Shown: piece after piece, positions 1 to 64,000 of the stretch | How positions within the stretch are numbered: the first letter of the stretch is position 1 | Layout: each line of letters begins with the position of its first letter | Assembly: GCA_023920165.1 (NCBI GenBank) | Contig: CP089276.1 | Span: 3,472,001-3,536,000 of the forward strand | Source of the DNA: Curvularia clavata | Taxonomy: Eukaryota | DNA length: 64,000 nt | Reading direction: 5' to 3' | Notes under the pieces: model-generated | Seen by the model: only the letters and a program-made list of their open reading frames with translations | What the model was told of the DNA's origin: nothing | Database searches by the model: none | Made by a program: the position numbers and the translations under genes

Positions 1-643
1 ACTCAATTCGATGGTCTTTCGCCAATAGTACAGATAGTAAATACATTTGAACAACACTGATACACAATCGCCAGTGCTCTTTCCAATGTTCTTGTCCATT
101 CAGTTCCTGTCTCGTAAAGAAATCCGAAATTCATCCCGTAATCCGTGGAAATATCATCAACGTTATTCATCCCAGACAAAACAGAAATTTGGTGCGATGG
201 CGATGGTGACATAATGCCTTGAACCCGCAATTATTCTTGGCCTAGTTCCAATTGGTGAGCTATCATCATCGAAGGACCATTTGTAGCCAAACTTGGCACC
301 GACAATTTCGCATAATCAGCAGTCTGATAGGGTTAAGAGCATAGTCGAAAAGACAAAGAGTAATTCTTACAGAGGGAGGTTTGGACGCACCTAGACATGA
401 TGTTTCCCATATAAACCCTCTTTCTCAATCCTCTCTTTCTCGGTTCTCTCCTTTTTGCCAAATTTCAGTGAGTACACAGCGAGAGAGTGCTTCAACGGCG
501 GGACTCTCCTGGCAATCACAGCATCTCGTAAGTCTCATCTCATCTCACATTATGCTATCTTAGCTTGGCTTGAAAAACACTTTCATTACTACTTCTGTAC
601 GTAATAGATCTTTCTATTAACTTGGGATAAAAGCCTTGCAATC

Positions 644-2860
644 ATGTACATCATCCTGGGTGCGATTTTCGCACTCTTCCTGAGCTTCGCCCAAGCGAAG
701 CATGCATGGATCCGCGCTTATTACTTCTCGTCTGGCGACTGCAGTGGACCGCCCATCATGGGCAACGTAGATGTCCCGAGAGATGTCTGCGAAAGCCTAA
801 TATTTGGCGGTTCATCCATGAGGCTTACAGAGACTACCCTGGGAGACTGGACCCGAGAAATCAACGCTGGTGCTACTGGCTGCTACTTATATGCTTTCAC
901 CCAGTTAGGTTGCTATGAGAGGTATCTCGACCTCATTCTTGACCCGGCCGATGTCATGAACTTGTGTATTCCATCGAGAGATGCAAACGACCCCTTTTTC
1001 TCCCTATCGTTTACGTGCATCTATGGCGAGCCGCCCCGCCGCCGTCGGACATTGCCAGCAGCAGCGAACAGGACGACTAATGAGTTGAACATGACCAACC
1101 CCGATGTCGCGAGCGCTTACCTCCGTGGGAGAGCTCTCGTTGATGAACTTCGCAAATTCAACGGCACAACGAGGTTCAACAATAGCATTGCGTCTGGCCC
1201 TGCTCAGAATAGTTACAATGCCACCTCAATCACAATCAATTCCGGTAACAGCAGCATGGATGGCCCTGTTCAGAATATCAGTATCAGGTCTGTCAACCAT
1301 CAGGGGCCGGCTTTTATCAGCAGAGAACGCAATGCCAACTTGACACGCAAGGCCAACCACAGCAGTCCCGTCAGTGCCAGGTCCGTCAATTTCCACGGGC
1401 CAGCTTTAATCAACGGGAAGCCCAACTCCAACTATAGTCACAAGTTGACCGCTAGAGAGTCGGACGATGAGCCAAGCATTGCTAGTGGAATACTATACCT
1501 CAACTCTACGCACAATATCAACAACAGCAGGTCGGAAAGCCCTGTTGAGCCCATTGGTGCCCGCTCCGTCAACTACCATGGATCTGCTCTCATTGATGAA
1601 GAACCCAACTTAAACTCCAGCTGCGAGTATAAGGACAGCAAGCCTGGTGACCATGTCCAACTCGGTAACAATACCAATGGACACCACGAGCTAGCCGACG
1701 TGAATAGAGTCCCAATCACCAACGTAACACGTGCCCAGATCCATTCCGCGGGCACCCAAACCATTGATGATTCGAATAGGGACGTTGATTACTCTGAAGA
1801 CGACTCTGACTGGTCTGACGATGACTTCGATGCCAACAGGAATGAGTACGAGTCGTACAGAAACTCCACTTCACTCGACAAGCGCGACTCCATCAACCTT
1901 TTTTGGGAAGGGCCTACTAGGTCTCTTTGGATGTTGCACCCCTGGACCGGTAGTATTTTGTGCTATAAATGCTTTGCCAAGGCCGCCGACGACTTCGGAA
2001 ACTTCCAGTGCCGCTGGGGCTACAAAATCGCATACATGGGCGACTGCGGCGACAAGCCCCTAGCCCCTATCTACACCTCAACAATTACCGTACAGCCCGT
2101 TGTCACTGTGACCCCGCTACCAGGACAGCAATCGATCCAAAAGCGCTCGTGGCACATGCCCGTCCTCTTGTCAAACCCCTGGTACCCTGGCATCACCGTA
2201 TGCGCCCTTGCCGAATGGGAGGGCAGGAACAAGCGATGGAAGCAGTCGGTTAAGATTGAGGAAGTACACAAGAAGTTGTACAAGTGTGATAAGTCACCCA
2301 TTGCTCAGAACATTATGGTCTGGGCCCGTACAGAGACTTATACAGCGCCTGTCAAGACTGTCACCGCGACAGCCCAGCAGCTGGCCCAGACTATTATTAA
2401 GACTGTAATCATCACTCCAGAGGTAGCGCCTACCTGGTTCGAGTCTATTCTTGTGCCGACTCCATCAGTAGTACCTTCGAAGTCCACTCCTTCGGCCTCC
2501 GTATCTATACTAAGGGCATCGGACTTCAGGGATGTGACAACTGTGTTAGCCGCCGTAGCTGTACCGACTACCTCTGTTGGCACCGTTTCCCCGCCAATCG
2601 AACCTACGCCAGTCTCCAGTCTGCCCGTGATTTCGCACGTCGGGCCTGCGGGCTCTTTTACTAGCGCAAGTATTGGTTTCCGTCCCCCTGACAAGACTAC
2701 ATCAACAACTAGGGATTACTTTACTAGCACAACTGTTGGTGTCCGTCCCACTGACGTGACTGAGGCTACGCCTCAGCTTCAGCCGCGGCATAAGTACCTT
2801 GGTCCGACAGTCGGAGGCTTCAGCACGGTCATTATTTCCCGCAGCCGTGATACCCCTTGA
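644..2860 (+). CDS. Secreted multi-module protein (738 aa): signal peptide, Cys-rich N-domain, Asn-rich repeats, two KR-preceded Cys/Trp modules, S/T/P-rich tail
   Basis: Uninterrupted ORF with ATG in a good context (caatcATG). Hydrophobic N-terminus MYIILGAIFALFLSFAQA. RRRR, LDKR and IQKR basic sites and many N-x-S/T sequons. No family recognised. Confidence 0.8.
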   Translation: MYIILGAIFALFLSFAQAKHAWIRAYYFSSGDCSGPPIMGNVDVPRDVCESLIFGGSSMRLTETTLGDWTREINAGATGCYLYAFTQLGCYERYLDLILDPADVMNLCIPSRDANDPFFSLSFTCIYGEPPRRRRTLPAAANRTTNELNMTNPDVASAYLRGRALVDELRKFNGTTRFNNSIASGPAQNSYNATSITINSGNSSMDGPVQNISIRSVNHQGPAFISRERNANLTRKANHSSPVSARSVNFHGPALINGKPNSNYSHKLTARESDDEPSIASGILYLNSTHNINNSRSESPVEPIGARSVNYHGSALIDEEPNLNSSCEYKDSKPGDHVQLGNNTNGHHELADVNRVPITNVTRAQIHSAGTQTIDDSNRDVDYSEDDSDWSDDDFDANRNEYESYRNSTSLDKRDSINLFWEGPTRSLWMLHPWTGSILCYKCFAKAADDFGNFQCRWGYKIAYMGDCGDKPLAPIYTSTITVQPVVTVTPLPGQQSIQKRSWHMPVLLSNPWYPGITVCALAEWEGRNKRWKQSVKIEEVHKKLYKCDKSPIAQNIMVWARTETYTAPVKTVTATAQQLAQTIIKTVIITPEVAPTWFESILVPTPSVVPSKSTPSASVSILRASDFRDVTTVLAAVAVPTTSVGTVSPPIEPTPVSSLPVISHVGPAGSFTSASIGFRPPDKTTSTTRDYFTSTTVGVRPTDVTEATPQLQPRHKYLGPTVGGFSTVIISRSRDTP

Positions 2861-3010
2861 ATGTGAGGTGAAGGAAATGATTCGAACACAATAGCGCGGA
2901 ATGGGCGTATATTTGGGTAGCTAATATGTAACTGTTCGCTTTTGGTTCTTGTAGAGTAGTACGGGTAGTGATCGTGGGTGTTGTTGTCCATAGATTAATG
3001 CATTCATTTT

Positions 3011-4096
3011 TTATTTTTCTCCTCGTGCTTTGTTCCTTTCTCGCCGCCTCTCCCTTTCCGCCTTTCGCGCCTGATTGAAGCTGGGCGCAGCACCTTCTTC
3101 GACCAATTTTGCCTTCTCTAAACTCGTCTCGTCGATGTTGTCGAGCAGGAAACGGCCCATGTTACCACTCCTCCACTTTTGTATCATCCACAATGATGTC
3201 GCTTCGGTGTCTACAGACCCGCCTTTTCCTAGTCTTCCAGTCTTCTTGGCAATTTCAGAAAGAAGCTCAATGATTTCGTTGGTAGGCGGTGCATATTCAG
3301 AGTACAGCGTAGGCGATTGGAGATTGAGATGGTAGAGGAGATAGTCTGCGAGCATGACAGGCGGGATGATGGTGTCTTTTACAGAGCCACACAGGGCTAG
3401 TTTCATCATTGCCTCTGCGTCTGGCACATACGGAATGAACACTCCAGGTGTGTCGAGAAGATAGACACCTCCACCAACCCCTTGGAGTTTCTTTCTGGCT
3501 CCAACGTCGGCTGACTCCATGTCGTCCTCGCTCGGGATGATCTTGACGCCGCTACTGCTGACTTTTCGCGTAACACCAGGCTGAGCACCAGTAGCAGCGA
3601 CCTTGCCTTTACCAATGCCTTGGGCACGCAGAGCATTAAGAAGCGTGGATTTACCAACATTAGGCATGCCCACAACCATAACCCGATGGCCGACTAGCTT
3701 CCATCTCTTTTGCGCATGCTCTCTCAAGACATCTAATAGTTTCGTCACACTCTTTCGACCACTGGCCTCTCCTTCTGCATCTTTACCGTTCCTCACGAAC
3801 ATAGTCGTAGTCGGATGGTGCCATTTGGCAATGATTTGCTCATTTCGATTGTCGCGTGAGCCACCACCCAGGTCCCTTTTCGTGTAAACAATGATCCGCT
3901 CTTTACCCTCTAAAGCGCTTTCAAAGAGCGGATTGCGCGAGGTCAGTGGTACACGGTAGTCGCGGCACTCTATAACTAGATCGAGAGTGGCAAGCAAAGA
4001 TTTCATCTTTTGCAGCCCGGACTTGTGGTGGCCCAGAAAGTAGGACCTTGGCAGCGATGGGATCGGCGGGAATGCATGGCGAGGGATGAAGGACAT
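3011..4096 (-). CDS. MTG1: Mitochondrial GTPase 1 (RbgA/YlqF-type circularly permuted GTPase)
   Basis: G4 TKRD precedes G1 GMPNVGKS, G2 PGVT and G3 DTPG. N-terminal YFLGHH and DLVIECRDYRVPLTSRNP motifs. Confidence 0.93.
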   Translation of the reverse strand: MSFIPRHAFPPIPSLPRSYFLGHHKSGLQKMKSLLATLDLVIECRDYRVPLTSRNPLFESALEGKERIIVYTKRDLGGGSRDNRNEQIIAKWHHPTTTMFVRNGKDAEGEASGRKSVTKLLDVLREHAQKRWKLVGHRVMVVGMPNVGKSTLLNALRAQGIGKGKVAATGAQPGVTRKVSSSGVKIIPSEDDMESADVGARKKLQGVGGGVYLLDTPGVFIPYVPDAEAMMKLALCGSVKDTIIPPVMLADYLLYHLNLQSPTLYSEYAPPTNEIIELLSEIAKKTGRLGKGGSVDTEATSLWMIQKWRSGNMGRFLLDNIDETSLEKAKLVEEGAAPSFNQARKAERERRRERNKARGEK

Positions 4097-4914
4097 TGGT
4101 CACATTTGCGGAAGGATAGAGGACGTTCGGGTGTTGGGTGAGGATGGAATTCTTCGTGCTGCGAGTCAAATCCGCCAAGCAACGGGGTGCGTCTGACTCA
4201 ATGGCTTCAGGACTACCAACATTCAGCCAGTTTGCTACTTAAATATATTCGTGTGTACTTGGATAAATTGAAAGGGTTGAAGTTTCCAATGTAAGGGGAT
4301 ATTAGACTTTAAATAGTATAATAGGGCTACTGCGCTCAGAAATTCGCCTGGAATCATTACCCACCACGACGAGATGAAGATTCGTTTTAAGATGCCTGCG
4401 CCCTTACAGTCCTCTGATGCTCATAGCCTTTTAGTAAGATATCAAACATGATTTCAGTCTCTATAAAATTCCTGAGCTACGCACTTGCGCTTTGTGATTG
4501 CAGACATGAATTTGTTGGTTCCTAAACTTTCGTTGGGATCTCCTCAGGTGAACCTTATCTTTTTCCGAGCCGCCAGTTTCAAGCCAGTTTTTTCGTGTAC
4601 AACAATCCCTGGTCATTTTAATCGAGGATGATGCTAATTCCCCGAGTACTGACAGCAATGCCCCGAAGGCCCTAATGCAAGCCTTCTCCGCATATGCAGG
4701 CCACGCACGGGCCACCCATGTACGCCAAGACACTATAGCGTGACGCGCCCGAATCTCGCTGAACAGTGACGTTTGAGCCAGCCTAATCGTGATTCCATCC
4801 TTTCTTTCCCCACGCATCTTTTTTACGGGGCCAGGTTTCCATTTGCTTTCAATCCCTTATGCGACCACTATTCTGTTAATTTATCCGCCATTGAATGGAG
4901 TGATTTGATCGATA

Positions 4915-6945
4915 ATGGCCGACTACAACAAACAAACGGTCGCGCAGCTGCGACAGATATTGAAAGATCGGGGCATACCAAGTACAGGCCTGACACGGAA
5001 GGCACAAATCATCGAAAAACTTGAGGAGGCAGACGGCGCTTCTGAATCACCTATTGCGCCGCTCAATACAGACTCAAAAGCTGAAGAGCAAGTAGAGGAG
5101 AACCAAACTGCTTCTGAAGCTGGAGTCCCTGAAGTCGCGCTGGCAGAAGCTGAAGGTATCTACACGCCCGATACCGGCGCACAATTCATTGCTTACCTGA
5201 CTGCAGAAACTCAAGCGCCACCCGAGCCCGAAGCTCAGGTCGAGCCCGTACCTGCTGCGACAACGGATTCCTTACCAGAGACAATATCACACATAGACAG
5301 CGATGTTCCGCCGCCGGATCGGACTCAAGCAATCGAGCAGCCGGCAGAACCAGTCACTAAAGATGATGAGCCGGGTTCAATACAGCCGGCAGGAATCTTC
5401 AATCCGCCGCCTGCAGATCCCGATGAGGTGGTGGGCCCAAAGGTTACTGAGCCTGCGGATGCAGAGGTTGAGGGCGAGAAGAACGAAGAAACTGAAAGAG
5501 GTCAACTCCCGGAAGCTCCCGGACCGGCTGCTGAAGCCTTACGATTGGCACACCATGGCTCCGAGGCACCCAGAGATTCGGAGGATATCACAATGGACGA
5601 GAAACCACCTTCAGTCACGTCCAATGAACAAGAATCAGTGGAAAGGCCGGATCTTGCCACTGGGCCTGAGAACTCACTAGACGAGACATCCCGGCTCAAC
5701 ACCGAAGAACTCGAGGCTGACTCCAAGAAACGAAAAAGGCGCAGCGACACACCGGAAATGGATGCTGAGGAAATCAGGGCAAAAAAGCATAGACAAGGCC
5801 AAGACCCCGCGCCTGAGGTACACCTGAAAGAAGATGGAGATGTGGTCATGGAGCAAAGGTCGGAAGAGGAGGAAGTGGCAGATGTCCAGCGCGATCAAAC
5901 AAACGGTAAACACGATCCGCCAGTAGCAACAGATCCTCCAGCGACTGAAGCTGAGACTAAACGTGAACGGAAAGAGAAGGCAGCCCGATACAAAGACTTG
6001 GTAAAGTCTAGCGACAACGAAATTCTGCCGGAGGCCTTGACTGACGATAGACCAACGGTACCCGCAATCCACCCAGTAACGTCGGCTCTGTATATTCGTA
6101 ACTTTATGCGCCCATTACGTCCGGAACCTTTGCGCGCACACTTGGTGTCCATCGCCTCTCCGCCTTCTAGCTCACCTGACCCTAACATCGTCAAAACTCT
6201 CTTCTTAGACTCCATGAAGACACATGCCCTTGTTCTGTTCAGTACAAAAACTGCCGCTTCACGAGTACGAGCATCTCTGCATGGCTCGATATGGCCACCC
6301 GAGGGAATGAGAAAAGAACTGTGGGTGGATTTTATTCCCGAAGAAAGCGTTGAAAGCTGGATCAAGGAAGAGGAAGATGCAGTAGCTGCGGAGAAAGAAG
6401 CTCGTGCCAGTGGAAGACCTATCAACCCGAAACGATTCGAGGTTGTATATCCTGAGTCCAGCGACGGCACAGTCACGGCAGTGTTCCAGGAAGTCGGCTC
6501 AAGCGCTCCCTCAAATGCCCCAAGAGGCCCACGTGGAAGTGATAATATGCGGCGTCCATCTCTCCAGCAGCAACACTCTGCACCAACGGATAATTCCCGT
6601 CAAAATACTGAGGCCTCTTTCAAAACGCTTCATGAACTCTTTGAATCGACACAAGCAAAGCCACAGTTGTTTTACCTCCCCGTCTCGGATGAGATATCAG
6701 AAATGAGGTTGAAAGAACTCGATGCTGAGACAAGCCGAGACTGGACACCAGGTGAGATCAGGAAGGGAAGGGGCATTAAGACTGAGATGAAGTACAAGTA
6801 CAGCTTCGACGACGATGACCGCATCGTAGAGGTTGGCGAGGATCGCGGCCCATGGAGCGAAGGGTACCGAGGTGGCAGAGGAGGATTCCGAGGACGAAGA
6901 GGAGGCGGATTTCGCAGCAGAGGAGGCGATTTGTGGAGAGGGTGA
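4915..6945 (+). CDS. Acinus-like SAP-domain/RRM protein; probable in-frame intron 5156-5206
   Basis: N-terminal SAP domain (TVAQLRQILKDRGIPSTGLTRKAQIIEKL), RRM-like region (ALYIRNFMRP...LHGSIWPP...LWVDF), RSB-like motif (LHELFESTQAKPQLFYLP), RGG tail. Confidence 0.85.
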   Translation: MADYNKQTVAQLRQILKDRGIPSTGLTRKAQIIEKLEEADGASESPIAPLNTDSKAEEQVEENQTASEAGVPEVALAEAEGIYTPDTGAQFIAYLTAETQAPPEPEAQVEPVPAATTDSLPETISHIDSDVPPPDRTQAIEQPAEPVTKDDEPGSIQPAGIFNPPPADPDEVVGPKVTEPADAEVEGEKNEETERGQLPEAPGPAAEALRLAHHGSEAPRDSEDITMDEKPPSVTSNEQESVERPDLATGPENSLDETSRLNTEELEADSKKRKRRSDTPEMDAEEIRAKKHRQGQDPAPEVHLKEDGDVVMEQRSEEEEVADVQRDQTNGKHDPPVATDPPATEAETKRERKEKAARYKDLVKSSDNEILPEALTDDRPTVPAIHPVTSALYIRNFMRPLRPEPLRAHLVSIASPPSSSPDPNIVKTLFLDSMKTHALVLFSTKTAASRVRASLHGSIWPPEGMRKELWVDFIPEESVESWIKEEEDAVAAEKEARASGRPINPKRFEVVYPESSDGTVTAVFQEVGSSAPSNAPRGPRGSDNMRRPSLQQQHSAPTDNSRQNTEASFKTLHELFESTQAKPQLFYLPVSDEISEMRLKELDAETSRDWTPGEIRKGRGIKTEMKYKYSFDDDDRIVEVGEDRGPWSEGYRGGRGGFRGRRGGGFRSRGGDLWRG

Positions 6946-7491
6946 ACACGTTTGGACAATGTTGTCTTGTCATCGTTGTATATTACTCTATATTCTGTTG
7001 GATATCACTGCTTCCGTCAGTTTGTCCAGATACGGATGGCAAAAAGCCTTTCAACACTGCAATGCAAAGCGATAATAATATGGATTCAGCCTCTTGTGTA
7101 GATGACTCTGATCATCAAGGGTTACAAACACAGTCCGATGGGTTTTGCCCTATCACGTGTAGAGTCCTTATGCGTCCTATAAGCGCTATTTCCACGCCAA
7201 CAACAAAGCTGGCGTCTTCCGCATGAAACCTGAAGCCGACGGCGATCCATCCCATCCTCAAGAAGTCACACGCTCCCAACGCCTTCGAACTGCTTCCCCA
7301 CACTTCGAGTCATGCTGCACCGAGCCGGACGAGGGGTGTCTCCGCAGATTCGCTCATGCGATTGCGGTTAGCTTCCGTGCGTCTTCCTAAATCGTATTTG
7401 AACAAAGGCGCCCGCATCGAGCGCGCCTACAGCTCGACACGATCTCCCCACGCATTAGCTCCCATTTACGAACCATAAAAAATTTGGAGAT

Positions 7492-9550
7492 ATGCCTTCC
7501 AAATCACGAGGGCTGAGGACCTCTACGGGCTGGTATGTTTTGTAGATGCATCTGAACCCAAGAAATAGCCCAACAGACTCTTTGTATGATACGACAAGCA
7601 TGTGCAAATAACATGATAATTTATTGCCAAAAAGAAGACATCTGTCGAGTTTACTGACCCCGGGCAGTCTGACGTGCCGTAAACGCCGGGTAAAATGCGA
7701 TGAAGGACGACCTAATTGCCAGAACTGCACGAGGGTGACTCGCGAGTGCGTGTATGCTGAGAAACAGTCTGCACCTCGACGAACAAGGCCCTTGAGTGCT
7801 CAAAACCCGGAGGAAGGATCATCTGGCACTAATGTAATGCAGCCAAACAGTGAGCCCGAGACGAGCACTTCAATACCATCGAATACAATAAGTTCAGAGC
7901 CTGTGGGCTCCGTCCAAGCGTGGATACCATTCCCCGCTGGGCAACCAGTGCTCCCGAATAACATCATACCCGATGATAGTTTCGTACTTGATGACAGTCT
8001 CTTTACTTTTGGGGATAGCTTGACACCAACTTTTGGGCCTGTTGAATGGTAATATTAGTCTACCTACAAGACACATAAAGACACTAATAATCAATAGGTA
8101 TGACCTTCTTGCAGAAGACGCTATCAGCAGTATGCAGGATCAACCTCAAAATAGTCGCTGGGATTTTGATATCGCCAGCCTATCGAGAAGGCAGTCTCCT
8201 CGGCAATCGGTTGCCTTAGAAGCTGGAGACAGTCTTTTCAACAACGTCAATGTCCAGTCAATGACAATTCCGATACAGCCGTGGAATACAGAGACGAAGA
8301 TTGAGCTCAAAAAAGAAGAGCTGACATATTTCGAACACTTTGTAACTGTGGTAGCACCTATACTGGATCTGTTTGATCCTGAAAAACACTTTGCCAACGT
8401 GGTACCGCATCTCGCCCTACGCAATGTGGGGTTACTCAAGTCGATCTTAGCAGTTGGTGCATGTCATCTGGCTCTATATCAAGACCAGAAGATTACTGGC
8501 GAGGTTGATACTGATATACAACTGGGTACACCTGCATCGGGTTCTAACAAGTCAGCAACCACACGAAGAGTCGCCGAGCAATTTTACTACGAGACTTTAC
8601 ATTACATATCACAAAACCTCATGTATCAGTCTTACACAAGCTCACATGAAATCCTGACAACGGGTATCATGATCTCAACCTACGAGATGTTCGGAACGGT
8701 TGGAAATCCCGATCACAGTAATTGGGATCGTCACTTACGAGGAGCCTTTTGGATCCAGCGTAATTCAGACACGAGTGGCGAATCTAGCCATGGATTGCAA
8801 AGAGCCGTTTGGTGGGCATGGTTAAGACAAGACATATGGGCGGCATTCTGGACCGGGCGACCAGCACTGACTATTCACCAGCCCAAGACGCCAATGGCAG
8901 CACTTTCGTCAGAGGGGCTGGCGACACGCATCATATATATCGCTGCTAAATGCGTACAGTTTGCAGCAACACCTAAGCAAGACGACATTGCTGGATATAT
9001 CGAAGCCGGGGAAACTCTCCTACGAATGCTCGATGCATGGAAGCAACTTCTCCCTTCATCATTCGAGCCTATTCCTATCGCGTCTACGCCTGAAGCGAAA
9101 TCACCACCTTCTCTGCTGGCTACCAACCAAATCCAACCGATTTGGATTCATCCTCCAGCACATGCAGCTGCCATTCAGACTTACCACTTTGCACGAATAA
9201 TCGTTCTGCTCAATCAACCATCCACCGGCGGTCTCAACACATACCAAACTCGCTTCAAGCTGCTTCACGAAAGCACCTCAGTCGTGTGCGGAATCGCGAT
9301 AGCAGAGCAGTCGCAGAATATGCCGTCGGCGTTTGTAAGCTTCCAGGCTATTTACGCGGGTGAGTATACCGCAATTCTCCCATATTGAGTATGTACTGAT
9401 GCGGAACTAGCTGCATTGTGTGCTGAGACGAAAGAGCGACAAGAGGAGATTCTGAGGATTCTGAGAAAGGTCTTGGGGATAAGCAAGTTTCCGTCGCTGT
9501 CGATCTTGGATGATTTGGTTAATGTTTGGAATGGGGGTGCGAGTAGGTGA
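7492..9550 (+). CDS. Zn(II)2Cys6 transcription factor with fungal-specific TF domain; exons 7492-7532, 7668-8048, 8098-9359, 9411-9550
   Basis: Splicing restores GCLTCRKRRVKCDEGRPNCQNC...C. Three GT-AG introns have branch sites (CTGAC, CTAAT, CTGAT) and keep the frame. Confidence 0.9.
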
Positions 9551-10040
9551 GATTGTTGGAGAGTCTGGAGTATCGCGAGGCAAGAGATTTTGAAGCTTTG
9601 TTATATGATACCATATGTCAGGCTGGGACGGCTTCTTGACTACAGTAGGCTCATACATGGAGTTCTGCATGCCAAGGGTAGTAAGTATCTCTGTTAGCTT
9701 GATCATCTCGCATCGAGCACGTATCAGGCTTTGTGCAAGGCATATTTGGCCTCCCATGGCGCGGCGCAATGGGTAGAACAATCTTTCTTACCAGTATATA
9801 GGAAAATGTCAGGTTGTTGATGAAGGCTCTCCATGTAGATCGACAGGCCGTCAGCGAAGGGATTGACTTAGTCTGCTCGTAATTCGGCAAGTTTCACAGG
9901 AATGGTACACACGGCCGCAGATGCCTCTTCACGACTCACTGTCCAATATTCCTGAATACTATACGTAATGGTACAAAACTTGGTACATGTTGCATATCAT
10001 CTACATTCATCATGCCATTTGCTATGCAGGTGAAGCAACC

Positions 10041-11167
10041 TCACCGCTCAGCCAGCATGTTCTTAATAGATCTCCAGTAGCTACCATCGACCTCCTTTTT
10101 CAGCTCGTCTTTGGCGAGCCACTTGAAGTCCTGGAGACCGAACTTGTTCTCTTTCAAGTTGACTTGGCCGGCCATAATGCGCGCCTTCATGAAAAAGGTC
10201 TTCGCGCCGTACTCCTTGAGGTCTCCAACGGGTCGCGGCTCGGGATAGTTCAATTGGTGGTGACCAATAGGTACGTGGCCGACGAGCCAGGTGTTCATAT
10301 TGACACCGCCGGTGCCGGTGATGATGCGGTTGGCAGCCTAAGATATGGTTAGTATAAATTTATCTTGGCTGTAGCTGAGGTGGGGTCGTACTCCATGCAG
10401 GTGCTCGTCCTTCAATCGATCCTGCGGGAACTGCCATTGCCCCTCCTTGTTCTTCACGAGAAGATATAGCGTCCTTTGTAGCGCACGGTTCAAGCTCTTT
10501 GTATCATTCTTCTTGTCTGCCTCAGTGACTCGCGGCATTGGCCTTTCCACAGGCTCGCGCTCCACTTTCTTTGCGCCTGTAGTATCTGGCGCATCTTCTA
10601 GGCCAGATTGCTCAGCATCCTCGAGCAGCTTTGAGACTTGATGTTCGAAATCACTTTCCGGTGCGCCGACAAGCAATTCGTCGTTCCAGGCCTCTTCTCC
10701 GTAACCCTTGTAGCGTCCAATATCGCGAGCGGGGGTTAACCGTTGCTTCATCTTCCTCTTCCATTCGAGATCGGCCGGCGTTCGCTTCTTCACATAAAAG
10801 TATCGTGTAAAAGGGAGAGCGAGTCGTTCATTGAGACGTTTTTGGTAAAGGAAAAAGGCGGCTTCGAATGGGTGCAGGTCGCGTGTTATTTGAGGAGGGC
10901 GGGAAAGGACAACTCCAGCGTTTACGGCGTACGAGGTTGAAGGAGAGACTTGAGCAACTGGTGGGATATGCTGAGCAACCTGGTCCTCAGTCTGCACGGC
11001 TGCAGCGGCGGCGGATGCGTAGGTGCGGGTGATTGTGTCTCTACATGAGCGACATATCGAAGGACCTTGGTTCGTCAGCATTCCGAGTGCGTCCAATGCC
11101 AATGCCAATTACGTTGCATACCCGCTCTCGAGGCCAGACGCCTCGTCGTCTGCTGTCCGGCGTTCAT
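10041..11167 (-). CDS. MRPL17: Mitochondrial large-subunit ribosomal protein mL46 (54S L17); exons 11167-11122, 11065-10392, 10337-10041
   Basis: LSRPPQIT...FE..FFLYQKRL, PRVTEAD, SLNRALQRTLYLLV, WQFP and MNTWLVGHVP motifs. Arg-rich presequence. Canonical introns. Confidence 0.9.
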
Positions 11168-11889
11168 GTCTCCCGAAGCGCTTGGCCGAATTACGATGCT
11201 GCGGCGGCCATCTCAGATGTTGGAAAAGTTCGGGGAGCGGAAGTGCTTTGGGCCTAGCTCCGCATTACCTAAGCAGAGCGACCTGCGAATAACTTTTCTT
11301 CGAGGGCCGACCTGACTGTTTCTTCTCCACGGCACTTTTCCTTATCTCCAGCATCCTCGCACTCTCATGAGATGTTGGCCATTATTATGGTGCCCAGAAG
11401 AAGTCGAGCAGTCTAAATTCGCTAGCGGTACCCTTACAAGCTCTCCAGAGTACAGTTAGATAGTCACTGCTCACATTCTTGCATGCGCGACTACATGTCA
11501 GAAGTCTTGGCCTTGAACAGAGGACGTGAATATCTTCTCTGCAGTGTTGCGCTCTGTTTTCATATGAGCCTGCTTTTCATTCGAAGCCCTGCTGGCCACG
11601 CCTCAGACTGTTGAAGTCATAGCAGCATTTAACCATGACTGTGAAGCCCAAGTTGTCCAGATAACAAGATGTAGCCAGGTCTTCTATCTCATGGCCGTGA
11701 CACAAACAGCCCGTGATAATGCATATGCCAGCTTGCAACCATAGGGGTTTCTGTCGTGAACTGTCGGTCATTTCTTCCCCCGATCCCCAAGTCTTGGCGC
11801 CGAAATTTGGGACTTGACGCGTTCTCGCCGCGCAGAGCTTTGGGCTCAGGTAACCACCACAATCAAGATACCCCTCGCACACGGCCGAA

Positions 11890-13668
11890 ATGTCTCTCTC
11901 GATACCCAACGCCCCCAATGCCGGCCTCTTCAAACAAGGCTACCAAAAGTAAGCCCCGGCACAACCCCGCAATCACTATAAACACTCAGCTCACCACCCC
12001 GCAACAGCTACGATGCCGAAGATGGCGCCGTCATTCGTAATATCGATGCCTGTCGGACGATTGCCCAGACGGTTCAGACGTCTCTCGGTCCCTATGGCCG
12101 CAACAAGATTGTCATAAACCACCTCCAGAAGATGATCCTCACCTCAGATGCGGCCACAATACTGCGCGAACTCGAGGTCGTACACCCAGCGGCGAAGCTC
12201 CTGGTTATGGCCAGCCAGCAGCAAGAGGCAGAAATGGGCGATGCGACAAACTTTGTCATCATCCTGGCTGGTGAGCTGCTCAAGAAGGCAGAGGAGCTGA
12301 TAAGAATGGGCTTGAAGACAAGCGACATTGTCTTGGGCTACGAGAAGGCACAACTTGCTGCTCTGCAGACGCTTGAAGGTATGTGTTGCCTACGGATATT
12401 ACTGAGGGTGACAATGCTGATTGAATGTAGAACTCGTGTGCGACAAGGTCGAAGATATCTGGTCACAAGAGCAACTCAGCAAGGCCATCCGCACCGTTGT
12501 TGCCGCTAAACAGTCCGGCAGTGAAGACTTCCTCGCTGACCTCGTTGCCGAAGCCGTCCTCGCCGTCCTCCCCAAGAACCCCGTAAACTTCAATGTCGAC
12601 AACGTCCGCGTGGTCAAGATCATGGGTGGAGCTCTGGAGCAGAGCAAGGTCGTCAAGGGCATGGTCTTCGCGAGACAGCCAGACGGTACCGTTCAAAAGG
12701 CAACCAAGGCCAAGGTCGGAGTCTTCTCGTGCCCAATCGACATTTCACAGACAGAGACCAAGGGTACGGTGCTGCTACACAACGCCAAGGAGATGATGGA
12801 ATTCACAAAGGGCGAGGAGCACCAAGTCGAACAGGCTATCAAGGAGCTCCACGACTCTGGCCTGAGGGTGGTTGTTGCTGGATCGACAATCGGCGAACTG
12901 GCTATGCACTACCTGAACCGCTACAACATTCTCGTTATCAAGATTCTCTCCAAGTTTGAGCTGCGACGGCTATGCAGAGTGGTTGGTGCCACACCGCTCG
13001 CTCGTCTTGGTGCACCTATGCCCGATGAGATGGGTACTATCGATGTGGTTGAGACACTTGAGATTGGCGGTGACCGTGTCACCGTTTTCCGACAAGAGAA
13101 TGAGCAGACACGAACTGCCACCCTGGTGCTGCGTGGCGCTACCCAGAACCACCTGGATGACGTAGAGCGGGCAATTGACGACGGTGTCAACGTAGTCAAG
13201 GCCATTACTCGAGACGCACGATTAGTGCCTGGTGCCGGAGCAACCGAGATGCAGTTGGTGGAAAGGATCAAGGCCATTGCCGACAAGACACCCGGTCTGG
13301 CACAGTACTCGATCCGCAAATACGCTGAGGCTTTCGAAGTCATTCCCCGCACGCTTGCCGAGTCCGCCGGTCTCGACGCAACCGAAGTCCTCGCCAAGCT
13401 GTACGTAGCACATGCCGCACAGAAGAACCGAAAAGACGACGAGTGGACGGTGGGTGTCGATATTGAGAACAACGACGACACGGGCACCCTGGATGCCAAG
13501 GCGGAGGGCATTCTCGACCTGTGGGTCAGCAAGATGTGGGCTATCAAGTTGGCCACTGAGGCTGCAAGGACGGTCCTGAGCGTGGACCAGATTATTGTGG
13601 CTAAGCAGGCTGGTGGCCCCAAAATGCCTGGAAAAGCACAGGCGGGCAATTGGGATCAGGATGACTAA
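11890..13668 (+). CDS. CCT8: T-complex protein 1 subunit theta; exons 11890-11948, 12009-12378, 12432-13668
   Basis: N-terminus MSLSIPNAPNAGLFKQGY, SLGPYGRNK, GDATN (theta-specific), C-terminal VDQIIVAKQAGGPK...WDQDD. Confidence 0.96.
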
Positions 13669-14183
13669 AGCCACCACAAGTGTCTGATGAGAAAATGTGT
13701 ATAATGAAACGGACTATCATAGCATTGAAAATAGATGTGTTGCAGTCCTTAACATCTTCCTATTACTTTTGCTGCCATGCGACCTTATTTGCACGAGACG
13801 AGTCTGCTAGCCATGATTTGATATGATTTGATTTATTTTTTGCTTTCCACGACTGCTAGGCTGGTAATCTATAGCCTGCATGCGATGAATACATGTTGTG
13901 TGTTGGCCTCTCTATCTGGGGCCGTACAGAAAAGGGGTTTTTTGGGTATCGCATTGTGCCCATACATAAATAAAAGCCTTGGAAAAGTGGCCCTTTTTTT
14001 GTCTTTTGTAGTTCAAACGCCCCGTTCTTGTCATGACTTTTTTGTTTGTTTCATGATTTTTAGTAAAGGGGTCAGAAAAAAAGAAGAGACTCAAGAAGAG
14101 AACCCCATGTGAATGTCATTCTTGAAGGTATTATGTTGTCAGTGTCGTCGTTGGTGTCAGAAGTGGCCAATCGACGTAATAGA

Positions 14184-14981
14184 CTATACTTGACCTATGG
14201 GTACGCCAAAGTTCAACGGCGGAGTCTTCAATTTCACACCGTCAACGACTTCTGTGTGTGCCGATTTGCGTGAGTCGCCCGATGAGTTCCGGCTCAGGGG
14301 CAAACCCACGTCTGTATTTTCAACAGGTGGAGGTGTGGGCTCTGGCGGAGGTGCCGGTTCCGATGGAGCTGAGGGCTCTGGTGCGTCCTTGAGCTTGCTG
14401 AATCTGTCCTGGTCCTTGGCTACCTTCTCGAGCACATCATCCAGCACGTCCAACGCTATGTGATCACTAGCACCCTCGTCGGGGTTCGTGGGCAGCATCA
14501 GCGGACCGATGAGGGGCTGGTCTTCCAGTGGTATATGTCTTTCTTTCTCGCTGTCGATGGCAGGCGGTGTTTGAGGAACGGCGGGCTCTTCGTCATGGAC
14601 GGGAGATAGAGCGCGAGGGATTAGCGGGGTATGGCCAGCATGTAGTTTGTTGGCCTCTGGCAGTGGAGAGAGGATAGCATGCGTGGGCGGGGGAGACGGA
14701 AGGACCTCGTCGTCCAGCTCAGAGTTAGGCAGAGAGATGCGTGTCGGGAGCGAGGGACGCTTTGGACGCTTCTGGAGCAGGCCGCCGAAGGACTGGCTAT
14801 ATGGATCGAGGGAACCCAGCTGGGCGGTGGCTGCAATGCCGTCCATGTCTTTGTGCTTCTCTGATGCCAACTCGGCTGGCGGAGTGGTGGTATTGGGGGC
14901 AGTGAAGAGGATGTCTGGACGCAGATCCATCTTAGTGATACCCGCCCAGACGGTCTGGGTTGCAGCGTGGGTATATGTCAT
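14184..14981 (-). CDS. Uncharacterised Pro-rich, probably disordered protein (265 aa)
   Basis: Single ATG-initiated ORF with protein-like composition and motif-like islands (LHAGHTP, GPLMLP, KLKTPPLNFGVPIG). Confidence 0.7.
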   Translation of the reverse strand: MTYTHAATQTVWAGITKMDLRPDILFTAPNTTTPPAELASEKHKDMDGIAATAQLGSLDPYSQSFGGLLQKRPKRPSLPTRISLPNSELDDEVLPSPPPTHAILSPLPEANKLHAGHTPLIPRALSPVHDEEPAVPQTPPAIDSEKERHIPLEDQPLIGPLMLPTNPDEGASDHIALDVLDDVLEKVAKDQDRFSKLKDAPEPSAPSEPAPPPEPTPPPVENTDVGLPLSRNSSGDSRKSAHTEVVDGVKLKTPPLNFGVPIGQV

Positions 14982-15939
14982 GATGAGGTCGCATAAACGC
15001 TAGAAGGCGGTTAGCATGCTTCTGCGTCTTCTAGAGGGCCTAAGCACGCACCTCTGGGTTGTGCGGTGCGAGTGACGTGTGGTGAAAGGGCAATGGCTGG
15101 GAAGAAAAGGAAGAATGCTGCCAGCAGTGTCGGAGAGTTAAAGGGACCACAGGCGTCTAGTGGGTGGAGCAGCAGTGAATCAGAGCCAGCGTGTACGGTA
15201 ACATTGCGAGGAGCATCGAGCAAACCCCCATGTCACACGTCATAGCTAGGCTCGTGCCTGGCGCTGCGCGGTGCGCCGGGCAACCACGACTGCGGCGGCG
15301 GGCGTCTGCATTCGAATCACTCCAACCCACCCCCACCCCAGTGCCCTTCACAGTCGCATTGCATGTTGCCTGCATCAACCAGAAAAAAACCCCCAGGCAA
15401 GCCACCCCTCCGCGCAGCCTGCGTGTCGCTTGCGAGCTTGTGCATCCGCTAGCCCGTTAATCATCATGAGGCCCATCTTGGCCAGACTGGGCGGCTATGA
15501 TGCGCGGCCCAACCTCGCGCCATCTTCCCTCCTGGATTGACCCGAAGCTCTGCGGCTTTCCTGGAACGAGACTGCCCAGCGCTGCCTTTCTCAGCCCTTG
15601 GCAGATCAGTACAAGCACAGCGCCCGCACGTGAGTCGCCATTGGCAGTTCGTCATCAGCTTCCAAGACCCAAACCTGCCGTTCGCGGGGCCGAAGAGGGG
15701 TAACCCTTCTGCCTTGAAAAAAAGTACGGCCCCAGGGTAGACGTCTAGAGCACATTAAGTGGTCGTGTATCCCGGTCTTGACGTCTGGCTGTCCTCGTTC
15801 TTTGGTACGGCATCTGGCTTTCCGACATCTTCCGCCTCTCCAACTTCCACCTTGTGCGCTTTCCCAATCAGGAGGACTAGCCACACTTGCGAATGTATTG
15901 ACATTTATCGTCTCCCAGCCGCGTCAGCCAGGATCAGCC

Positions 15940-17301
15940 ATGGATGCCTTTCCGTATATTCCACCCCGTCTCAAGTATGCCGGTCTGACCAAGCAAGAAA
16001 GAGATGGAAAGTCGGTGTCGGAAAAGCAACATGGCAATCCCACGACCAGCGTCACTTTCTTAAGCAAGGCAAATTCGCCGGGAACCAACCTGTCGCAAAC
16101 GGACCCTCTCAACACCGCAAGAAAACACAGTACCACGGGCAGCCGTAGCTACCCAACACCGTTTCCTACCGGTATGGAGTCTTCCGAAGACGACCTCCCT
16201 CCGTTTCCTGACCCAGAGATATCGTCGCTGGCCCTCGATACCAAGCCTGGTGCACAGATCCATTACACATACTACCCCGCCTCGAAACCCCAGGGCAATC
16301 ACCCCAACCCATTTTCTCAAACGCTCATCGTCTTCCTCAACGGGGCTATGGTGACTAGAAGTTCCTGGGACGCCACCATGCGCAGCTTTTTGGAGAAAAG
16401 AATAACGGGGCGGCTGCCGTATCCAGGCTTATTAAGCTACGATCGATACGGTCAAGGAGACTCAGACCCGGACCCTGATGACCCACACCCTCCACCCTCA
16501 CATGGTCATGACGCCATATCTGCCGTCAAGGCGCTCAAGCAATTTACGCTGCAAATATGGCGAGAACACCTTGACATTAATAGACCGACTCATTACCCGT
16601 GTCTAATCTTCGTCTGCAACAGTCTGGGTTGCGCCCTCGCCCGCCTCTTTGCACAATGCTATCCAGGCACTGTCTCGGGTCTGCTATTTCTCGACAGCAT
16701 AATAGCAAACTCGGACTACCTAGACTTTTGGCCCGACCCGGATGCCCCAGACTTTGACCCCCACACCCTGCCTGACGGTGTGACCGAGGATGAAGTCCGC
16801 GAAACAAGAGAAAAGTGCCGGAGAATGTTTCATCCGGATGTGCCGAGCCCAGAAGGCCTTTCCAGGCAGAATTTAGCCAAATTGCTGCCGCATGCTGGTG
16901 CACCGAAATTGGAGGGATATCTGGGAAGAGGACCTTACTTGACTGTAGTTGGTCATGATTGGGAGACGTTTGCTGAGCATTCTTGTACGTGTCTCTTTTT
17001 TCACTTGATGGTTTCTTGCCTAACTTGGTGCATGATAAATGCTGACTTTGCAATCTCAACAGATACCGGCATTCTCAAAACGCCAAAAGCTCTCACCATG
17101 ACGTATTTGAACCCTGCATGGCGTCGCTACAACGAAGAGCTGTGCTCCATTACCGACGAGGGCAAAGCCATTGGACCCATTACCGCTGTGCGCTGCGGTC
17201 ATTTCATACAGAAGGATGATCCGCGGTTTGTCAGCGACGAAATGGTGAGCTTACTAGATAGAGTGGTGAATCGCGTGCAGCAGGTGAGCAAGCGAGACTG
17301 A
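15940..17301 (+). CDS. Alpha/beta hydrolase; in-frame intron 16985-17062; start 15940 or 16173
   Basis: LIVFLNG, YDRYGQGDSD, nucleophile elbow CNSLG, LLFLDS, catalytic His in CGHFIQ. Intron GTACGT...GCTGAC...CAG. Confidence 0.88.
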   Translation: MDAFPYIPPRLKYAGLTKQERDGKSVSEKQHGNPTTSVTFLSKANSPGTNLSQTDPLNTARKHSTTGSRSYPTPFPTGMESSEDDLPPFPDPEISSLALDTKPGAQIHYTYYPASKPQGNHPNPFSQTLIVFLNGAMVTRSSWDATMRSFLEKRITGRLPYPGLLSYDRYGQGDSDPDPDDPHPPPSHGHDAISAVKALKQFTLQIWREHLDINRPTHYPCLIFVCNSLGCALARLFAQCYPGTVSGLLFLDSIIANSDYLDFWPDPDAPDFDPHTLPDGVTEDEVRETREKCRRMFHPDVPSPEGLSRQNLAKLLPHAGAPKLEGYLGRGPYLTVVGHDWETFAEHSCTCLFFHLMVSCLTWCMINADFAISTDTGILKTPKALTMTYLNPAWRRYNEELCSITDEGKAIGPITAVRCGHFIQKDDPRFVSDEMVSLLDRVVNRVQQVSKRD

Positions 17302-17921
17302 AACAAGCTGAGAAAGATGTAATATGAAGCAATCTTAGTTGTAATGTAATAAAGCAAAAAAAAAGACGTTCAGCATAGTTGTTATCAAGGAACTGGATCG
17401 TAGCTTCTTTGTCTCGAGAGTTCAGAAAATAATAATGTTTGGTTAGTTTAGCATACATGCATACTATACAAGCCTTTAACAACAACAACCAAAACAGAGA
17501 GGATACGATGTCCTAGCAAACCTGAGTGTTGTCCAAACAACAACAAAAACACCCCGAATAGAGCTCCAATCCCTGCCAATAACAAAAAATCAAAAAGTCC
17601 GCCCATATGTACATATTCCATGATTGACCCGGTATAAGCAAGAAAAAGGGTCCTGGTGGTAGAGGGCGCAGTTGGGGTTGCTGAATAAGCCCCATGGGGG
17701 TTGGGTATGGTTTAGCATGTGCTAGTGAGATGGGCACATGTCTGAGAAAAATAAAGCCTTCGTAGAATAGCGGCCGAGGTACGGGGGCTCGCGTGCTTGT
17801 GATAGCCTCCAGGCAAGGACGAAAAGGGCGACCGGATATATCAAAAAAAAGAAACCATCCCAAAAACCAACACCCGTATAACATGACAGTAGTGTGTTAG
17901 TGTGTGTTAGACACTCACATG

Positions 17922-19519
17922 TCAAAAGTCATCCATGTCGCCCATGAAGCTGTCTTCGCCCGGATCCACGCGACCCTTGTGCTTCACATGATGCAAGTCA
18001 TTCTCGAAGACTTCGTCGCCATCATCATCAAAGTCGTCATTGCCGATGTCGTCAACATGATCATCCTCCTCTTCTACTCTTTCTTCTAGCAATTTCCTCT
18101 TCTCTGCCTCGCTTAGGCCGGCTTTGCTCGCTGCTTCCATGCGCACGCGCAAAGGGCGGTTTTGCATATAGCTCTCCATATAACTTGCGCCGAGGCTGCT
18201 CGGGTATCCGTAGCTGCCTGCTTGATCCACATCAGCGACGCCGGAGCCGTGCAGGCCGCCTACGTAGGTGTCGAAGTTCTGATCTTGATCTGCGAGGCTG
18301 TCGCTTTCGAGCTCCGTAGTGGACACGAGCGAATTGGGGAAAATGGGGTCTGGGCCAGCGGTTTCGGGGATCGAGTGGGACGGTTGGATGGGCGAAGGAT
18401 CAAGGAAGGTTCGCGATGCGGTTTGTGCGGAGCCAAAGGGTACGTTGGGGGAACGAGGCGAGTGGAGCGGCGGGGAGTGCTCAGATGCGATAGATACGGG
18501 TGCGGGCGTCTTGGGTTCGGTCAAGGCCTTGTTCGCTGACCGGATAGCGTTGGCCATTGGGAGAGGGAGGCTGTGATGTACGGCATCACTGCGCTCAATG
18601 TACACTGGGGGCTCGGATGTCAGGCGCGGGTCGATCATGTCGTCGAGTGAGGCTACAGAGTTCGAGGCTGACGTTGCTTCGCTGCTGGGCGAAGTGAGCA
18701 GTGGCTCATCCACCGTGTCCGAGGGATGGACGGTCTGGCCATCGATGACCAGGCTGACTCTCTTCCGCGGTGTCTTGGGCTTGTCCTTGTGTCGCAGCGC
18801 CGACTTCTTCATTGTGGAGCGCTTTGATTTCTTAGCTGCTTCAGCTGGCTGCTTTTCTCTGGTATTCACTCCCGAAGCTGCGTTCTCCAGGTCTTGGTCG
18901 TCCTTCCTCTGCTTCTGGCTGTCTTTGCTTTGCTCAGCATCTCTCGATGCACCCGTTGCTGGCCTGTCGGCAGCGTCGTTTTTGACGTACGCAGCTTCTG
19001 GTCTTGCTGCCTTCTTCTTTTTCTTCTCGGGCGAACTGTCGCGTGCGTCAAGCAGTGGCAGGAAAACGGGCGTGACTAGACCGTAGAGCTCTTGCTCTCG
19101 CTTGTGCACCTTTGTGTGCTTCTTCTGCTTGATCTTGTCCTCAGGCTCAGGCGCCTGCGATACGGACGAGGGAGCGGTGTTCTCAGCATTACTAGCAGAA
19201 GATTTGGAGGCAGAGTCTAGTTGCTGAGGGCATTGCATTGAGCGGTACTGGTCTATAAGCTAGGCCAAAATCAGTTCTCAACATGACTGCGGCAAGGGTG
19301 AAGAATGGCGCCAGCAAGAGCGAACCGGGGGAATGGGGGGAAAGGCGTAGTTACCTGTTGGCCATAGTTGCGCAGCTCGTCCTGCTTGGCGGTGATGTAG
19401 GCGTCAATGTCGCGCTGGAGCTGCTGTCTCCTGAGCTCGACGCTGCGGGCCAGAGTGTCCAATTGCTCTTTGGTAAAGCCTGGAACCTCGGCCAGGCTCG
19501 GGTCGGGTTGAAGAAGCAT
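17922..19519 (-). CDS. Uncharacterised protein with N-terminal coiled coil and acidic C-terminus; exons 19519-19355, 19259-17922
   Basis: A GTAACT...CTAG intron joins the coiled-coil ORF (ELRRQQLQRDIDAYI) in frame to the 438-aa ORF. Start codon uncertain. Confidence 0.75.
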
Positions 19520-21138
19520 GGACTGGGCTTTGAACAAGAGTCTCTTCTGATCGGCCGGGAACTTCCGCAGAGGGCGTGCGCTGGGCAGGATTTGCAGGCG
19601 TCGAGGGCGTTCTGCAGTGGTGGGCGATGGCTTATTTGCACCTGGGCGGCGTCAGTTGTAGTCATTGCGGACAGGCAGACGCAGCGCAGGCGGTCCATTG
19701 TCGCATTTGCCAGGCGGAATGGCATACCTTGTGTCGAGCGAGTGACGCATCCGCCTAGCAGCGATTGGCTAGGCCCGACGGGTCACAGGACTCAACGGCG
19801 ATACGGTACCTTGGGCCAATCTCACCTCAGGGCAACGGCAACTGACCAGCAGAGGGTGGCACGCAAGCGGCAATTGAGGGCTTGGAAGAGGCGCCGAGGA
19901 GGAAGAGAGCAAAATCTCTGGCGTCCGCGGTCGTGAGGGGCTCAAGTTGCAATCCGAACGCTTTCTACTATCGAAACTGGCGCTTTTCCTCATACGAGGC
20001 ATAGCGTGGTGGGGCACAAAACCCCCGGCGCGCCGAGACCAGCGCTTCTAGAAGAACAATGCTCTTTTGCGCTGACCGGCCGCCGAGATGCTCAATACAA
20101 TAATCACAACATAGCCGCTGTTGCTGTCGCTGTCAGGCGCCTTTTGTACATACATGCTCCATATGCGTGCCCCTGTGCGCTAACCTGCCTAAGCCGCCAT
20201 GGCTTTCCCCATGCGGCCTTCCGCCCAGCCAAGATGCCCCCATCTACACCGATCAATCTGTCTGCTGCCTACCCGCGTCTCGACGTCTAGATTCATGACG
20301 CACTCTAAGTACCATGATCATGCAGTCGATATGCTGTGTGACACGAGCCGGTATACGTCCGACATGGGCTATTTTGACCACTCGACGTCGTCTGCTTCAT
20401 CCAACCGCCGTGATAATAGCATCCATCCGGTTCGTCACATAGATAGATTAGCCTAGGGCCGCGCCGCTATCAAGCACTAGCATGCCCCCAAGACACACGC
20501 TAGGAAAGTTCCATTTTGACAGTTGAATCCGTCGCAATATTTACCAACGCCCGTTTTGCTTGGTATAGCCCTACAGGTCGAATCACTGAAACGCATCAGC
20601 GCTGACAAGGACGAAGACGCCAATCAACGCAGGGGAACGGCCAAGGGCCCAGACCCGCTTCACTTTACTTCACATGTTCGCAGTGACTTTGCGTGTCATG
20701 GTTGCGATAAGTGCGGGGAGGGTAGTGAACTAGTCGAGTGTGATTGGGTGCTACCGCACTTGTTGGGAACCATCGCTGACTTGGGCAGTCGAATAGCTAC
20801 TCAGGTCGGAGCTGTTGAGCACGCTTTACATACACCCTTCTTTCTGGACCTGACCACCCAATGTACCAGTTGTCTTGCCAATCCAATCCAATCTCATATA
20901 TATCCGATCGAGGTTCGAGACATGCTTATCATGCACAGTCCTAATGGTTCAGCACTTCTGCTTGGAAGCCTGCCACGACGTCATACGGCGGCTCGCTGTG
21001 TAAGACCTGGATCCAAGGTTGACACATGCGCGATAAATGGCCATTTCTCGTCGAAGCACCCAGTACTAGCGTTGTACTACTTGAGCAAGCCAGACAGCTT
21101 GTTCTTTGGCGGTTGCGTTTTCCTCGTCTACCACGCGC

Positions 21139-22062
21139 TCAGTCGCCGCCTTCCTCCTCTTTTGCTTTCTCTTCCGCCTCGGCCTTCTTCTTGTCCTCCC
21201 ATTTCTGCTTCTTCTCCAATAGCTTTTGCAGGTTCTTTGCCCCGTTGAAGACACCGTACGTCTTTGCACTACACGCCGCGCATGTGGGGTCCTTTCGATA
21301 TCGCTTCAAGGCGCAGGCCTCGCAGAAGTAGTGTCCGCACTTGGTTACAATGGGCGTCTTGTATGGTTTCTTGCAGATGATGCAGGCAAACGGTATCTTT
21401 TCCAAGAGCGCCAGGTCCACACCGTCTTCATCCTTTTCCTTTGCGTCCCTATTGGCAGAGGCGACAACAGTGCCCCCAGGCTTTTTGCCCTTGGTGGACA
21501 TTTCCCACTCGCGATCTAGCTTCCAGCCGGCTGCGTAGTCTTCACGAGCGTGTAGGAACTTGCAGTTGTCGCCAAAACCGCAGAAACCTGTCTGCTTGTA
21601 ATCCTTGCACACATCTGGTGTATAGTCTGTGACTGTGATTGTGCGGATATTGGTAGAGGCCTTCATGGGTCCTACTTGGCGCGTCGGTGCGTCGGGGTTC
21701 TTCTCGACGAGGGAAGTGGGCTTCGTTCGCGTGCTGCCCAACAGGTTCTTGGAGCTGAGGGCATCGTCGGCCTTTTCATCGTACCAGTTGGACTGCTTTG
21801 TCGCATCGTTGCTTGCTTCTATGACTGCATCGGTATTGGCGGCGTATTGTGTTGTGCCCTCGACAGTCGTGTTCGTTTTCTGGTCGGCGGTAGAGGCCTT
21901 GAGGGCGTTGTCGTTCACCTTGCGCCGCTTGACTACCCGCCCATCTTCGCCTTCTGCATCGGAGCCAGAGGAGAAGTCGGAATCTGACTGGGGTGGCGGC
22001 GCGACTTTTCGGGGGGCAGCTTTCGCTCCTCGCTTCTTGAACTTGACGACGGGTGCGTCCAT
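21139..22062 (-). CDS. CWC24: Pre-mRNA splicing factor Cwc24 (CCCH zinc finger + RING)
   Basis: DYTPDVCKDYKQTGFCGFGDNCKFLHAREDY and IPFACIIC...CGHYFCEAC...CAAC. Confidence 0.96.
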   Translation of the reverse strand: MDAPVVKFKKRGAKAAPRKVAPPPQSDSDFSSGSDAEGEDGRVVKRRKVNDNALKASTADQKTNTTVEGTTQYAANTDAVIEASNDATKQSNWYDEKADDALSSKNLLGSTRTKPTSLVEKNPDAPTRQVGPMKASTNIRTITVTDYTPDVCKDYKQTGFCGFGDNCKFLHAREDYAAGWKLDREWEMSTKGKKPGGTVVASANRDAKEKDEDGVDLALLEKIPFACIICKKPYKTPIVTKCGHYFCEACALKRYRKDPTCAACSAKTYGVFNGAKNLQKLLEKKQKWEDKKKAEAEEKAKEEEGGD

Positions 22063-22164
22063 GGTGATTGTCCCGGTCACGGAAGAATGGGTGGGTGGAC
22101 GTTTGAAATGTGAACTGGAGCGCAAGCCAGAAAGTTCGAGCCACGCTGTGGCTGAGAAATCAAA

Positions 22165-22174
22165 GTCACGTGAC
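22165..22174. promoter_or_regulatory. Palindromic E-box GTCACGTGAC (Cbf1/bHLH-type site) about 100 bp upstream of CWC24
   Basis: Perfect 10-bp palindrome containing RTCACGTG. Function inferred only. Confidence 0.45.
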
Positions 22175-23353
22175 CTGATCTAGGGACTAGTGGCGCAGCC
22201 GACAGAAAGCTAGGCACAAGTATACCTTTGTACAGTCTGGGCCTACCATGCCCACCCAGACAGGCACCAGAATGCATCCGCCATGATGCTGCCCACAGGG
22301 ATACATATTCTACTTGCGGATGCCTGGGCGATCAATATGAAGCTCGGGACGGCTGGCGTACTGTACGCGGATGGTGAGTACATTCAAGTGCCGCCTGACT
22401 GGTCTCGGGACGCTGCATGGACCGCGGGCCGGGAGCGTCGGCTTGTTGTGCAATGAGGGTCGCTAAATGAAAGCATCTACCACCAAGGAGAGGTGTACAT
22501 GGACACATTCCGCATAGGATACAGGCAATGCTTGCATGACACTCCCTAGAGGACCCCTATCGGGAGCATGTTGTAGCAGAGGGCGACGGTGGCCGTGGGG
22601 TAACGGGCAGCGCGTCAAGCATGCAGCTGACCCAATCGCGTACACAAACAGCCCTCCTTGGCCTAGCAGGTAGTGAGGGGCCGCTGAACTACTGTACCAC
22701 TGCATCTGCACCGCCTACTGGCCGGCCACGATGCAGCAGCGGCTTGGGTGGAGTCTGGCGTACATATGTATGCTGAATTAGTGTAGGCACTGTGTTGATG
22801 TTGTGGATTCCATCGCCTTGACGTGCACGGCCGCTTCATTTCGCTCGCCCGCACCACATCATCCATCGCTGCTGAACCTCACTCCTCTGTCGCCTCAGTC
22901 GCCTCTATCGCCCCCCTCCAGCCCGTTCGGCATTCCCTTGTTTTCTTTTTCCTTTATCCTTCGCACCCGCTGCTCCCAGCGATGCGCCTTTGCTTCTTTT
23001 CTGTACTGTGACCGAAACGCGATCCAGTGCCCAGCTGCCGCGGCCGTGTCTCGAGTCGGCTTTGTGCGCGTCGCCTTCGCCCACGCCCTTTGAATCTCGC
23101 CTTGACAGAGCAAACCTCTCTGCCGCTCCCGTTCCTAATACGACAACAACACACCCGCCGCCGCCGCTGTTGCCACCACCACTCATCGCCGGTTTCACGT
23201 ACCTTGCCTGCTCCTTAATTACACCTTTCTCGCAAACCTTACCGATTCTCAACTACAATATAAAAAAATATCATACTACACACGCGCCTTCCTCCCGAAA
23301 CCTCCCCCCGGGCGATGGGACAATAGGAGACGGGGCGCCCAAACTACTAACTA

Positions 23354-26300
23354 ATGACCGCAGCAAACCCTCCACCAGGCACCTTGCCGGTGGAGCACCT
23401 CAATGGATCCGATCCCTTTCTTGCTCTACCGCAAGATGCCCAGAGGCGCTACTCCGCCTTCGACAATTCCGAATTCTCCCTCTATGTCAACGGATCCCCT
23501 GCCCAGGCTAAGCGCGCCCTCGAAGCACACTTGGCCGAGACAACACGTCGCCTACAAGAGACATCGCAGCTAGGCAGCGCACTCGTCCAGCAGCGAAAGG
23601 AGCTCGAGGACAGGTTGCATGAAGTGGAACAGCAACAGGAGGAGAATGATATCGGGCAGGATCTGCGCCAGAAGCTGACCGAGCTGGAGAGGGAGTTCAA
23701 TGAGGTGGGAAGGGAGACGGCTCGTGTCTTCCTCCCCAAGTCTCGTGTTCCTAGCGGAGAGACTGACCCTGCGGGCGGTTCCGTTTACTCGAGTGAGGCC
23801 TTCCAATCGCCCACAAAAGTGAGCGTGCCGTCTCGGAAGCAGAAGAACCAAGCCCCTAGCCGTATCAACGACATTGCGCTAGCAACGGAAATCTCCACGT
23901 CTCTGCTGTCCCAACTCAAGGAGCTCCAGGCGGTCCTCCTGGAGAAAGACGAGGCCCTTAAGGCAGCCGATCTTGACAGGTCTCAGCTCGAAATCGAGGT
24001 CGAAGGCTTATCCCACCGTTTGCGGACTTTGGATGAGAGCGAGTCGCGGCTGAAAGACGTCAACTGGAGCCTGGAAACCCAAATCCGCGAGTCTGAATTG
24101 CAATCCAAGTCGGCAGCTGACAAGGAAAACCGCCTCAACCATGCCCTCAATCTCGCACGCACAGAGAGGACAAACTTGGAACGGGAATTAGAAGAATTGA
24201 AGCAGATGTACACCAAGCTCAACGACGATCACATCAACAAGGTCAAGCAGCATGAGACTGAGCTCGCTAGCCTTCGTCGCAATGTAGCCATGACCGAAAC
24301 CGAAAAGGGTGCCATGCAGCGCAAAGTGGAGGAACTCGCGGCCAAGAACCAGCAGCTGGCACAGGCTATCGCCTGGCGCGCAAGGTCTGAGGAGCGAGGC
24401 CGCTCTGAAGATTCGTCTCCGGATGACAGTTTCGTGGAAAGACACTCGGGAACCCCAGAGCACTCCCCTGCACCCTCACCAAGCAAGGCTACTCCTCGCC
24501 ACGGCATGCTCGAGACAGAGACACTGAAGCACTCCCTTCAGCACGCCCACCGTATGATCCAGCAACTCAAAAACAACATCCATCGCGAAAAGACCGAGAA
24601 AATCGAGCTGAAGCGAGTCCTGCAAGATACCCGTGATGAACTGGACACAGCCCGCGCTCAGGTTGCACCTGGCAGCGCCAGCAAGCGAAGGAAGAGTGAA
24701 AAGGATCTGTTCAAGAAACCTCCTCGACCAGATCGTCTTGGTGCCTTGCGTAGCGGCACACAGGAGATCATTGAGGATGATGAATGGGAAGAGGAGGAAG
24801 GTATGCCAAGTACTCCCAGTCGACAACCACAGCTTTCAATGTCTACTTCTCGAGTGTTCACTAGTGGAAACGCTTCTGCTGCCGAAACTAGCGGATACGA
24901 AGGATTCGAGACTGCCAACGAAACCTCGGATGCTGCTTTTGAGACTGCAAACGAACGTGATGGTATGGCAACCGAATCGGACGCTTTCCAGACGGGAGCA
25001 GAGACGCTCGATGGGGACAGCAGCGACCAGCTGACGGAGACTGAAGCTCGGCCTGTCAAGCTTAGTGCGCGTCGCAGTCGACCCTCGTTCACAAGCCGAG
25101 GCCGTGCCGCTTCCTACGAGAGTACAGCTTCCGCCTCTGGCGACGATTACAGCGAGACAGATCTGAGGACGCCATTGCAACACCAAGGTTCTCGTCTTCG
25201 GTTGAGGCCAAGCAGCTCTCGCAGATCAACGCCCAAGATTGGCGCAGGCTTGTTCGCTAGTACACCACCGGCGTCTAGGGATTCTCCTGCTAGCTACATG
25301 AGCAGTAGCAACGAGAACACACCTGCTCAGGGCAAGAGCCTGTTTGCAGAGTTGAACGATTTGAGCGACGGCGATAGTTCTGCCGATGGTACTGTCGAGG
25401 GTACACCAAGCCGACCCAGTATCATACACTCGCGTCAGTCGTCAACAGATGCATTCCGAAGGACCATAACTGCTCCACCCAGGCCGCTCATGGTAGACTC
25501 GGGTATGATGACTGAGCCGGATATCCCTGAGCACATCACAATATCTTCCATCTCTACTCAGGCTACTCAACCGCAGGCCGTCCGCATGCCCGCCTTGCAA
25601 ATGTCTTCACTACGATCACACGACACGAACCCACAGGCTCCACTCCGACAAGATCTTCAAGTGTCTTCGATTTCTGCGCACAACACAGAGCCTAAGCAAG
25701 CACTGCCACCGAGACTTGACCTCTCGAGCGTTTCTGCAAGCGAAACCAGTTCTCGTGCACCGCAGATGCCTCAGTTGGCTATGTCCTCCTTGTCGGCTCA
25801 CGGAACTGAGCCACAAGCTCCCTCTGTACCATTGTCAACTCTTTCTTCTCTGCATTCCCTAGACACCACGCCTCGTGCTGTCCCTGTCGCCCCGTTAGAT
25901 ATGTCATCTGTGGTTGCCCACACAACAGAGCCTCGACATGCTTCGCCACAACCTCTTGGTTTATCAGGCTTCTCGTCTCAGATCACAGAGCCCCGAAGGT
26001 CTACTCCACCGCCCCTTGTAATGTCGGATCTCACATCTCAGGGCACGGAGCCTCGGAGATCGACATCGCCATCTCTTGGACTTTCAAGCTTCTCGTCTCA
26101 GGGCACTGAACCTGTTGCGCCAAATGTCCATGAGCCAATTAACCCTTCTTTGGATGTTTCCTCTATCTCCCACCAGGCTACCGAGCCAAAGGATGTTGAG
26201 ACCCCAAAGATGTTGGCTCCAACACAGCTGTTGAGGTCCACTATCTCAACTGAGTCAATAAGGCCTGTAGAAAAGACTGAGTCTACCACTGATATCTCTA

Positions 26301-29008
26301 AGTCTGTATCAACTCCTGAAGAGGCCGTTTCGACCCGGTCGCTGCAGATGCATCAACCACAAGTCCTGCAGATTTCACAGGTTGCTGCTCACGCGACTGA
26401 GCCAAGGGATGAGGTGCGCAAACAGGCACCACTACACATGTCGGCCCTTGCATCTCATGAAATCGCGCCCAAGGATGCACTCCAAGCACCGCCTCCCACA
26501 TTGTCAACAACCTTGACCCAGGTTATTGAGCCACGAGTGCCGAGCCGCGAGAGACCTCAACTTTCTCAGCTCTCTTCGCACGTTGCAACTGCGCCTGTTG
26601 CACCACAACCACCCCGTATGCAACTGTCAAGCTTTTCAGTGCAGTCCACCGATCCAGTCGAGATGCCAAAGCCAGCTCCACAACAACTGTCGTCACTATC
26701 GTTCCAAGTGTCACAACCCAAGGAGCCGTTGCAACCAGCACCATCATCATTCTCTAATCTGTCGTCAAACGCAACAGAACCAATGGCGCCAAAGACCCCA
26801 GCTTTCATGGATCTCTCGCGCGTAGAATCTCAGACAACAGATCCTGTCCAACCAGCACAAGATGTGCCATCGCAACTTTCGTTGGTCAATGCAGTTCAGA
26901 CAGAACCCTTCCTGCCAAACGTTCCCCTGGGATCTGTGCTTGACGTTTCTGACGTACAAACCGTCCATGATGCCCAGCCTGAGTCGCCAACACTTCCGGC
27001 ATTCCTTCCAGCTCCTACAAGCCGGCCATCCACAGCAAACAAAGAAGGAAAGCCTGTCATGAGCTTCTCATCTGTGGCAACTCAAAACATTGAGCCATTG
27101 GCACCGTCAAGACCTGTGACCGCGCACAGAGACATCACACCCCTCTCAATATCAACCATCACTCAAACAGAGACGGTGGAACGCAACCAGCAACTGGTAC
27201 CCAAGATTAGCTACTCTGACGCCAGCCCAACCACAAGCAGGGATGCCTCGACTATCACTGCTCCTTCGTCAGAAGAGAAGCGAGACACACGTGTACCTCT
27301 TATGCCTATTAGCGCCAACACCCCTGGCAAGAGAAGTGCAACGCAAATGACTGACGGAGGCACTCAGACCATGGTGTCTGCCGAGCAAATCGACAAGTTG
27401 CTTCTTGCTCGAAGTCAGTTGTGGAGTAGCACAGCAGCTGTAGCTGGGTCAGACAAGGCTCTTCCTTTGCCCGGATCGCCAACAAAGCAAGTGCCTGATC
27501 CTCTGAGGACTCCAAGACGTCCCGGCAGCTCTTCAAGCGTGCGCTCCCGTATGGACACGCCTCCTCCGCTGCCACGAGACCACAAGGAAGTCATTGCTGC
27601 GGCATCCCTCAGGCCAATGTCTCCAGGATCCATGGGACCACCCTCGCTTCCTGCCTCAGCCTACAAGAAACGACCACAAACGCCAACCATCAAGACAAGC
27701 AATAACAATCTCACGCCTTTGACAGGCGGTACCACCCCACGTATGCGTCGCCCATCGCAGCGAAGCGGAGCGTCTTCGCCCATCAGCCGTAGGTCATCGC
27801 TGTCGTCATTCACATCGGAGATTGATCAGCGCTTCAACATCCCTGGAGGTCCATCCTTCGCTCCAGGCGGACTGGCTGCTGGTGCCACAGATCCACGCAT
27901 GATTCAGGCCATCACTCAAACTATGATTGGTGAGTACCTATGGAAGTACACTCGCAAGACTGGGCGTGAAGACATGTCTGAAAAACGTCATCGTCGCTTT
28001 TTCTGGATTCATCCCTACACGAGAACTCTGTACTGGAGTGATCGCGACCCTCAGAGTGCCGACAAATCAACACTGAAAGCCAAGAGTGTGGCTATCGAGT
28101 CTGTCCTGGAAGTCGATGATCCCAACCCTCTCCCTCCTGGACTGCATCAGAAGAGTTTACTTGTCATCACCCCCGGCCGCTCAATGAAGTTCACTGCCAC
28201 TACGGGTCAGAGACACGAGACCTGGTTTAACGCTCTGAACTATCTGTGCCAGCGCATAGAAGAAGGGGACGAAAAGACTTCCCCAGTGTCGGAGCAGAGG
28301 CCTGGAACCGATGAAATTCAAGATGAGTTCAACGGCGGATACCGAAGCTCCTCTCGTATGACAGGTCGGTCGAGAGCCTCAGTGGCATCATACGCTACCA
28401 GGCGCCCATCGTCTCGCGACACTACCCAGGTACCTACGCTCCGACAGTCGAACTACACTCAGCAACGTGCACTCTCGACTGAGCCGCCAGCTCATGGTTC
28501 GGTCACAAACAGATTCACCAGCATGCTTCGACCAAGTGCCACCAATATACGAGGATCCTTCTCAAGCCGTAGAAGCAGCAAGACTAGTGCACCGGAGACA
28601 CCGATGTATGAAGAACCTAGCGCCGCTCATATGGAGCTCAGCCGTGATATCCACGAGCACCTAGAGCGCGACGAGGACTTCATGCCCAACGTCCGAGCGT
28701 GCTGCGACGGTCAGTCACTTCCCTTCTATGTTAAGTATGATATTCGAGCTAACATCTACAAAGGCAAGCACGATGTTGGACATCTCCATTCACACTCGGT
28801 TAGAGGTCGACACATTAAGGCCTCTAGCTCACGCCCTTCGCTCTTTGGGTCAATGAGCTCACGTGCCCAGTCTCGAGCTGAGTCGCGTGCAGAATCTCGC
28901 ACAGAGTCTCGCACCGAGTCTCGCATTGAGTCACGCACTGAGATGCGCAATGAACAACTCCGCCACCAAACTGAGATGGAGGCAGCCAACTACTCAGCTG
29001 GTGCATAA
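23354..29008 (+). CDS. NUM1: Cortical nuclear migration protein Num1/ApsA (coiled coil, central repeats, C-terminal PH domain); in-frame intron 28710-28763
   Basis: Coiled coil with NNIHREKTEKIELKR. PH domain TDPRMIQAITQTMIGEYLWKYTRK...HRRFFWIHPYTRTLYWS. Splicing restores NVRACCDGKHDV. Confidence 0.92.
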   Translation: MTAANPPPGTLPVEHLNGSDPFLALPQDAQRRYSAFDNSEFSLYVNGSPAQAKRALEAHLAETTRRLQETSQLGSALVQQRKELEDRLHEVEQQQEENDIGQDLRQKLTELEREFNEVGRETARVFLPKSRVPSGETDPAGGSVYSSEAFQSPTKVSVPSRKQKNQAPSRINDIALATEISTSLLSQLKELQAVLLEKDEALKAADLDRSQLEIEVEGLSHRLRTLDESESRLKDVNWSLETQIRESELQSKSAADKENRLNHALNLARTERTNLERELEELKQMYTKLNDDHINKVKQHETELASLRRNVAMTETEKGAMQRKVEELAAKNQQLAQAIAWRARSEERGRSEDSSPDDSFVERHSGTPEHSPAPSPSKATPRHGMLETETLKHSLQHAHRMIQQLKNNIHREKTEKIELKRVLQDTRDELDTARAQVAPGSASKRRKSEKDLFKKPPRPDRLGALRSGTQEIIEDDEWEEEEGMPSTPSRQPQLSMSTSRVFTSGNASAAETSGYEGFETANETSDAAFETANERDGMATESDAFQTGAETLDGDSSDQLTETEARPVKLSARRSRPSFTSRGRAASYESTASASGDDYSETDLRTPLQHQGSRLRLRPSSSRRSTPKIGAGLFASTPPASRDSPASYMSSSNENTPAQGKSLFAELNDLSDGDSSADGTVEGTPSRPSIIHSRQSSTDAFRRTITAPPRPLMVDSGMMTEPDIPEHITISSISTQATQPQAVRMPALQMSSLRSHDTNPQAPLRQDLQVSSISAHNTEPKQALPPRLDLSSVSASETSSRAPQMPQLAMSSLSAHGTEPQAPSVPLSTLSSLHSLDTTPRAVPVAPLDMSSVVAHTTEPRHASPQPLGLSGFSSQITEPRRSTPPPLVMSDLTSQGTEPRRSTSPSLGLSSFSSQGTEPVAPNVHEPINPSLDVSSISHQATEPKDVETPKMLAPTQLLRSTISTESIRPVEKTESTTDISKSVSTPEEAVSTRSLQMHQPQVLQISQVAAHATEPRDEVRKQAPLHMSALASHEIAPKDALQAPPPTLSTTLTQVIEPRVPSRERPQLSQLSSHVATAPVAPQPPRMQLSSFSVQSTDPVEMPKPAPQQLSSLSFQVSQPKEPLQPAPSSFSNLSSNATEPMAPKTPAFMDLSRVESQTTDPVQPAQDVPSQLSLVNAVQTEPFLPNVPLGSVLDVSDVQTVHDAQPESPTLPAFLPAPTSRPSTANKEGKPVMSFSSVATQNIEPLAPSRPVTAHRDITPLSISTITQTETVERNQQLVPKISYSDASPTTSRDASTITAPSSEEKRDTRVPLMPISANTPGKRSATQMTDGGTQTMVSAEQIDKLLLARSQLWSSTAAVAGSDKALPLPGSPTKQVPDPLRTPRRPGSSSSVRSRMDTPPPLPRDHKEVIAAASLRPMSPGSMGPPSLPASAYKKRPQTPTIKTSNNNLTPLTGGTTPRMRRPSQRSGASSPISRRSSLSSFTSEIDQRFNIPGGPSFAPGGLAAGATDPRMIQAITQTMIGEYLWKYTRKTGREDMSEKRHRRFFWIHPYTRTLYWSDRDPQSADKSTLKAKSVAIESVLEVDDPNPLPPGLHQKSLLVITPGRSMKFTATTGQRHETWFNALNYLCQRIEEGDEKTSPVSEQRPGTDEIQDEFNGGYRSSSRMTGRSRASVASYATRRPSSRDTTQVPTLRQSNYTQQRALSTEPPAHGSVTNRFTSMLRPSATNIRGSFSSRRSSKTSAPETPMYEEPSAAHMELSRDIHEHLERDEDFMPNVRACCDGQSLPFYVKYDIRANIYKGKHDVGHLHSHSVRGRHIKASSSRPSLFGSMSSRAQSRAESRAESRTESRTESRIESRTEMRNEQLRHQTEMEAANYSAGA
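28859..28942 (+). repeat. Seven imperfect 12-bp tandem units encoding SRxE/Q in the Num1 C-terminus
   Basis: tcacgtgcccag tctcgagctgag tcgcgtgcagaa tctcgcacagag tctcgcaccgag tctcgcattgag tcacgcactgag. Confidence 0.9.
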
Positions 29009-30038
29009 GCTCCACTCACTCTACCCATAATCCTTACCCCCCCAAAAAAAACAATCTCACTTAGGTTTCCTTTGGCGACCTTGGACTAGTCCAATGATTT
29101 GACTGACATTCTTTATTTTCCTAGTATTTTGTATCACTCGCGGGAGTCGGTCCCTTTTTCCTATGTCTATCTCTGTCCGTTTTGCGGCTTTCGGATATTA
29201 CACTTCGATTTGGTTTCGCATCAAACAACAAATAAACTTCGGAAGCTCGCTGCAGGAGCCTGGAGCATGGCGTTCAGCGGCAAGACACTGCCTGTCTGAC
29301 GTGCACAGCGTGCTCGACTGTGGATGGAGCTGTACACTGAGACGACCTAACGCTTCTCGTTCGGACTAAGTTCCGACTTTGTCTTGTTTGTTGAGGGTTG
29401 CTTCAGTATCATTTGTAACTAGATCCTTCTCTCTCTTCACTCCGGAGTTGTCAACTTTTACATGTTTGATTCAGCAGCATATCGGAGTTGGATTATGTTT
29501 GTAGGTGGTGATAGAAGCACACTAACGGCGAATGGCTAGAGTGATAGGAGCCAATGAAGAAAGACGTAAATTGGACATGATTGTGCTGTTGCTCGTGACT
29601 CTGCAGAAGCCTCGAGAAACTTGGCCATGTGACGCGACGACGGGTAATGGGACCAAAGTGGGTGGTTCATGCAGGTCTTGTCCGGGGGCAAAATGCCAAG
29701 AATCTGCGTCACCGCTAAACCGTAGTGCTAGACCGAACTTTCGCTCCTGGCCAGACGCGAGGCCCATTTGCCTGCTCCCTCCTTTAACAACAACAAGACT
29801 AATCGCACACGCCGTTTCCTTGTCCCACCTTCGTTTCAGCAACTGCCGGCAGCTACCTGTATACCTATAATAGACTTTCGAGCCACTGCAACGAACGCCT
29901 AATAACCCACACCTGCGCAAACACGCCAAAGCGCGACCACGCACACGACACGACTAGACCTCCCCAGCAAATCCGCGCACCGACGCCGACGACAAACTCA
30001 CCTTTGGCCACCAGCGATTTCAATACACATCCGCAACC

Positions 30039-30794
30039 ATGGCGCGTAACTCGGAAAAGGCGCATTCGATGCTGTTCCGCTTCCGCGCTGCGCAGGCCGC
30101 TGAGGCAGGAATCATCGACATCTCTCGCACGCGCCGCCCCAAGCTAATCACATCGGTCAACTCTATTCCCGTGTGCGAAAAATGGCGTGGACAAGTCCTT
30201 AAGGAAATCTCGCGCAAAGTCACAAAGATCCAGGACGAGGCGCTCTCAGATTACCAGATTCGCGATCTCAACGATGAGATCAACAAGCTTATGAGGGAAA
30301 AGCACATGTGGGAGAGCCAGATCAGGACACTAGGAGGACCTAATTACATGCGAGGCGGGCGGGTACTGGATGAAGAAGGGCGCGAAGTGCCAGGCGGCGG
30401 CAAAGGGTACCGGTATTTTGGGCGAGCAAAAGAGTTGCCAGGTGTCAAGGAGCTTTTTGAACGACAAAGTCGTCCAGAGGATGACATGGACAAGGGACGC
30501 GAGAAGAGAAGCGAGCTGAGACAAAAGGTGGATGCTGGTTACTATGGCTACAACCTGGACGAAGAAGACGGCACGCTGCTAGCATACGAGAAAGCCAAGG
30601 AACGGGAGGCCTGGGACAACTTCATGTTACTGGGTGACGATCTGAACGAGAAACCGAGCAAAGTACAAAAAGAGTGGGTTGAGCTACCCGGTGACGCGGG
30701 TGATGGTGTACGATGGCGAGTCCCCACCCTTGAGGAGGTGAACAATGAGCTCGTCGAACGCAGGAGGAGGAAGCTACTCGAGAAATTGGGATGA
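30039..30794 (+). CDS. ISY1: Pre-mRNA splicing factor Isy1 (NTC component)
   Basis: MARNSEKAHSMLFRF, CEKWRGQVLKEISRKV, YQIRDLNDEINKL, GYRYFGRAKELPGVKELF. Confidence 0.96.
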   Translation: MARNSEKAHSMLFRFRAAQAAEAGIIDISRTRRPKLITSVNSIPVCEKWRGQVLKEISRKVTKIQDEALSDYQIRDLNDEINKLMREKHMWESQIRTLGGPNYMRGGRVLDEEGREVPGGGKGYRYFGRAKELPGVKELFERQSRPEDDMDKGREKRSELRQKVDAGYYGYNLDEEDGTLLAYEKAKEREAWDNFMLLGDDLNEKPSKVQKEWVELPGDAGDGVRWRVPTLEEVNNELVERRRRKLLEKLG

Positions 30795-31450
30795 TTAGAA
30801 CGATGACAGCATTCGATGCACGCGCTCCTCCATTTTAGTGGAGTCGTGGGAAGGGGGAGGTTCCGAAACTGTACAACAGCAGATTGCAGCATTTGTCTTT
30901 TTGTTTTGTTTCGTTTTCTGGAACCACATTCTTTTCTTGTTCTTCGAGGCCAGAAGAAGTCGAGGAGAAGAAAAAAAGTATCAAAGACCGATATACCCCT
31001 TTTATGGCCGAACAAAACTCGGCTATTACACACCAAAAGCTCATAGTATGTATATCAGTATGTATCATTGATGGACGAGCAAGAGCTAGTCCAGAGCTAG
31101 AGCGTATGAATTAAGAAGTTTTATAGAAGCAGATGAAGGGTGGCTTTTGTGACATGAAGTAGAGTGTTTTCGAGAGAAGAGATGGCTTCTTGTTTTCATG
31201 CTGGCTACGGGATGATGTGGAAGGGCTTGGGTATCTCATTTATTTCCTGTGGAGTTCTTCTTTACAGCAAAGCCACTCTGTTACTTGCGCATTACTCTCT
31301 ACTGTTTCCCGACGAACAGCATGTTCCTTCAGCATATGGCGTCGATCCCTGCGCACCTTCTTTTCCCTTCTCTGGCTCTTGCTTACACCACCCACTTGAG
31401 TATACCGTCCTAGAGTAATGATAATTGCCGTCTCTTTACTACCCCGCAAC

Positions 31451-32162
31451 TCAAGTCGTGAACAGGGTATCTTCTTCTCTGAGATACTCGCCGATATCTG
31501 CTTGTCTGAACGTGACAATGCCCGTAGGATCCAATTTTCTCGCATCAGCTGTCGACCTTGCACTTACGCCGAAGCCCTGTACTTCGTTAGCACCAAGCTT
31601 CCACAACCTACATTCATAGAGAATCATCGCTCCAGAATCAAAGCGGTGGGCTTCCCCAAACTTACCAATGGCGTGTCATTCATACTTAGCACCACTACAC
31701 CCTGGTGCTCGGGACAATCCTCACTCCACCTTCCCACATGCGCCTTGAGCACGTTTCCCCCGTACAAGAACGGCATCTCGCCATTCTGCTTCACCCACAC
31801 CTTGTATCTTGCGTGCGGCGCAATGACGCTCAAGGCAGTAATGTGGAGCCTGAACTTGCCCGTCTTTGTGAATTTTCCAAGGCAGATGCCGAGAGAGAGG
31901 AGGTTGTCGCGCGCAACGCTGGTCGCGAGGTTGGCGATGGATTCGCGGACGTAGTAGACTCGTGAGCCCTAGAATGAATTGTAAGTAAAGGAAATGGACG
32001 ATTTGGCTTTTGGAAGGAGAGTGGTGAAGTTACCTGTACGCGGAAGACGTTGCGGTCGGAGCCGCCAGCTGGGTCGGCAATCAGGTTTGTTATGCCTTTG
32101 CCGCAGTAGGAAGCAAGTTTTTCGAAGAGGGTTCTGGTCTCGGGCTCGGTGAGGGGCCTCAT
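31451..32162 (-). CDS. NIP7: 60S ribosome biogenesis protein Nip7; exons 32162-32034, 31968-31666, 31576-31451
   Basis: [34 protein letters not shown]-domain [15 protein letters not shown]-terminal [17 protein letters not shown]. Two canonical introns. Confidence 0.95.
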
Positions 32163-32416
32163 TTTTGCGTTTGTATACTCTTGAGTTTTTATGGTGGTTT
32201 GGATCTGGGGGAGGGGAGCTGGGCTTCTGGGCGCAAGTTCGCAAAGCCGAGAGAGAGGGATCTGCTTTGCCCAAAAAAATGTGGAGCGCAAAGCGGGCTA
32301 GTCTCCGCCGCGGCCAAAATTTCCTGAGCGCGCGTTTTGCGTACACTCTGCGATACCACCAGTGCAGCGGGACATTCTGGCCCTGCCTTTTTTTCTATTT
32401 CGCATACAATCGCATT

Positions 32417-34465
32417 ATGTCTCGAGTTCCGGCCGCCAAGCGACGAAGACTGTCGCCGCCAGAGGATGGAGCGCCTGATAACGCAGCGACAACGGTCGAT
32501 CACAAGGCGACGTTCTTGAAGAATGCCGCGAAATGGGATCTCGAGCAGGACTACGAAACTCGGCCGCGCAAACTGAAGAAGCAAAAGGAAAACAAGAAAC
32601 TGCCTGTTAGGACAATAGAGGGTTGGGTGGCGCCGCAGCCTACTGCGGAGGATGTTAAAGAGGAAGACGACTCGGACAGCTTTCTAGGCACGGGCAGCGA
32701 GGATGAGGGAGACGAGGATGTTGAGGAGGAAGAAGAGGTGGAGGAAAAGAAGCCAAAGATACCTGCGCGACAGCAAATACTGGAAGCCAAAGAAGAGCTC
32801 GCTCGGATAGCAAGTCTGATCAATGAGGACCCAGAAGAACACATTGGAGCATTGAAGACACTACAAGCGCTTGCGGAATCGGAGAACTATACAGTCAAGA
32901 AATTGGCATTGGCAACGCAGGCCTCCATCTTCAAGGACGTTATCCCCGGTTACAGGATACGACCGCTGTCAGAAGAAAAAATGCAGGAGAAAATCTCCAA
33001 GGAAGTTAAGAAGCTGCGACTGTTTGAGCAAAAGCTGGTGTCGGGTTATGAGACATATGTCAAGCACCTGGGTAAACTGGCGAAGTCGAGCGGTTCAGAC
33101 AAAGAGCAGGTTGCGAGCCTGGCTACGGTTGCTGTGAGCTGCGCATGCAACCTGCTGAATTCAGTCCCGCACTTCAACTTCCGCAGCGAGCTTCTTAAGA
33201 TCCTGGTTGGCAAGCTAAGCACACGAAAAGTGGATGCCGATTTTGTGCGGTGTAGGGAGGCCATGGAGACGCTGTTTCAGAACGACGAGGACGGCAATGC
33301 TTCATTAGAGGCTGTTACCATGTTGACCAAGATGATGAAAAGTCGAAACTACCACTTTGATGAGAGTGTGCTGAACACATTTTTACATCTTCGGTTGCTG
33401 TCCGAGTTTGCACAAAAGGCTTCGTATCATTCTGTTGATAAGGCAGAGGAACCAACAATCAATGGGAAGAAGCAGAAGCAGAAGCGCGAGTTTAGGACGA
33501 AGAGGCTGCGAAAAGAGCTCAAAGAGAAAAAGGCAATTGAGAAAGAGTTCAAGGAGGCTGATGCGGCGGTTAGCCACGAGGAGCGTGACCGGATGCAGGC
33601 AGAGACACTCAAGATGGTGTTCGTGGCATACTTTAGGATCCTGAAGGCGCGTTCAGCGAAGCTCATGGGTGCTGTGTTGGAAGGTCTGGCGCGATATGCG
33701 CACTTGATCAACCAGGACTTCTTTGGTGATATCCTCGAAGCACTACGGGACATTATCGCAACCGCCGAACTCACAGCCGCTGCGGCCGCCATGGACGACG
33801 ATGACGCTTCGGATGAAGATGACGACGAGGCACCCGAGCGCAACCTCACGCGCGAGTCTCTCCTCTGCGTCATCACAGCCTTTGCCCTTCTCGAAGGCCA
33901 AGAAGGCGCGAAAACAGCATCAGCGCTTAAACTCGACCTCAGCTACTTCATCACCCATCTCTACCGCACATTACACCCTGTAGCGCTGAACCCAGATATC
34001 GAACTGAGCTCCAAGTCCCTCCACCTCGCCGACCCCAATGGCGGAATCTCACACGCCGATACAGCCAAAATCAACGTCCAAACCACCATTGTCCTTTTAA
34101 TCCGCTCCCTTTCTTCTGTCCTTCTCCCCGCCACCTCAATCCGCGCCGTGCCCCCTCTCCGTGTCGCTGCTTTCGCAAAGCAACTCATGACCGTCTCCAT
34201 GCATCTGCCTGAAAAGTCTTGCACGGCTATGCTTGGCCTGCTGAACCGCATCACCAAGACGCACGGCAAAAAGGTGGCTCCGCTATGGAATACAGAGGAG
34301 AGGAGAGGCGATGGTGTGTTCGATCCTCTAAAGCCGGAAATTGAGGGTAGTAATCCTTTTGCGGGGACGGTCTGGGAAGGAGAGATTCTGAGGAGGCATT
34401 TTGCGCCAAGTGTGAGGGAAGCGGTGAAGGGGGTGGAGAAGAACGTGCTCGAGGCGAGCAAGTAG
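32417..34465 (+). CDS. NOC3: Nucleolar complex protein 3 (CBF/Mak21 family)
   Basis: AKEELARIAS...EDPEE, IFKDVIPGYRIRPL, PHFNFR, VLEGLARYAHLINQDFFGD. First ATG at 32417; the ORF track's TTG extension is not used. Confidence 0.94.
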   Translation: MSRVPAAKRRRLSPPEDGAPDNAATTVDHKATFLKNAAKWDLEQDYETRPRKLKKQKENKKLPVRTIEGWVAPQPTAEDVKEEDDSDSFLGTGSEDEGDEDVEEEEEVEEKKPKIPARQQILEAKEELARIASLINEDPEEHIGALKTLQALAESENYTVKKLALATQASIFKDVIPGYRIRPLSEEKMQEKISKEVKKLRLFEQKLVSGYETYVKHLGKLAKSSGSDKEQVASLATVAVSCACNLLNSVPHFNFRSELLKILVGKLSTRKVDADFVRCREAMETLFQNDEDGNASLEAVTMLTKMMKSRNYHFDESVLNTFLHLRLLSEFAQKASYHSVDKAEEPTINGKKQKQKREFRTKRLRKELKEKKAIEKEFKEADAAVSHEERDRMQAETLKMVFVAYFRILKARSAKLMGAVLEGLARYAHLINQDFFGDILEALRDIIATAELTAAAAAMDDDDASDEDDDEAPERNLTRESLLCVITAFALLEGQEGAKTASALKLDLSYFITHLYRTLHPVALNPDIELSSKSLHLADPNGGISHADTAKINVQTTIVLLIRSLSSVLLPATSIRAVPPLRVAAFAKQLMTVSMHLPEKSCTAMLGLLNRITKTHGKKVAPLWNTEERRGDGVFDPLKPEIEGSNPFAGTVWEGEILRRHFAPSVREAVKGVEKNVLEASK

Positions 34466-37235
34466 GAGAACGGGTGATGTTGGTGTGGGGGTTGTAGGGA
34501 GCAGAGAGAGTGGGAATGGGGTTGGGGTTGGGGCTGGTAGAACGAGGGTAAAGCCGACTTTCTAGAACTCAGATGCGGATATTAGATGACAATGTGTTAT
34601 GAATAGAAGAAGATGCTCACATTGGTTCTATCTACAAAGTTGAAGCCACTCTCGTCTTTTTCACATCCCGTCATTCCACACAGGTGCTCATGATATCGGA
34701 AGCGTGGAGTCAAACACTTCTTCCCTCCTCGCTGAATCAACGAAGCCAAACGAACAACCTGATGAACAGCCAAAAAGACGCATTCACAATACCAAATCTC
34801 CAATCTCCGCGTGGGAAACAGTAACCCATTCATTTCTCACTCAGATCGATGTCTCAACCTACCCTTTCCCCATCCCCGCGCTTCTCCTAACCATGTGTTT
34901 CTACCGCGAGATCCACTACTGCATCTGCACCATGTAAATCCAATCATACCCCCTGTTGTCATTTCCCTGCAGATAACTTTCGTACATGCTCAACAAGATT
35001 AAGTTTATCGCCTCGTGCTCCCGCTCTTCCCGGAACCTTCGTTATCTTACCCGTCTTGTTCCACAACGGAAAGACATAAGATTGGAGTTTAAAATGCTGA
35101 TCGAGTCTTCTGGGTTACGAGTAGCGTGTGTCGGTATCTGATTATAGGCAAGGAGTTTATACAAGGGTATGACGGAGGCTGTGAGTGGTGGGATTGTCCT
35201 GGATCTCAGTGCGAGGTTTCTTCTATGCTGTGTCTGGACGGATTAAAAACACTGTTGTTCAGCCCTGGTGATTGTCCATGTTATATGGCCGGTATGGAGT
35301 TGGGTGAGAAGCGTCTTATTATGATTTGGAGCGTAGCGGTTGCGAGTCTGGGCAGTACAGTTGAAATGTCTCCATAGCTTATTTTTACCGGTTATTTCGG
35401 CATTCTGGACTGATTTTGGAAATTATGCACTTTGTCATTCCGTCCAGAGTATATACTTTTAGGCGTCTTTAACATGCCAACCTAAATTCTTCCTGCTTTG
35501 TTGCGGACAAAATGGCGCACTCTTGCTTGATCGAACCCGGTAAGAACCAGGTGTGTTTGAAGATATCTTCTGATTTTGCCCATGAAACATTTTCTTCATC
35601 GTGAGATATGTTGTCTTTCGATACTGTTGTGACAGAAAGTGACCTGTTCGCCGATTTAATATCGTAGATGGCGCTTTGTCCAGCTAGTAGTAGTAGCCAT
35701 GCCAATTGAAATAAACCCCTTCTCTTGACGATGGGTTTAAGTTCCAACATCTGATCTGGAGTTCGCGTGCTAAGAGACGTGGAATATGGCCGCCATTTGG
35801 CTTGTGATGTCATGGATTCTGCTGACTGAGAAAATATCTTGTGTGATGTTTGATGTCTGTAAATGATTCATGGTAATAGATCAATACGGCTTTGCCACTA
35901 AGTGATTCTATCGAAAAGAGTCATTAAGGCACGTTAGACAGCTTTTTGGTTCTTGAATGCCAAGCAGTGTTCGTTTGCAGTGAACAATCAAACAACCAAA
36001 CCATATGGATCTCATCCACCAGTCGAATAGCACCGTATATATGAAAATAATAAATCTCCGAACCCGAGACTGAACAATGTCATGTATATTTCTTAGAGCC
36101 CAGCAATTCTGTATCTCTGATTCGAGGCGATCTCATATCTAATAGCGATCTACAAATCCGGTCGAGTAAAAGGGCCGAGACAAGGAAACGCATGCGGCAC
36201 GGGCTATGATCGCCCTAAATTGGTTTCCTTTGATATTGCTCGCATAGGCAAAAAGATTTGTGGGGTTCCACTGATAGTAATGGCTCCGGGATAAATCCTG
36301 GGTTGTCAGCGGGAATGGTATAGCTGAAACAAGTCTTTCCGCACTATGCTCCGGTAATTCAACATGGCTGACAACTACGTCAAACGTATACAGTACATTC
36401 AGTGCAGCGATCGCTATACTTGGTAACCGCCAAGTACATACGGTCAGTTTCGAAACCCAATTACAGATCCTTTGTCATGCTGGCAGCTCAAGAATCGATT
36501 GTTTCTACCTCTCGTTTACTACTTTTTTTTTCATGCGCTTAATTGTATAAGTCTTGGATGAAACGCTACGGCGCATTGAAACAGGCTAAGGAGTTACTTT
36601 CTTCCGTTTGCACGGTGGTAGTACTTGAGGTGGCAACGTCCCGTGCGAGATGGTCTCGTATCACATGGCGTCGTGTCTGCGCCAGAAGACTGTAGGGATG
36701 CGCCCATAAACTTTCTTCGCGCGGTCCTTAGTCTTTCCAACTCACAAGACATTGGATGTAGCATTGACGGCCTTTTATACGTCGTTTTGCAGTAATAACT
36801 TTTTCCACGGAGTTCTAGTCACTATGTTCAGGGACCTTATCTTACCCTAAAAACTGCCGGCGGCACACACATTAGCCTAGTACATTAGTCAAGTTGCTTG
36901 TTTCTCTATTTCCGAGCCTGATCAGCTTAAGGAGTTTCCGGCTATGTGCACGGGAGACTTTGTGGTCCCCGTATCAGCGAGTCGTTCCTACTATATTCTA
37001 CATAGTGCATATGTACATACTCATGCGTACAGGCGTATATTATTTGACATGATCTGAGTGCTAAAATCTTGGCCTTCGGCGCTTATTTTTCGGATCTACT
37101 TCTCATGTCACGGCAGTTTGAATGTTGTAATGATGTGCTCTTGGGGTTTGGTATATAAGGATGGCTTTTGCGCCACCGAGGATGAAATAGACCAAATCGC
37201 GTGATCTGTCCCTAGGGCCGATTCCTGAGAAAGAA

Positions 37236-38924
37236 ATGGTGGCACTGGATTTTAGAGCAGTATATGCTCTCTTTCCCTTACTTTCGTTTCTTCATGTCTT
37301 GGTGTCTGCAGATGCGATCAACGACCTGGAGGCCAAGGGCCGACCTGCCCTGTATGCTGCGCTGGCAAATTCCACAACTTGCACCAAGGAAAAATTGCAG
37401 GTACGCCGGGAATGGTACGTTCTTTGCTTCTGTTTTTAACCTTGCGGTCTCTGCTTCTTTCCGGAGACTAACAGGATATCAAGGGGCGACCTGCCTGTTA
37501 GCGACAAACTCGCATACATTGCCGCAGTGAAATGCCTTATTAATAACAGACCATCCCAATATGATCGCAACCAGTACCCAGGTGCCAGATCCCGTTTTGA
37601 CGATTTCATTGTCGTTCACATGAAACAATCACAGTATATTCACGGCACTGGAAGTTTTCTCACTTGGCACCGCTACTTCACCGCTGCGTATGAACATGCG
37701 TTGAGAAAAGAATGTCACTACAATGGCACGCAACCGTACTGGCATTGGGGACGCTGGGCCGAGAGCCCACAGACGAGTCCGCTTTTCGATGGCAGCCCTA
37801 CGAGCATCGGTGGCCAGGGAGAGCATGTGCCGCATAATAGTACTCTCAACATAACAGGCGAAGGTGGCGGCTGTATTGCCAGTGGACCATTTAAGGACAT
37901 GAAGGTTAATCTTGGGTAAGTACCACCACATTCCATTTACCACCTAGAATATCACTTGGGTTATATGTATTCCAAACAGCTATTCTTCTATCAAGCTACG
38001 TTACTTGCCTTGCCTCACTAGGTGGATTCCCCAGCAACAATAGTACCGTAGTGGTTTGGCACTACGACTAGTACTGGGTTGCTCGCTAGGGGAGCGTCTT
38101 TCGGCCGTAGAACGACATACCCTTGATTCGATCCGAAGACAGACGTTGGGCAATGGAGGAACTGGCGAGCCGATGGCTTGATTAAAAAAATCAGCACCTT
38201 GAGAAACCGAAGTCTGATTAATCGAACACTGATTTGTTGCCCAATGTCAAAGAATTGCCCCCTATATGGCTCTTCCCTTTCTTTTTTTGTCTGGCGGGCT
38301 TGCACTATCCCAGCAAACTTTTTTGGAATGACAAACGAGCTGACGTATGTCACGCAGACCCGTCTCAATCACGCAGACCCCAGCCCCGGCACGGAACCCT
38401 CGCCCAGACGGATTTGGCTACAATCCTCGTTGTGTCAAGCGCGATATCACCAATATCCTCACTATGCGCTACGCAACAACTGACATGATTTATTCTCTCA
38501 TGACGAATTGTATGGATATCGGGTCTTTCCAAACCAAGATGCAGGGTCCAGAGGGTGTACATGGCGCAGGCCATTTTACCATCGCTGGAGATCCGGGAGG
38601 CGACTTTTACACCTCGCCCGGTGGTATGTCGAGTCCTTATAGCTATCATCGTTTAAGTATCAGCTGACAGATTGTGACACAGACGTGGGTTTCTGGTTTC
38701 ACCACTCAATGATAGACCGTGTGTATACAGGTTGGCAGGGCCTTGACTTTGCGCATAGGCAGCAAGTTATTGCGGGTGTGACGAGAATGAATGACCCAAA
38801 CAGCACCCTGTCGACTCTAGATGATATCATTGATCTGGAAGCGGTCAATATAGAAGGCAAGGCGTACAAGATCAGGGAGCTGGTCAGTACTGTCCAGGGG
38901 CCCTTTTGCTATACGTATGAGTGA
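37236..38924 (+). CDS. Secreted tyrosinase-like di-copper protein; exons 37236-37414, 37484-37915, 38358-38623, 38683-38924
   Basis: Signal peptide, RREW, CuA (VVH...IHGTGSFLTWHR), QPYWHW, YNPRCVKRD, CuB (GVHGAGH...SPGDVGFWFHHSMIDR). The three introns preserve frame. Confidence 0.92.
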
Positions 38925-38980
38925 AACAAGCGTATTTAGCATTGGTTGCGAGACCAATCATTCCAAAACAATCACTTTTA

Positions 38981-39800
38981 CTGGGAAAACACGTAATATT
39001 AGGCATGGTGGTCACAGAAGTCAAGAAAATGTCGCGAACAGTTTGGAGAAAGTAATTTATTGATTCTCGGTCCTCAGATTAGCTCTCCTGCTGTCCTCAG
39101 AAGGAACCTCAATGCCCCTTATTGATCAGTCTTTCGACCTCTCAACAGGCAGCAATCGGGTTCCTCAACTCGACTTTGGCTTTAATGCCCCAACAGGGAC
39201 ATCATCACTGGACCTTTTCTTGCAAAAATCAGAGTCCCACCTACCTGAGCACCAACTCGCAACCAGCTCGTACAGATACTACACCTACTGCACGGCCCCC
39301 CACACTTCCCATGCCTAAAAGGCAAGGGCGCTCAGATTGAAAACTACAATTAGGGTGTCATGAGCGAACATCGTCCTCCAAGCCTCGGGGCAAGGTAGCA
39401 CGGCGCTTCACCGAGAATACTTGTCCTCACCGCGGTGGACGAAATGGCCAGAGCGGTTACGCGAGGGCGAACCCGGTGTTTGCGAAATCACCCGTGACCT
39501 GTCGCTGTGCAATGACAGGTAAGGTGATATGGCAGCATCTAGTATGATGGCGCACTCCCTCCGCTTTCCGTTCTGTTGTCATGCAGTGAGACGCCGGGGG
39601 TGATTAGTCCTCGGCATCTCCTTGTGACGAAGGTTTGTCGTTCATTGGGATCTAACATGTCAGCTGTCCTTCAAAGGATAATAATAATAAGAAAAGCAAA
39701 ACTGGAAAAGCAAGACAGAAAGTAACGCCGGTATAGGGATAGGGGAAACCTACTCGCAACTCGGGTATTGTAGGCGGGTGTGAAGTGGTGAGAGAGAGTT
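38981..39800 (-). ncRNA. Putative spliced non-coding snoRNA host transcript; introns 39753-39652 and about 39244-38981; ends uncertain
   Basis: Intron 1 GTAGGT...pyrimidine tract...GCTGAC...TTAG. Intron 2 CAG|GTAGGT...CCTAAT...TTTTCCCAG. Longest complete ATG ORF seen in the middle exon is 41 aa. Confidence 0.6.
39069..39214 (-). ncRNA. Box C/D snoRNA (146 nt), target not identified
   Basis: Terminal stem GGTCC/GGACC flanks box C GTGATGA (39208-39202) and box D CTGA (39077-39074). Candidate D' TTGA and C' TGAGGA flank a long internal hairpin (GAGGAACC/GGTTCCTT, TGTTGA/TCAATA, GGTC-GAAA-GACT). Confidence 0.78.
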
Positions 39801-40650
39801 TGTGGGTCCAACGCGCCAAAACTTATTGGCAGCGCGCGATCACGAGATGACGCTAGCGGCATGGCATCACGTGACTTACACAGAGCAGCAACTGCAGCGG
39901 TGTCACCGCGCTAATGACGTCGGCTGCATTTCAAACGGCCTGTTATCCACAGCGAAGGTCAAATTACCTGAATCGGAAGCGAGATCTTGGCGGGCCTGCA
40001 ACCTCATAAAAGCAGTACTGCCCTCCACTCTACACAAGCGCCGTTTTCTCATACCCGGCGTTCCGTCCCACAACTACTGTTGATTGAAGTCGTGTGTCTG
40101 TTTGATTTTACCGTCTATTGCCGAAGTTTGCAGTAGAAGTTGCATCATGAACACGGGACTGAAGCTCGTGAAAGCTCGATGAAATTGGCTTTCGTTTGTT
40201 CAGTAAAACTTATTAAAACGAGGACACGTGCATCTAACATCATGGCCGCCTCTGCACCTCCATGTCGCCAGGCCACCTAAATTGGATGCCAGAACAATAC
40301 TCAACCCACTCCACTTGCTTTCATCGACAGCCTCTGAGTGCAACTGTGCAGAGACCTGTTAATTATGAGCGGAGACATTGTATGCACTTTGATGAATCCT
40401 TTTTTGTAAACTTTTGACTTGGTATATACTGCGTGCAGAGTAATACAAAATGCGCTAGGAAAAGATAAACAAGGCGCATGACCTTTTCCAGGCCATGTCC
40501 ACACAGCCAACTCCATCATCCAACAACACTGTACAATTCTGCCTGTCGATTTCCATCCCCAATTTCAGCGCATCCATCAACTTGTAGAATAGAGCGTTTC
40601 CAGGTACGGTGCCTTTTCTGGCCACTGAACTTCAGATATGAGCTCTTCCC

Positions 40651-41806
40651 TTAGAAACGGTCTCTTTGTCTGGCCCTGTAGACGGTGAAGCCCACGTATG
40701 CACCAGTCAGTGCAAGACCGAACAGCACAAACTTTACAAAGGTCCATGTCCAGCTTCCACCACTAGGTCTCTCACGACTCATAGACGACGCAGTCTTCTT
40801 GGTGCCAGTCTCTCCTGACGAAGGGCTTGCTCCAGGGTTCTTCTTGTAGAGGTTTGTGGACTTGACCCAAAGAATGTCGTGGTTGTCAGATAGCTCGCCG
40901 GTCTCGGCAGAGAAGCCTAGGTATGCGACAGGCGGGACTTTGAAGTTAGGAATTTCAAAGCACAGGGTCCATTCGTCTTCGGCCTTGTATTGGATTTCGA
41001 GGCGGAGGTACTGCTCCTGGAAGTAGGTGAGACGGGCTTTGGTTGCGACTTGGGAGTTGCGAATGCCGCGGGCCTAGTTTACTCGTTAGAATGTACAGAC
41101 TCCATAGGAAAGGAGAATTCGCACCGAGCAGCCAGCAAGCTCGTTGGCCTTGCCATCGTTATCCTTATCATATGCCGTGTTTCCATCACCGTTCATAGCC
41201 ATGATATAGGGGAATACAGTGCCTGGGCGGTTATTCTTATAGGTGTCGAAGAAGAGACCAAGACCCTCGAACTTGTCAGCGTGGCCGAAAACATTTCCTG
41301 GCTGCGCGCGCTGCTTGGTGAGCCAAAGGGCAAAGCCGTCGCCATATAGGTTTCCCTGTCCATGAATCTTGAACTCGAACAAAACCTCCCAGTTCGTGGC
41401 CGTTAGAGGGACTCTCGAAAACAGCCAGCCATCGCGCGAGGGCTTGTCCGAAGCAAGTCGAATGTACTTATCAGTCCGAATAATGGTGTCTCCGCCAAAG
41501 TCCCACCAGCGGCTTTGCATGTCCGAATCGAGGTATGGCTATAGCTAGCGTCAGAACAGGGTCCAGGGCTATCCGTATTGTGATCTAGTGGTGGATGCGG
41601 AAAGAGGCGACAACTTACAGGCTCGAGGCTGTGTGTCCGCAGCTATGTATTCATTAGCAACAGTAACTCCTCAACTTTGTGTAGTAACAACCTACCGCAA
41701 TGGCTTTGATATCAGGGTCTTCGATCAGCCCTCCAGACCGCGCCCAAACGCCTGTCCAGCTCCCCGCCAGCAAGCATAGGCTTGTCCATGGCCTCGCAAA
41801 CAACAT
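40651..41806 (-). CDS. L-type (legume-like) lectin membrane cargo receptor, VIP36/LMAN2-like; exons 41806-41696, 41642-41619 (24-nt microexon), 41538-41125, 41073-40651
   Basis: Signal peptide, LRTHSLEPPY, WDFGG, GDGFALWLT, GLGLFFDTYKN, YLGFSAETGELSDNHDI, a C-terminal TM helix and basic tail ...RQRDRF. Confidence 0.92.
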
Positions 41807-42169
41807 GGTCGCACGACGTCCTCTTGCTACGAAGCGGCAATTGGCGCGCAGAAAGAATGGAAGAAGCCTCTGCTCCGGGAATTGACAAACAATAAAACTT
41901 TGGAAAACTGAAGCTACAAGCGCAAGATGGCGGCACAGGTGGGCGACTCGAACGTGCTGGAGTTCTCAAGCTGAGGCTTGGGGATCGGAAAGGCCACTCT
42001 ATCACCTCCGCGTGCAATGCAGGGGTCTTACGTTGCGGACCCACGCTAGCGAGGAACGCCGCTCTTGACGTCGACAACTTTTCCACGATCCACGTACTGT
42101 GACACTGTACATACCCGCAATCCCTACCATCTCTCTACCATATTACTACCAACACATCCGCCTTCCACC

Positions 42170-42527
42170 ATGAATTCGTTAGGACCCAGCGACCCAAAGA
42201 CGGCGGTTATGCGCCAGGTGCAGCAAGAGGCTGCCATGCAAAATGCGCGCATGCTTGTCGAAGTACGTCTACCCATGATGAGCTCTCATGTTGCATAGCT
42301 CTTGGAGAGGAAAAAATCAACATATTGACGCCTTCCAGAAACTCAACGAGCACTGCTTTGAGCGCTGCGTCCCCAAGCCCGGCACATCCCTCTCCAAAGG
42401 CGAAGAAAACTGCTTCACAGCATGCATGGAAAAGTACATGAGCGCATGGAACACCGTCAGCAAGCAGTACGTTGCGAGGATACAGCGGGAAAGTGCCCAG
42501 GGAGGTGCGGCTATTCAGAACTTGTAA
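42170..42527 (+). CDS. TIM13: Mitochondrial intermembrane small Tim chaperone; exons 42170-42262, 42339-42527
   Basis: Twin CX3C (CFERC, CFTAC) and CMEKYMSAWNTVS. Confidence 0.92.
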
Positions 42528-42753
42528 ATGTCACATTGGTGTCAGAGGACGAAAGAAAGCCCGTCTCTGCAGACTCGTAGAGCAGACAGGCTAGACAATG
42601 ACGCTTTTTGGGATGCATGGGCAATACAGGAAAATGGCATCTGTACGAGTATGACGATGTATCGAGACGAAAATGTACTATACAATGTACAACTAGCAGC
42701 ACAAGCTGCATATGAAGATAGGATTCAGCAAAATAGCAAGCTACGACCTTGAT

Positions 42754-43770
42754 CTATTTCTTTCCAAACGACTTCTGTCTCTGTGCATACTCTCTGACAA
42801 TGACGCTGCAGTTGACTTCTTGGCACAATCTCTTTCGCCTATCGGGACTCAGCTTAGTTGCAAATTCCAGACCACTTGCCCTCTCCACGACCTCAATTGG
42901 CACTTCAAAGTCTGTCAACGGCTTGTGGTTTGGAATGACTGCATTTGGCAGCACAAACGCTCCCAACGCAACTTTGCCGCCCTGCTTCCCGTCTTCAGCA
43001 AAGATGACTTTATAGAAGTGGGTAGGTACAGCAACGTTGGGTGGTGAACCAATGACTTCGTAGGAGACACGCCATTTGCCGTCGGCGTCCCGCTTGGGAA
43101 GATATAGTGGACCGGTTACAATGCGCACGGAGGGGTAGTTATGTGTGAGTCGGCGGCAGAAGTCTTCAAAATGGGCCCAGTAATCGCGGTTGAAGCCGTC
43201 GCCCACCTGTGGGCACATATTGCTCAAGGCGAAGGTGTCGTCCATGGCCTCTTGGCTCCACTTTGCGTCTGCAGCGGGCACTTGGTGGCCTCTGTCGTAG
43301 CCACTGCGGAAATAGTCCTTGAGCTTTGCGCGAAACATCTCAGGTATAGTGAGATCCTCAACGAAGACGCTGTGCTTCCGATCCGCATTGTTGTTCGCTA
43401 GCGATTCTGGGGTTATGTGTTCGGCAACCCATGCTGGGTTTCGCGTCCGTCGGTCGTAGGACGATGTGAGAGAGGCGGCAGGGCGAAGATCATTGACAGG
43501 CCCGGGAAATCCATATTGGAAGATACCACTGGGGTCTACAAGCGCTCTTTGGGCGACAGCGGTAGGTGAGAATGCGGGGACCGCGGGGACTGGGGGAACT
43601 GGGACGGCTGGTGCTGTTCGGGCGGATCCAGTCACGGTTGTGGTTGTCCTCGTTGTGACAGCTGGCGGAGGTTGAAAGGTATCCTTCTTGGTCGAGTATA
43701 GTGCTGCGGTTACTGCAGCTCCGGCTGCTGCGCCGCCTGCACCGATCAAGGCGAATGTGAGTTTCGACAT
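42754..43770 (-). CDS. NUC1: Mitochondrial nuclease (endonuclease G family)
   Basis: YGFPGP, SGYDRGHQVPAAD, LSNMCPQVG.GFNRDYW, VPTHFYKV. Confidence 0.95.
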   Translation of the reverse strand: MSKLTFALIGAGGAAAGAAVTAALYSTKKDTFQPPPAVTTRTTTTVTGSARTAPAVPVPPVPAVPAFSPTAVAQRALVDPSGIFQYGFPGPVNDLRPAASLTSSYDRRTRNPAWVAEHITPESLANNNADRKHSVFVEDLTIPEMFRAKLKDYFRSGYDRGHQVPAADAKWSQEAMDDTFALSNMCPQVGDGFNRDYWAHFEDFCRRLTHNYPSVRIVTGPLYLPKRDADGKWRVSYEVIGSPPNVAVPTHFYKVIFAEDGKQGGKVALGAFVLPNAVIPNHKPLTDFEVPIEVVERASGLEFATKLSPDRRKRLCQEVNCSVIVREYAQRQKSFGKK

Positions 43771-44182
43771 GGCTGCGCTTCTATCCTCTAAGGTACGGGT
43801 CGCACTGAGTTGAAGTGGGCGCAAAGGCCTCTTATGAGCAAAAGGGTGCCCCCACTGTCCGGCGTCCTGTCCGGCGCGTGAGAAGTGTCTCAGACGCGTC
43901 TACCCGTGTCCGTATGGTTTGCTGGCGGCTGCTGCTATCCAGGTGGTCATCTGCGTTTTCTCAAAGGAGGGTTCAACCGATACCGTATACGCACTAGCGC
44001 CGACAACTCGATGCGGCTGCCAACACTTTCAGCATGACGAAAAATCATCCACCACAGCGCTCTCTCATTTCATAGAATTCCGGGCGGTTTTTCTTTCTGT
44101 TCTTCAGTTTTCGTTTCTTGTATGGCCATAACATCGTAGACCTGGCGCACGTTTTCACGCTGTGCGACTCAATATCACCACC

Positions 44183-45838
44183 ATGCCTTCGTGGATATCG
44201 CGGGCCACCGAGTCCCACAATGCACAGCTTGTGGCGACTGCTGCTGTCTCAGGCTTTGTAGTTGGCAGTGCTATCCTCGGGTATCAAAAGGCTAGACGTA
44301 TGACGAGAGTAGCAGACCTGAAAGCGTCTATCCCCGATCTCAGTGACGACCACCGTCCGTCAAGAGTAAGTCCCGACCTGACGCTGGTTGACTTTTGTCA
44401 TGACATCCCTTCGCTTCCGGACCCAGAAACATTCTGACACAAGATAGTTAACGGAGTATGGCGCCGCTTCCAATGTATTTGCTCCAAGTAAAGAAGACGA
44501 ACGCAGCATGGCACTAGCTGCACGAGCGAGAAAAGGCGATTATGACGACGGTAAGACGTCATTATCTTGAAAAAGAAACCCCCGTTGCATTGAGTTCTCA
44601 CAAGACGATTAGATCTTATCCTCGAGCAATTGGCAAGAAACCGAGTCTTTCTCACAGACGAGGGACTTGCTAAGTTGCGGGGCGCTTTTGTGATTGTAGT
44701 CGGCTGTGGTGGAGTCGGATCACATGCAACAGCAGCTCTTGCCAGATCAGGATGCTCTAAACTTCGCCTTATAGATTTTGACCAAGTTACTTTGTCATCG
44801 CTTAATCGACACGCAGTAGCAACTCTGGCAGATGTCGGAACGCCAAAGGTACACTGCCTCCGCAAGCGACTCGAACAAATTACACCATGGACCCACTTCG
44901 AATGCCGAAATGAACTATTCAGCGAGCAAACTGCGGCTGCCCAATTGTCACCCTTGAATGGCCAGCAACCGGATTTTGTGATAGATGCCATTGACAACAT
45001 CGACAGTAAAGTTGCCCTTTTGGCCTATTGCTACATGAACAACATCAAGGTCATCTCTTCCATGGGTGCAGGTTGCAAATCTGATCCCACTAGAATCTTC
45101 ATTGGCGATATTTCAGCCAGTACAGATGACCCTCTATCAAAGTCTACAAGACGAAAGCTGCGATTGAAAGGTGTCAAGGATGGAATACCTGTCGTTTACT
45201 CGACCGAGAGGCCTGGCCCTGGAAAGGCTGAGCTTCAGCCTCTTTCAGAAGAAGAATTTGCAAAAGGCAATGTCGGAGAGCTAGGGGTCCTTGCAGACTT
45301 CCGGGTACGAATCTTACCAGTTCTGGGTACTATGCCCGCAATCTTTGGTTTGGCTGTTGCCAACCACGTTATACTCTCCATATCTGGCTATCCACAAGAA
45401 TACCTGCCATCCAAATCTCGGGATAAGATGTATGACGGCATTCTAGGTGCTCTCCAAGGTGCCGAAGAACGCTTGGCCCGTGCGCTATTCAGCGAAGATC
45501 CTCTCGGCCTCAAGATTCCCATCACACAGGACGATGTAGGCTATTTGGTAGAAGAAGTGTACAATGGACGAAGCATAATCAGCGGCCTGTCCACACGACT
45601 TATATTGACAAGGTGGAAGAAGCCAACCGAGAACTTTGTTGATGAAAGCACACCCGGACAGAAGAACAGTCATTTGAAGATGAAAGATTTGGTTCTCATG
45701 ACAAAGGAGGAGGCGGCCAAGCACGAGAAGGAGATACTGAAGGGCGAAAAGAGCTTCGAAGACGTCTACACTGCTGAGACGATCGAGCGTGTGAACAAGC
45801 GAATGGCCGAGGAAGAGCGCTTTGAGCGCTTCCGGTAA
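44183..45838 (+). CDS. tRNA threonylcarbamoyladenosine dehydratase (TCD1/TCD2-like, ThiF/E1 fold); exons 44183-44365, 44448-44550, 44613-45838
   Basis: N-terminal hydrophobic anchor, EQLARNRVFL, VVGCGGVGS, IDFDQVTLSSLNRH, DAIDNIDSK, SSMGAGCKSDPTR, FRVRILPVLGTMP. Confidence 0.92.
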
Positions 45839-46537
45839 ATTCACAGTCATGATCGAGAAGAACGCTCTACTCCTTAGATTATTTTTCAATGAACTCAAAT
45901 CAATCAAGCAAATGCGACTGGCAACGATAAGGTCAGACAAGGGGACGTAGGTATGGTTTCATGTCAGACCACTGCCAAAGCTTGCGGTTTACCCATACAA
46001 CCACCTCCACCTCATTCCGTATGACTCGGATGATGTTACCTTGTAGATTTCCACGCGTTGTTAAATCCGACATCATTAGTGAACATTCTTCGTTGACCAA
46101 CCTTTTGCGTCTTTCGGCCCGTCCGACGAATCCGGTCATACCCCGACGTCTATCGGCCATTTTGTTAGCGCGAGGCACATAGCCAATGAAAAGAGAGTGC
46201 AATTGTGCACAATAGTAGCGTGGTGGATACCGATCTTTATCAATGACAACAGACCGCCTGTCGTGGGTCGATGACGGGCTGTTGCAACTAATCGGCGACC
46301 GATTCGACTAAAAGCGACCAGCATTTTGCGGCCCAGCCCCGGATTTAACAGTTTGAATCCGGGGGTAATATTGCTAGGCGGACGAAAGACATGTCAACGT
46401 CATACTGGAATTTTTTTGGTGGAGTCGGTGGATTGTTTAGTATATAAGAGTGCTCCGTTCTTCGAGAAAGAGGCATCATCGAATCCATATCAACACCTGC
46501 AACACAAACTAAAAGATATACTTATATCCACGGAGCA

Positions 46538-47718
46538 ATGGCTACAGACACCAAATTTGAAGGATGGCTTGGCAAGGACCAGGAGAGCGTGAACGGAAAG
46601 ATGGAATGGGGCCAATTCGAGCCTAAGAAATGGACCGAGGATGATGTCGACATTGAGGTCTCGCACTGTGGTATCTGTGGCTCAGATTTGCACATGCTAA
46701 GTTCTGGCTGGTCACCAACTCCATACCGTACGAATATCCAATCATTCGTGAAATTCTTAATATGCTAACATACTCCAGCATGCGTAGTTGGTCATGAGAT
46801 CATTGGCAAGGCCGTCAAGGTAGGCAAGAATGTCAAGCACATCAAGGAGGGCGACCGTGTCGGTGTTGGAGCGCAAGCACGCTCTTGCATGCAGCCTGAC
46901 TGCCCTGAATGCTCCAAAGGCATAGAAAACCACTGCAAGCGTGGAAACGTCAGTACTTATGGTTCCATCTACCCCGGCGACGAGGGCAAGTCTTACGGAG
47001 GATATGCCAAGCACAACCGCACCAATGGGCACTTTGTGATCAAAATCCCAGATGGTCTGGATAGCGCCGATGCAGCCCCCATGCTGTGCGGAGGAATAGT
47101 GAGTTGCTTCATAGTTACGATGATCTTGAACATACACTAACCAGCCGTAATTAGACTGTGTATTCGCCACTAAAAAGATTTGGCTGTGGTCCCGGAAAGA
47201 CTGTTGGAATCGTCGGAGTTGGTGGCTTGGGCCATTTCGCCGTCCTCTTCGCCAAAGCCCTCGGCGCAGACAAGGTTGTAGGAATCAGTCGCAAGGCTGA
47301 AAAGCGTGACGATGTCCTCAAGCTGGGTGCCGACGCCTACATCGCTACCGATGAAGACGAAGACTGGGCCAAGCACAACGCTGGCACACTGGACCTCATC
47401 ATCTCCACTGTCTCCAGTGCCAAGATGCCCCTTAACGGTTACCTTGGACTGCTCAAGACCTTTGGCGACTTCGTTCAGGTCGGTGCTCCGGATAAGGGCG
47501 AGCTGCCTAACATCAACGCGTTTACGCTGCTCATGAGTGGAATCAAGGTCGCTGGTAGTGGTATTGGTGCGCCTGGAGAGATCAAGGAGATGCTGGAATT
47601 TGCTGCTGAGAAGAAGATCAAGCCATGGATCCAGAAGAGGCCGATGAAGGATGCTAACAATGCCATTATTGACATGAACGATGGCAAGGCTAGGTATAGG
47701 TATGTTCTTGAGAACTAA
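46538..47718 (+). CDS. Zn-dependent, probably NADP-linked alcohol dehydrogenase (ADH6/cinnamyl alcohol dehydrogenase-like); exons 46538-46727, 46779-47098, 47155-47718
   Basis: CGICGSDLH, GHEIIG, GDRVGVG, structural Zn cysteines, APMLCGG, GVGGLG, ARYRYVL. TATA box at about 46441. Confidence 0.93.
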
Positions 47719-49094
47719 AGATTGATTGATCAAGACGTTAGATCTTCTGGTGAATATGTAGAACGCTTTCGAATATCTATTTAAATACGAATAACGAATC
47801 TTTCCAAAAACAAAAACAAAAAATGGATATATGATGCTTCTGCTACAACACGTTGAGATTTCAATATCTCAAGCTTTTGGGTGATCTGCAGAGCGATGCT
47901 GGATTGTACGGCAAACCAGCGGGTGGGATAGACCACAAAGTACCAGCATCATTCGTGTTGAGCATCTGATATACGGATGACACAAAATCGTAAAACCTGC
48001 GCCAGCGACTCGGGGCTGAACGGAAAAGAAGTCAGGAAGTCCTAACACCAGTGGCACGCGAAGCTACACACAAGTATATGCGTACTAAAAATCAAGCAGA
48101 TAAGCGAGTGAAGTGTAGTGTAGTGTATTGTAGCTGTAAGCAGTAGCTATGTTAGGTATAGAGATCTGCACCAAGGGTCTAGCCCTAGGCGGTCGACTTT
48201 TATAGTTGTTTATCAGTGCCTTACTTTGCAACATAATAGCTCTGTACTGCCCCCAGTTTCCAATCAGCCTGTGCTTGATCGAAATTGCAGCTATCTTTCT
48301 TAATCGTTCCGATTTACTGCTGTTAAGACTCAATTTCTCTAACATCATCACTTCAATAGCGATGCAAATGCTCCATAGAATTCTTATTTTCTCGTCTTAT
48401 GCAGTCTCTCTTGTGTTGCCCGGCTAGGGTTCTGGCTGGCATGCAATTTACGCATGGCCAGTAACTTAAAATCTAAAGTTGACAACTATCAACGCATGAC
48501 TATAGTAGATGGAAGGTTTACTTCCCGCCTCGGTAGTGTAACATTACCCCTCGGCTGACGCTTCTTCTTACCCCACATCATAAACTATACCCGATGTCCC
48601 GCACGTCATCCAAAAGGCCAGAGCGAATCACGCACGTTCCCTAGATCATCAAGCAATGTGCTCCATAGTACAAAGTTTTTGACTTTGCGACAGAGCTACA
48701 ATGGAAGGTTTTAGAGTAAGCTATTGACCGGATGATATGAAACTACTTGCTGCCAACCTGTGAAGCCCCACTTGGGCACTCAGAGGTCGTGCGGTTCCTC
48801 GGAGCCATTGGCCGTCCCAGTCAGTGCAGCATCCGTGTTGTCAAACCCGCAAGCAGCCATAAATAGCTCCACATGGCAATGACTTATGGAGATCTCTTGC
48901 AGACCATTGGAACAAATTCCACAAGAGCGGTCAGCAATTACATTGGTCATCGTTCCAGAGCACCGCTTCTAAAAGTAGTTATCACATGAGGCCCCCCAAG
49001 CAGCACATAACCGAGCAATCGTTCGACAAGTACTGACTTTTTTCCTCTCCCCCACCAACACGTATCCATCACATTGATCTAAACGCAACCCACA

Positions 49095-50385
49095 ATGCCA
49101 GACACGCAAACAATCACCGTCCCCCATCTCGGCGGCATAACTGCCTCATACCGCCTTTCTACACCCTTTGACTCGAGCAAACCTACTCTTGTGCTTGTGA
49201 ATTCCTTTCTCACCTCGGCAGCCCTGTACGACTCTTTCTTCAGCGACAATGCTCTTACTAGCAAGATGAATCTGCTGGCAATTGAACTGTTGGGTCATGG
49301 ACAGACGCGTGCCCATAAGGTGGAGCACTGGACGTATTGGGATACGGCGGCCATGAATTTGCAGGTTATGGAGGGATTGGGCGTGGAGAAAGCGTTTGTG
49401 CTGGGGACGAGCCAGGGCGGCTGGGTTACGGTGAGGATGGCGCTATTGAGCCCGAGTAAGGTATGTTGGTTTGGATTCTTTGGAAATCTTTCGTCTTTCT
49501 TTTGCAGTGCTTGGTCGACGAAATCAGGTTTGTATGGGAACATGAGGCGTACAAGTATGGTAAAGAGAGAAAGAAGAAACAGAAGGGAAATCAGAAAAAT
49601 AATCAAGGGATACTATAGGAAGAAGAATGAGAAGAAGAGAGCATGGACCCATTATCAACATCAAGTAGAATCATCAACAGCTAACCCTTTCTCAAAGATC
49701 CTAGGCATCATTCCTCTTGGAACATCCATGGACTACGAATCCGAACGCAGCCGCCAGCTAGGATGCTGGCAATCCAAAGACGCCCTCGCCAATCTTATCA
49801 CCGGTGACTTCAGCGCAAAGAACAACCAGCCCACACCCGATTTTGCACCCAGCAAAGAATTCGCCAATTTTCTAATGGAGCAAGGCTTTGGACCGGATCT
49901 TGCAGCCCACCTCCATGATTTTTGGTATGGAGAGCTGGTGAAGAATTACAGTGGTGACGAAGGCCGAAAGAGGATGCGCATGGCCGCGATTAATCTGAGA
50001 GATAGAGATGGTTTGCATTTGAGGGCTGCGGATGTCGTGTGTCCTGTTCTATGGTTGCATGTGAGTTCACTCTTCTCTCTCCATCTCTCAGCATTCAGAT
50101 ATTTTTTATGACTCAGAGAGCTCTATTGAACCTGAAAGCGAAGCGGACAAGTTCTCGGAGATCGCATATACTGACAATCTGCCCCAGGGAACCAAAGACG
50201 TCGTGTACTCCGTTCCAAACGCGCAAGAAGAAATTAAGCTATTCACAAGCTCTCCAGACGCGCGGCTAGAAATAATCGAAGGTGGACAGCATTTCCTTAG
50301 CGCCTCAAATCCAAAGGAAGTTACAGAACGTATGACTGCTTTTGTTGGAAAATACGCCAAACATACAGTTGGCTCTTCGTTGTAA
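49095..50385 (+). CDS. Alpha/beta hydrolase; exons 49095-49460, 49698-50060, 50188-50385
   Basis: PTLVLVNS, IELLGHGQT, GTSQGG nucleophile motif, CPVLWLHGTKD restored by splicing, GGQHFL. Confidence 0.9.
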
Positions 50386-53300
50386 AAGAAAAAAGGAACG
50401 AAAAGAGGCTAGTATGTATGTGTAATATGTAGCCCACAATCCATTTCACATGCTTACACTTGCATCATCCTCATTTTCTTTTTTTATGTGTTTCTGCAGC
50501 ACTGTCCGGATCCGGACTACCAAAAACACCTTTATCACGGTGCCACCTATGTACATCTGCTCAAAAGAAAAACACAATTTTCCGTTACCGGCAGATACAT
50601 ACGTCATCAGCCCAGATCCTCGGAGCCCGCCCCTGCGGCAAAAGCAAAAATGAACCACCAGAAAAAGATCAGAGAAGAAGCAAAAGTCATTCAGATCTCA
50701 GACTAACGTCATGTGGACAACGTTACTCCAAACCCACCACCCACTATCAATGTTTCAAAGATTTACTCAGCTCCGCAGTATTCGGCGCTGTATCGGAAAG
50801 TACATGTTGGAAAAGACTCCACGACCCAAGCATCCCATCTGGATAACTGCAGCGGTTCACTTCCCCGCTCCACTGCACTCAGTTCTCCCTTCTCATCCCC
50901 TACATAATCCTAAAGGATAGACACGTTCAGACACCGATCCAGAACTCAGCGCCTAAACGGTAGACATGTCAAAAAGCAAACACCCACCTGTACCACACAC
51001 GCATACAGTCCTACATCGGAGGGAGGCGGCAGACCGATGGTAGAAGTGGGGTTATCCGCCGCCTCCACGGCAGCCCGCATTGCGCCCCCCGATATGCGAC
51101 GGGAACCCAAATCGGCACGGCGCTGCTACCTGTTGGGAAAAAAGCAAATTGAGAGATAGACAGGTTTGGTGTGGTATGGGTTGGATATGGTTTTCCAGCA
51201 TGGCGCGTGTGAGAGCGGAGCGGAGTTTTATTGGTGGAAGGACGGGCGAAAAAAAAGTAAGGCTGGGAAAATAAAAAGGTGTAGGTAGGTGTACACGGAA
51301 TGGGTTAAAAAAAACACACACACCTTTTCAATACTCCGACACGCTCCTACCGGGGCTGGATATGGAGGAGGCAAGATGGCGTTAATCTGATCCCAAGCTG
51401 CACTATGGCTTACATGCATATACCTATATGTCGACATGTATTTGTGGCAACCGGAGGGAAGAGGCGACACGGCTTCTGGTTCCCCGTTTACCGCGTGCAT
51501 GCGTATGGACGCCACATCATCCTTATTTCTTTTGTTTCTTTCTTCGTCCACTTGGTATTTTGCTTTTATTTACTTCGATCTCGTCCTCGTTTCCGTTTGC
51601 TTTTTCGGGTAATAATCCTAGAGCGAGGGAACGAGGCTGTGTGGGTGGCGGTATTCGGTGCTCCTATTATTCCTTTCTATACGATGTTATAGCAATAGTA
51701 TTGGAAAGACGGTAGGTATATTAATATGAAAAGTTCGGTATAGGTAGAGTCTGGGTTCAGGGTCCAATTAGCCCCTCCCCCGCGCCGTTGATGTCCAACT
51801 ACATAAAATCGCAAAATATTATAGTCAAGGCTAGTTATTGGTGGCATGGGATTCGTCTGGTTTTCCTCCGCCACCTACCGACGCTATTGTGACCAAACCC
51901 AGGCATTACATGTTGACATGCATGTACTATAAACGAATGTAGCAGTACGTATGCGAACCCCTGGCCCCCTTGGGCTGGCCGTGCATATTTTGCCTTTTCT
52001 AGTTGACGACGACCCCAGTGGCACAAACGAAGAGGAGGAGGGAGTGCAGGAACTCATGGATCTAGCGTTTTTCAACGCCCCATGCCCCCGCTGCAAGGTT
52101 CGGGATGGTACATGTTTCGTTTCACAGGTTAGCGGGAGTGAGATATCAAGATCGGAAGCAGTGATGCGAAGGAATGCTGCAGTGGAGAAGTGGGCGGCGG
52201 CGGGGAAGAACGAGGAAACTATGAGTAAACTGCACGCCTATCGAGGATAGCGGCTGATGATGAAGCATTGGAGGCAAGGAAGAAGCAACGTAACTATTAC
52301 GTCTTCGCGATGATTCACAAGTTCATCTCCGCCGTCCATCATCTCCAAATGTATGTTGGCTGCGGAGATCAAAAAGAAGCAAAGAGCTGCTGGCTTTGAA
52401 GTTTCAACGACGTGGCATAGCATGTCTGCATCTTGCATCACTGGGAACCTGCAGGCGCATAAAAAAGCCGACAACCGTGAAGGGCGTTTGTTTTCTCCAA
52501 GCTTGCCTAAGTGCATCCTGTGATACCCCATCCGTGAAGGTCAGAGCGGGCAAGATCCAGCTCAACTACACTGGAATAGCAAGCGGTTCAGAAGAAACCG
52601 TTACATACCCCAACGCAACCCCCTGTCGCATTTCAGCCGTGGCTGAAGATCGAACCGAAATCCCGTCCGCTTCGCCTCGCCTCGCAGAGGAACACACCAT
52701 GGCCCAGGGTCTGGCGCACGTGCGCTTGTCGATACGAGAGGGTTTGTCGGTAGTTACGAAAGACCGCATTGACAAAACGCGCAATGTGAGCCCAGAGCAA
52801 GGGGAGAGAAAATGATTAGCGAGAGTACAGCGGACCAAAGCCGAGAGGATAGCAGCGAGGGCGATCAAACATGGGACCAAGAAGCGAAGTGGGAATTGTG
52901 TTTGATGTTTTGATTTTGAGGGTTTTTTGCCTCAGGGAATGAGTTTTGATTGGCGGGACGGGTGGATAACTTGGCACTAGGTAGGTACTGCCTGGATGCC
53001 ATTTGCTTGTTTTTGTGCATCTGTGAGCATCTGGACTTTTGGGCAAACGTGTGCCGCGAAATTTGCTTTGTGTGATCTCCAGGTGCAGCGACGTAGCCGG
53101 GACCCAGGGTAACCAAGGAAAAAAAAAGCAACAGATGCCGGGAATGCAGGATTCGGGCCTCCTCTCCTTGAGGCGCATCTGCATTCTGCATCCTCTTCTG
53201 TAACGGGTCGGTAGTGGAATTGGCCCGGCAAATGCCCGTTTCTTACAGCCACCCCCCGTCTCAGTGACAATTGTGGTGGCTTTTTTTGTTGCGAATCTGG

Positions 53301-55052
53301 ACACGGGTAGCCTCTCACCTAATACTTTCATGTTTCTAGCCTTCGTATTTATTCAATGTAGTACAGTAAGACTTTGAAATGGGTTGATTCAATCAGCCAG
53401 AGTGGGACCATTGTCGCGGGTCACGGGAGAGTGCGGTGAACCCCTCTGTGGAGCGCAACTGGGCGAGGGGTGGCTGGTATGCAAACAGGGCTGGGATGAA
53501 ACTGTTTCACATGCTGGCTGCATGCTGTCATGATAGAGGTCTGTTGTTTCCTTGGACATGCTGCATGCGCCGCGGAAGTAGCCTGAGAGTTGGAGAACCA
53601 GTTACGAGAGAGAGTAAGAAGTGGAACGAGCAGATACGTAACTGGGCCTGCTGGTGTGAACCTTGGCACCAGAGAGGGTGGATTCGACGTCAGTCGTTAT
53701 GACGGCCGTGCAAACGGGGCTTACAACGGCCCACCATCATGTCGGAAGCCGTTATGTACATGCCAGGTACAAGTCCACGGAGCCGGAATATGACCTCTGT
53801 TACATGTCTCACAAAGAACAACCTGCTGTGCGTACGAGTGGGACATTGATGCGGGCTCGCTGCACTGCGGAGTGCTTTGACCACACGAGCCGTCCAACGA
53901 CGAACAAGGTGGACTAATCCCGAAAACGCAGGTCTTGATATTGCCCATTGCTTGTCCCGTCGCGCAGCTCCCACGCCATGATGCGGAGCCGGCATCGACT
54001 CTGGCTTGATCAATCGCTGATCAGAAGACGCAGTATTGTCGATCTCGATGGACGCCGCAGGTGTATAGTGGTGTTCAACGTGGTGGGAAAAAAATTAAAA
54101 TAATAAAGTAAAAACAATAACCTTTGTTGCTTGCATAGTCTCCGTGCATAAAAGTCTCATGGTGTGAGATCGCCTGTCAGCGGGGGAGGCGCACAAACCG
54201 CGGGTACGAACGGTATGGAGGTGAAGGCTATATCATGTGAAGTTATAGGGAGTATAATGGGGCCGACGTAAGGGTGAGGGGTACAATCCGCCGAGCAGGC
54301 CGAACCAGTTAATTCTGCCGGAATTTCTTGCGCGCCCGATTTACCTGACAGCGGAAGTCACCGTAGTGGAGTTTGCAACGTCTTGCGCGTGTCGACTAAC
54401 AAGGCGACGGGGTCCTGTTGCGACATTGCGCCTTCCCAAGATGTCGCAGCGTGCACAATCTAGATCCACGGCGAATGTTAGCTTTTGGATTTAGCAGATA
54501 CGCATGCGCACCTCCACCAAGACATGCGCAACAGGAAGGTTAAAATATGCCATATCACGCCAAGGGGATCATCCAACAGGGTAGAACATGCAATTTTCTC
54601 TATACAAACAAGGGTGTGATATTCGTGCATCTAAGTGTGAGTGTGTGTGTGCGTGTTGCGTGTGCGAATGTTAGCCAATTGATCGCTAAGCACATGTGGT
54701 ATCCTCTAGAACATGATAGTGATGGTGACGCCAAAGTCCTACTTTTTGCAAGCCCAGCAAACCCGCGCAATACAAGGAGATCCAGACCGTGGTGGTATCA
54801 TGAAACCAAAAAAAAAAAGGTATGTAAACGAAACAAAGCCTCCCCAGTAGGTTGCGTCAAAACCGTCGGCTTAGATACCAATAATCGCCGATAAAATAGT
54901 GTGGCCATGAAGAGTAAACAAATGAAAAGTAAAGTCGGGAGGAGAAGGAAGAGAAAAAGGATAACCAAGAAAGGATAAAAGAATGATACAGGGTATATGC
55001 AACCAAATACGAAGTGCTCCAAAACAAGAGCGTGCAACAAGAGCGTGCAGAA

Positions 55053-58000
55053 TTAGTTCTCCTCCATCAATGCTTCTTGATCTCCGGTTTCCCGCCAATC
55101 GCGGGAGAGTTCGGACAGACGCTTGATGCCAGCAATGCGCTCTGCCCAGAGAGACTCGGCTGGAGACCTAAACGTGTATGCTCGTTGGGATGAAATAACG
55201 CCAATCGCCTGAAGGACCGCCTTGCGCGAGTCCCGACCAAAGACAGCGGGGTGGTTGATCCATTCCAGGCTGGATTCGAGTTCTGCGTCAAGTGCATGCA
55301 TCGTGCGGACATCAATACCAGCGGCAGGGGTGAAAGGGGTGTCGGCATGGGGTGAGGGCGTTCGAGCCCGAATGTCATTAGTGGCAGCGGTGGGTGATGC
55401 CGATCCTGTGCTGCCAGTTGCACTAGTTGGGTCGTTGCGCCGGTGGCCAGGAGGTGGAAGTGGGGGCAGACCCCCCTTGCCTAGTCCCTTGAGAATACTG
55501 CGTGTTTCTGTGAGCAGGTGATGTGCTCGTTCGTGCTGGCCGCGTGAAACAAGCGTTAGTGCGCGTGTCAACATGTCTGATGTAAGTAATTCCATGCGTC
55601 GTTGTACGACGTGTGGGTGGGGTGGAATGGGTGGTGTGGGTGGAAGCCCAGTGGAGTTCTTCTTCGGGCCAGAGGGTAGTAGAGTAATGGCTAGGAGCGA
55701 TGGTCGTGGCAGGTGTGCAAGGGAGCCTTCTCGGAGAATGTCGCCATATGTGAGATCGGCCTGGATCAATGGCACTTCTTCGACGCTGAGTGTGCGGGAG
55801 TCGTCTTGGTCCAATGGGCCGCCTAGAGCCTCAAGGCCGGATACAATCGACTCCCAAGGATCCTGAGGAAGCTGCTCTGGAGAGCCTGTGTCTGGTGCAA
55901 TGGCTAATTGCACCAAGATGTCCCTCTTGTCGCCAAAGCGCAAGTCACCTAATGAGGCTTCAGCGTCTCGTCCAGTAGCCCGCTTGGTAATGTGCAGTGC
56001 ACCACTGATCTTGACAAACTTGGCAGGAGAGCCTTCTGGTAGACGTAGCTTCAACTTTACGTTCTGGTGCGATGTGGTCTGAAGAGAACCCAGACATCCG
56101 GCCGCGCACTCGCGAAGCATCATCCAGTCCTTGACGTAGGTGTAAGACGCCTTGGTGCGTGTAGAAAGCTCGATCATGGTATCAGGCTTGTGCGTTAGTC
56201 CCAGACCAAAAGAGTGGATAGAGACCCTGAATGCATGTTAATCAACGTTCAACGGTAAATGGGTACATATACTTACTTGGCAGCCTCGGCGCGAGACACG
56301 ACAAAGTCGACGCTCTCGGCATCGGATACAGACGAGTCGCTGATGAGGAGAATGGACGAAAGAGGGTTACTGGACTTGCGCTGCATGAGCAGATCCATGG
56401 CGACATTGGCTCCATCCACGACGTCGGCACGCAGACTCTTCTGTCCAACCGGGCGAATGGAATCGAGCACCTTTGGCCAGTCTCTCCAAACCTTGCTGGT
56501 CATGCCGACAATGGGAACACCGCCGCCACTGGAGCCAAAGGTGACGAGACCCATGCGATCGCGCTCGCCAAGGTTGTTGACCAAGAAGCGCAAAGTATCA
56601 CGAAGCAAATTAATTTTCAAGCCCTGCATAGATGAAGAGACGGGGATAACGACGACAATGTCGACAGGGACGTGTACCGAGGCACCCAGGCGGGGCTCTG
56701 GCATGCCAGCGCGTGACGTACTGTACTCTGTCGGGGCAGTCATGGTCGATCGAGCAGCGCCATACGAAGAGTTGATGGATGAAACCCGCTTTGGCCTTCG
56801 GTAGTCGTCTTCCTCGGTGCCAGAATTGTCTTGGTCGTATTCGGGCATTCGGTTGGCAACAGGGAAGTCTAGGCGAATATCCATGAGTGCGCGGCGCCAC
56901 AGCTCCAGCTGGCTTGGGTCGCGGAACTGCAGATGGAAGGCTGGAAGCTCAGCCACAGACAGGCTGAGTGTCAAGATCAAATTGTCGGGTGAGTGCTCGA
57001 CTTGGTTTAGGTGCTTTTTGATCAGAATGGAACCCTTGAGGGTGCATTTTGTCTTTTTTGTTGGCGATGCACCCTCCCACTGTGGCTGGGCAACCTTCTT
57101 CTCCTTGACGCAGATGAGCATCTCGGAGAAGAGGTAGCACTCGAGTTCCTGCCAAGACTGGCGGTCCTTTCCGACACGGATGTGGCCGTGGAGTCGCAAC
57201 TTGCCAAAGCGCGAAAAGTCCAAGCCATGCCAGTTGTCGACACGGGCGTGGAGATCCTCGGTGATTTCGTCCAACACCTCTGGTGGCTCGTATTGAGGCT
57301 CGGACGGCCTGCTGGTTACCGGCGATTTGCTACGCCCGTAGCTGCTCTCTGCAACACTGGTAACCGAGGGAAGGGCCGGCGCACTGCGCATGTCCTCGGG
57401 GTCAGGCCGCCATTTTCCCTCGACGACTTCGACGGTGACGAGGCAAGTGAGACTTTGCTGCTGCCGCGATCTGCTCAATGTGGGGAACTCGCTGCGGACA
57501 GTGACTGTGGGTGCGGGAATGGGGCTCTTGAGCATGCCGCGCGGGCTGCTAAGGCTAGTCTCCATGGACTGGACATCGTAGTCGTGCCGGCGGCCGTCAT
57601 GGGTTGGGGCGTAGTCGTTGGATGAGGCCAGGCCGGTGGCGCCCGAGTCGCTGCGGCCATGGGCCCTGGAAATGGAGCCGCCTCTGTCGGATCCACGGTC
57701 GCGGCTGTGACTGCTGTCTCGCTGGCGGTTGTGGTGGTGGATGGATGAGTAAGAAGCCGAGGCATTGCTGCCATTGCGAGGGCGACCCTGCGAGGCGTCG
57801 TCGTGGCGCCTCTCAGACGAAACCGTTTGCGTGTCCCACGGGGTGGGGGTGTTGGCCGCACTTCGGTGGCTATCTGAGTGCTGAGACGTCGAGGGCTCAT
57901 TCTGGACCGAACGCACAATGGTTGAGAGTTTCTCTGTCCCCACATCAGCATGGTCACACGGCGCAGCTTCTGGTGAAGGCCTACCAAGGTCCAGCACGTT

Positions 58001-58369
58001 TCCGCCTCGGCTCGTGTCCAGCGCTAGGGCGGCATCGCATGTCGGGCAGTGCTGCGACTCAAACTCGCGAATGTACTCGTAGAAGCAGGCTTCGTGCGAG
58101 ACATGGCCACAAGAGAGCTGCAGGATGCGCTCGCCCCGCAGCGTGTACTCGAGGTTCTCTTCACAGACGCAGCATTCGCTGCCAATGAAGGTCCTGTCTC
58201 GGCGGGTCCGGCTCTTCTCAATGTCCATGGCGCCCGTGACGCCTCTGGTAGAGCGCGGGGGGAGAGGTTGTGAGGCAAGGTTGACGTCGGAGCGGTGGTT
58301 GTGGGAGGTGAAGGACGACTTTGCAGTGTGACTGCTGCGCGAGTTGGGACGGAATCCTAGGAAAGACAT
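55053..58369 (-). CDS. RING-H2 / PH-like / von Willebrand A scaffold protein (Far1/Ste5-type architecture); exons 58369-57985, 57933-56277, 56226-55053; 5' end uncertain
   Basis: CCVC...CGHVSHEAC...CPTC RING, CYLFSEMLICVKEK PH-like segment, VDIVVVIPVSSSM...DRMGLVTF...ILLISD vWA. Two canonical introns. Confidence 0.88.
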
Positions 58370-61300
58370 GAGCGCGCCTGAGCCCCCAGACGGGTCACAA
58401 TGGGAGCTGGGGAGGCTGTACTATCGCTGCGGCCGACGAGGGGACCAAACTGGACGGCCTTTTTTGGTTTGCTGGTGGTTGTGGGTGTAGTGGTGATGGT
58501 GGAGGCAGAATTGGGCTTGGTGAAGAGAGCAAGACTGGCGGGCAGAGGGTCCTGGAAAAGCTTGTGGGGTGGCAGAGGACGGCGGCGGCCAGACAAAGAA
58601 AGGTCAAACCCGTTGGACATGGAAGGGCCGGGAGAGGGCGTGGAAACGGGGATGGGGAGCAGGGCTCGCTTTTGGATCGCCTCAAGCACGTTTCAGCATC
58701 GAGGAGGGCAGGGCAGAGTAGGCAGTCGAGCGGCTTGGGGCAGGGTGGACCTTTAGGTTAGAGGCTCCAGGTACCGGGGGGGGCTGCCATTGCGCGCGAC
58801 ACACGATTCGAGCCGTGGCACACGGACGCCCATGGAGGAGAGGTGTGCTGTGTGTGCCCTCGCATGCCTTGGTGCCGCTAAACTAGACGCTGCATGTGCG
58901 TCGGGGTTCCATGTGGCATCCACTATCAACTCGCACTAAAGACGTATCCCGCCGGCCCTTTTGCTCTGGCAAGGAAGACACGGCGCCCGACGCATCTCTC
59001 GCTCCCCCCCTGCACACGGGGCACCACGCCGTCGCCCGCCTGCGAGAATAGGGAGGGTTGGCATCCCCCCAACGCCCACGCCCCCAGCGCCCATTCGCCC
59101 TTTCAATACCACTGATTCAGCCGCCGCGGGCCCATGCTGCCGGGTCAGAGACCGTTCGCAGTGCGAATCCTCTCTCTGCCACTGGTCCGTGGCCATGATC
59201 CGTGTCCGAAGCGAGCTGGGCCCAGTCAGGAGAAAGAGAGCGGCCGGTCCGGTACTGCCAGGCACACACACATACTACAGTATACACAGCCAGAAAAGAC
59301 AGGCACACACGCAGACACTCGTCGCCGTCGTCCTGCAACCCTGACGGCACGTCATACCTGCCATCTGCGCCTCCATGACACGGCGCCCCCTCCTCGTCTC
59401 GTCATACCCCCTCCTAGCCACCTCTCGTCTCCTCTGTGGCTTGCGACTACAGAACGCGCTAGAAGCTTTCTTGGATTCATTGGAAAGGGCCTCTCCCGCC
59501 AACCCTCGACCGAGTCAGGCTCTGCTGGCAAACTTTGGGTGCGCGGTGGATACGACGGACATGCGCCTTTTCTAGAAACCTGCAGCCGCCTTGATGCCAT
59601 GACCCTGACGAGTGATGCGACCCTGAGAGACGACCTGACCCTGGAATCTGCGTCCTGTACTTGTAATAACAGCCCTGAGGGAAAGCCCCTCCCAAACGAG
59701 CAAGTTATGTGACCGTCCCCTCGAGTCGCCCGCGGCCAAAGCCCATGTCAGTAGTAGGCCTTCGGCCTGCAGTTCGTCGCTCATCACAAACTCGCCTTCT
59801 TGCGAACTGCAACCACAGCCATGCAATCCTCCGGCCCTCTCGCGCCCGCTGGATCTTCCGGCCCCGTGCGGGTCGCGCAGTCGGCTACACATGGCGCGCA
59901 CGTGGATTCTGAACATCACGACGGAACCACCACCACCACCGTCGCCACAATTGCTCAACTACTAGCAACTACAACGTCCCTCGACAGAACTCGATCTCCA
60001 GATCTACGCCAGGGCAGATAAGGCCTGCCGAGCTTAGGCATCCCGTCAGCAAACACCATGGCTTGCTCTATCCGAGCTATCCTCTGTCCATGATCACGCA
60101 CACACCCACATGGGACGAAAAGTTCCCCCGCCGCCAGCCTTCTTCTGTACTCTGCTCTTCTCTACTATGCCAATAAAAGATTCTTCCTCCTACTGGTTTT
60201 TTTTTCTGACGGGACTGGTGCCGATTCGCCCACTGGCCTAGTTGGCGGGGCGCCATTCACTTAGCGCAACTAAGTCGGCTGCAGGTTCAAGCGCAAACAT
60301 GGACGAGCAAACACGCCCATCTTCCCAAAACAGGCTCACTGGTTGCTGCTTTGTCCACGTGTGCCCAAAATGGATCATGGTGCACCTCGTCGTACGCTAC
60401 TGTACAAGTGTAGAACGTCTGTGTCCATGGCATTCTCGCAACAGTTACCGTCATGACAGGGCAACCCATGATTCAGATGTTTTTATGAATCGCTCTGGCT
60501 CCCCGCTTGATGCCGATCATCTTTCCTACTCGCTTTACCGTCTGTCCCTGGTAGTCTGGACTCATTTAAACATGCTTGCCAGTAACAACAGGTATGTTTC
60601 CCGGGGCAATTGAGATCCAATGGCCACAACCTGTCACCCTCAGTACCCGGCCGCATGCGTGGAACCAGTGTCACCCCAGCCAAGAGTGTATCTATGAGCC
60701 TCGAATGTCCTCGCTACCGTTCCTTTCGTCACCGTATTGCAAAGCAAGATGCAGGTAGCGTCAGAAGCAAGGTGGTACCAACATCATTTCGTAATCCGCT
60801 TACCAACACATCATAATCATTGTGTCCACTGCCAACCCCAAAACAAGTTCAAAAAAATGTAATTACTGTTGCGCAGACGGTCAACGATGGTCTCGCGTAG
60901 CTTGGCCCTTAGTGCATGCATCTGAGACCTCCGCACCATGACCGGCGCAGGGCTAGGATGAAGCCAGTTTGCCAACCTCGGCTTTTGACAATTCCTCCCA
61001 CTTGCTCCCAAATATATCCACAGCTGCGTTGACGACGTGTTCCTTCTTGCGCAACCCCGCCTGCTCTCACCGGTTCATGCTCGTTGGTCGCCTCACTTCA
61101 GGAGACTGCTCCAGCCATTCAGCTTGGTAGCCTCCTCGCTACACATTTACCGTAGTGTGTGCAGAAAAGGGACGACTATTGAATGAACAGAGAAAGGTAC
61201 GCAAGAAGGCCATAGCGTCTCCACGTGGTTGCTTGGTCGCTTGCCCAAATTCGGACATATCTGATGTCATCATGAGATGGCGTCTAGGCGACTGATAGAC

Positions 61301-64000
61301 TAACCTGGAGACGACAGATACTACCGAGCGAAAAGGGGTCTTGCACGGCTATCACAACATTCGGTACACCAGAACAGCAGTGCGGGTGTGCCGTTGCTCA
61401 ATACCGGTATCACTTCGGTGTTGGCGTCGACCTTGTGACTCGTATTGCCTGAAGCACCGCCTCAACCAACCCCAGTTGACACTTCCCCGAACGACTGTCG
61501 TGTTTGACTTCAACGTCTGGCGTTTGCCTTGTCCTTCTAGCAGCCAACAGCGATTGCTGACTGAGGTGATGTGATTTGTCTCGCCATTAATTTCTGGCCA
61601 TTTGCGGACTTCTCGGGAAGCCACCGCTTGTAGAGTTCAATAACAACCAGAACAAGAACACTGCGACACGCCTGCAGTAAGACCTCACTAGGCTGTCCCT
61701 GCGTTGTTAGGCAGCCATCGGAGCATTCCTAGAAGAGAGGAGTATTATCTGGTACCGGGACGGAACGGTTAGCTCAACAGATGTGATCGGAGTCGACTCC
61801 GCGGGCCACGTTTGACTATGGTCGGACCGCCCAACTGTCGTCCTGAGCCGTCCCCCTCAGTGACAATCCTATTTACGGGCCCAGGGGCTGTGTCAACGTT
61901 TCACGCAAATCCAAGGCGATCGAGACTTAGCAGAACACCAAATGGCGAGCTTATGCTCAGAGCCTCTAGAACATGCACGATTGAGAAATCGTGGATAAGA
62001 AGTGGCCATCGTGAGTATATGTAGGTTTCAGCTACTATCCATGGTCACGTAGCACATATGCGCCGGTAGCAGTTTGTCATATTCGACAGTTCTGGATTCA
62101 CCAAAGCTAAAGAATCCCGTCTTGTTTTTAGTCGCTTGTTATACAATCTGTATTCAATCCTTTCCCTCCACAGCTCAATCAATGCAGATAATTTTATGCA
62201 ATGTAGTAAAGCAAGGTTTGGCACTTGCTACCAACATGGTGGAACGCTTCGGAGCAGTCACCGAGGCAGCGTCCCTCCTCTCTCATCGCCTTCTTGTCGC
62301 CCTCATTCTCAAGTCTCGACCCCACACTTGGGAAAACACGAGACATGCTACGTCCATGTCACTGCTGGAGACTTCCAAGCCAGACCAAAATCGAAGATTT
62401 CTGCCTCAACATGATCATTCAATTTTCTCACCATGCTTACGGCAAACCCAAGTTCCAGTGTAGTGAGCAAGCCCTTGCAACGCTCGCAACCGCCCAAGGG
62501 ATCTACATGAGGTCTGTGCCAACTCTAGACCTTGTTCGGGAGTCTGGGGAACAATCATATTGTGGTAGACTCCGTAGTTAAGTTCACAACGATGATGCTC
62601 AGATCTCCGCTAACCAGCTAGGGTGGGCACCAACCATGCAAAGCTATATTCTCCGCCACGTGTGCAAGAGGTAATTCACAAACTTTGTTCGATTTGTCTT
62701 GCTGCCCAAATCTAATTCACACGCAATTCATCAAACGCTCAGTGGCTCCGGTCGATCAATTCCCAGGGCTGAGCCAACGTCGAACCCCTGTGCGACGACT
62801 CACCAACAACGCACACCATTGCTGTTGTCTTGAATTTGAGTCCCTTGATTTAGTGTGTTGGTCTGTTTCAGCAAGTTCGCTCGTTTACGCCTCGGTAGTT
62901 GACAACGAGTTTAGGATGCGTTGTCTTTCCCGCCACAGTCAATACTGCAGATCAACATTCCCGAACTGCAACATGAAGAACTTTGATAACAAGGATTGGT
63001 ACCAACAAGCCTAGAGGTACAATCAACGCCCCTGACATTCGGGAGTCTATGAAAATTATTTATCGTCTCGCAGTCAGCACTTGTAGTGCCAAAGGCGAAA
63101 CACCGGAGCCACAGTGCCCGAACACTCATTGCTTCCCCTTTTCTGCTACGGTCTCGAAGCTGAGGGTCAATTCCCTGCCACTGCATCTTCTTCAGCCAGA
63201 GTATCTAACAGCCACCTCAGCTTTGTTTGTATGCTCGTTGCAAATGCATGTGGCGAGGTGGCACTCTCTTGTTGCGTGACTGTAGGATTGCGACTAGTGA
63301 AAGCCATTCAGCTCAATTCTGGCGTGGTCTTGGCTTTCTGTCGTCCTATTGCGAGGACGTTAATTAACTAGAGAAAATTTGACCATAAGTTCAGATAGCT
63401 GAGAATGCGCTGAGACGTCTTGTATTTTAGCCAGCTGGTATACTTTCGTCGTTCCAGTGAAATGTAACCCTTCATCGTGTGTTCAGACAATCATCTCTTG
63501 TGCTTGTAGTATTCATTGCATGGTTACATTCCAGTCTACAAAGTGTGCCCTATAAAATCATCTCACCACAGCTGTCAAGCTCATTCTTACAGACCCATGT
63601 CTTTCTTCTCTCTCTTGGCCCACATGCTCGATCTCCAGCTCCCATTGCATGACAGGGCTTCCCTCCCCTCGCCCCACATCAAATACGAATAAAGGAAAAA
63701 GAACGACAGAGAAAGAAAAAGACAAGGGAGTGTTCATGCAATGCACAGGCAGTGCTGGTGACATATAATCCAGGGAACTTGATATGCAAACCACATCCTT
63801 GGGTGTTCGCTTGTCTCACATAATATCCCTGCTCACCGACCACTTGTCATGTCCTCTACATGGATACATCTTCGGCATACCTAACGCATGTGTGCCGACT
63901 CTTCAGACTACCACCCATGCCCCTACAACGTAGTCCCAGCGTGGCCCGGTTCCCCGATACGAACCGGGATCGTGATTTAAGAGATGTTCGTCCCGATTTT

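Follow-up and report, generated by a model that had tools for sequence, protein, structure and literature searches.

A dispersed repeat within the long second intron of a Curvularia clavata tyrosinase gene

Families of introner-like elements (ILEs) were first described in Dothideomycete fungi (van der Burgt et al. 2012, as cited in PMC3609843 and PMC4457414). In these accounts the repeated unit is the complete intron with its splice sites, which occupies newly gained positions and can reach hundreds of copies; the elements are about twice as long as ordinary introns and carry stable hairpins (PMC3609843), and they are reported to have been gained at or near sites that regular introns occupy in other fungi (PMC4457414). 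DNA-transposon introners (Gozashti et al. 2022, 2025) create an intron on insertion, and a 157-bp palindromic introner family with terminal inverted repeats (TIRs) is listed for Pyrenophora tritici-repentis in supplementary file 8 of a published screen (PMC12130899). In that screen, annotated introns were compared all-versus-all and a family needed at least four similar introns in unrelated genes; its supplementary file 7 lists zero introner families for the Curvularia clavata assembly GCA_023920165.1, and the listing likewise gives zero for Bipolaris (PMC12130899). Non-autonomous repeats (MITEs, SINEs, solo fragments) are also found inserted in pre-existing introns. The second intron of a C. 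clavata tyrosinase gene, which lies in the window analyzed here (the whole stretch of DNA, 64 kb, whose positions are used throughout), had been proposed in a sequence-only reading to be an introner-like mobile intron, an undescribed intronic ncRNA or a splicing-regulatory RNA switch.

The tyrosinase gene and the position of its second intron

The host gene is a C. clavata tyrosinase encoded on the + strand. Joining exon 1 (37236..37414, with the ATG at 37236), exon 2 (37484..37915), exon 3 (38358..38623) and exon 4 (38683..38924, with the stop codon) regenerated the 372-aa protein P0001 letter for letter; P0001 matches protein yc1106_04909 at 100% and contains the Pfam Tyrosinase domain PF00264 (E 6.3e-52, 177.5 bits vs a cut-off of 22.6). 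Intron 1 (37415..37483) is a 69-nt, phase 2 intron with the signals GTACGT..CTAAC..AAG, and intron 3 (38624..38682) is a 59-nt, phase 1 intron with GTATGT..GCTGAC..CAG; the position of the former, at residue 60/61, is also split in the related loci L024, L025, L039 and L065, and that of the latter, at residue 292/293, in L060. Intron 2 (37916..38357) is 442 nt long and in phase 2, with a GTAAGT donor at 37916-21, a GCTGAC branch site at 38339-44 and a CAG acceptor at 38355-57. It interrupts the glycine codon (G204) of an invariant L-G-P motif, and L203-G204-P205 is invariant and contiguous across the junction in 24 aligned orthologues (of 120 listed). The 442-nt intron of the sequence-only reading is real, as its splicing out yields the annotated protein exactly, and no exon is hidden within it. 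The same reading gave 50-135 nt as the length of most introns here; the introns checked against this range were the other two of this gene (69 and 59 nt) and two in relatives (63 and 69 nt), and they agree with it.

A 12-nt exact direct repeat, TCACGCAGACCC, was located by repeat search on the + strand at 38350-61 and again at 38369-80. The acceptor in use falls in the upstream copy, and the other copy has a decoy CAG 19 nt downstream and out of frame. Use of this CAG (38374-76) as the true acceptor was rejected, since the frame is then shifted by 19 nt and the conserved NPR.DG.GYNPRC stretch is lost. A stwintron (nested intron) was set aside on inspection by eye only, in which a good internal donor was not seen. 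Run X14, labeled as RNA by guess, was also rejected as a source of transcripts: its contigs cross the intron 2/exon 3 and exon 3/intron 3 boundaries unspliced and total about one genome's length, and it was read as low-coverage DNA; the absence of its contigs from exon 2 was given no weight. Splice joints were not seen in any of the four runs compared with the locus.

A metagenome search gave 593 pattern matches and 521 relatives, from which 80 loci were kept. Two of the 80, L002 and L065, which are distant from the host gene (protein identity of only about 50-55%), carry an intron at the identical point, directly behind the GG of this glycine codon, and in the same phase. The intron of L002 is 63 nt long (AATCTTGG/GTACGC...CTAAT...GATAG/TCC, slashes marking the junctions; best named matches the Pleosporales proteins P0017 and P0018), and that of L065 is 69 nt long (CTCGG/GTAAGA...GCTGAC...CAG/TCC; best named match Glonium P0040). 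Neither includes the insert. The shared position is strong evidence for inheritance, short of proof because gain of ILEs at or near sites with regular introns in other fungi is reported (PMC4457414). A contig of a relative in run X12 (27 differences over 140 nt) aligns 6 nt beyond the end of exon 2, which would be compatible with a donor in the same place in a closer relative; this weak hint was not used as evidence.

Predicted fold of intron 2

All of the stems named for this intron in the sequence-only reading are present and occur in the minimum-energy fold, with pairing probabilities of 0.85-1.0 in the four domains (D1 to D4) and 0.48 in the closing stem CATTCCA/TGGAATG (37929..37935 / 38324-38330, + strand). 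Only two of the domains exceeded chance when each was compared with 300 shuffles on each strand. D2 (38027..38094), a 68-nt imperfect palindrome or hairpin, had z-scores of -4.33 (+) and -4.58 (-), and D4 (38142..38248, + strand), a 12-bp stem GACGTTGGGCAA/TTGCCCAATGTC at 38142-53/38237-48 around two small hairpins, had z-scores of -4.40 (+) and -2.05 (-), with a pair probability of 1.0; the z-scores of D2 and D4 are somewhat flattered, as the domain limits were picked to fit the stems. In contrast, D1 (37940..38025, + strand; the 8-bp stem CCACCTAG/CTAGGTGG at 37940-47/38018-25) and D3 (38096..38140, + strand; GTCTT(T)CGG/CCGAAGAC) were within chance (z -1.24 and -0.33, respectively), and the closing stem and the intron as a whole did not stand out either (whole intron z -1.87 sense, with 6 of 100 shuffles as stable, and -0.80 antisense). 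The unique 5' and 3' parts of the intron had z-scores of about 0 or positive values.

The preference for the sense strand that had been read from G-U pairs was found for D4 and for D1 to D4 together (z -2.69 vs -1.03), but not for D2. Because the z-scores of D2 are alike on the two strands, D2 is a strand-symmetric DNA palindrome. The sense bias of D4 is a feature that a purely DNA-level explanation does not predict. The closing stem had further been suggested to bring the donor next to the branch site; however, the distance between the two was 24.3 steps in the intron and 25.3 +/- 5.2 in shuffles, 45 of 100 of which were as short. A role of this stem as a splicing aid was rejected accordingly, as shuffles place donor and branch site equally close. 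Folded RNAs generally have ends that lie near each other.

A multi-copy segment in the intron core

The core of intron 2 (38009..38167) belongs to a dispersed repeat and is at least 80% alike in other contigs of public runs; recognizable but weaker likeness among the other copies extends over at least 37999..38193, as judged by comparing loose contig ends by eye. At a likeness of at least 80%, depth in run X1 rose from 88.9 to 867, 1764, 701 and 177 over the bins of 38016-38167, and in run X3, which has a different organism label and comes from a different study, it rose from 117.9 to 951, 1985, 813 and 234 over the same bins. The best-bin depth ratio was about 20 in X1 and about 17 in X3, with 19 and 17 matching contig pieces, respectively; a ratio of this kind, from depths summed over contigs, does not strictly count copies. 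Of the 19 matching pieces in X1, two are the locus itself and 17 are foreign to it; among the foreign copies are pieces that terminate long single-copy contigs (of 44,320 and 13,118 nt) and short shared pieces with roughly double the single-copy depth. Single-copy depth was kept on both sides of the core in X1 and X3 (bins 37484-37977 and 38168-38623, likeness at least 80%). The ends of the intron that hold the splice signals (the first ~90 and last ~190 nt) are therefore single-copy at this likeness. Of the approximately 375 extra nucleotides of the intron, only about 195 are assignable to the repeat. Within the 64-kb window, BLASTN found no second copy of the intron (best stray matches E 0.97), and an exact 20-mer from the core had zero matches in the viral_contigs, metagenome_contigs and genome_contigs collections.

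The domains of the predicted fold are unevenly shared among the copies. The best-conserved stretch is the D2 hairpin, in which the one common variant (38058) falls in the loop. The 5' arm of D4 lies within sequence common to the loose ends of other copies, and the 3' arm of D1 differs in two of them. Position 38100 is G in most other copies (947 of 1039 depth in X1) and mispairs with A38136 of D3, which leaves the D3 stem disrupted in the majority of them.

Origin of the extra length and comparison with related systems

We consider it likely that intron 2 is an ancestral short spliceosomal intron that was enlarged by a piece of a non-coding dispersed repeat. The starting state would have been an intron such as those of 63-69 nt in other Dothideomycetes, and in the Curvularia lineage it would have gained about 375 nt through insertion of a repeat piece whose core is estimated to occur some 17-20 times per genome. 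The case for insertion comes from the length difference and the repeat, and not from a clean empty-site/filled-site pair. The repeat would supply the internal palindromes, which are the only parts of the fold beyond chance (D2 and probably D4), and splicing would still proceed through the ordinary GTAAGT, GCTGAC and CAG signals in the unique ends. The inserted DNA would then be carried as a neutral passenger. In filamentous ascomycetes, whose introns are very short, such insertions are not known to be common.

The piece may be a MITE-like or a SINE-like element, or part of some longer transposon. Scans for element ends, in which only ends inside the intron were covered, returned nothing above chance for TIRs with a target-site duplication (TSD), a long TSD, TG..CA ends with a TSD, TA with TIRs, or Helitron-like ends; the sole TIR plus TSD candidate was weak (9/14, AT). 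The piece is short, non-coding and multi-copy, as MITEs are. MITEs also have TIRs flanked by a target-site duplication of fixed length, and no TA-flanked TIR pair was found in the intron. The 3' tail and variable-length target-site duplication of a SINE were likewise not found: one 6-nt direct repeat, TATATG, flanks 37968-38262, and about 3.6 such repeats are expected by chance. A solo LTR would have TG...CA ends and a target duplication of 4-6 bp, for which the intron gave zero candidates. Translations of the repeat had no real homologues, including an 81-aa minus-strand frame that was compared with proteins of 44-142 aa. The match of a 116-aa frame to P0121 (E 2e-5) was rejected as spurious, as this protein consists of six tandem repeats of 75 aa, each matched at 25% identity; its weak SWIM match adds nothing. 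In a post hoc search, TACCGTAGTGG at 38044-54 was found to have one mismatch to the Pol III A-box consensus and GTTCGATTC, downstream in the loose ends of other copies, was found to resemble a B box, with a run of seven Ts at 38282-88, 3' of these motifs; we take the two motifs to be candidates that are A-box-like and B-box-like.

One alternative, which differs from this explanation solely in the class of the insert, is that the intron holds the truncated end of a longer, autonomous transposon rather than a short, complete element. A 1,827-nt contig of X14 carries a copy at its very end (11 differences over 38009-38135) with about 1.7 kb beyond it, and has a depth of 95.9, a mean value for the contig, whereas tyrosinase pieces of the same run have a depth of about 3.8; moreover, Tc1/mariner elements (1.3-3.9 kb) and their MITEs are described for the related Cochliobolus heterostrophus (PMC4112212). 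However, the same core variant reaches only about 2-3.4 times the single-copy depth in X1, another X1 copy sits in the 44-kb single-copy contig, and neither TA-flanked inverted repeats nor TG..CA ends were found in the intron. A longer transposon is unlikely on this balance.

It is very unlikely that intron 2 is an ILE or its decayed remnant, that is, a mobile spliceosomal intron that was copied in and whose core is residual family likeness. The core is multi-copy and presumably mobile, the host is a Dothideomycete, ILEs are reported at or near positions that hold regular introns elsewhere (PMC4457414), and the intron combines canonical signals with extra length (442 vs 59-69 nt in its neighbors) and stable hairpins (z about -4.4 for D2 and D4, -1.87 for the whole), as described for ILEs (PMC3609843). 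This part of the introner proposal stood, but the repeat is internal: bins 37902-37977 and 38168-38357, with donor, branch site and acceptor, are single-copy in X1 and X3, and only ~38009-38167 is multi-copy. Furthermore, the core has about 17-20 copies and not hundreds, the intron is six to seven times the ordinary length and not twice it, the position is shared in site and phase with L002 and L065 and is not newly gained with respect to them, and the supplementary listing of PMC12130899 has no introner family for C. clavata. In the strict sense, intron 2 is not an introner-like element.

The folded core is also highly improbable as a functional RNA, either an intron-hosted small RNA gene (of a Pol III or snoRNA-like family) or a splicing-tuning structure: D2 and D4 are far stabler than shuffles, D4 prefers the sense strand, D2 is best conserved with its common variant in the loop and the box-like motifs and T run are present, but Rfam (4227 families, tRNA and snoRNAs included) gave no match at E <= 1 on either strand of 37000-39500, ARAGORN found no tRNA, most copies have a mispaired D3, the donor comes no closer to the branch site than in shuffles, and the orthologous introns of 63-69 nt lack the insert and thereby speak against a conserved gene-specific role. 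The ncRNA and RNA-switch proposals of the sequence-only reading are accordingly unsupported.

Enlargement of an intron by a repeat is nothing out of the ordinary, and involves neither a novel type of RNA nor an intron that copies itself. The case illustrates that the palindromes of an inserted repeat can by themselves give a long fungal intron a striking in-silico fold, and it provides a worked way to distinguish introns with a mobile element inside them from introns that are themselves mobile elements. At present it amounts to a minor annotation note on a single gene, touching on a repeat family that may be absent from libraries and on intron-length polymorphism among isolates. It is conceivable, but quite unlikely, that the repeat represents an undescribed, structured, non-autonomous Curvularia family with a conserved palindromic core and possible Pol III-like boxes that prefers introns or transcribed regions, at a low-copy early or failing stage between transposon and introner, and that it was missed by screens by having fewer than four copies in annotated introns; should the family prove to favor introns, it could usefully serve as a low-copy example of how introners begin.

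With the Dothideomycete ILEs, as described in PMC3609843 and PMC4457414, intron 2 has in common the host class, multi-copy intronic sequence, a length above that of regular introns, predicted hairpins and canonical signals; it differs from them in having just an internal segment as the repeated unit, a position held in common with relatives, few copies and a much greater length. With the DNA-transposon introners it shares a Pleosporales host and a short, palindromic, intron-associated element, but those elements create the intron on insertion, whereas the C. clavata intron would have pre-existed, a comparison made by description and not by sequence. In comparison with known repeat insertions in pre-existing introns, the C. 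clavata insert differs in that terminal inverted repeats, a tail and a target-site duplication were not found; it has in common with them a short non-coding family member, a longer intron, inverted repeats that fold, and splicing signals that are those of the host intron.

Structure of the tyrosinase gene and of intron 2

The tyrosinase gene in the window has four exons on the + strand (37236-37414, 37484-37915, 38358-38623 and 38683-38924); when joined by script, these reproduce exactly the 372-aa "uncharacterized protein yc1106_04909 [Curvularia clavata]", to which the translation of exon 2 (37485-37913) showed 100% identity in a protein search and which gives a Pfam Tyrosinase match with an E value of 6e-52. 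The three introns measure 69, 442 and 59 nt, and the second (37916-38357) splits the glycine codon of the invariant L-G-P. Twenty-four orthologues, hand-picked from 120 listed, aligned contiguously and gap-free across the intron 2 junction; therefore, the 442 nt contain no hidden exon, and the single long intron proposed by the sequence-only reading is not broken up by further exons. The boundaries of intron 2, as predicted here, are set by homology together with the database annotation.

The next best proteins after the C. clavata entry were from Pleosporales, at no more than 68% identity, with a Bipolaris victoriae match at 65%. Bipolaris is a close relative of Curvularia, and the C. clavata copy seems either to be fast-evolving or to lack a close orthologue in the database. 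The neighbours at 23351-34465 and 42754-45838 are housekeeping genes; the neighbour genes encode a Mcp5/Num1-type PH-domain protein, the splicing factor Isy1, NOC3, a non-specific endonuclease and a ThiF-family enzyme. The tyrosinase gene stands alone, flanked by stretches of ~1.3 kb and ~1.7 kb that lack long ORFs, and its neighbours in the window give no obvious sign of a biosynthetic cluster. At the acceptor, two exact copies of a 12-nt sequence, TCACGCAGACCC, lie in direct orientation within 38350-38380, offset by 19 nt; the first copy holds the used 3' splice site, and the second lies in exon 3 with a decoy CAG whose use would bring a 19-nt frame shift. This pair may be the trace of a small acceptor duplication, or it may allow alternative splicing of an unproductive kind.

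A dispersed repeat in the middle of intron 2

Contigs of four public sequencing runs (X1, X3, X12 and X14) were aligned to 37484-38623 at a likeness of at least 80%. Depth in X1, which may derive from the source of the window, was flat (88.9-91.5) over both exons and the outer parts of intron 2, and climbed within a core (~38009-38167) to 867 (38016-53), 1764 (38054-91), 701 (38092-129) and 177 (38130-67); the same shape, from 117.9 to 1985, was found in X3, which carries another organism label and comes from another study. Two of the 19 aligned X1 pieces were the locus's own contigs, both breaking inside the core; among the other pieces (8 of the 19 were listed) were terminal stretches of single-copy contigs (44,320 and 13,118 nt) and short shared pieces (46-96 nt), some with a depth about double the single-copy level. 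Compared by eye, the loose ends of the other copies listed resemble the window leftward to ~37999 and rightward to ~38193. The rise in depth and the likeness of these loose ends therefore indicate that the central part of the intron belongs to a dispersed repeat family with a well-kept core, present in roughly 17-20 copies, a figure that is only rough because depth summed over contigs does not strictly count copies. The ends of intron 2, ~90 nt at the 5' side and ~190 nt at the 3' side, are unique and hold the donor, branch site and acceptor; intron 2 is a canonical intron with unique ends and a repeat-derived middle. BLASTN found no second copy of the intron within the 64-kb window, and an exact 20-mer from the core had no match in viral, metagenome or prokaryote contig collections.

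The common variants among the copies listed lie at 38026, 38095, 38058, 38097, 38100, 38114 and 38126. Two of these, 38026 and 38095, are the single-nucleotide spacers between the four stem-loop domains proposed for the intron (D1 to D4), and 38058, an A in most copies, is in the D2 loop. Position 38100 is G in most copies (947 of 1039 in depth, X1), a mispair with A38136; A is retained in at least one copy. Furthermore, the 3' arm of D3 is wholly absent from one repeat subfamily, so the D3 helix is not conserved among the copies. Two other copies differ from the window in the 3' arm of D1. The filled intron was nearly unchanged in runs of three organism labels (A, B and F), indicating that it is fixed rather than a private insertion; isolates differ in intron length, with the exons on either side otherwise identical. 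A 9-nt tandem duplication (ATACCCTTG) follows 38116 in X3 and X14, and the A-run at 38182 is one A shorter in X3, X12 and X14.

Predicted fold and class of the repeat

Each stem named in the sequence-only reading was found in place, and all are part of the minimum-energy fold. The folding energies were compared with dinucleotide-preserving shuffles, 300 for each domain or part. D2 (38027-38094; z = -4.33 sense, -4.58 antisense) and D4 (38142-38248; -4.40 and -2.05) folded beyond their shuffles, with scores flattered by domain limits chosen to fit the stems; however, D1 (37940-38025; -1.24 and -0.96), D3 (38096-38140; -0.33 and -0.18), the whole intron (-1.87, 6 of 100 shuffles being as good, and -0.80) and the closing stem did not; the four-domain fold thus exceeds chance only in part, in D2 and probably D4. 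The four domains together scored -2.69 sense and -1.03 antisense, the unique 5' part (37916-37998) +0.52 and +0.93, and the unique 3' part (38249-38357) +0.21 and -1.25. D2 folds equally well on either strand, which marks it as a DNA palindrome.

The 7-bp closing stem (37929-35/38324-30) is predicted to pair with a probability of 0.48. Averaged over the ensemble, donor and branch adenosine were 24.3 steps apart, versus 25.3 ± 5.2 in 100 shuffles with the intron ends kept, of which 45 were as short or shorter; this closure is therefore the in silico behaviour of any sequence this long, and not a special feature that brings the donor beside the branch site. An undescribed intronic ncRNA, also suggested from the sequence, gained no support from Rfam, in which the repeat matched no known RNA family, and ARAGORN detected no tRNA.

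Translations of the repeat showed no real coding homology; the sole protein match, a tandem-repeat protein at 25% identity, was rejected as spurious. Within the intron, neither inverted termini with target duplications nor TG..CA ends, ends flanked by TA or long direct repeats were detected above chance. At 38044-54, an 11-mer differs by one mismatch from the Pol III A-box consensus, and the B-box-like GTTCGATTC is present in other copies of the repeat, both motifs having been found post hoc; a run of seven Ts lies at 38282-88. In X14, a core copy is located at the very end of a 1,827-nt contig with a depth of 95.9, ~25 times that of the tyrosinase pieces of the same run; the core variant of this contig reached only ~2-3.4 times single-copy depth in X1. 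The contig could represent a longer element that was amplified in a strain-specific way, and the piece in intron 2 might be the end of a longer element. For the related Cochliobolus heterostrophus, PMC4112212 describes Gypsy, Copia, LINE and Tc1/mariner elements with MITEs, and many solo LTRs.

Age of the intron position and comparison with introners

Metagenome contigs were searched with the orthologue alignment, giving at least 593 pattern matches and 521 relatives, the best 80 of which were kept and all compared with the tyrosinase protein by tblastn. Among these best 80 of 521, two loci carry an intron at exactly the site and phase of intron 2. The first, L002 (AATCTTGG/GTACGC...CTAAT...GATAG/TCC, splice boundaries at slashes; 63 nt), has Neocucurbitaria and Paraphoma proteins as its best named matches and is therefore from a Pleosporales fungus; the second, L065 (CTCGG/GTAAGA...GCTGAC...CAG/TCC; 69 nt), best matches a Glonium protein and is therefore from another Dothideomycete. 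In 9 of the 80 (L010, L023, L024, L025, L029, L039, L044, L064 and L065), an intron follows GPFK, six codons upstream of this site; since L065 carries both introns, the two positions are distinct. They are separated by 18-20 nt within a single conserved motif, a pattern of the kind discussed as parallel gain versus sliding. In the rest of the kept loci NLGP is read straight through, many being short intronless contigs, which are probably transcripts, or less closely related members of the family.

The simplest reading of these alignments is that the position of intron 2 would be inherited within Dothideomycetes, with a usual size of 60-70 nt, and that C. clavata gained ~375 nt. Parallel gain is a caveat to an inherited position, in a comparison made with distant relatives; Collemare et al. 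(PMC4457414) describe introner-like elements gained in parallel at or near regular-intron positions elsewhere. Under inheritance, a repeat copy or fragment would have landed in the short ancestral intron, which may have been one of few harmless places for ~200-375 extra nt in a compact fungal gene. Splicing would still proceed through the intron's own GTAAGT, GCTGAC and CAG, and the palindromes of the insert would self-fold in the transcript, where they may leave splicing unimpaired or even favour it slightly. Intron 2 is probably an old intron with a repeat inside it, an ordinary occurrence.

Introner-like elements are described in PMC3609843 and PMC4457414 as complete spliceosomal introns with canonical signals, about twice the length of ordinary introns, with low folding energy, as many as hundreds of copies and newly gained positions. 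Gozashti et al. 2025 (PMC12130899) cross-compared all annotated introns of each genome and demanded at least four members in unrelated genes for a family; in the 12 of its 14 supplementary files that were searched, file 7 lists 0 introner families for C. clavata GCA_023920165.1, presumably the assembly of the window, as for C. kusanoi and two Bipolaris maydis assemblies, and file 12 marks Curvularia and Bipolaris among the genera from which an introner of Pyrenophora, Lasiodiplodia and Alternaria is absent. The 0 families suggest that annotated introns of C. clavata contain no more than a few repeat copies. In proposing an introner-like mobile intron, the earlier reading had sensed mobile DNA, as the multi-copy core bears out, but was mistaken in its unit and its novelty: intron 2 resembles introner-like elements in splice signals, extra length and stable hairpins, whereas it differs in the defining points, having an internal repeat unit, a low copy number and a shared position.

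Follow-up and report, generated by a model that had tools for sequence, protein, structure and literature searches.

What is transcribed from the space between a tyrosinase gene and a lectin gene of Curvularia clavata, and on which RNA would its product act? The question was raised by an earlier note, made from the sequence alone, on a window of 64,000 nucleotides (the whole stretch of DNA analysed; contig CP089276.1, positions 3,472,001 to 3,536,000, with coordinates given below as positions within the window). It was proposed there that this space hides a non-coding gene of the minus strand which is spliced, and that its second intron carries a box C/D RNA with no recognised target. The window is eukaryotic DNA with introns of the fungal type. 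The tyrosinase gene (PF00264) lies on the plus strand and ends at 38924, the gene for a legume-like lectin (PF03388) lies on the minus strand at 40654-41538, and neither of the two open reading frames in the gap between them matched Pfam. Homologous loci long enough to include the neighbours retain the order lectin > RNA gene < tyrosinase. The two most divergent homologues, L081 and L097, have a relative of the tyrosinase gene (at about 300-1600) that precedes the RNA gene and runs parallel to it instead of converging on it; judging from these arrangements, the linkage of the RNA gene with the tyrosinase is old and its order has been rearranged in these two.

Contigs of the runs described below also bear on both neighbours. 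In the tyrosinase gene, contigs of runs X1 and X3 skip 60 bases at 38621-38682 (+) with one extra letter at the joint, which is probably an intron with its ends placed one base off by the aligner. A 1747-letter contig of X1 starts at 40056 (40056-40200 in plus-strand coordinates), a position consistent with the 3' end of the mRNA of the lectin gene, so that about 280 bases are left in which the RNA gene can have its promoter. The motif CGTGAT-N-GCGCG (39833-39844, minus strand), situated approximately 80-90 nt upstream of where exon 1 ends, aligns in most homologues and could belong to this promoter.

The RNA at the centre of the question spans 146 nt of the minus strand (39069-39214), where the covariance model R1 finds its sole hit in the window, with 158.7 bits. 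Its ends are joined by a terminal stem of 5 bp, GGUCC/GGACC (39214-39210 with 39073-39069). Within this short stem lie a C box of the RUGAUGA type near the 5' end (GUGAUGA, 39202-39208; UGAUGA invariant in 16 of 16 aligned sequences) and a CUGA D box near the 3' end (39074-39077), which together with internal D' and C' boxes that are conserved and change in concert place the molecule in the box C/D class. Box C is followed directly by hairpin 1 (39186-39201; 9 pairs, 4 changed on both sides, 95% of cells paired), by the D' guide AAAGCCAAAG (39174-39183), by the D' box UCGA (39170-39173; UUGA in L081 and L097), by a long irregular hairpin with a GAAA loop (39101-39166; 22 pairs, 9 changed on both sides), by the C' box UGAGGA (39094-39099; UGAGAA in L081 and L097) and by the D guide CAGCAGGAGAGCUAAU (39078-39093). 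The stretch of 150 nt that comprises the RNA and 4 flanking bases folds with -62.7 kcal/mol, compared with an average of -42.4 for shuffled sequences (z = -5.45; 0 of 200 shuffles as good). An AAUAAA present in the window 8 nt after the terminal stem (39056-39061) is not conserved in homologues.

The frame reported earlier, a C/D unit with a 5-bp terminal stem, C and D boxes and a long inner hairpin ending in GAAA, is thus present as described. As to the candidates for D' and C', the true boxes are UCGA at 39173-39170 and UGAGGA at 39099-39094, and a CUGA inside the long hairpin was ruled out as a box: at 39127 it reads CUAA in the RNA contigs of all three runs that cover it, and its column is variable among homologues. 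A suggested pairing of the two guides with each other (CCUGUUG/CAGCAGG) was abandoned, as it involves a strand of hairpin 1 that is not conserved in sequence. An RNA of this build would be expected to bind the usual C/D proteins at two places, the terminal C/D motif and the internal C'/D' motif, and AAAGCCAAAG before D' and CAGCAGGAGAGCUAAU before D would then act as two short single-stranded guides directing 2'-O-methylation, with hairpin 1 and the long hairpin serving as structural spacers.

Relatives of this RNA were sought in metagenomes with an 18-base pattern composed of 14 bases of the D guide and box D. The scan yielded 22 loci, 16 of which are homologues that possess a C box and the whole architecture upstream of the pattern; the other 6 are chance matches. 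The two groups were well separated by model R1, with 97.8-172.9 bits for the homologous loci vs 15-20.3 bits for the remainder. The alignment consists of 16 distinct sequences, L082 being identical to L085. Among the elements that the pattern did not force, the terminal stem, which varies only via G.U pairs, the C box, AAAGCCAAA followed by U(C/U)GA, and UGAG(G/A)A are all invariant. The D' guide was not part of the search pattern; its AAAGCCAAA is kept in 16 of 16, and the last G of the guide is A in L097. The D guide is likewise invariant in 16 of 16, a sample that is biased because the pattern itself fixed 14 of the guide's 16 bases. The C and D boxes are kept in 16 of 16.

Hairpin 1 and the long hairpin are variable in length and sequence among these homologues and yet still paired. 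Over 39 pairs, 93.8% of cells hold standard pairs and 14 pairs have changed on both sides. None of 500 shuffles reached the observed values on four of five measures, and 23 of 500 did on the fifth; controls in which the partner was slid along the alignment were at most 51.6% paired. The change of the second base of the D' box from C to U goes with that of the C' box from G to A in L081 and L097, converting C-G to U-A at columns 50/144.

Evidence for the host transcript came from the contigs of four runs (X1, X3, X10 and X18) from four studies, out of 24 runs listed; such contigs show presence only, not ends or levels. X10 is an oligo-dT metatranscriptome; for X1 and X3 the RNA origin is a guess, though both show the joint in the tyrosinase gene. 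A contig of X10 covers 39073-39651 and then continues at 39754-39778, its short side being only 25 letters long, and the 102 bases that it skips are bounded by GT..AG when read on the minus strand (CT..AC on the plus strand). In X18, a contig stops at 39651, and the 11 loose letters at its end are identical to the last 11 bases of exon 1. From the joint 39651/39754 and this loose end it follows that intron 1 (39652-39753, GTAGGT...TTAG) is removed and that transcription proceeds on the minus strand. As far as the RNA contigs reach, exon 1 occupies 39754-39778, with X10 extending to 39778 and X3 to 39773. The upstream region was aligned over 640 bases in 14 sequences, L077 being cut by a contig end and L092 unaligned there; the end of exon 1 is conserved together with the signals of intron 1, the donor, branch site and acceptor of which align in 12 of the 12 homologues having the stretch, and exon 2 is conserved in blocks.

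Both sets of intron signals announced for the minus strand were found in place, with GTAGGT at 39753-39748 and 39244-39239 and acceptor AGs at 39653-39652 and 38982-38981. The spliced non-coding gene was upheld by the joint of intron 1 in RNA and its conservation in homologues; the absence of a conserved reading frame is indicated by the lack of any Pfam match and by indels of many lengths among the homologues. Near the 3' side of the main RNA, the contigs end at 39044, 39053 and 39073, and the X1 contig has an Illumina adapter directly at 39044. Contigs of the four runs, which cannot show absence, provide no cover of 38870-39031. With these observations, the RNA in question is real, expressed and under selection, and an ordinary kind of molecule.

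It does not travel alone. A second box C/D-like unit, recognised in an alignment of 12 sequences, lies further upstream in the same transcript (39328-39433, minus strand). It possesses a GCGC/GCGC stem with one compensatory change, an unusual C box, UGAGGA, in 12 of 12, and a D box that reads CCGA, or CUGA in the window; D' and C' are separated by an internal stem. All 12 sequences share the same D guide, UAGUUUUCAAU, and the D' guide of the unit has decayed in the lineage of the window. The D guide matches 18S rRNA over 11 bp, one of them G.U, in four of four SSUs, a match equalled by 18 of 300 shuffled guides; the candidate 2'-O-methylation site in 18S is AUUGAAGACUA. In three loci the homologues of this unit gave sub-threshold hits to Rfam RF00329 (snoZ162, a plant C/D RNA) of 24.6-25.4 bits vs a gathering score of 45. 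The homologous stretch aligns over the whole of that model, having in common with it the C box UGAGGA and, before D, a run of UUUUCA, but the guide of snoZ162 differs from that of the second unit, and the main RNA itself gave no hit to it.

Exon 2 begins with a structured 5' domain (39547-39651, minus strand, from alignment and fold), in which UCCC pairs with GGGA around a covarying hairpin whose CUAAUCA loop is invariant; about 30 invariant nucleotides come next. Its layout is like that of a K-turn, with no canonical boxes and no match in Rfam. Pairing of this domain with helix 34 of 18S rRNA was considered using RNAduplex and rejected, since only implausible duplexes with long loops were obtained. 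The second C/D unit and this conserved domain, both missed in the earlier note, share the transcript of the main RNA. The gene would accordingly yield a multi-unit non-coding precursor of the minus strand, with transcription starting at about 39780, from which intron 1 is spliced out; what is left would carry, in order, the 5' domain, the C/D unit at 39433-39328 and, as the last unit, the RNA at 39214-39069.

Neither the main RNA nor its relatives correspond to a family of Rfam 15. At the gathering score, Rfam 15 gave no hits in the window and none in the 16 homologous loci. At loose E-values the main RNA retrieved only a chance match to HIV_PBS (15.8 bits, E = 7.6), and its homologues retrieved nothing at E-values up to 5; the comparison with Rfam that had been recommended thus left the RNA without a match. 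Neither guide occurs among the 55 C/D sequences of Neurospora crassa or in their listed duplexes (supplements 1 and 4 of PMC2780460). Rfam 15 and the N. crassa catalogue both lack the family, which may be contained in the tables of the fungal snoRNAome (PMC5824354). In general organisation the locus resembles the C/D clusters of N. crassa (Liu et al., 2009; PMC2780460) and Aspergillus fumigatus (PMC2377427) which, in the portions of these reports available, are presented as spliced non-coding hosts with short reading frames and several C/D units; the A. fumigatus clusters were compared by description and not by sequence. The same portion of the N. crassa report includes one exon-encoded C/D unit, and gives lengths of up to 212 nt for C/D RNAs, making the 146 nt found here comparable.

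Whether the main RNA is released from an intron, as was first proposed, is a separate matter. Most box C/D RNAs of filamentous fungi are released from introns, and the 30 nt to the donor and 88 nt to the acceptor that separate this RNA from the signals of the proposed intron 2 (38981-39244, minus strand) are ordinary distances for an intronic snoRNA. In the window the donor is complete, the branch site reads CTAAT and the acceptor CAG, and the accessible part of the N. crassa study reports 45 of 55 C/D snoRNAs to be intron-encoded (PMC2780460). Among homologues, a donor-like GTRNGY 30-55 nt upstream of the RNA occurs in 12 of 16 vs 6.7 expected from shuffled flanks, whereas a branch site with YAG downstream occurs in 6 of 15 vs 6.4 expected. 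Most homologues keep a GT(A/G)GGT-like motif, with a U-rich run after it, at a distance of 30-50 nt on the upstream side of the main RNA (39239-39244 in the window); this conserved motif could be a donor or another kind of processing signal. The GT is absent from three related homologues (L092, L094 and L095). Contigs of all four runs cross the donor at 39244 unspliced (X1, 39044-39754; X3, 39053-39773; X10; and X18, 39207-39445), and no 39245/38980 joint is listed among them, although contigs cannot show absence. RNA from which intron 1 has been removed and in which the proposed intron 2 is kept therefore exists, and a spliced form may coexist with it. Moreover, the space from the main RNA to the stop codon of the tyrosinase gene is only about 110-175 nt, leaving little room for a third exon, and the other C/D unit sits in an exon supported by contigs. 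The claim that both introns are used was accordingly sustained for the first, by its joint in RNA, and not for the second. The intronic position of the C/D RNA found no backing in contigs that are only unspliced and acceptor signals at the level of chance. The read-through contigs, the short space and the exonic position of the other unit favour release of the RNA from an unspliced precursor, and it is to this reading that we lean, with some reserve; excision from intron 2 of a UHG-like non-coding host is possible, but we would sooner bet against it.

Most C/D RNAs guide the methylation of rRNA. The rDNA against which the guides were compared was of fungal type and consisted of contaminants of prokaryote assemblies found by way of the ITS3 primer; it comprised complete SSU in four of the eight loci scanned, 5.8S, and LSU as far as position 2260 of the 3401 in the model. 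Contaminant contigs of this kind, or fragments of ITS amplicons, occur in many prokaryote assemblies and MAGs (L001-L059). Two of them, L003 and L025, are chimeric, with 5.8S joined to unrelated DNA, and L003 was for this reason discarded as a source of long LSU. Attempts to extend the sample by the motif of the sarcin-ricin loop yielded nothing in 15 rDNA-contaminated assemblies, three apparently chance matches, all in large contigs, in 401 genomes of one genus, and 14 loci in viral contigs, none of which was rDNA-like; PLSDB gave only two small 18S-like pieces.

In five whole rDNA loci with their spacers, the longest ungapped complementarity to the RNA was 11-12 bp, and none was in register with a conserved guide. 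When register was taken into account, the best match to rRNA of the D guide was 9 bp, which 54 of 300 shuffled guides equalled, and that of the D' guide was 7 bp, equalled by 193 of 300. The control, the guide of U14 from the N. crassa supplement, found 15 bp in 18S with 0 of 300 shuffles as good. An 11-bp match of the stretch next to box C with the 5' region of 25S was dismissed, falling within the non-conserved hairpin 1, as was another 11-bp match to 25S, in which the pairing of the D guide extends into box D. A third candidate, the D guide on the LSU piece of L027 (5 of 100 shuffles), comprises 11 pairs, 3 of them G.U, with 2 mismatches, and is not the best duplex in other LSU loci; it was also set aside. 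Within the window itself, the only target for the D guide was the guide's own complement. The statement that neither guide matches rRNA consequently holds for 18S, 5.8S and positions 1-2260 of 25S, where the U14 control succeeded. To call the RNA an orphan on this ground was too strong, however: both guides are strictly conserved, and targets are therefore expected to exist.

Three kinds of target may be considered in this light. An ordinary guide for rRNA methylation could have its site in the 3' third of 25S or in a lineage-specific segment of rRNA, the scan having ended at LSU model position 2260 with 2261-3401 outside its scope, and the 18S match of the second unit in the same transcript lends this some plausibility. 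Weighed against it are the empty results in 18S, 5.8S, the spacers and positions 1-2260 of 25S, and the duplexes of N. crassa (PMC2780460 supplements), including 20 sites counted in the 3' part of 26S, none of which uses either guide; we consider such a site unlikely. The length of the RNA, its extra hairpins and the failure to find a target would also suit a C/D RNA that does not methylate, be it a folding chaperone, a guide of acetylation like snR4 and snR45, or a true orphan, and snR4 is said to occur in some Pezizomycotina in the part of the literature available (PMC5824354). Yet each guide stands in the canonical register with respect to its box, D' or D, no single rRNA site is flanked by hits of both, the 11-bp complementarity with the 5' region of 25S resides in the unconserved hairpin 1, and the Rfam models of snR4 and snR45 gave no hit even at E-values up to 5 or 10. 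Two arms flanking one 18S cytidine, as in the snR4/snR45 type, were not seen, the SSU offering only 7-bp chance matches, and a non-methylating role is very improbable. The third kind, an snRNA, was already among the options of the earlier note and is now the leading idea and the best lead: the targets are probably not rRNA and would lie in the 5' part of U2 snRNA.

The pairing that suggests this is that of the D' guide. Nine of its 10 bases pair with UUUUGGCUU of stem-loop I of U2 snRNA in yeast, not in the host, in the sequence given in the part of PMC10630445 available, and in that yeast sequence the first G of UUGG lies opposite the fifth base upstream of D'. In human U2, 19Gm lies within UUGmG and is assigned to scaRNA9, as stated in the excerpt of PMC6412121; the D' guide would thus direct methylation of the equivalent of human U2 Gm19. 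The sole variant beside D', the G to A change in L097, still pairs with U. Against the assignment, the A at 39183, which does not vary among the homologues, would stand opposite another A in the U2 of yeast. The U2 motif had no matches in viral contigs. The predicted 16-base target of the D guide resembles the 5' end of yeast U2 in its layout (PMC10630445, as far as the available part shows). Am32 of Aspergillus U2 is reported, in the section of PMC2377427 available, to correspond to human Am30, a shift of +2 in numbering, and the length of the D-guide target would fit this shift.

Known guides of U2 provide the closest comparisons. ScaRNA9 (mgU2-19/30), the vertebrate guide to which U2 Gm19 and Am30 are assigned in the excerpts available, would be similar in being a C/D RNA with two guides, but only if the U2 idea holds. 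It differs in that no relation in sequence emerged from any Rfam scan, in that the second guide of the RNA described here is unmatched to the A30 region, and in its UG-rich stretch, described in the part of PMC6412121 available, of which none was seen here. With homology lacking, and a G19-type pairing of 9 bp as the only one possible, scaRNA9 serves as a working analogy and not as a statement of membership. N. crassa CD29 and A. fumigatus Afu-191 are fungal C/D RNAs predicted, in the accessible portions of their reports, to guide U2 Am31/Am32; these differ from the present RNA in both the U2 site and the guide sequence. Taken as a whole, a precursor of several units from which the main RNA would be trimmed as the last, with guides aimed at the 5' part of U2, is the account that we judge somewhat likely to be correct.

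A wider reading may be built on this account, namely that the locus is a conserved cluster of guides for the methylation of snRNAs in filamentous fungi, in which the main RNA clamps U2 and the second unit acts on U5 and U4; we advance it tentatively and think it rather unlikely in its full extent. The D guide would take nucleotides 1-16 of U2 and the D' guide the next 9, across the C'/D' motif, approximately 25 nt together. The core of the D' guide of the second unit, decayed in the window, would fit loop I of U5, and its D guide would fit U4, in sequence contexts which we take from short motifs presumed for the two snRNAs. The unit would then methylate the equivalents of human Um41 and Am65, the sites named for U5 and U4, respectively, in the part of PMC7960923 available. 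According to the same part of that review, Gm19 of U2 is essential for splicing, and no 2'-O-methylated residues are reported in U1, U4, U5 and U6 of budding yeast. Were the wider reading true, the absence of methyl groups from these four budding-yeast snRNAs would be a secondary loss.

For the family, the alignment A1 and the model R1 would permit the annotation of members of a group missing from Rfam 15, and the conserved 5' domain of the precursor represents a further unclassified structured RNA. Both the 2'-O-methyl groups of snRNAs and their guides are well mapped in vertebrates; for fungi the evidence amounts to a few predictions made from single sequences. A strictly conserved C/D RNA with two guides and with no target in the rRNA regions covered is a candidate for methylation of the 5' end of U2 in filamentous fungi, one that may be relevant to splicing and that shares its precursor with a second C/D unit.
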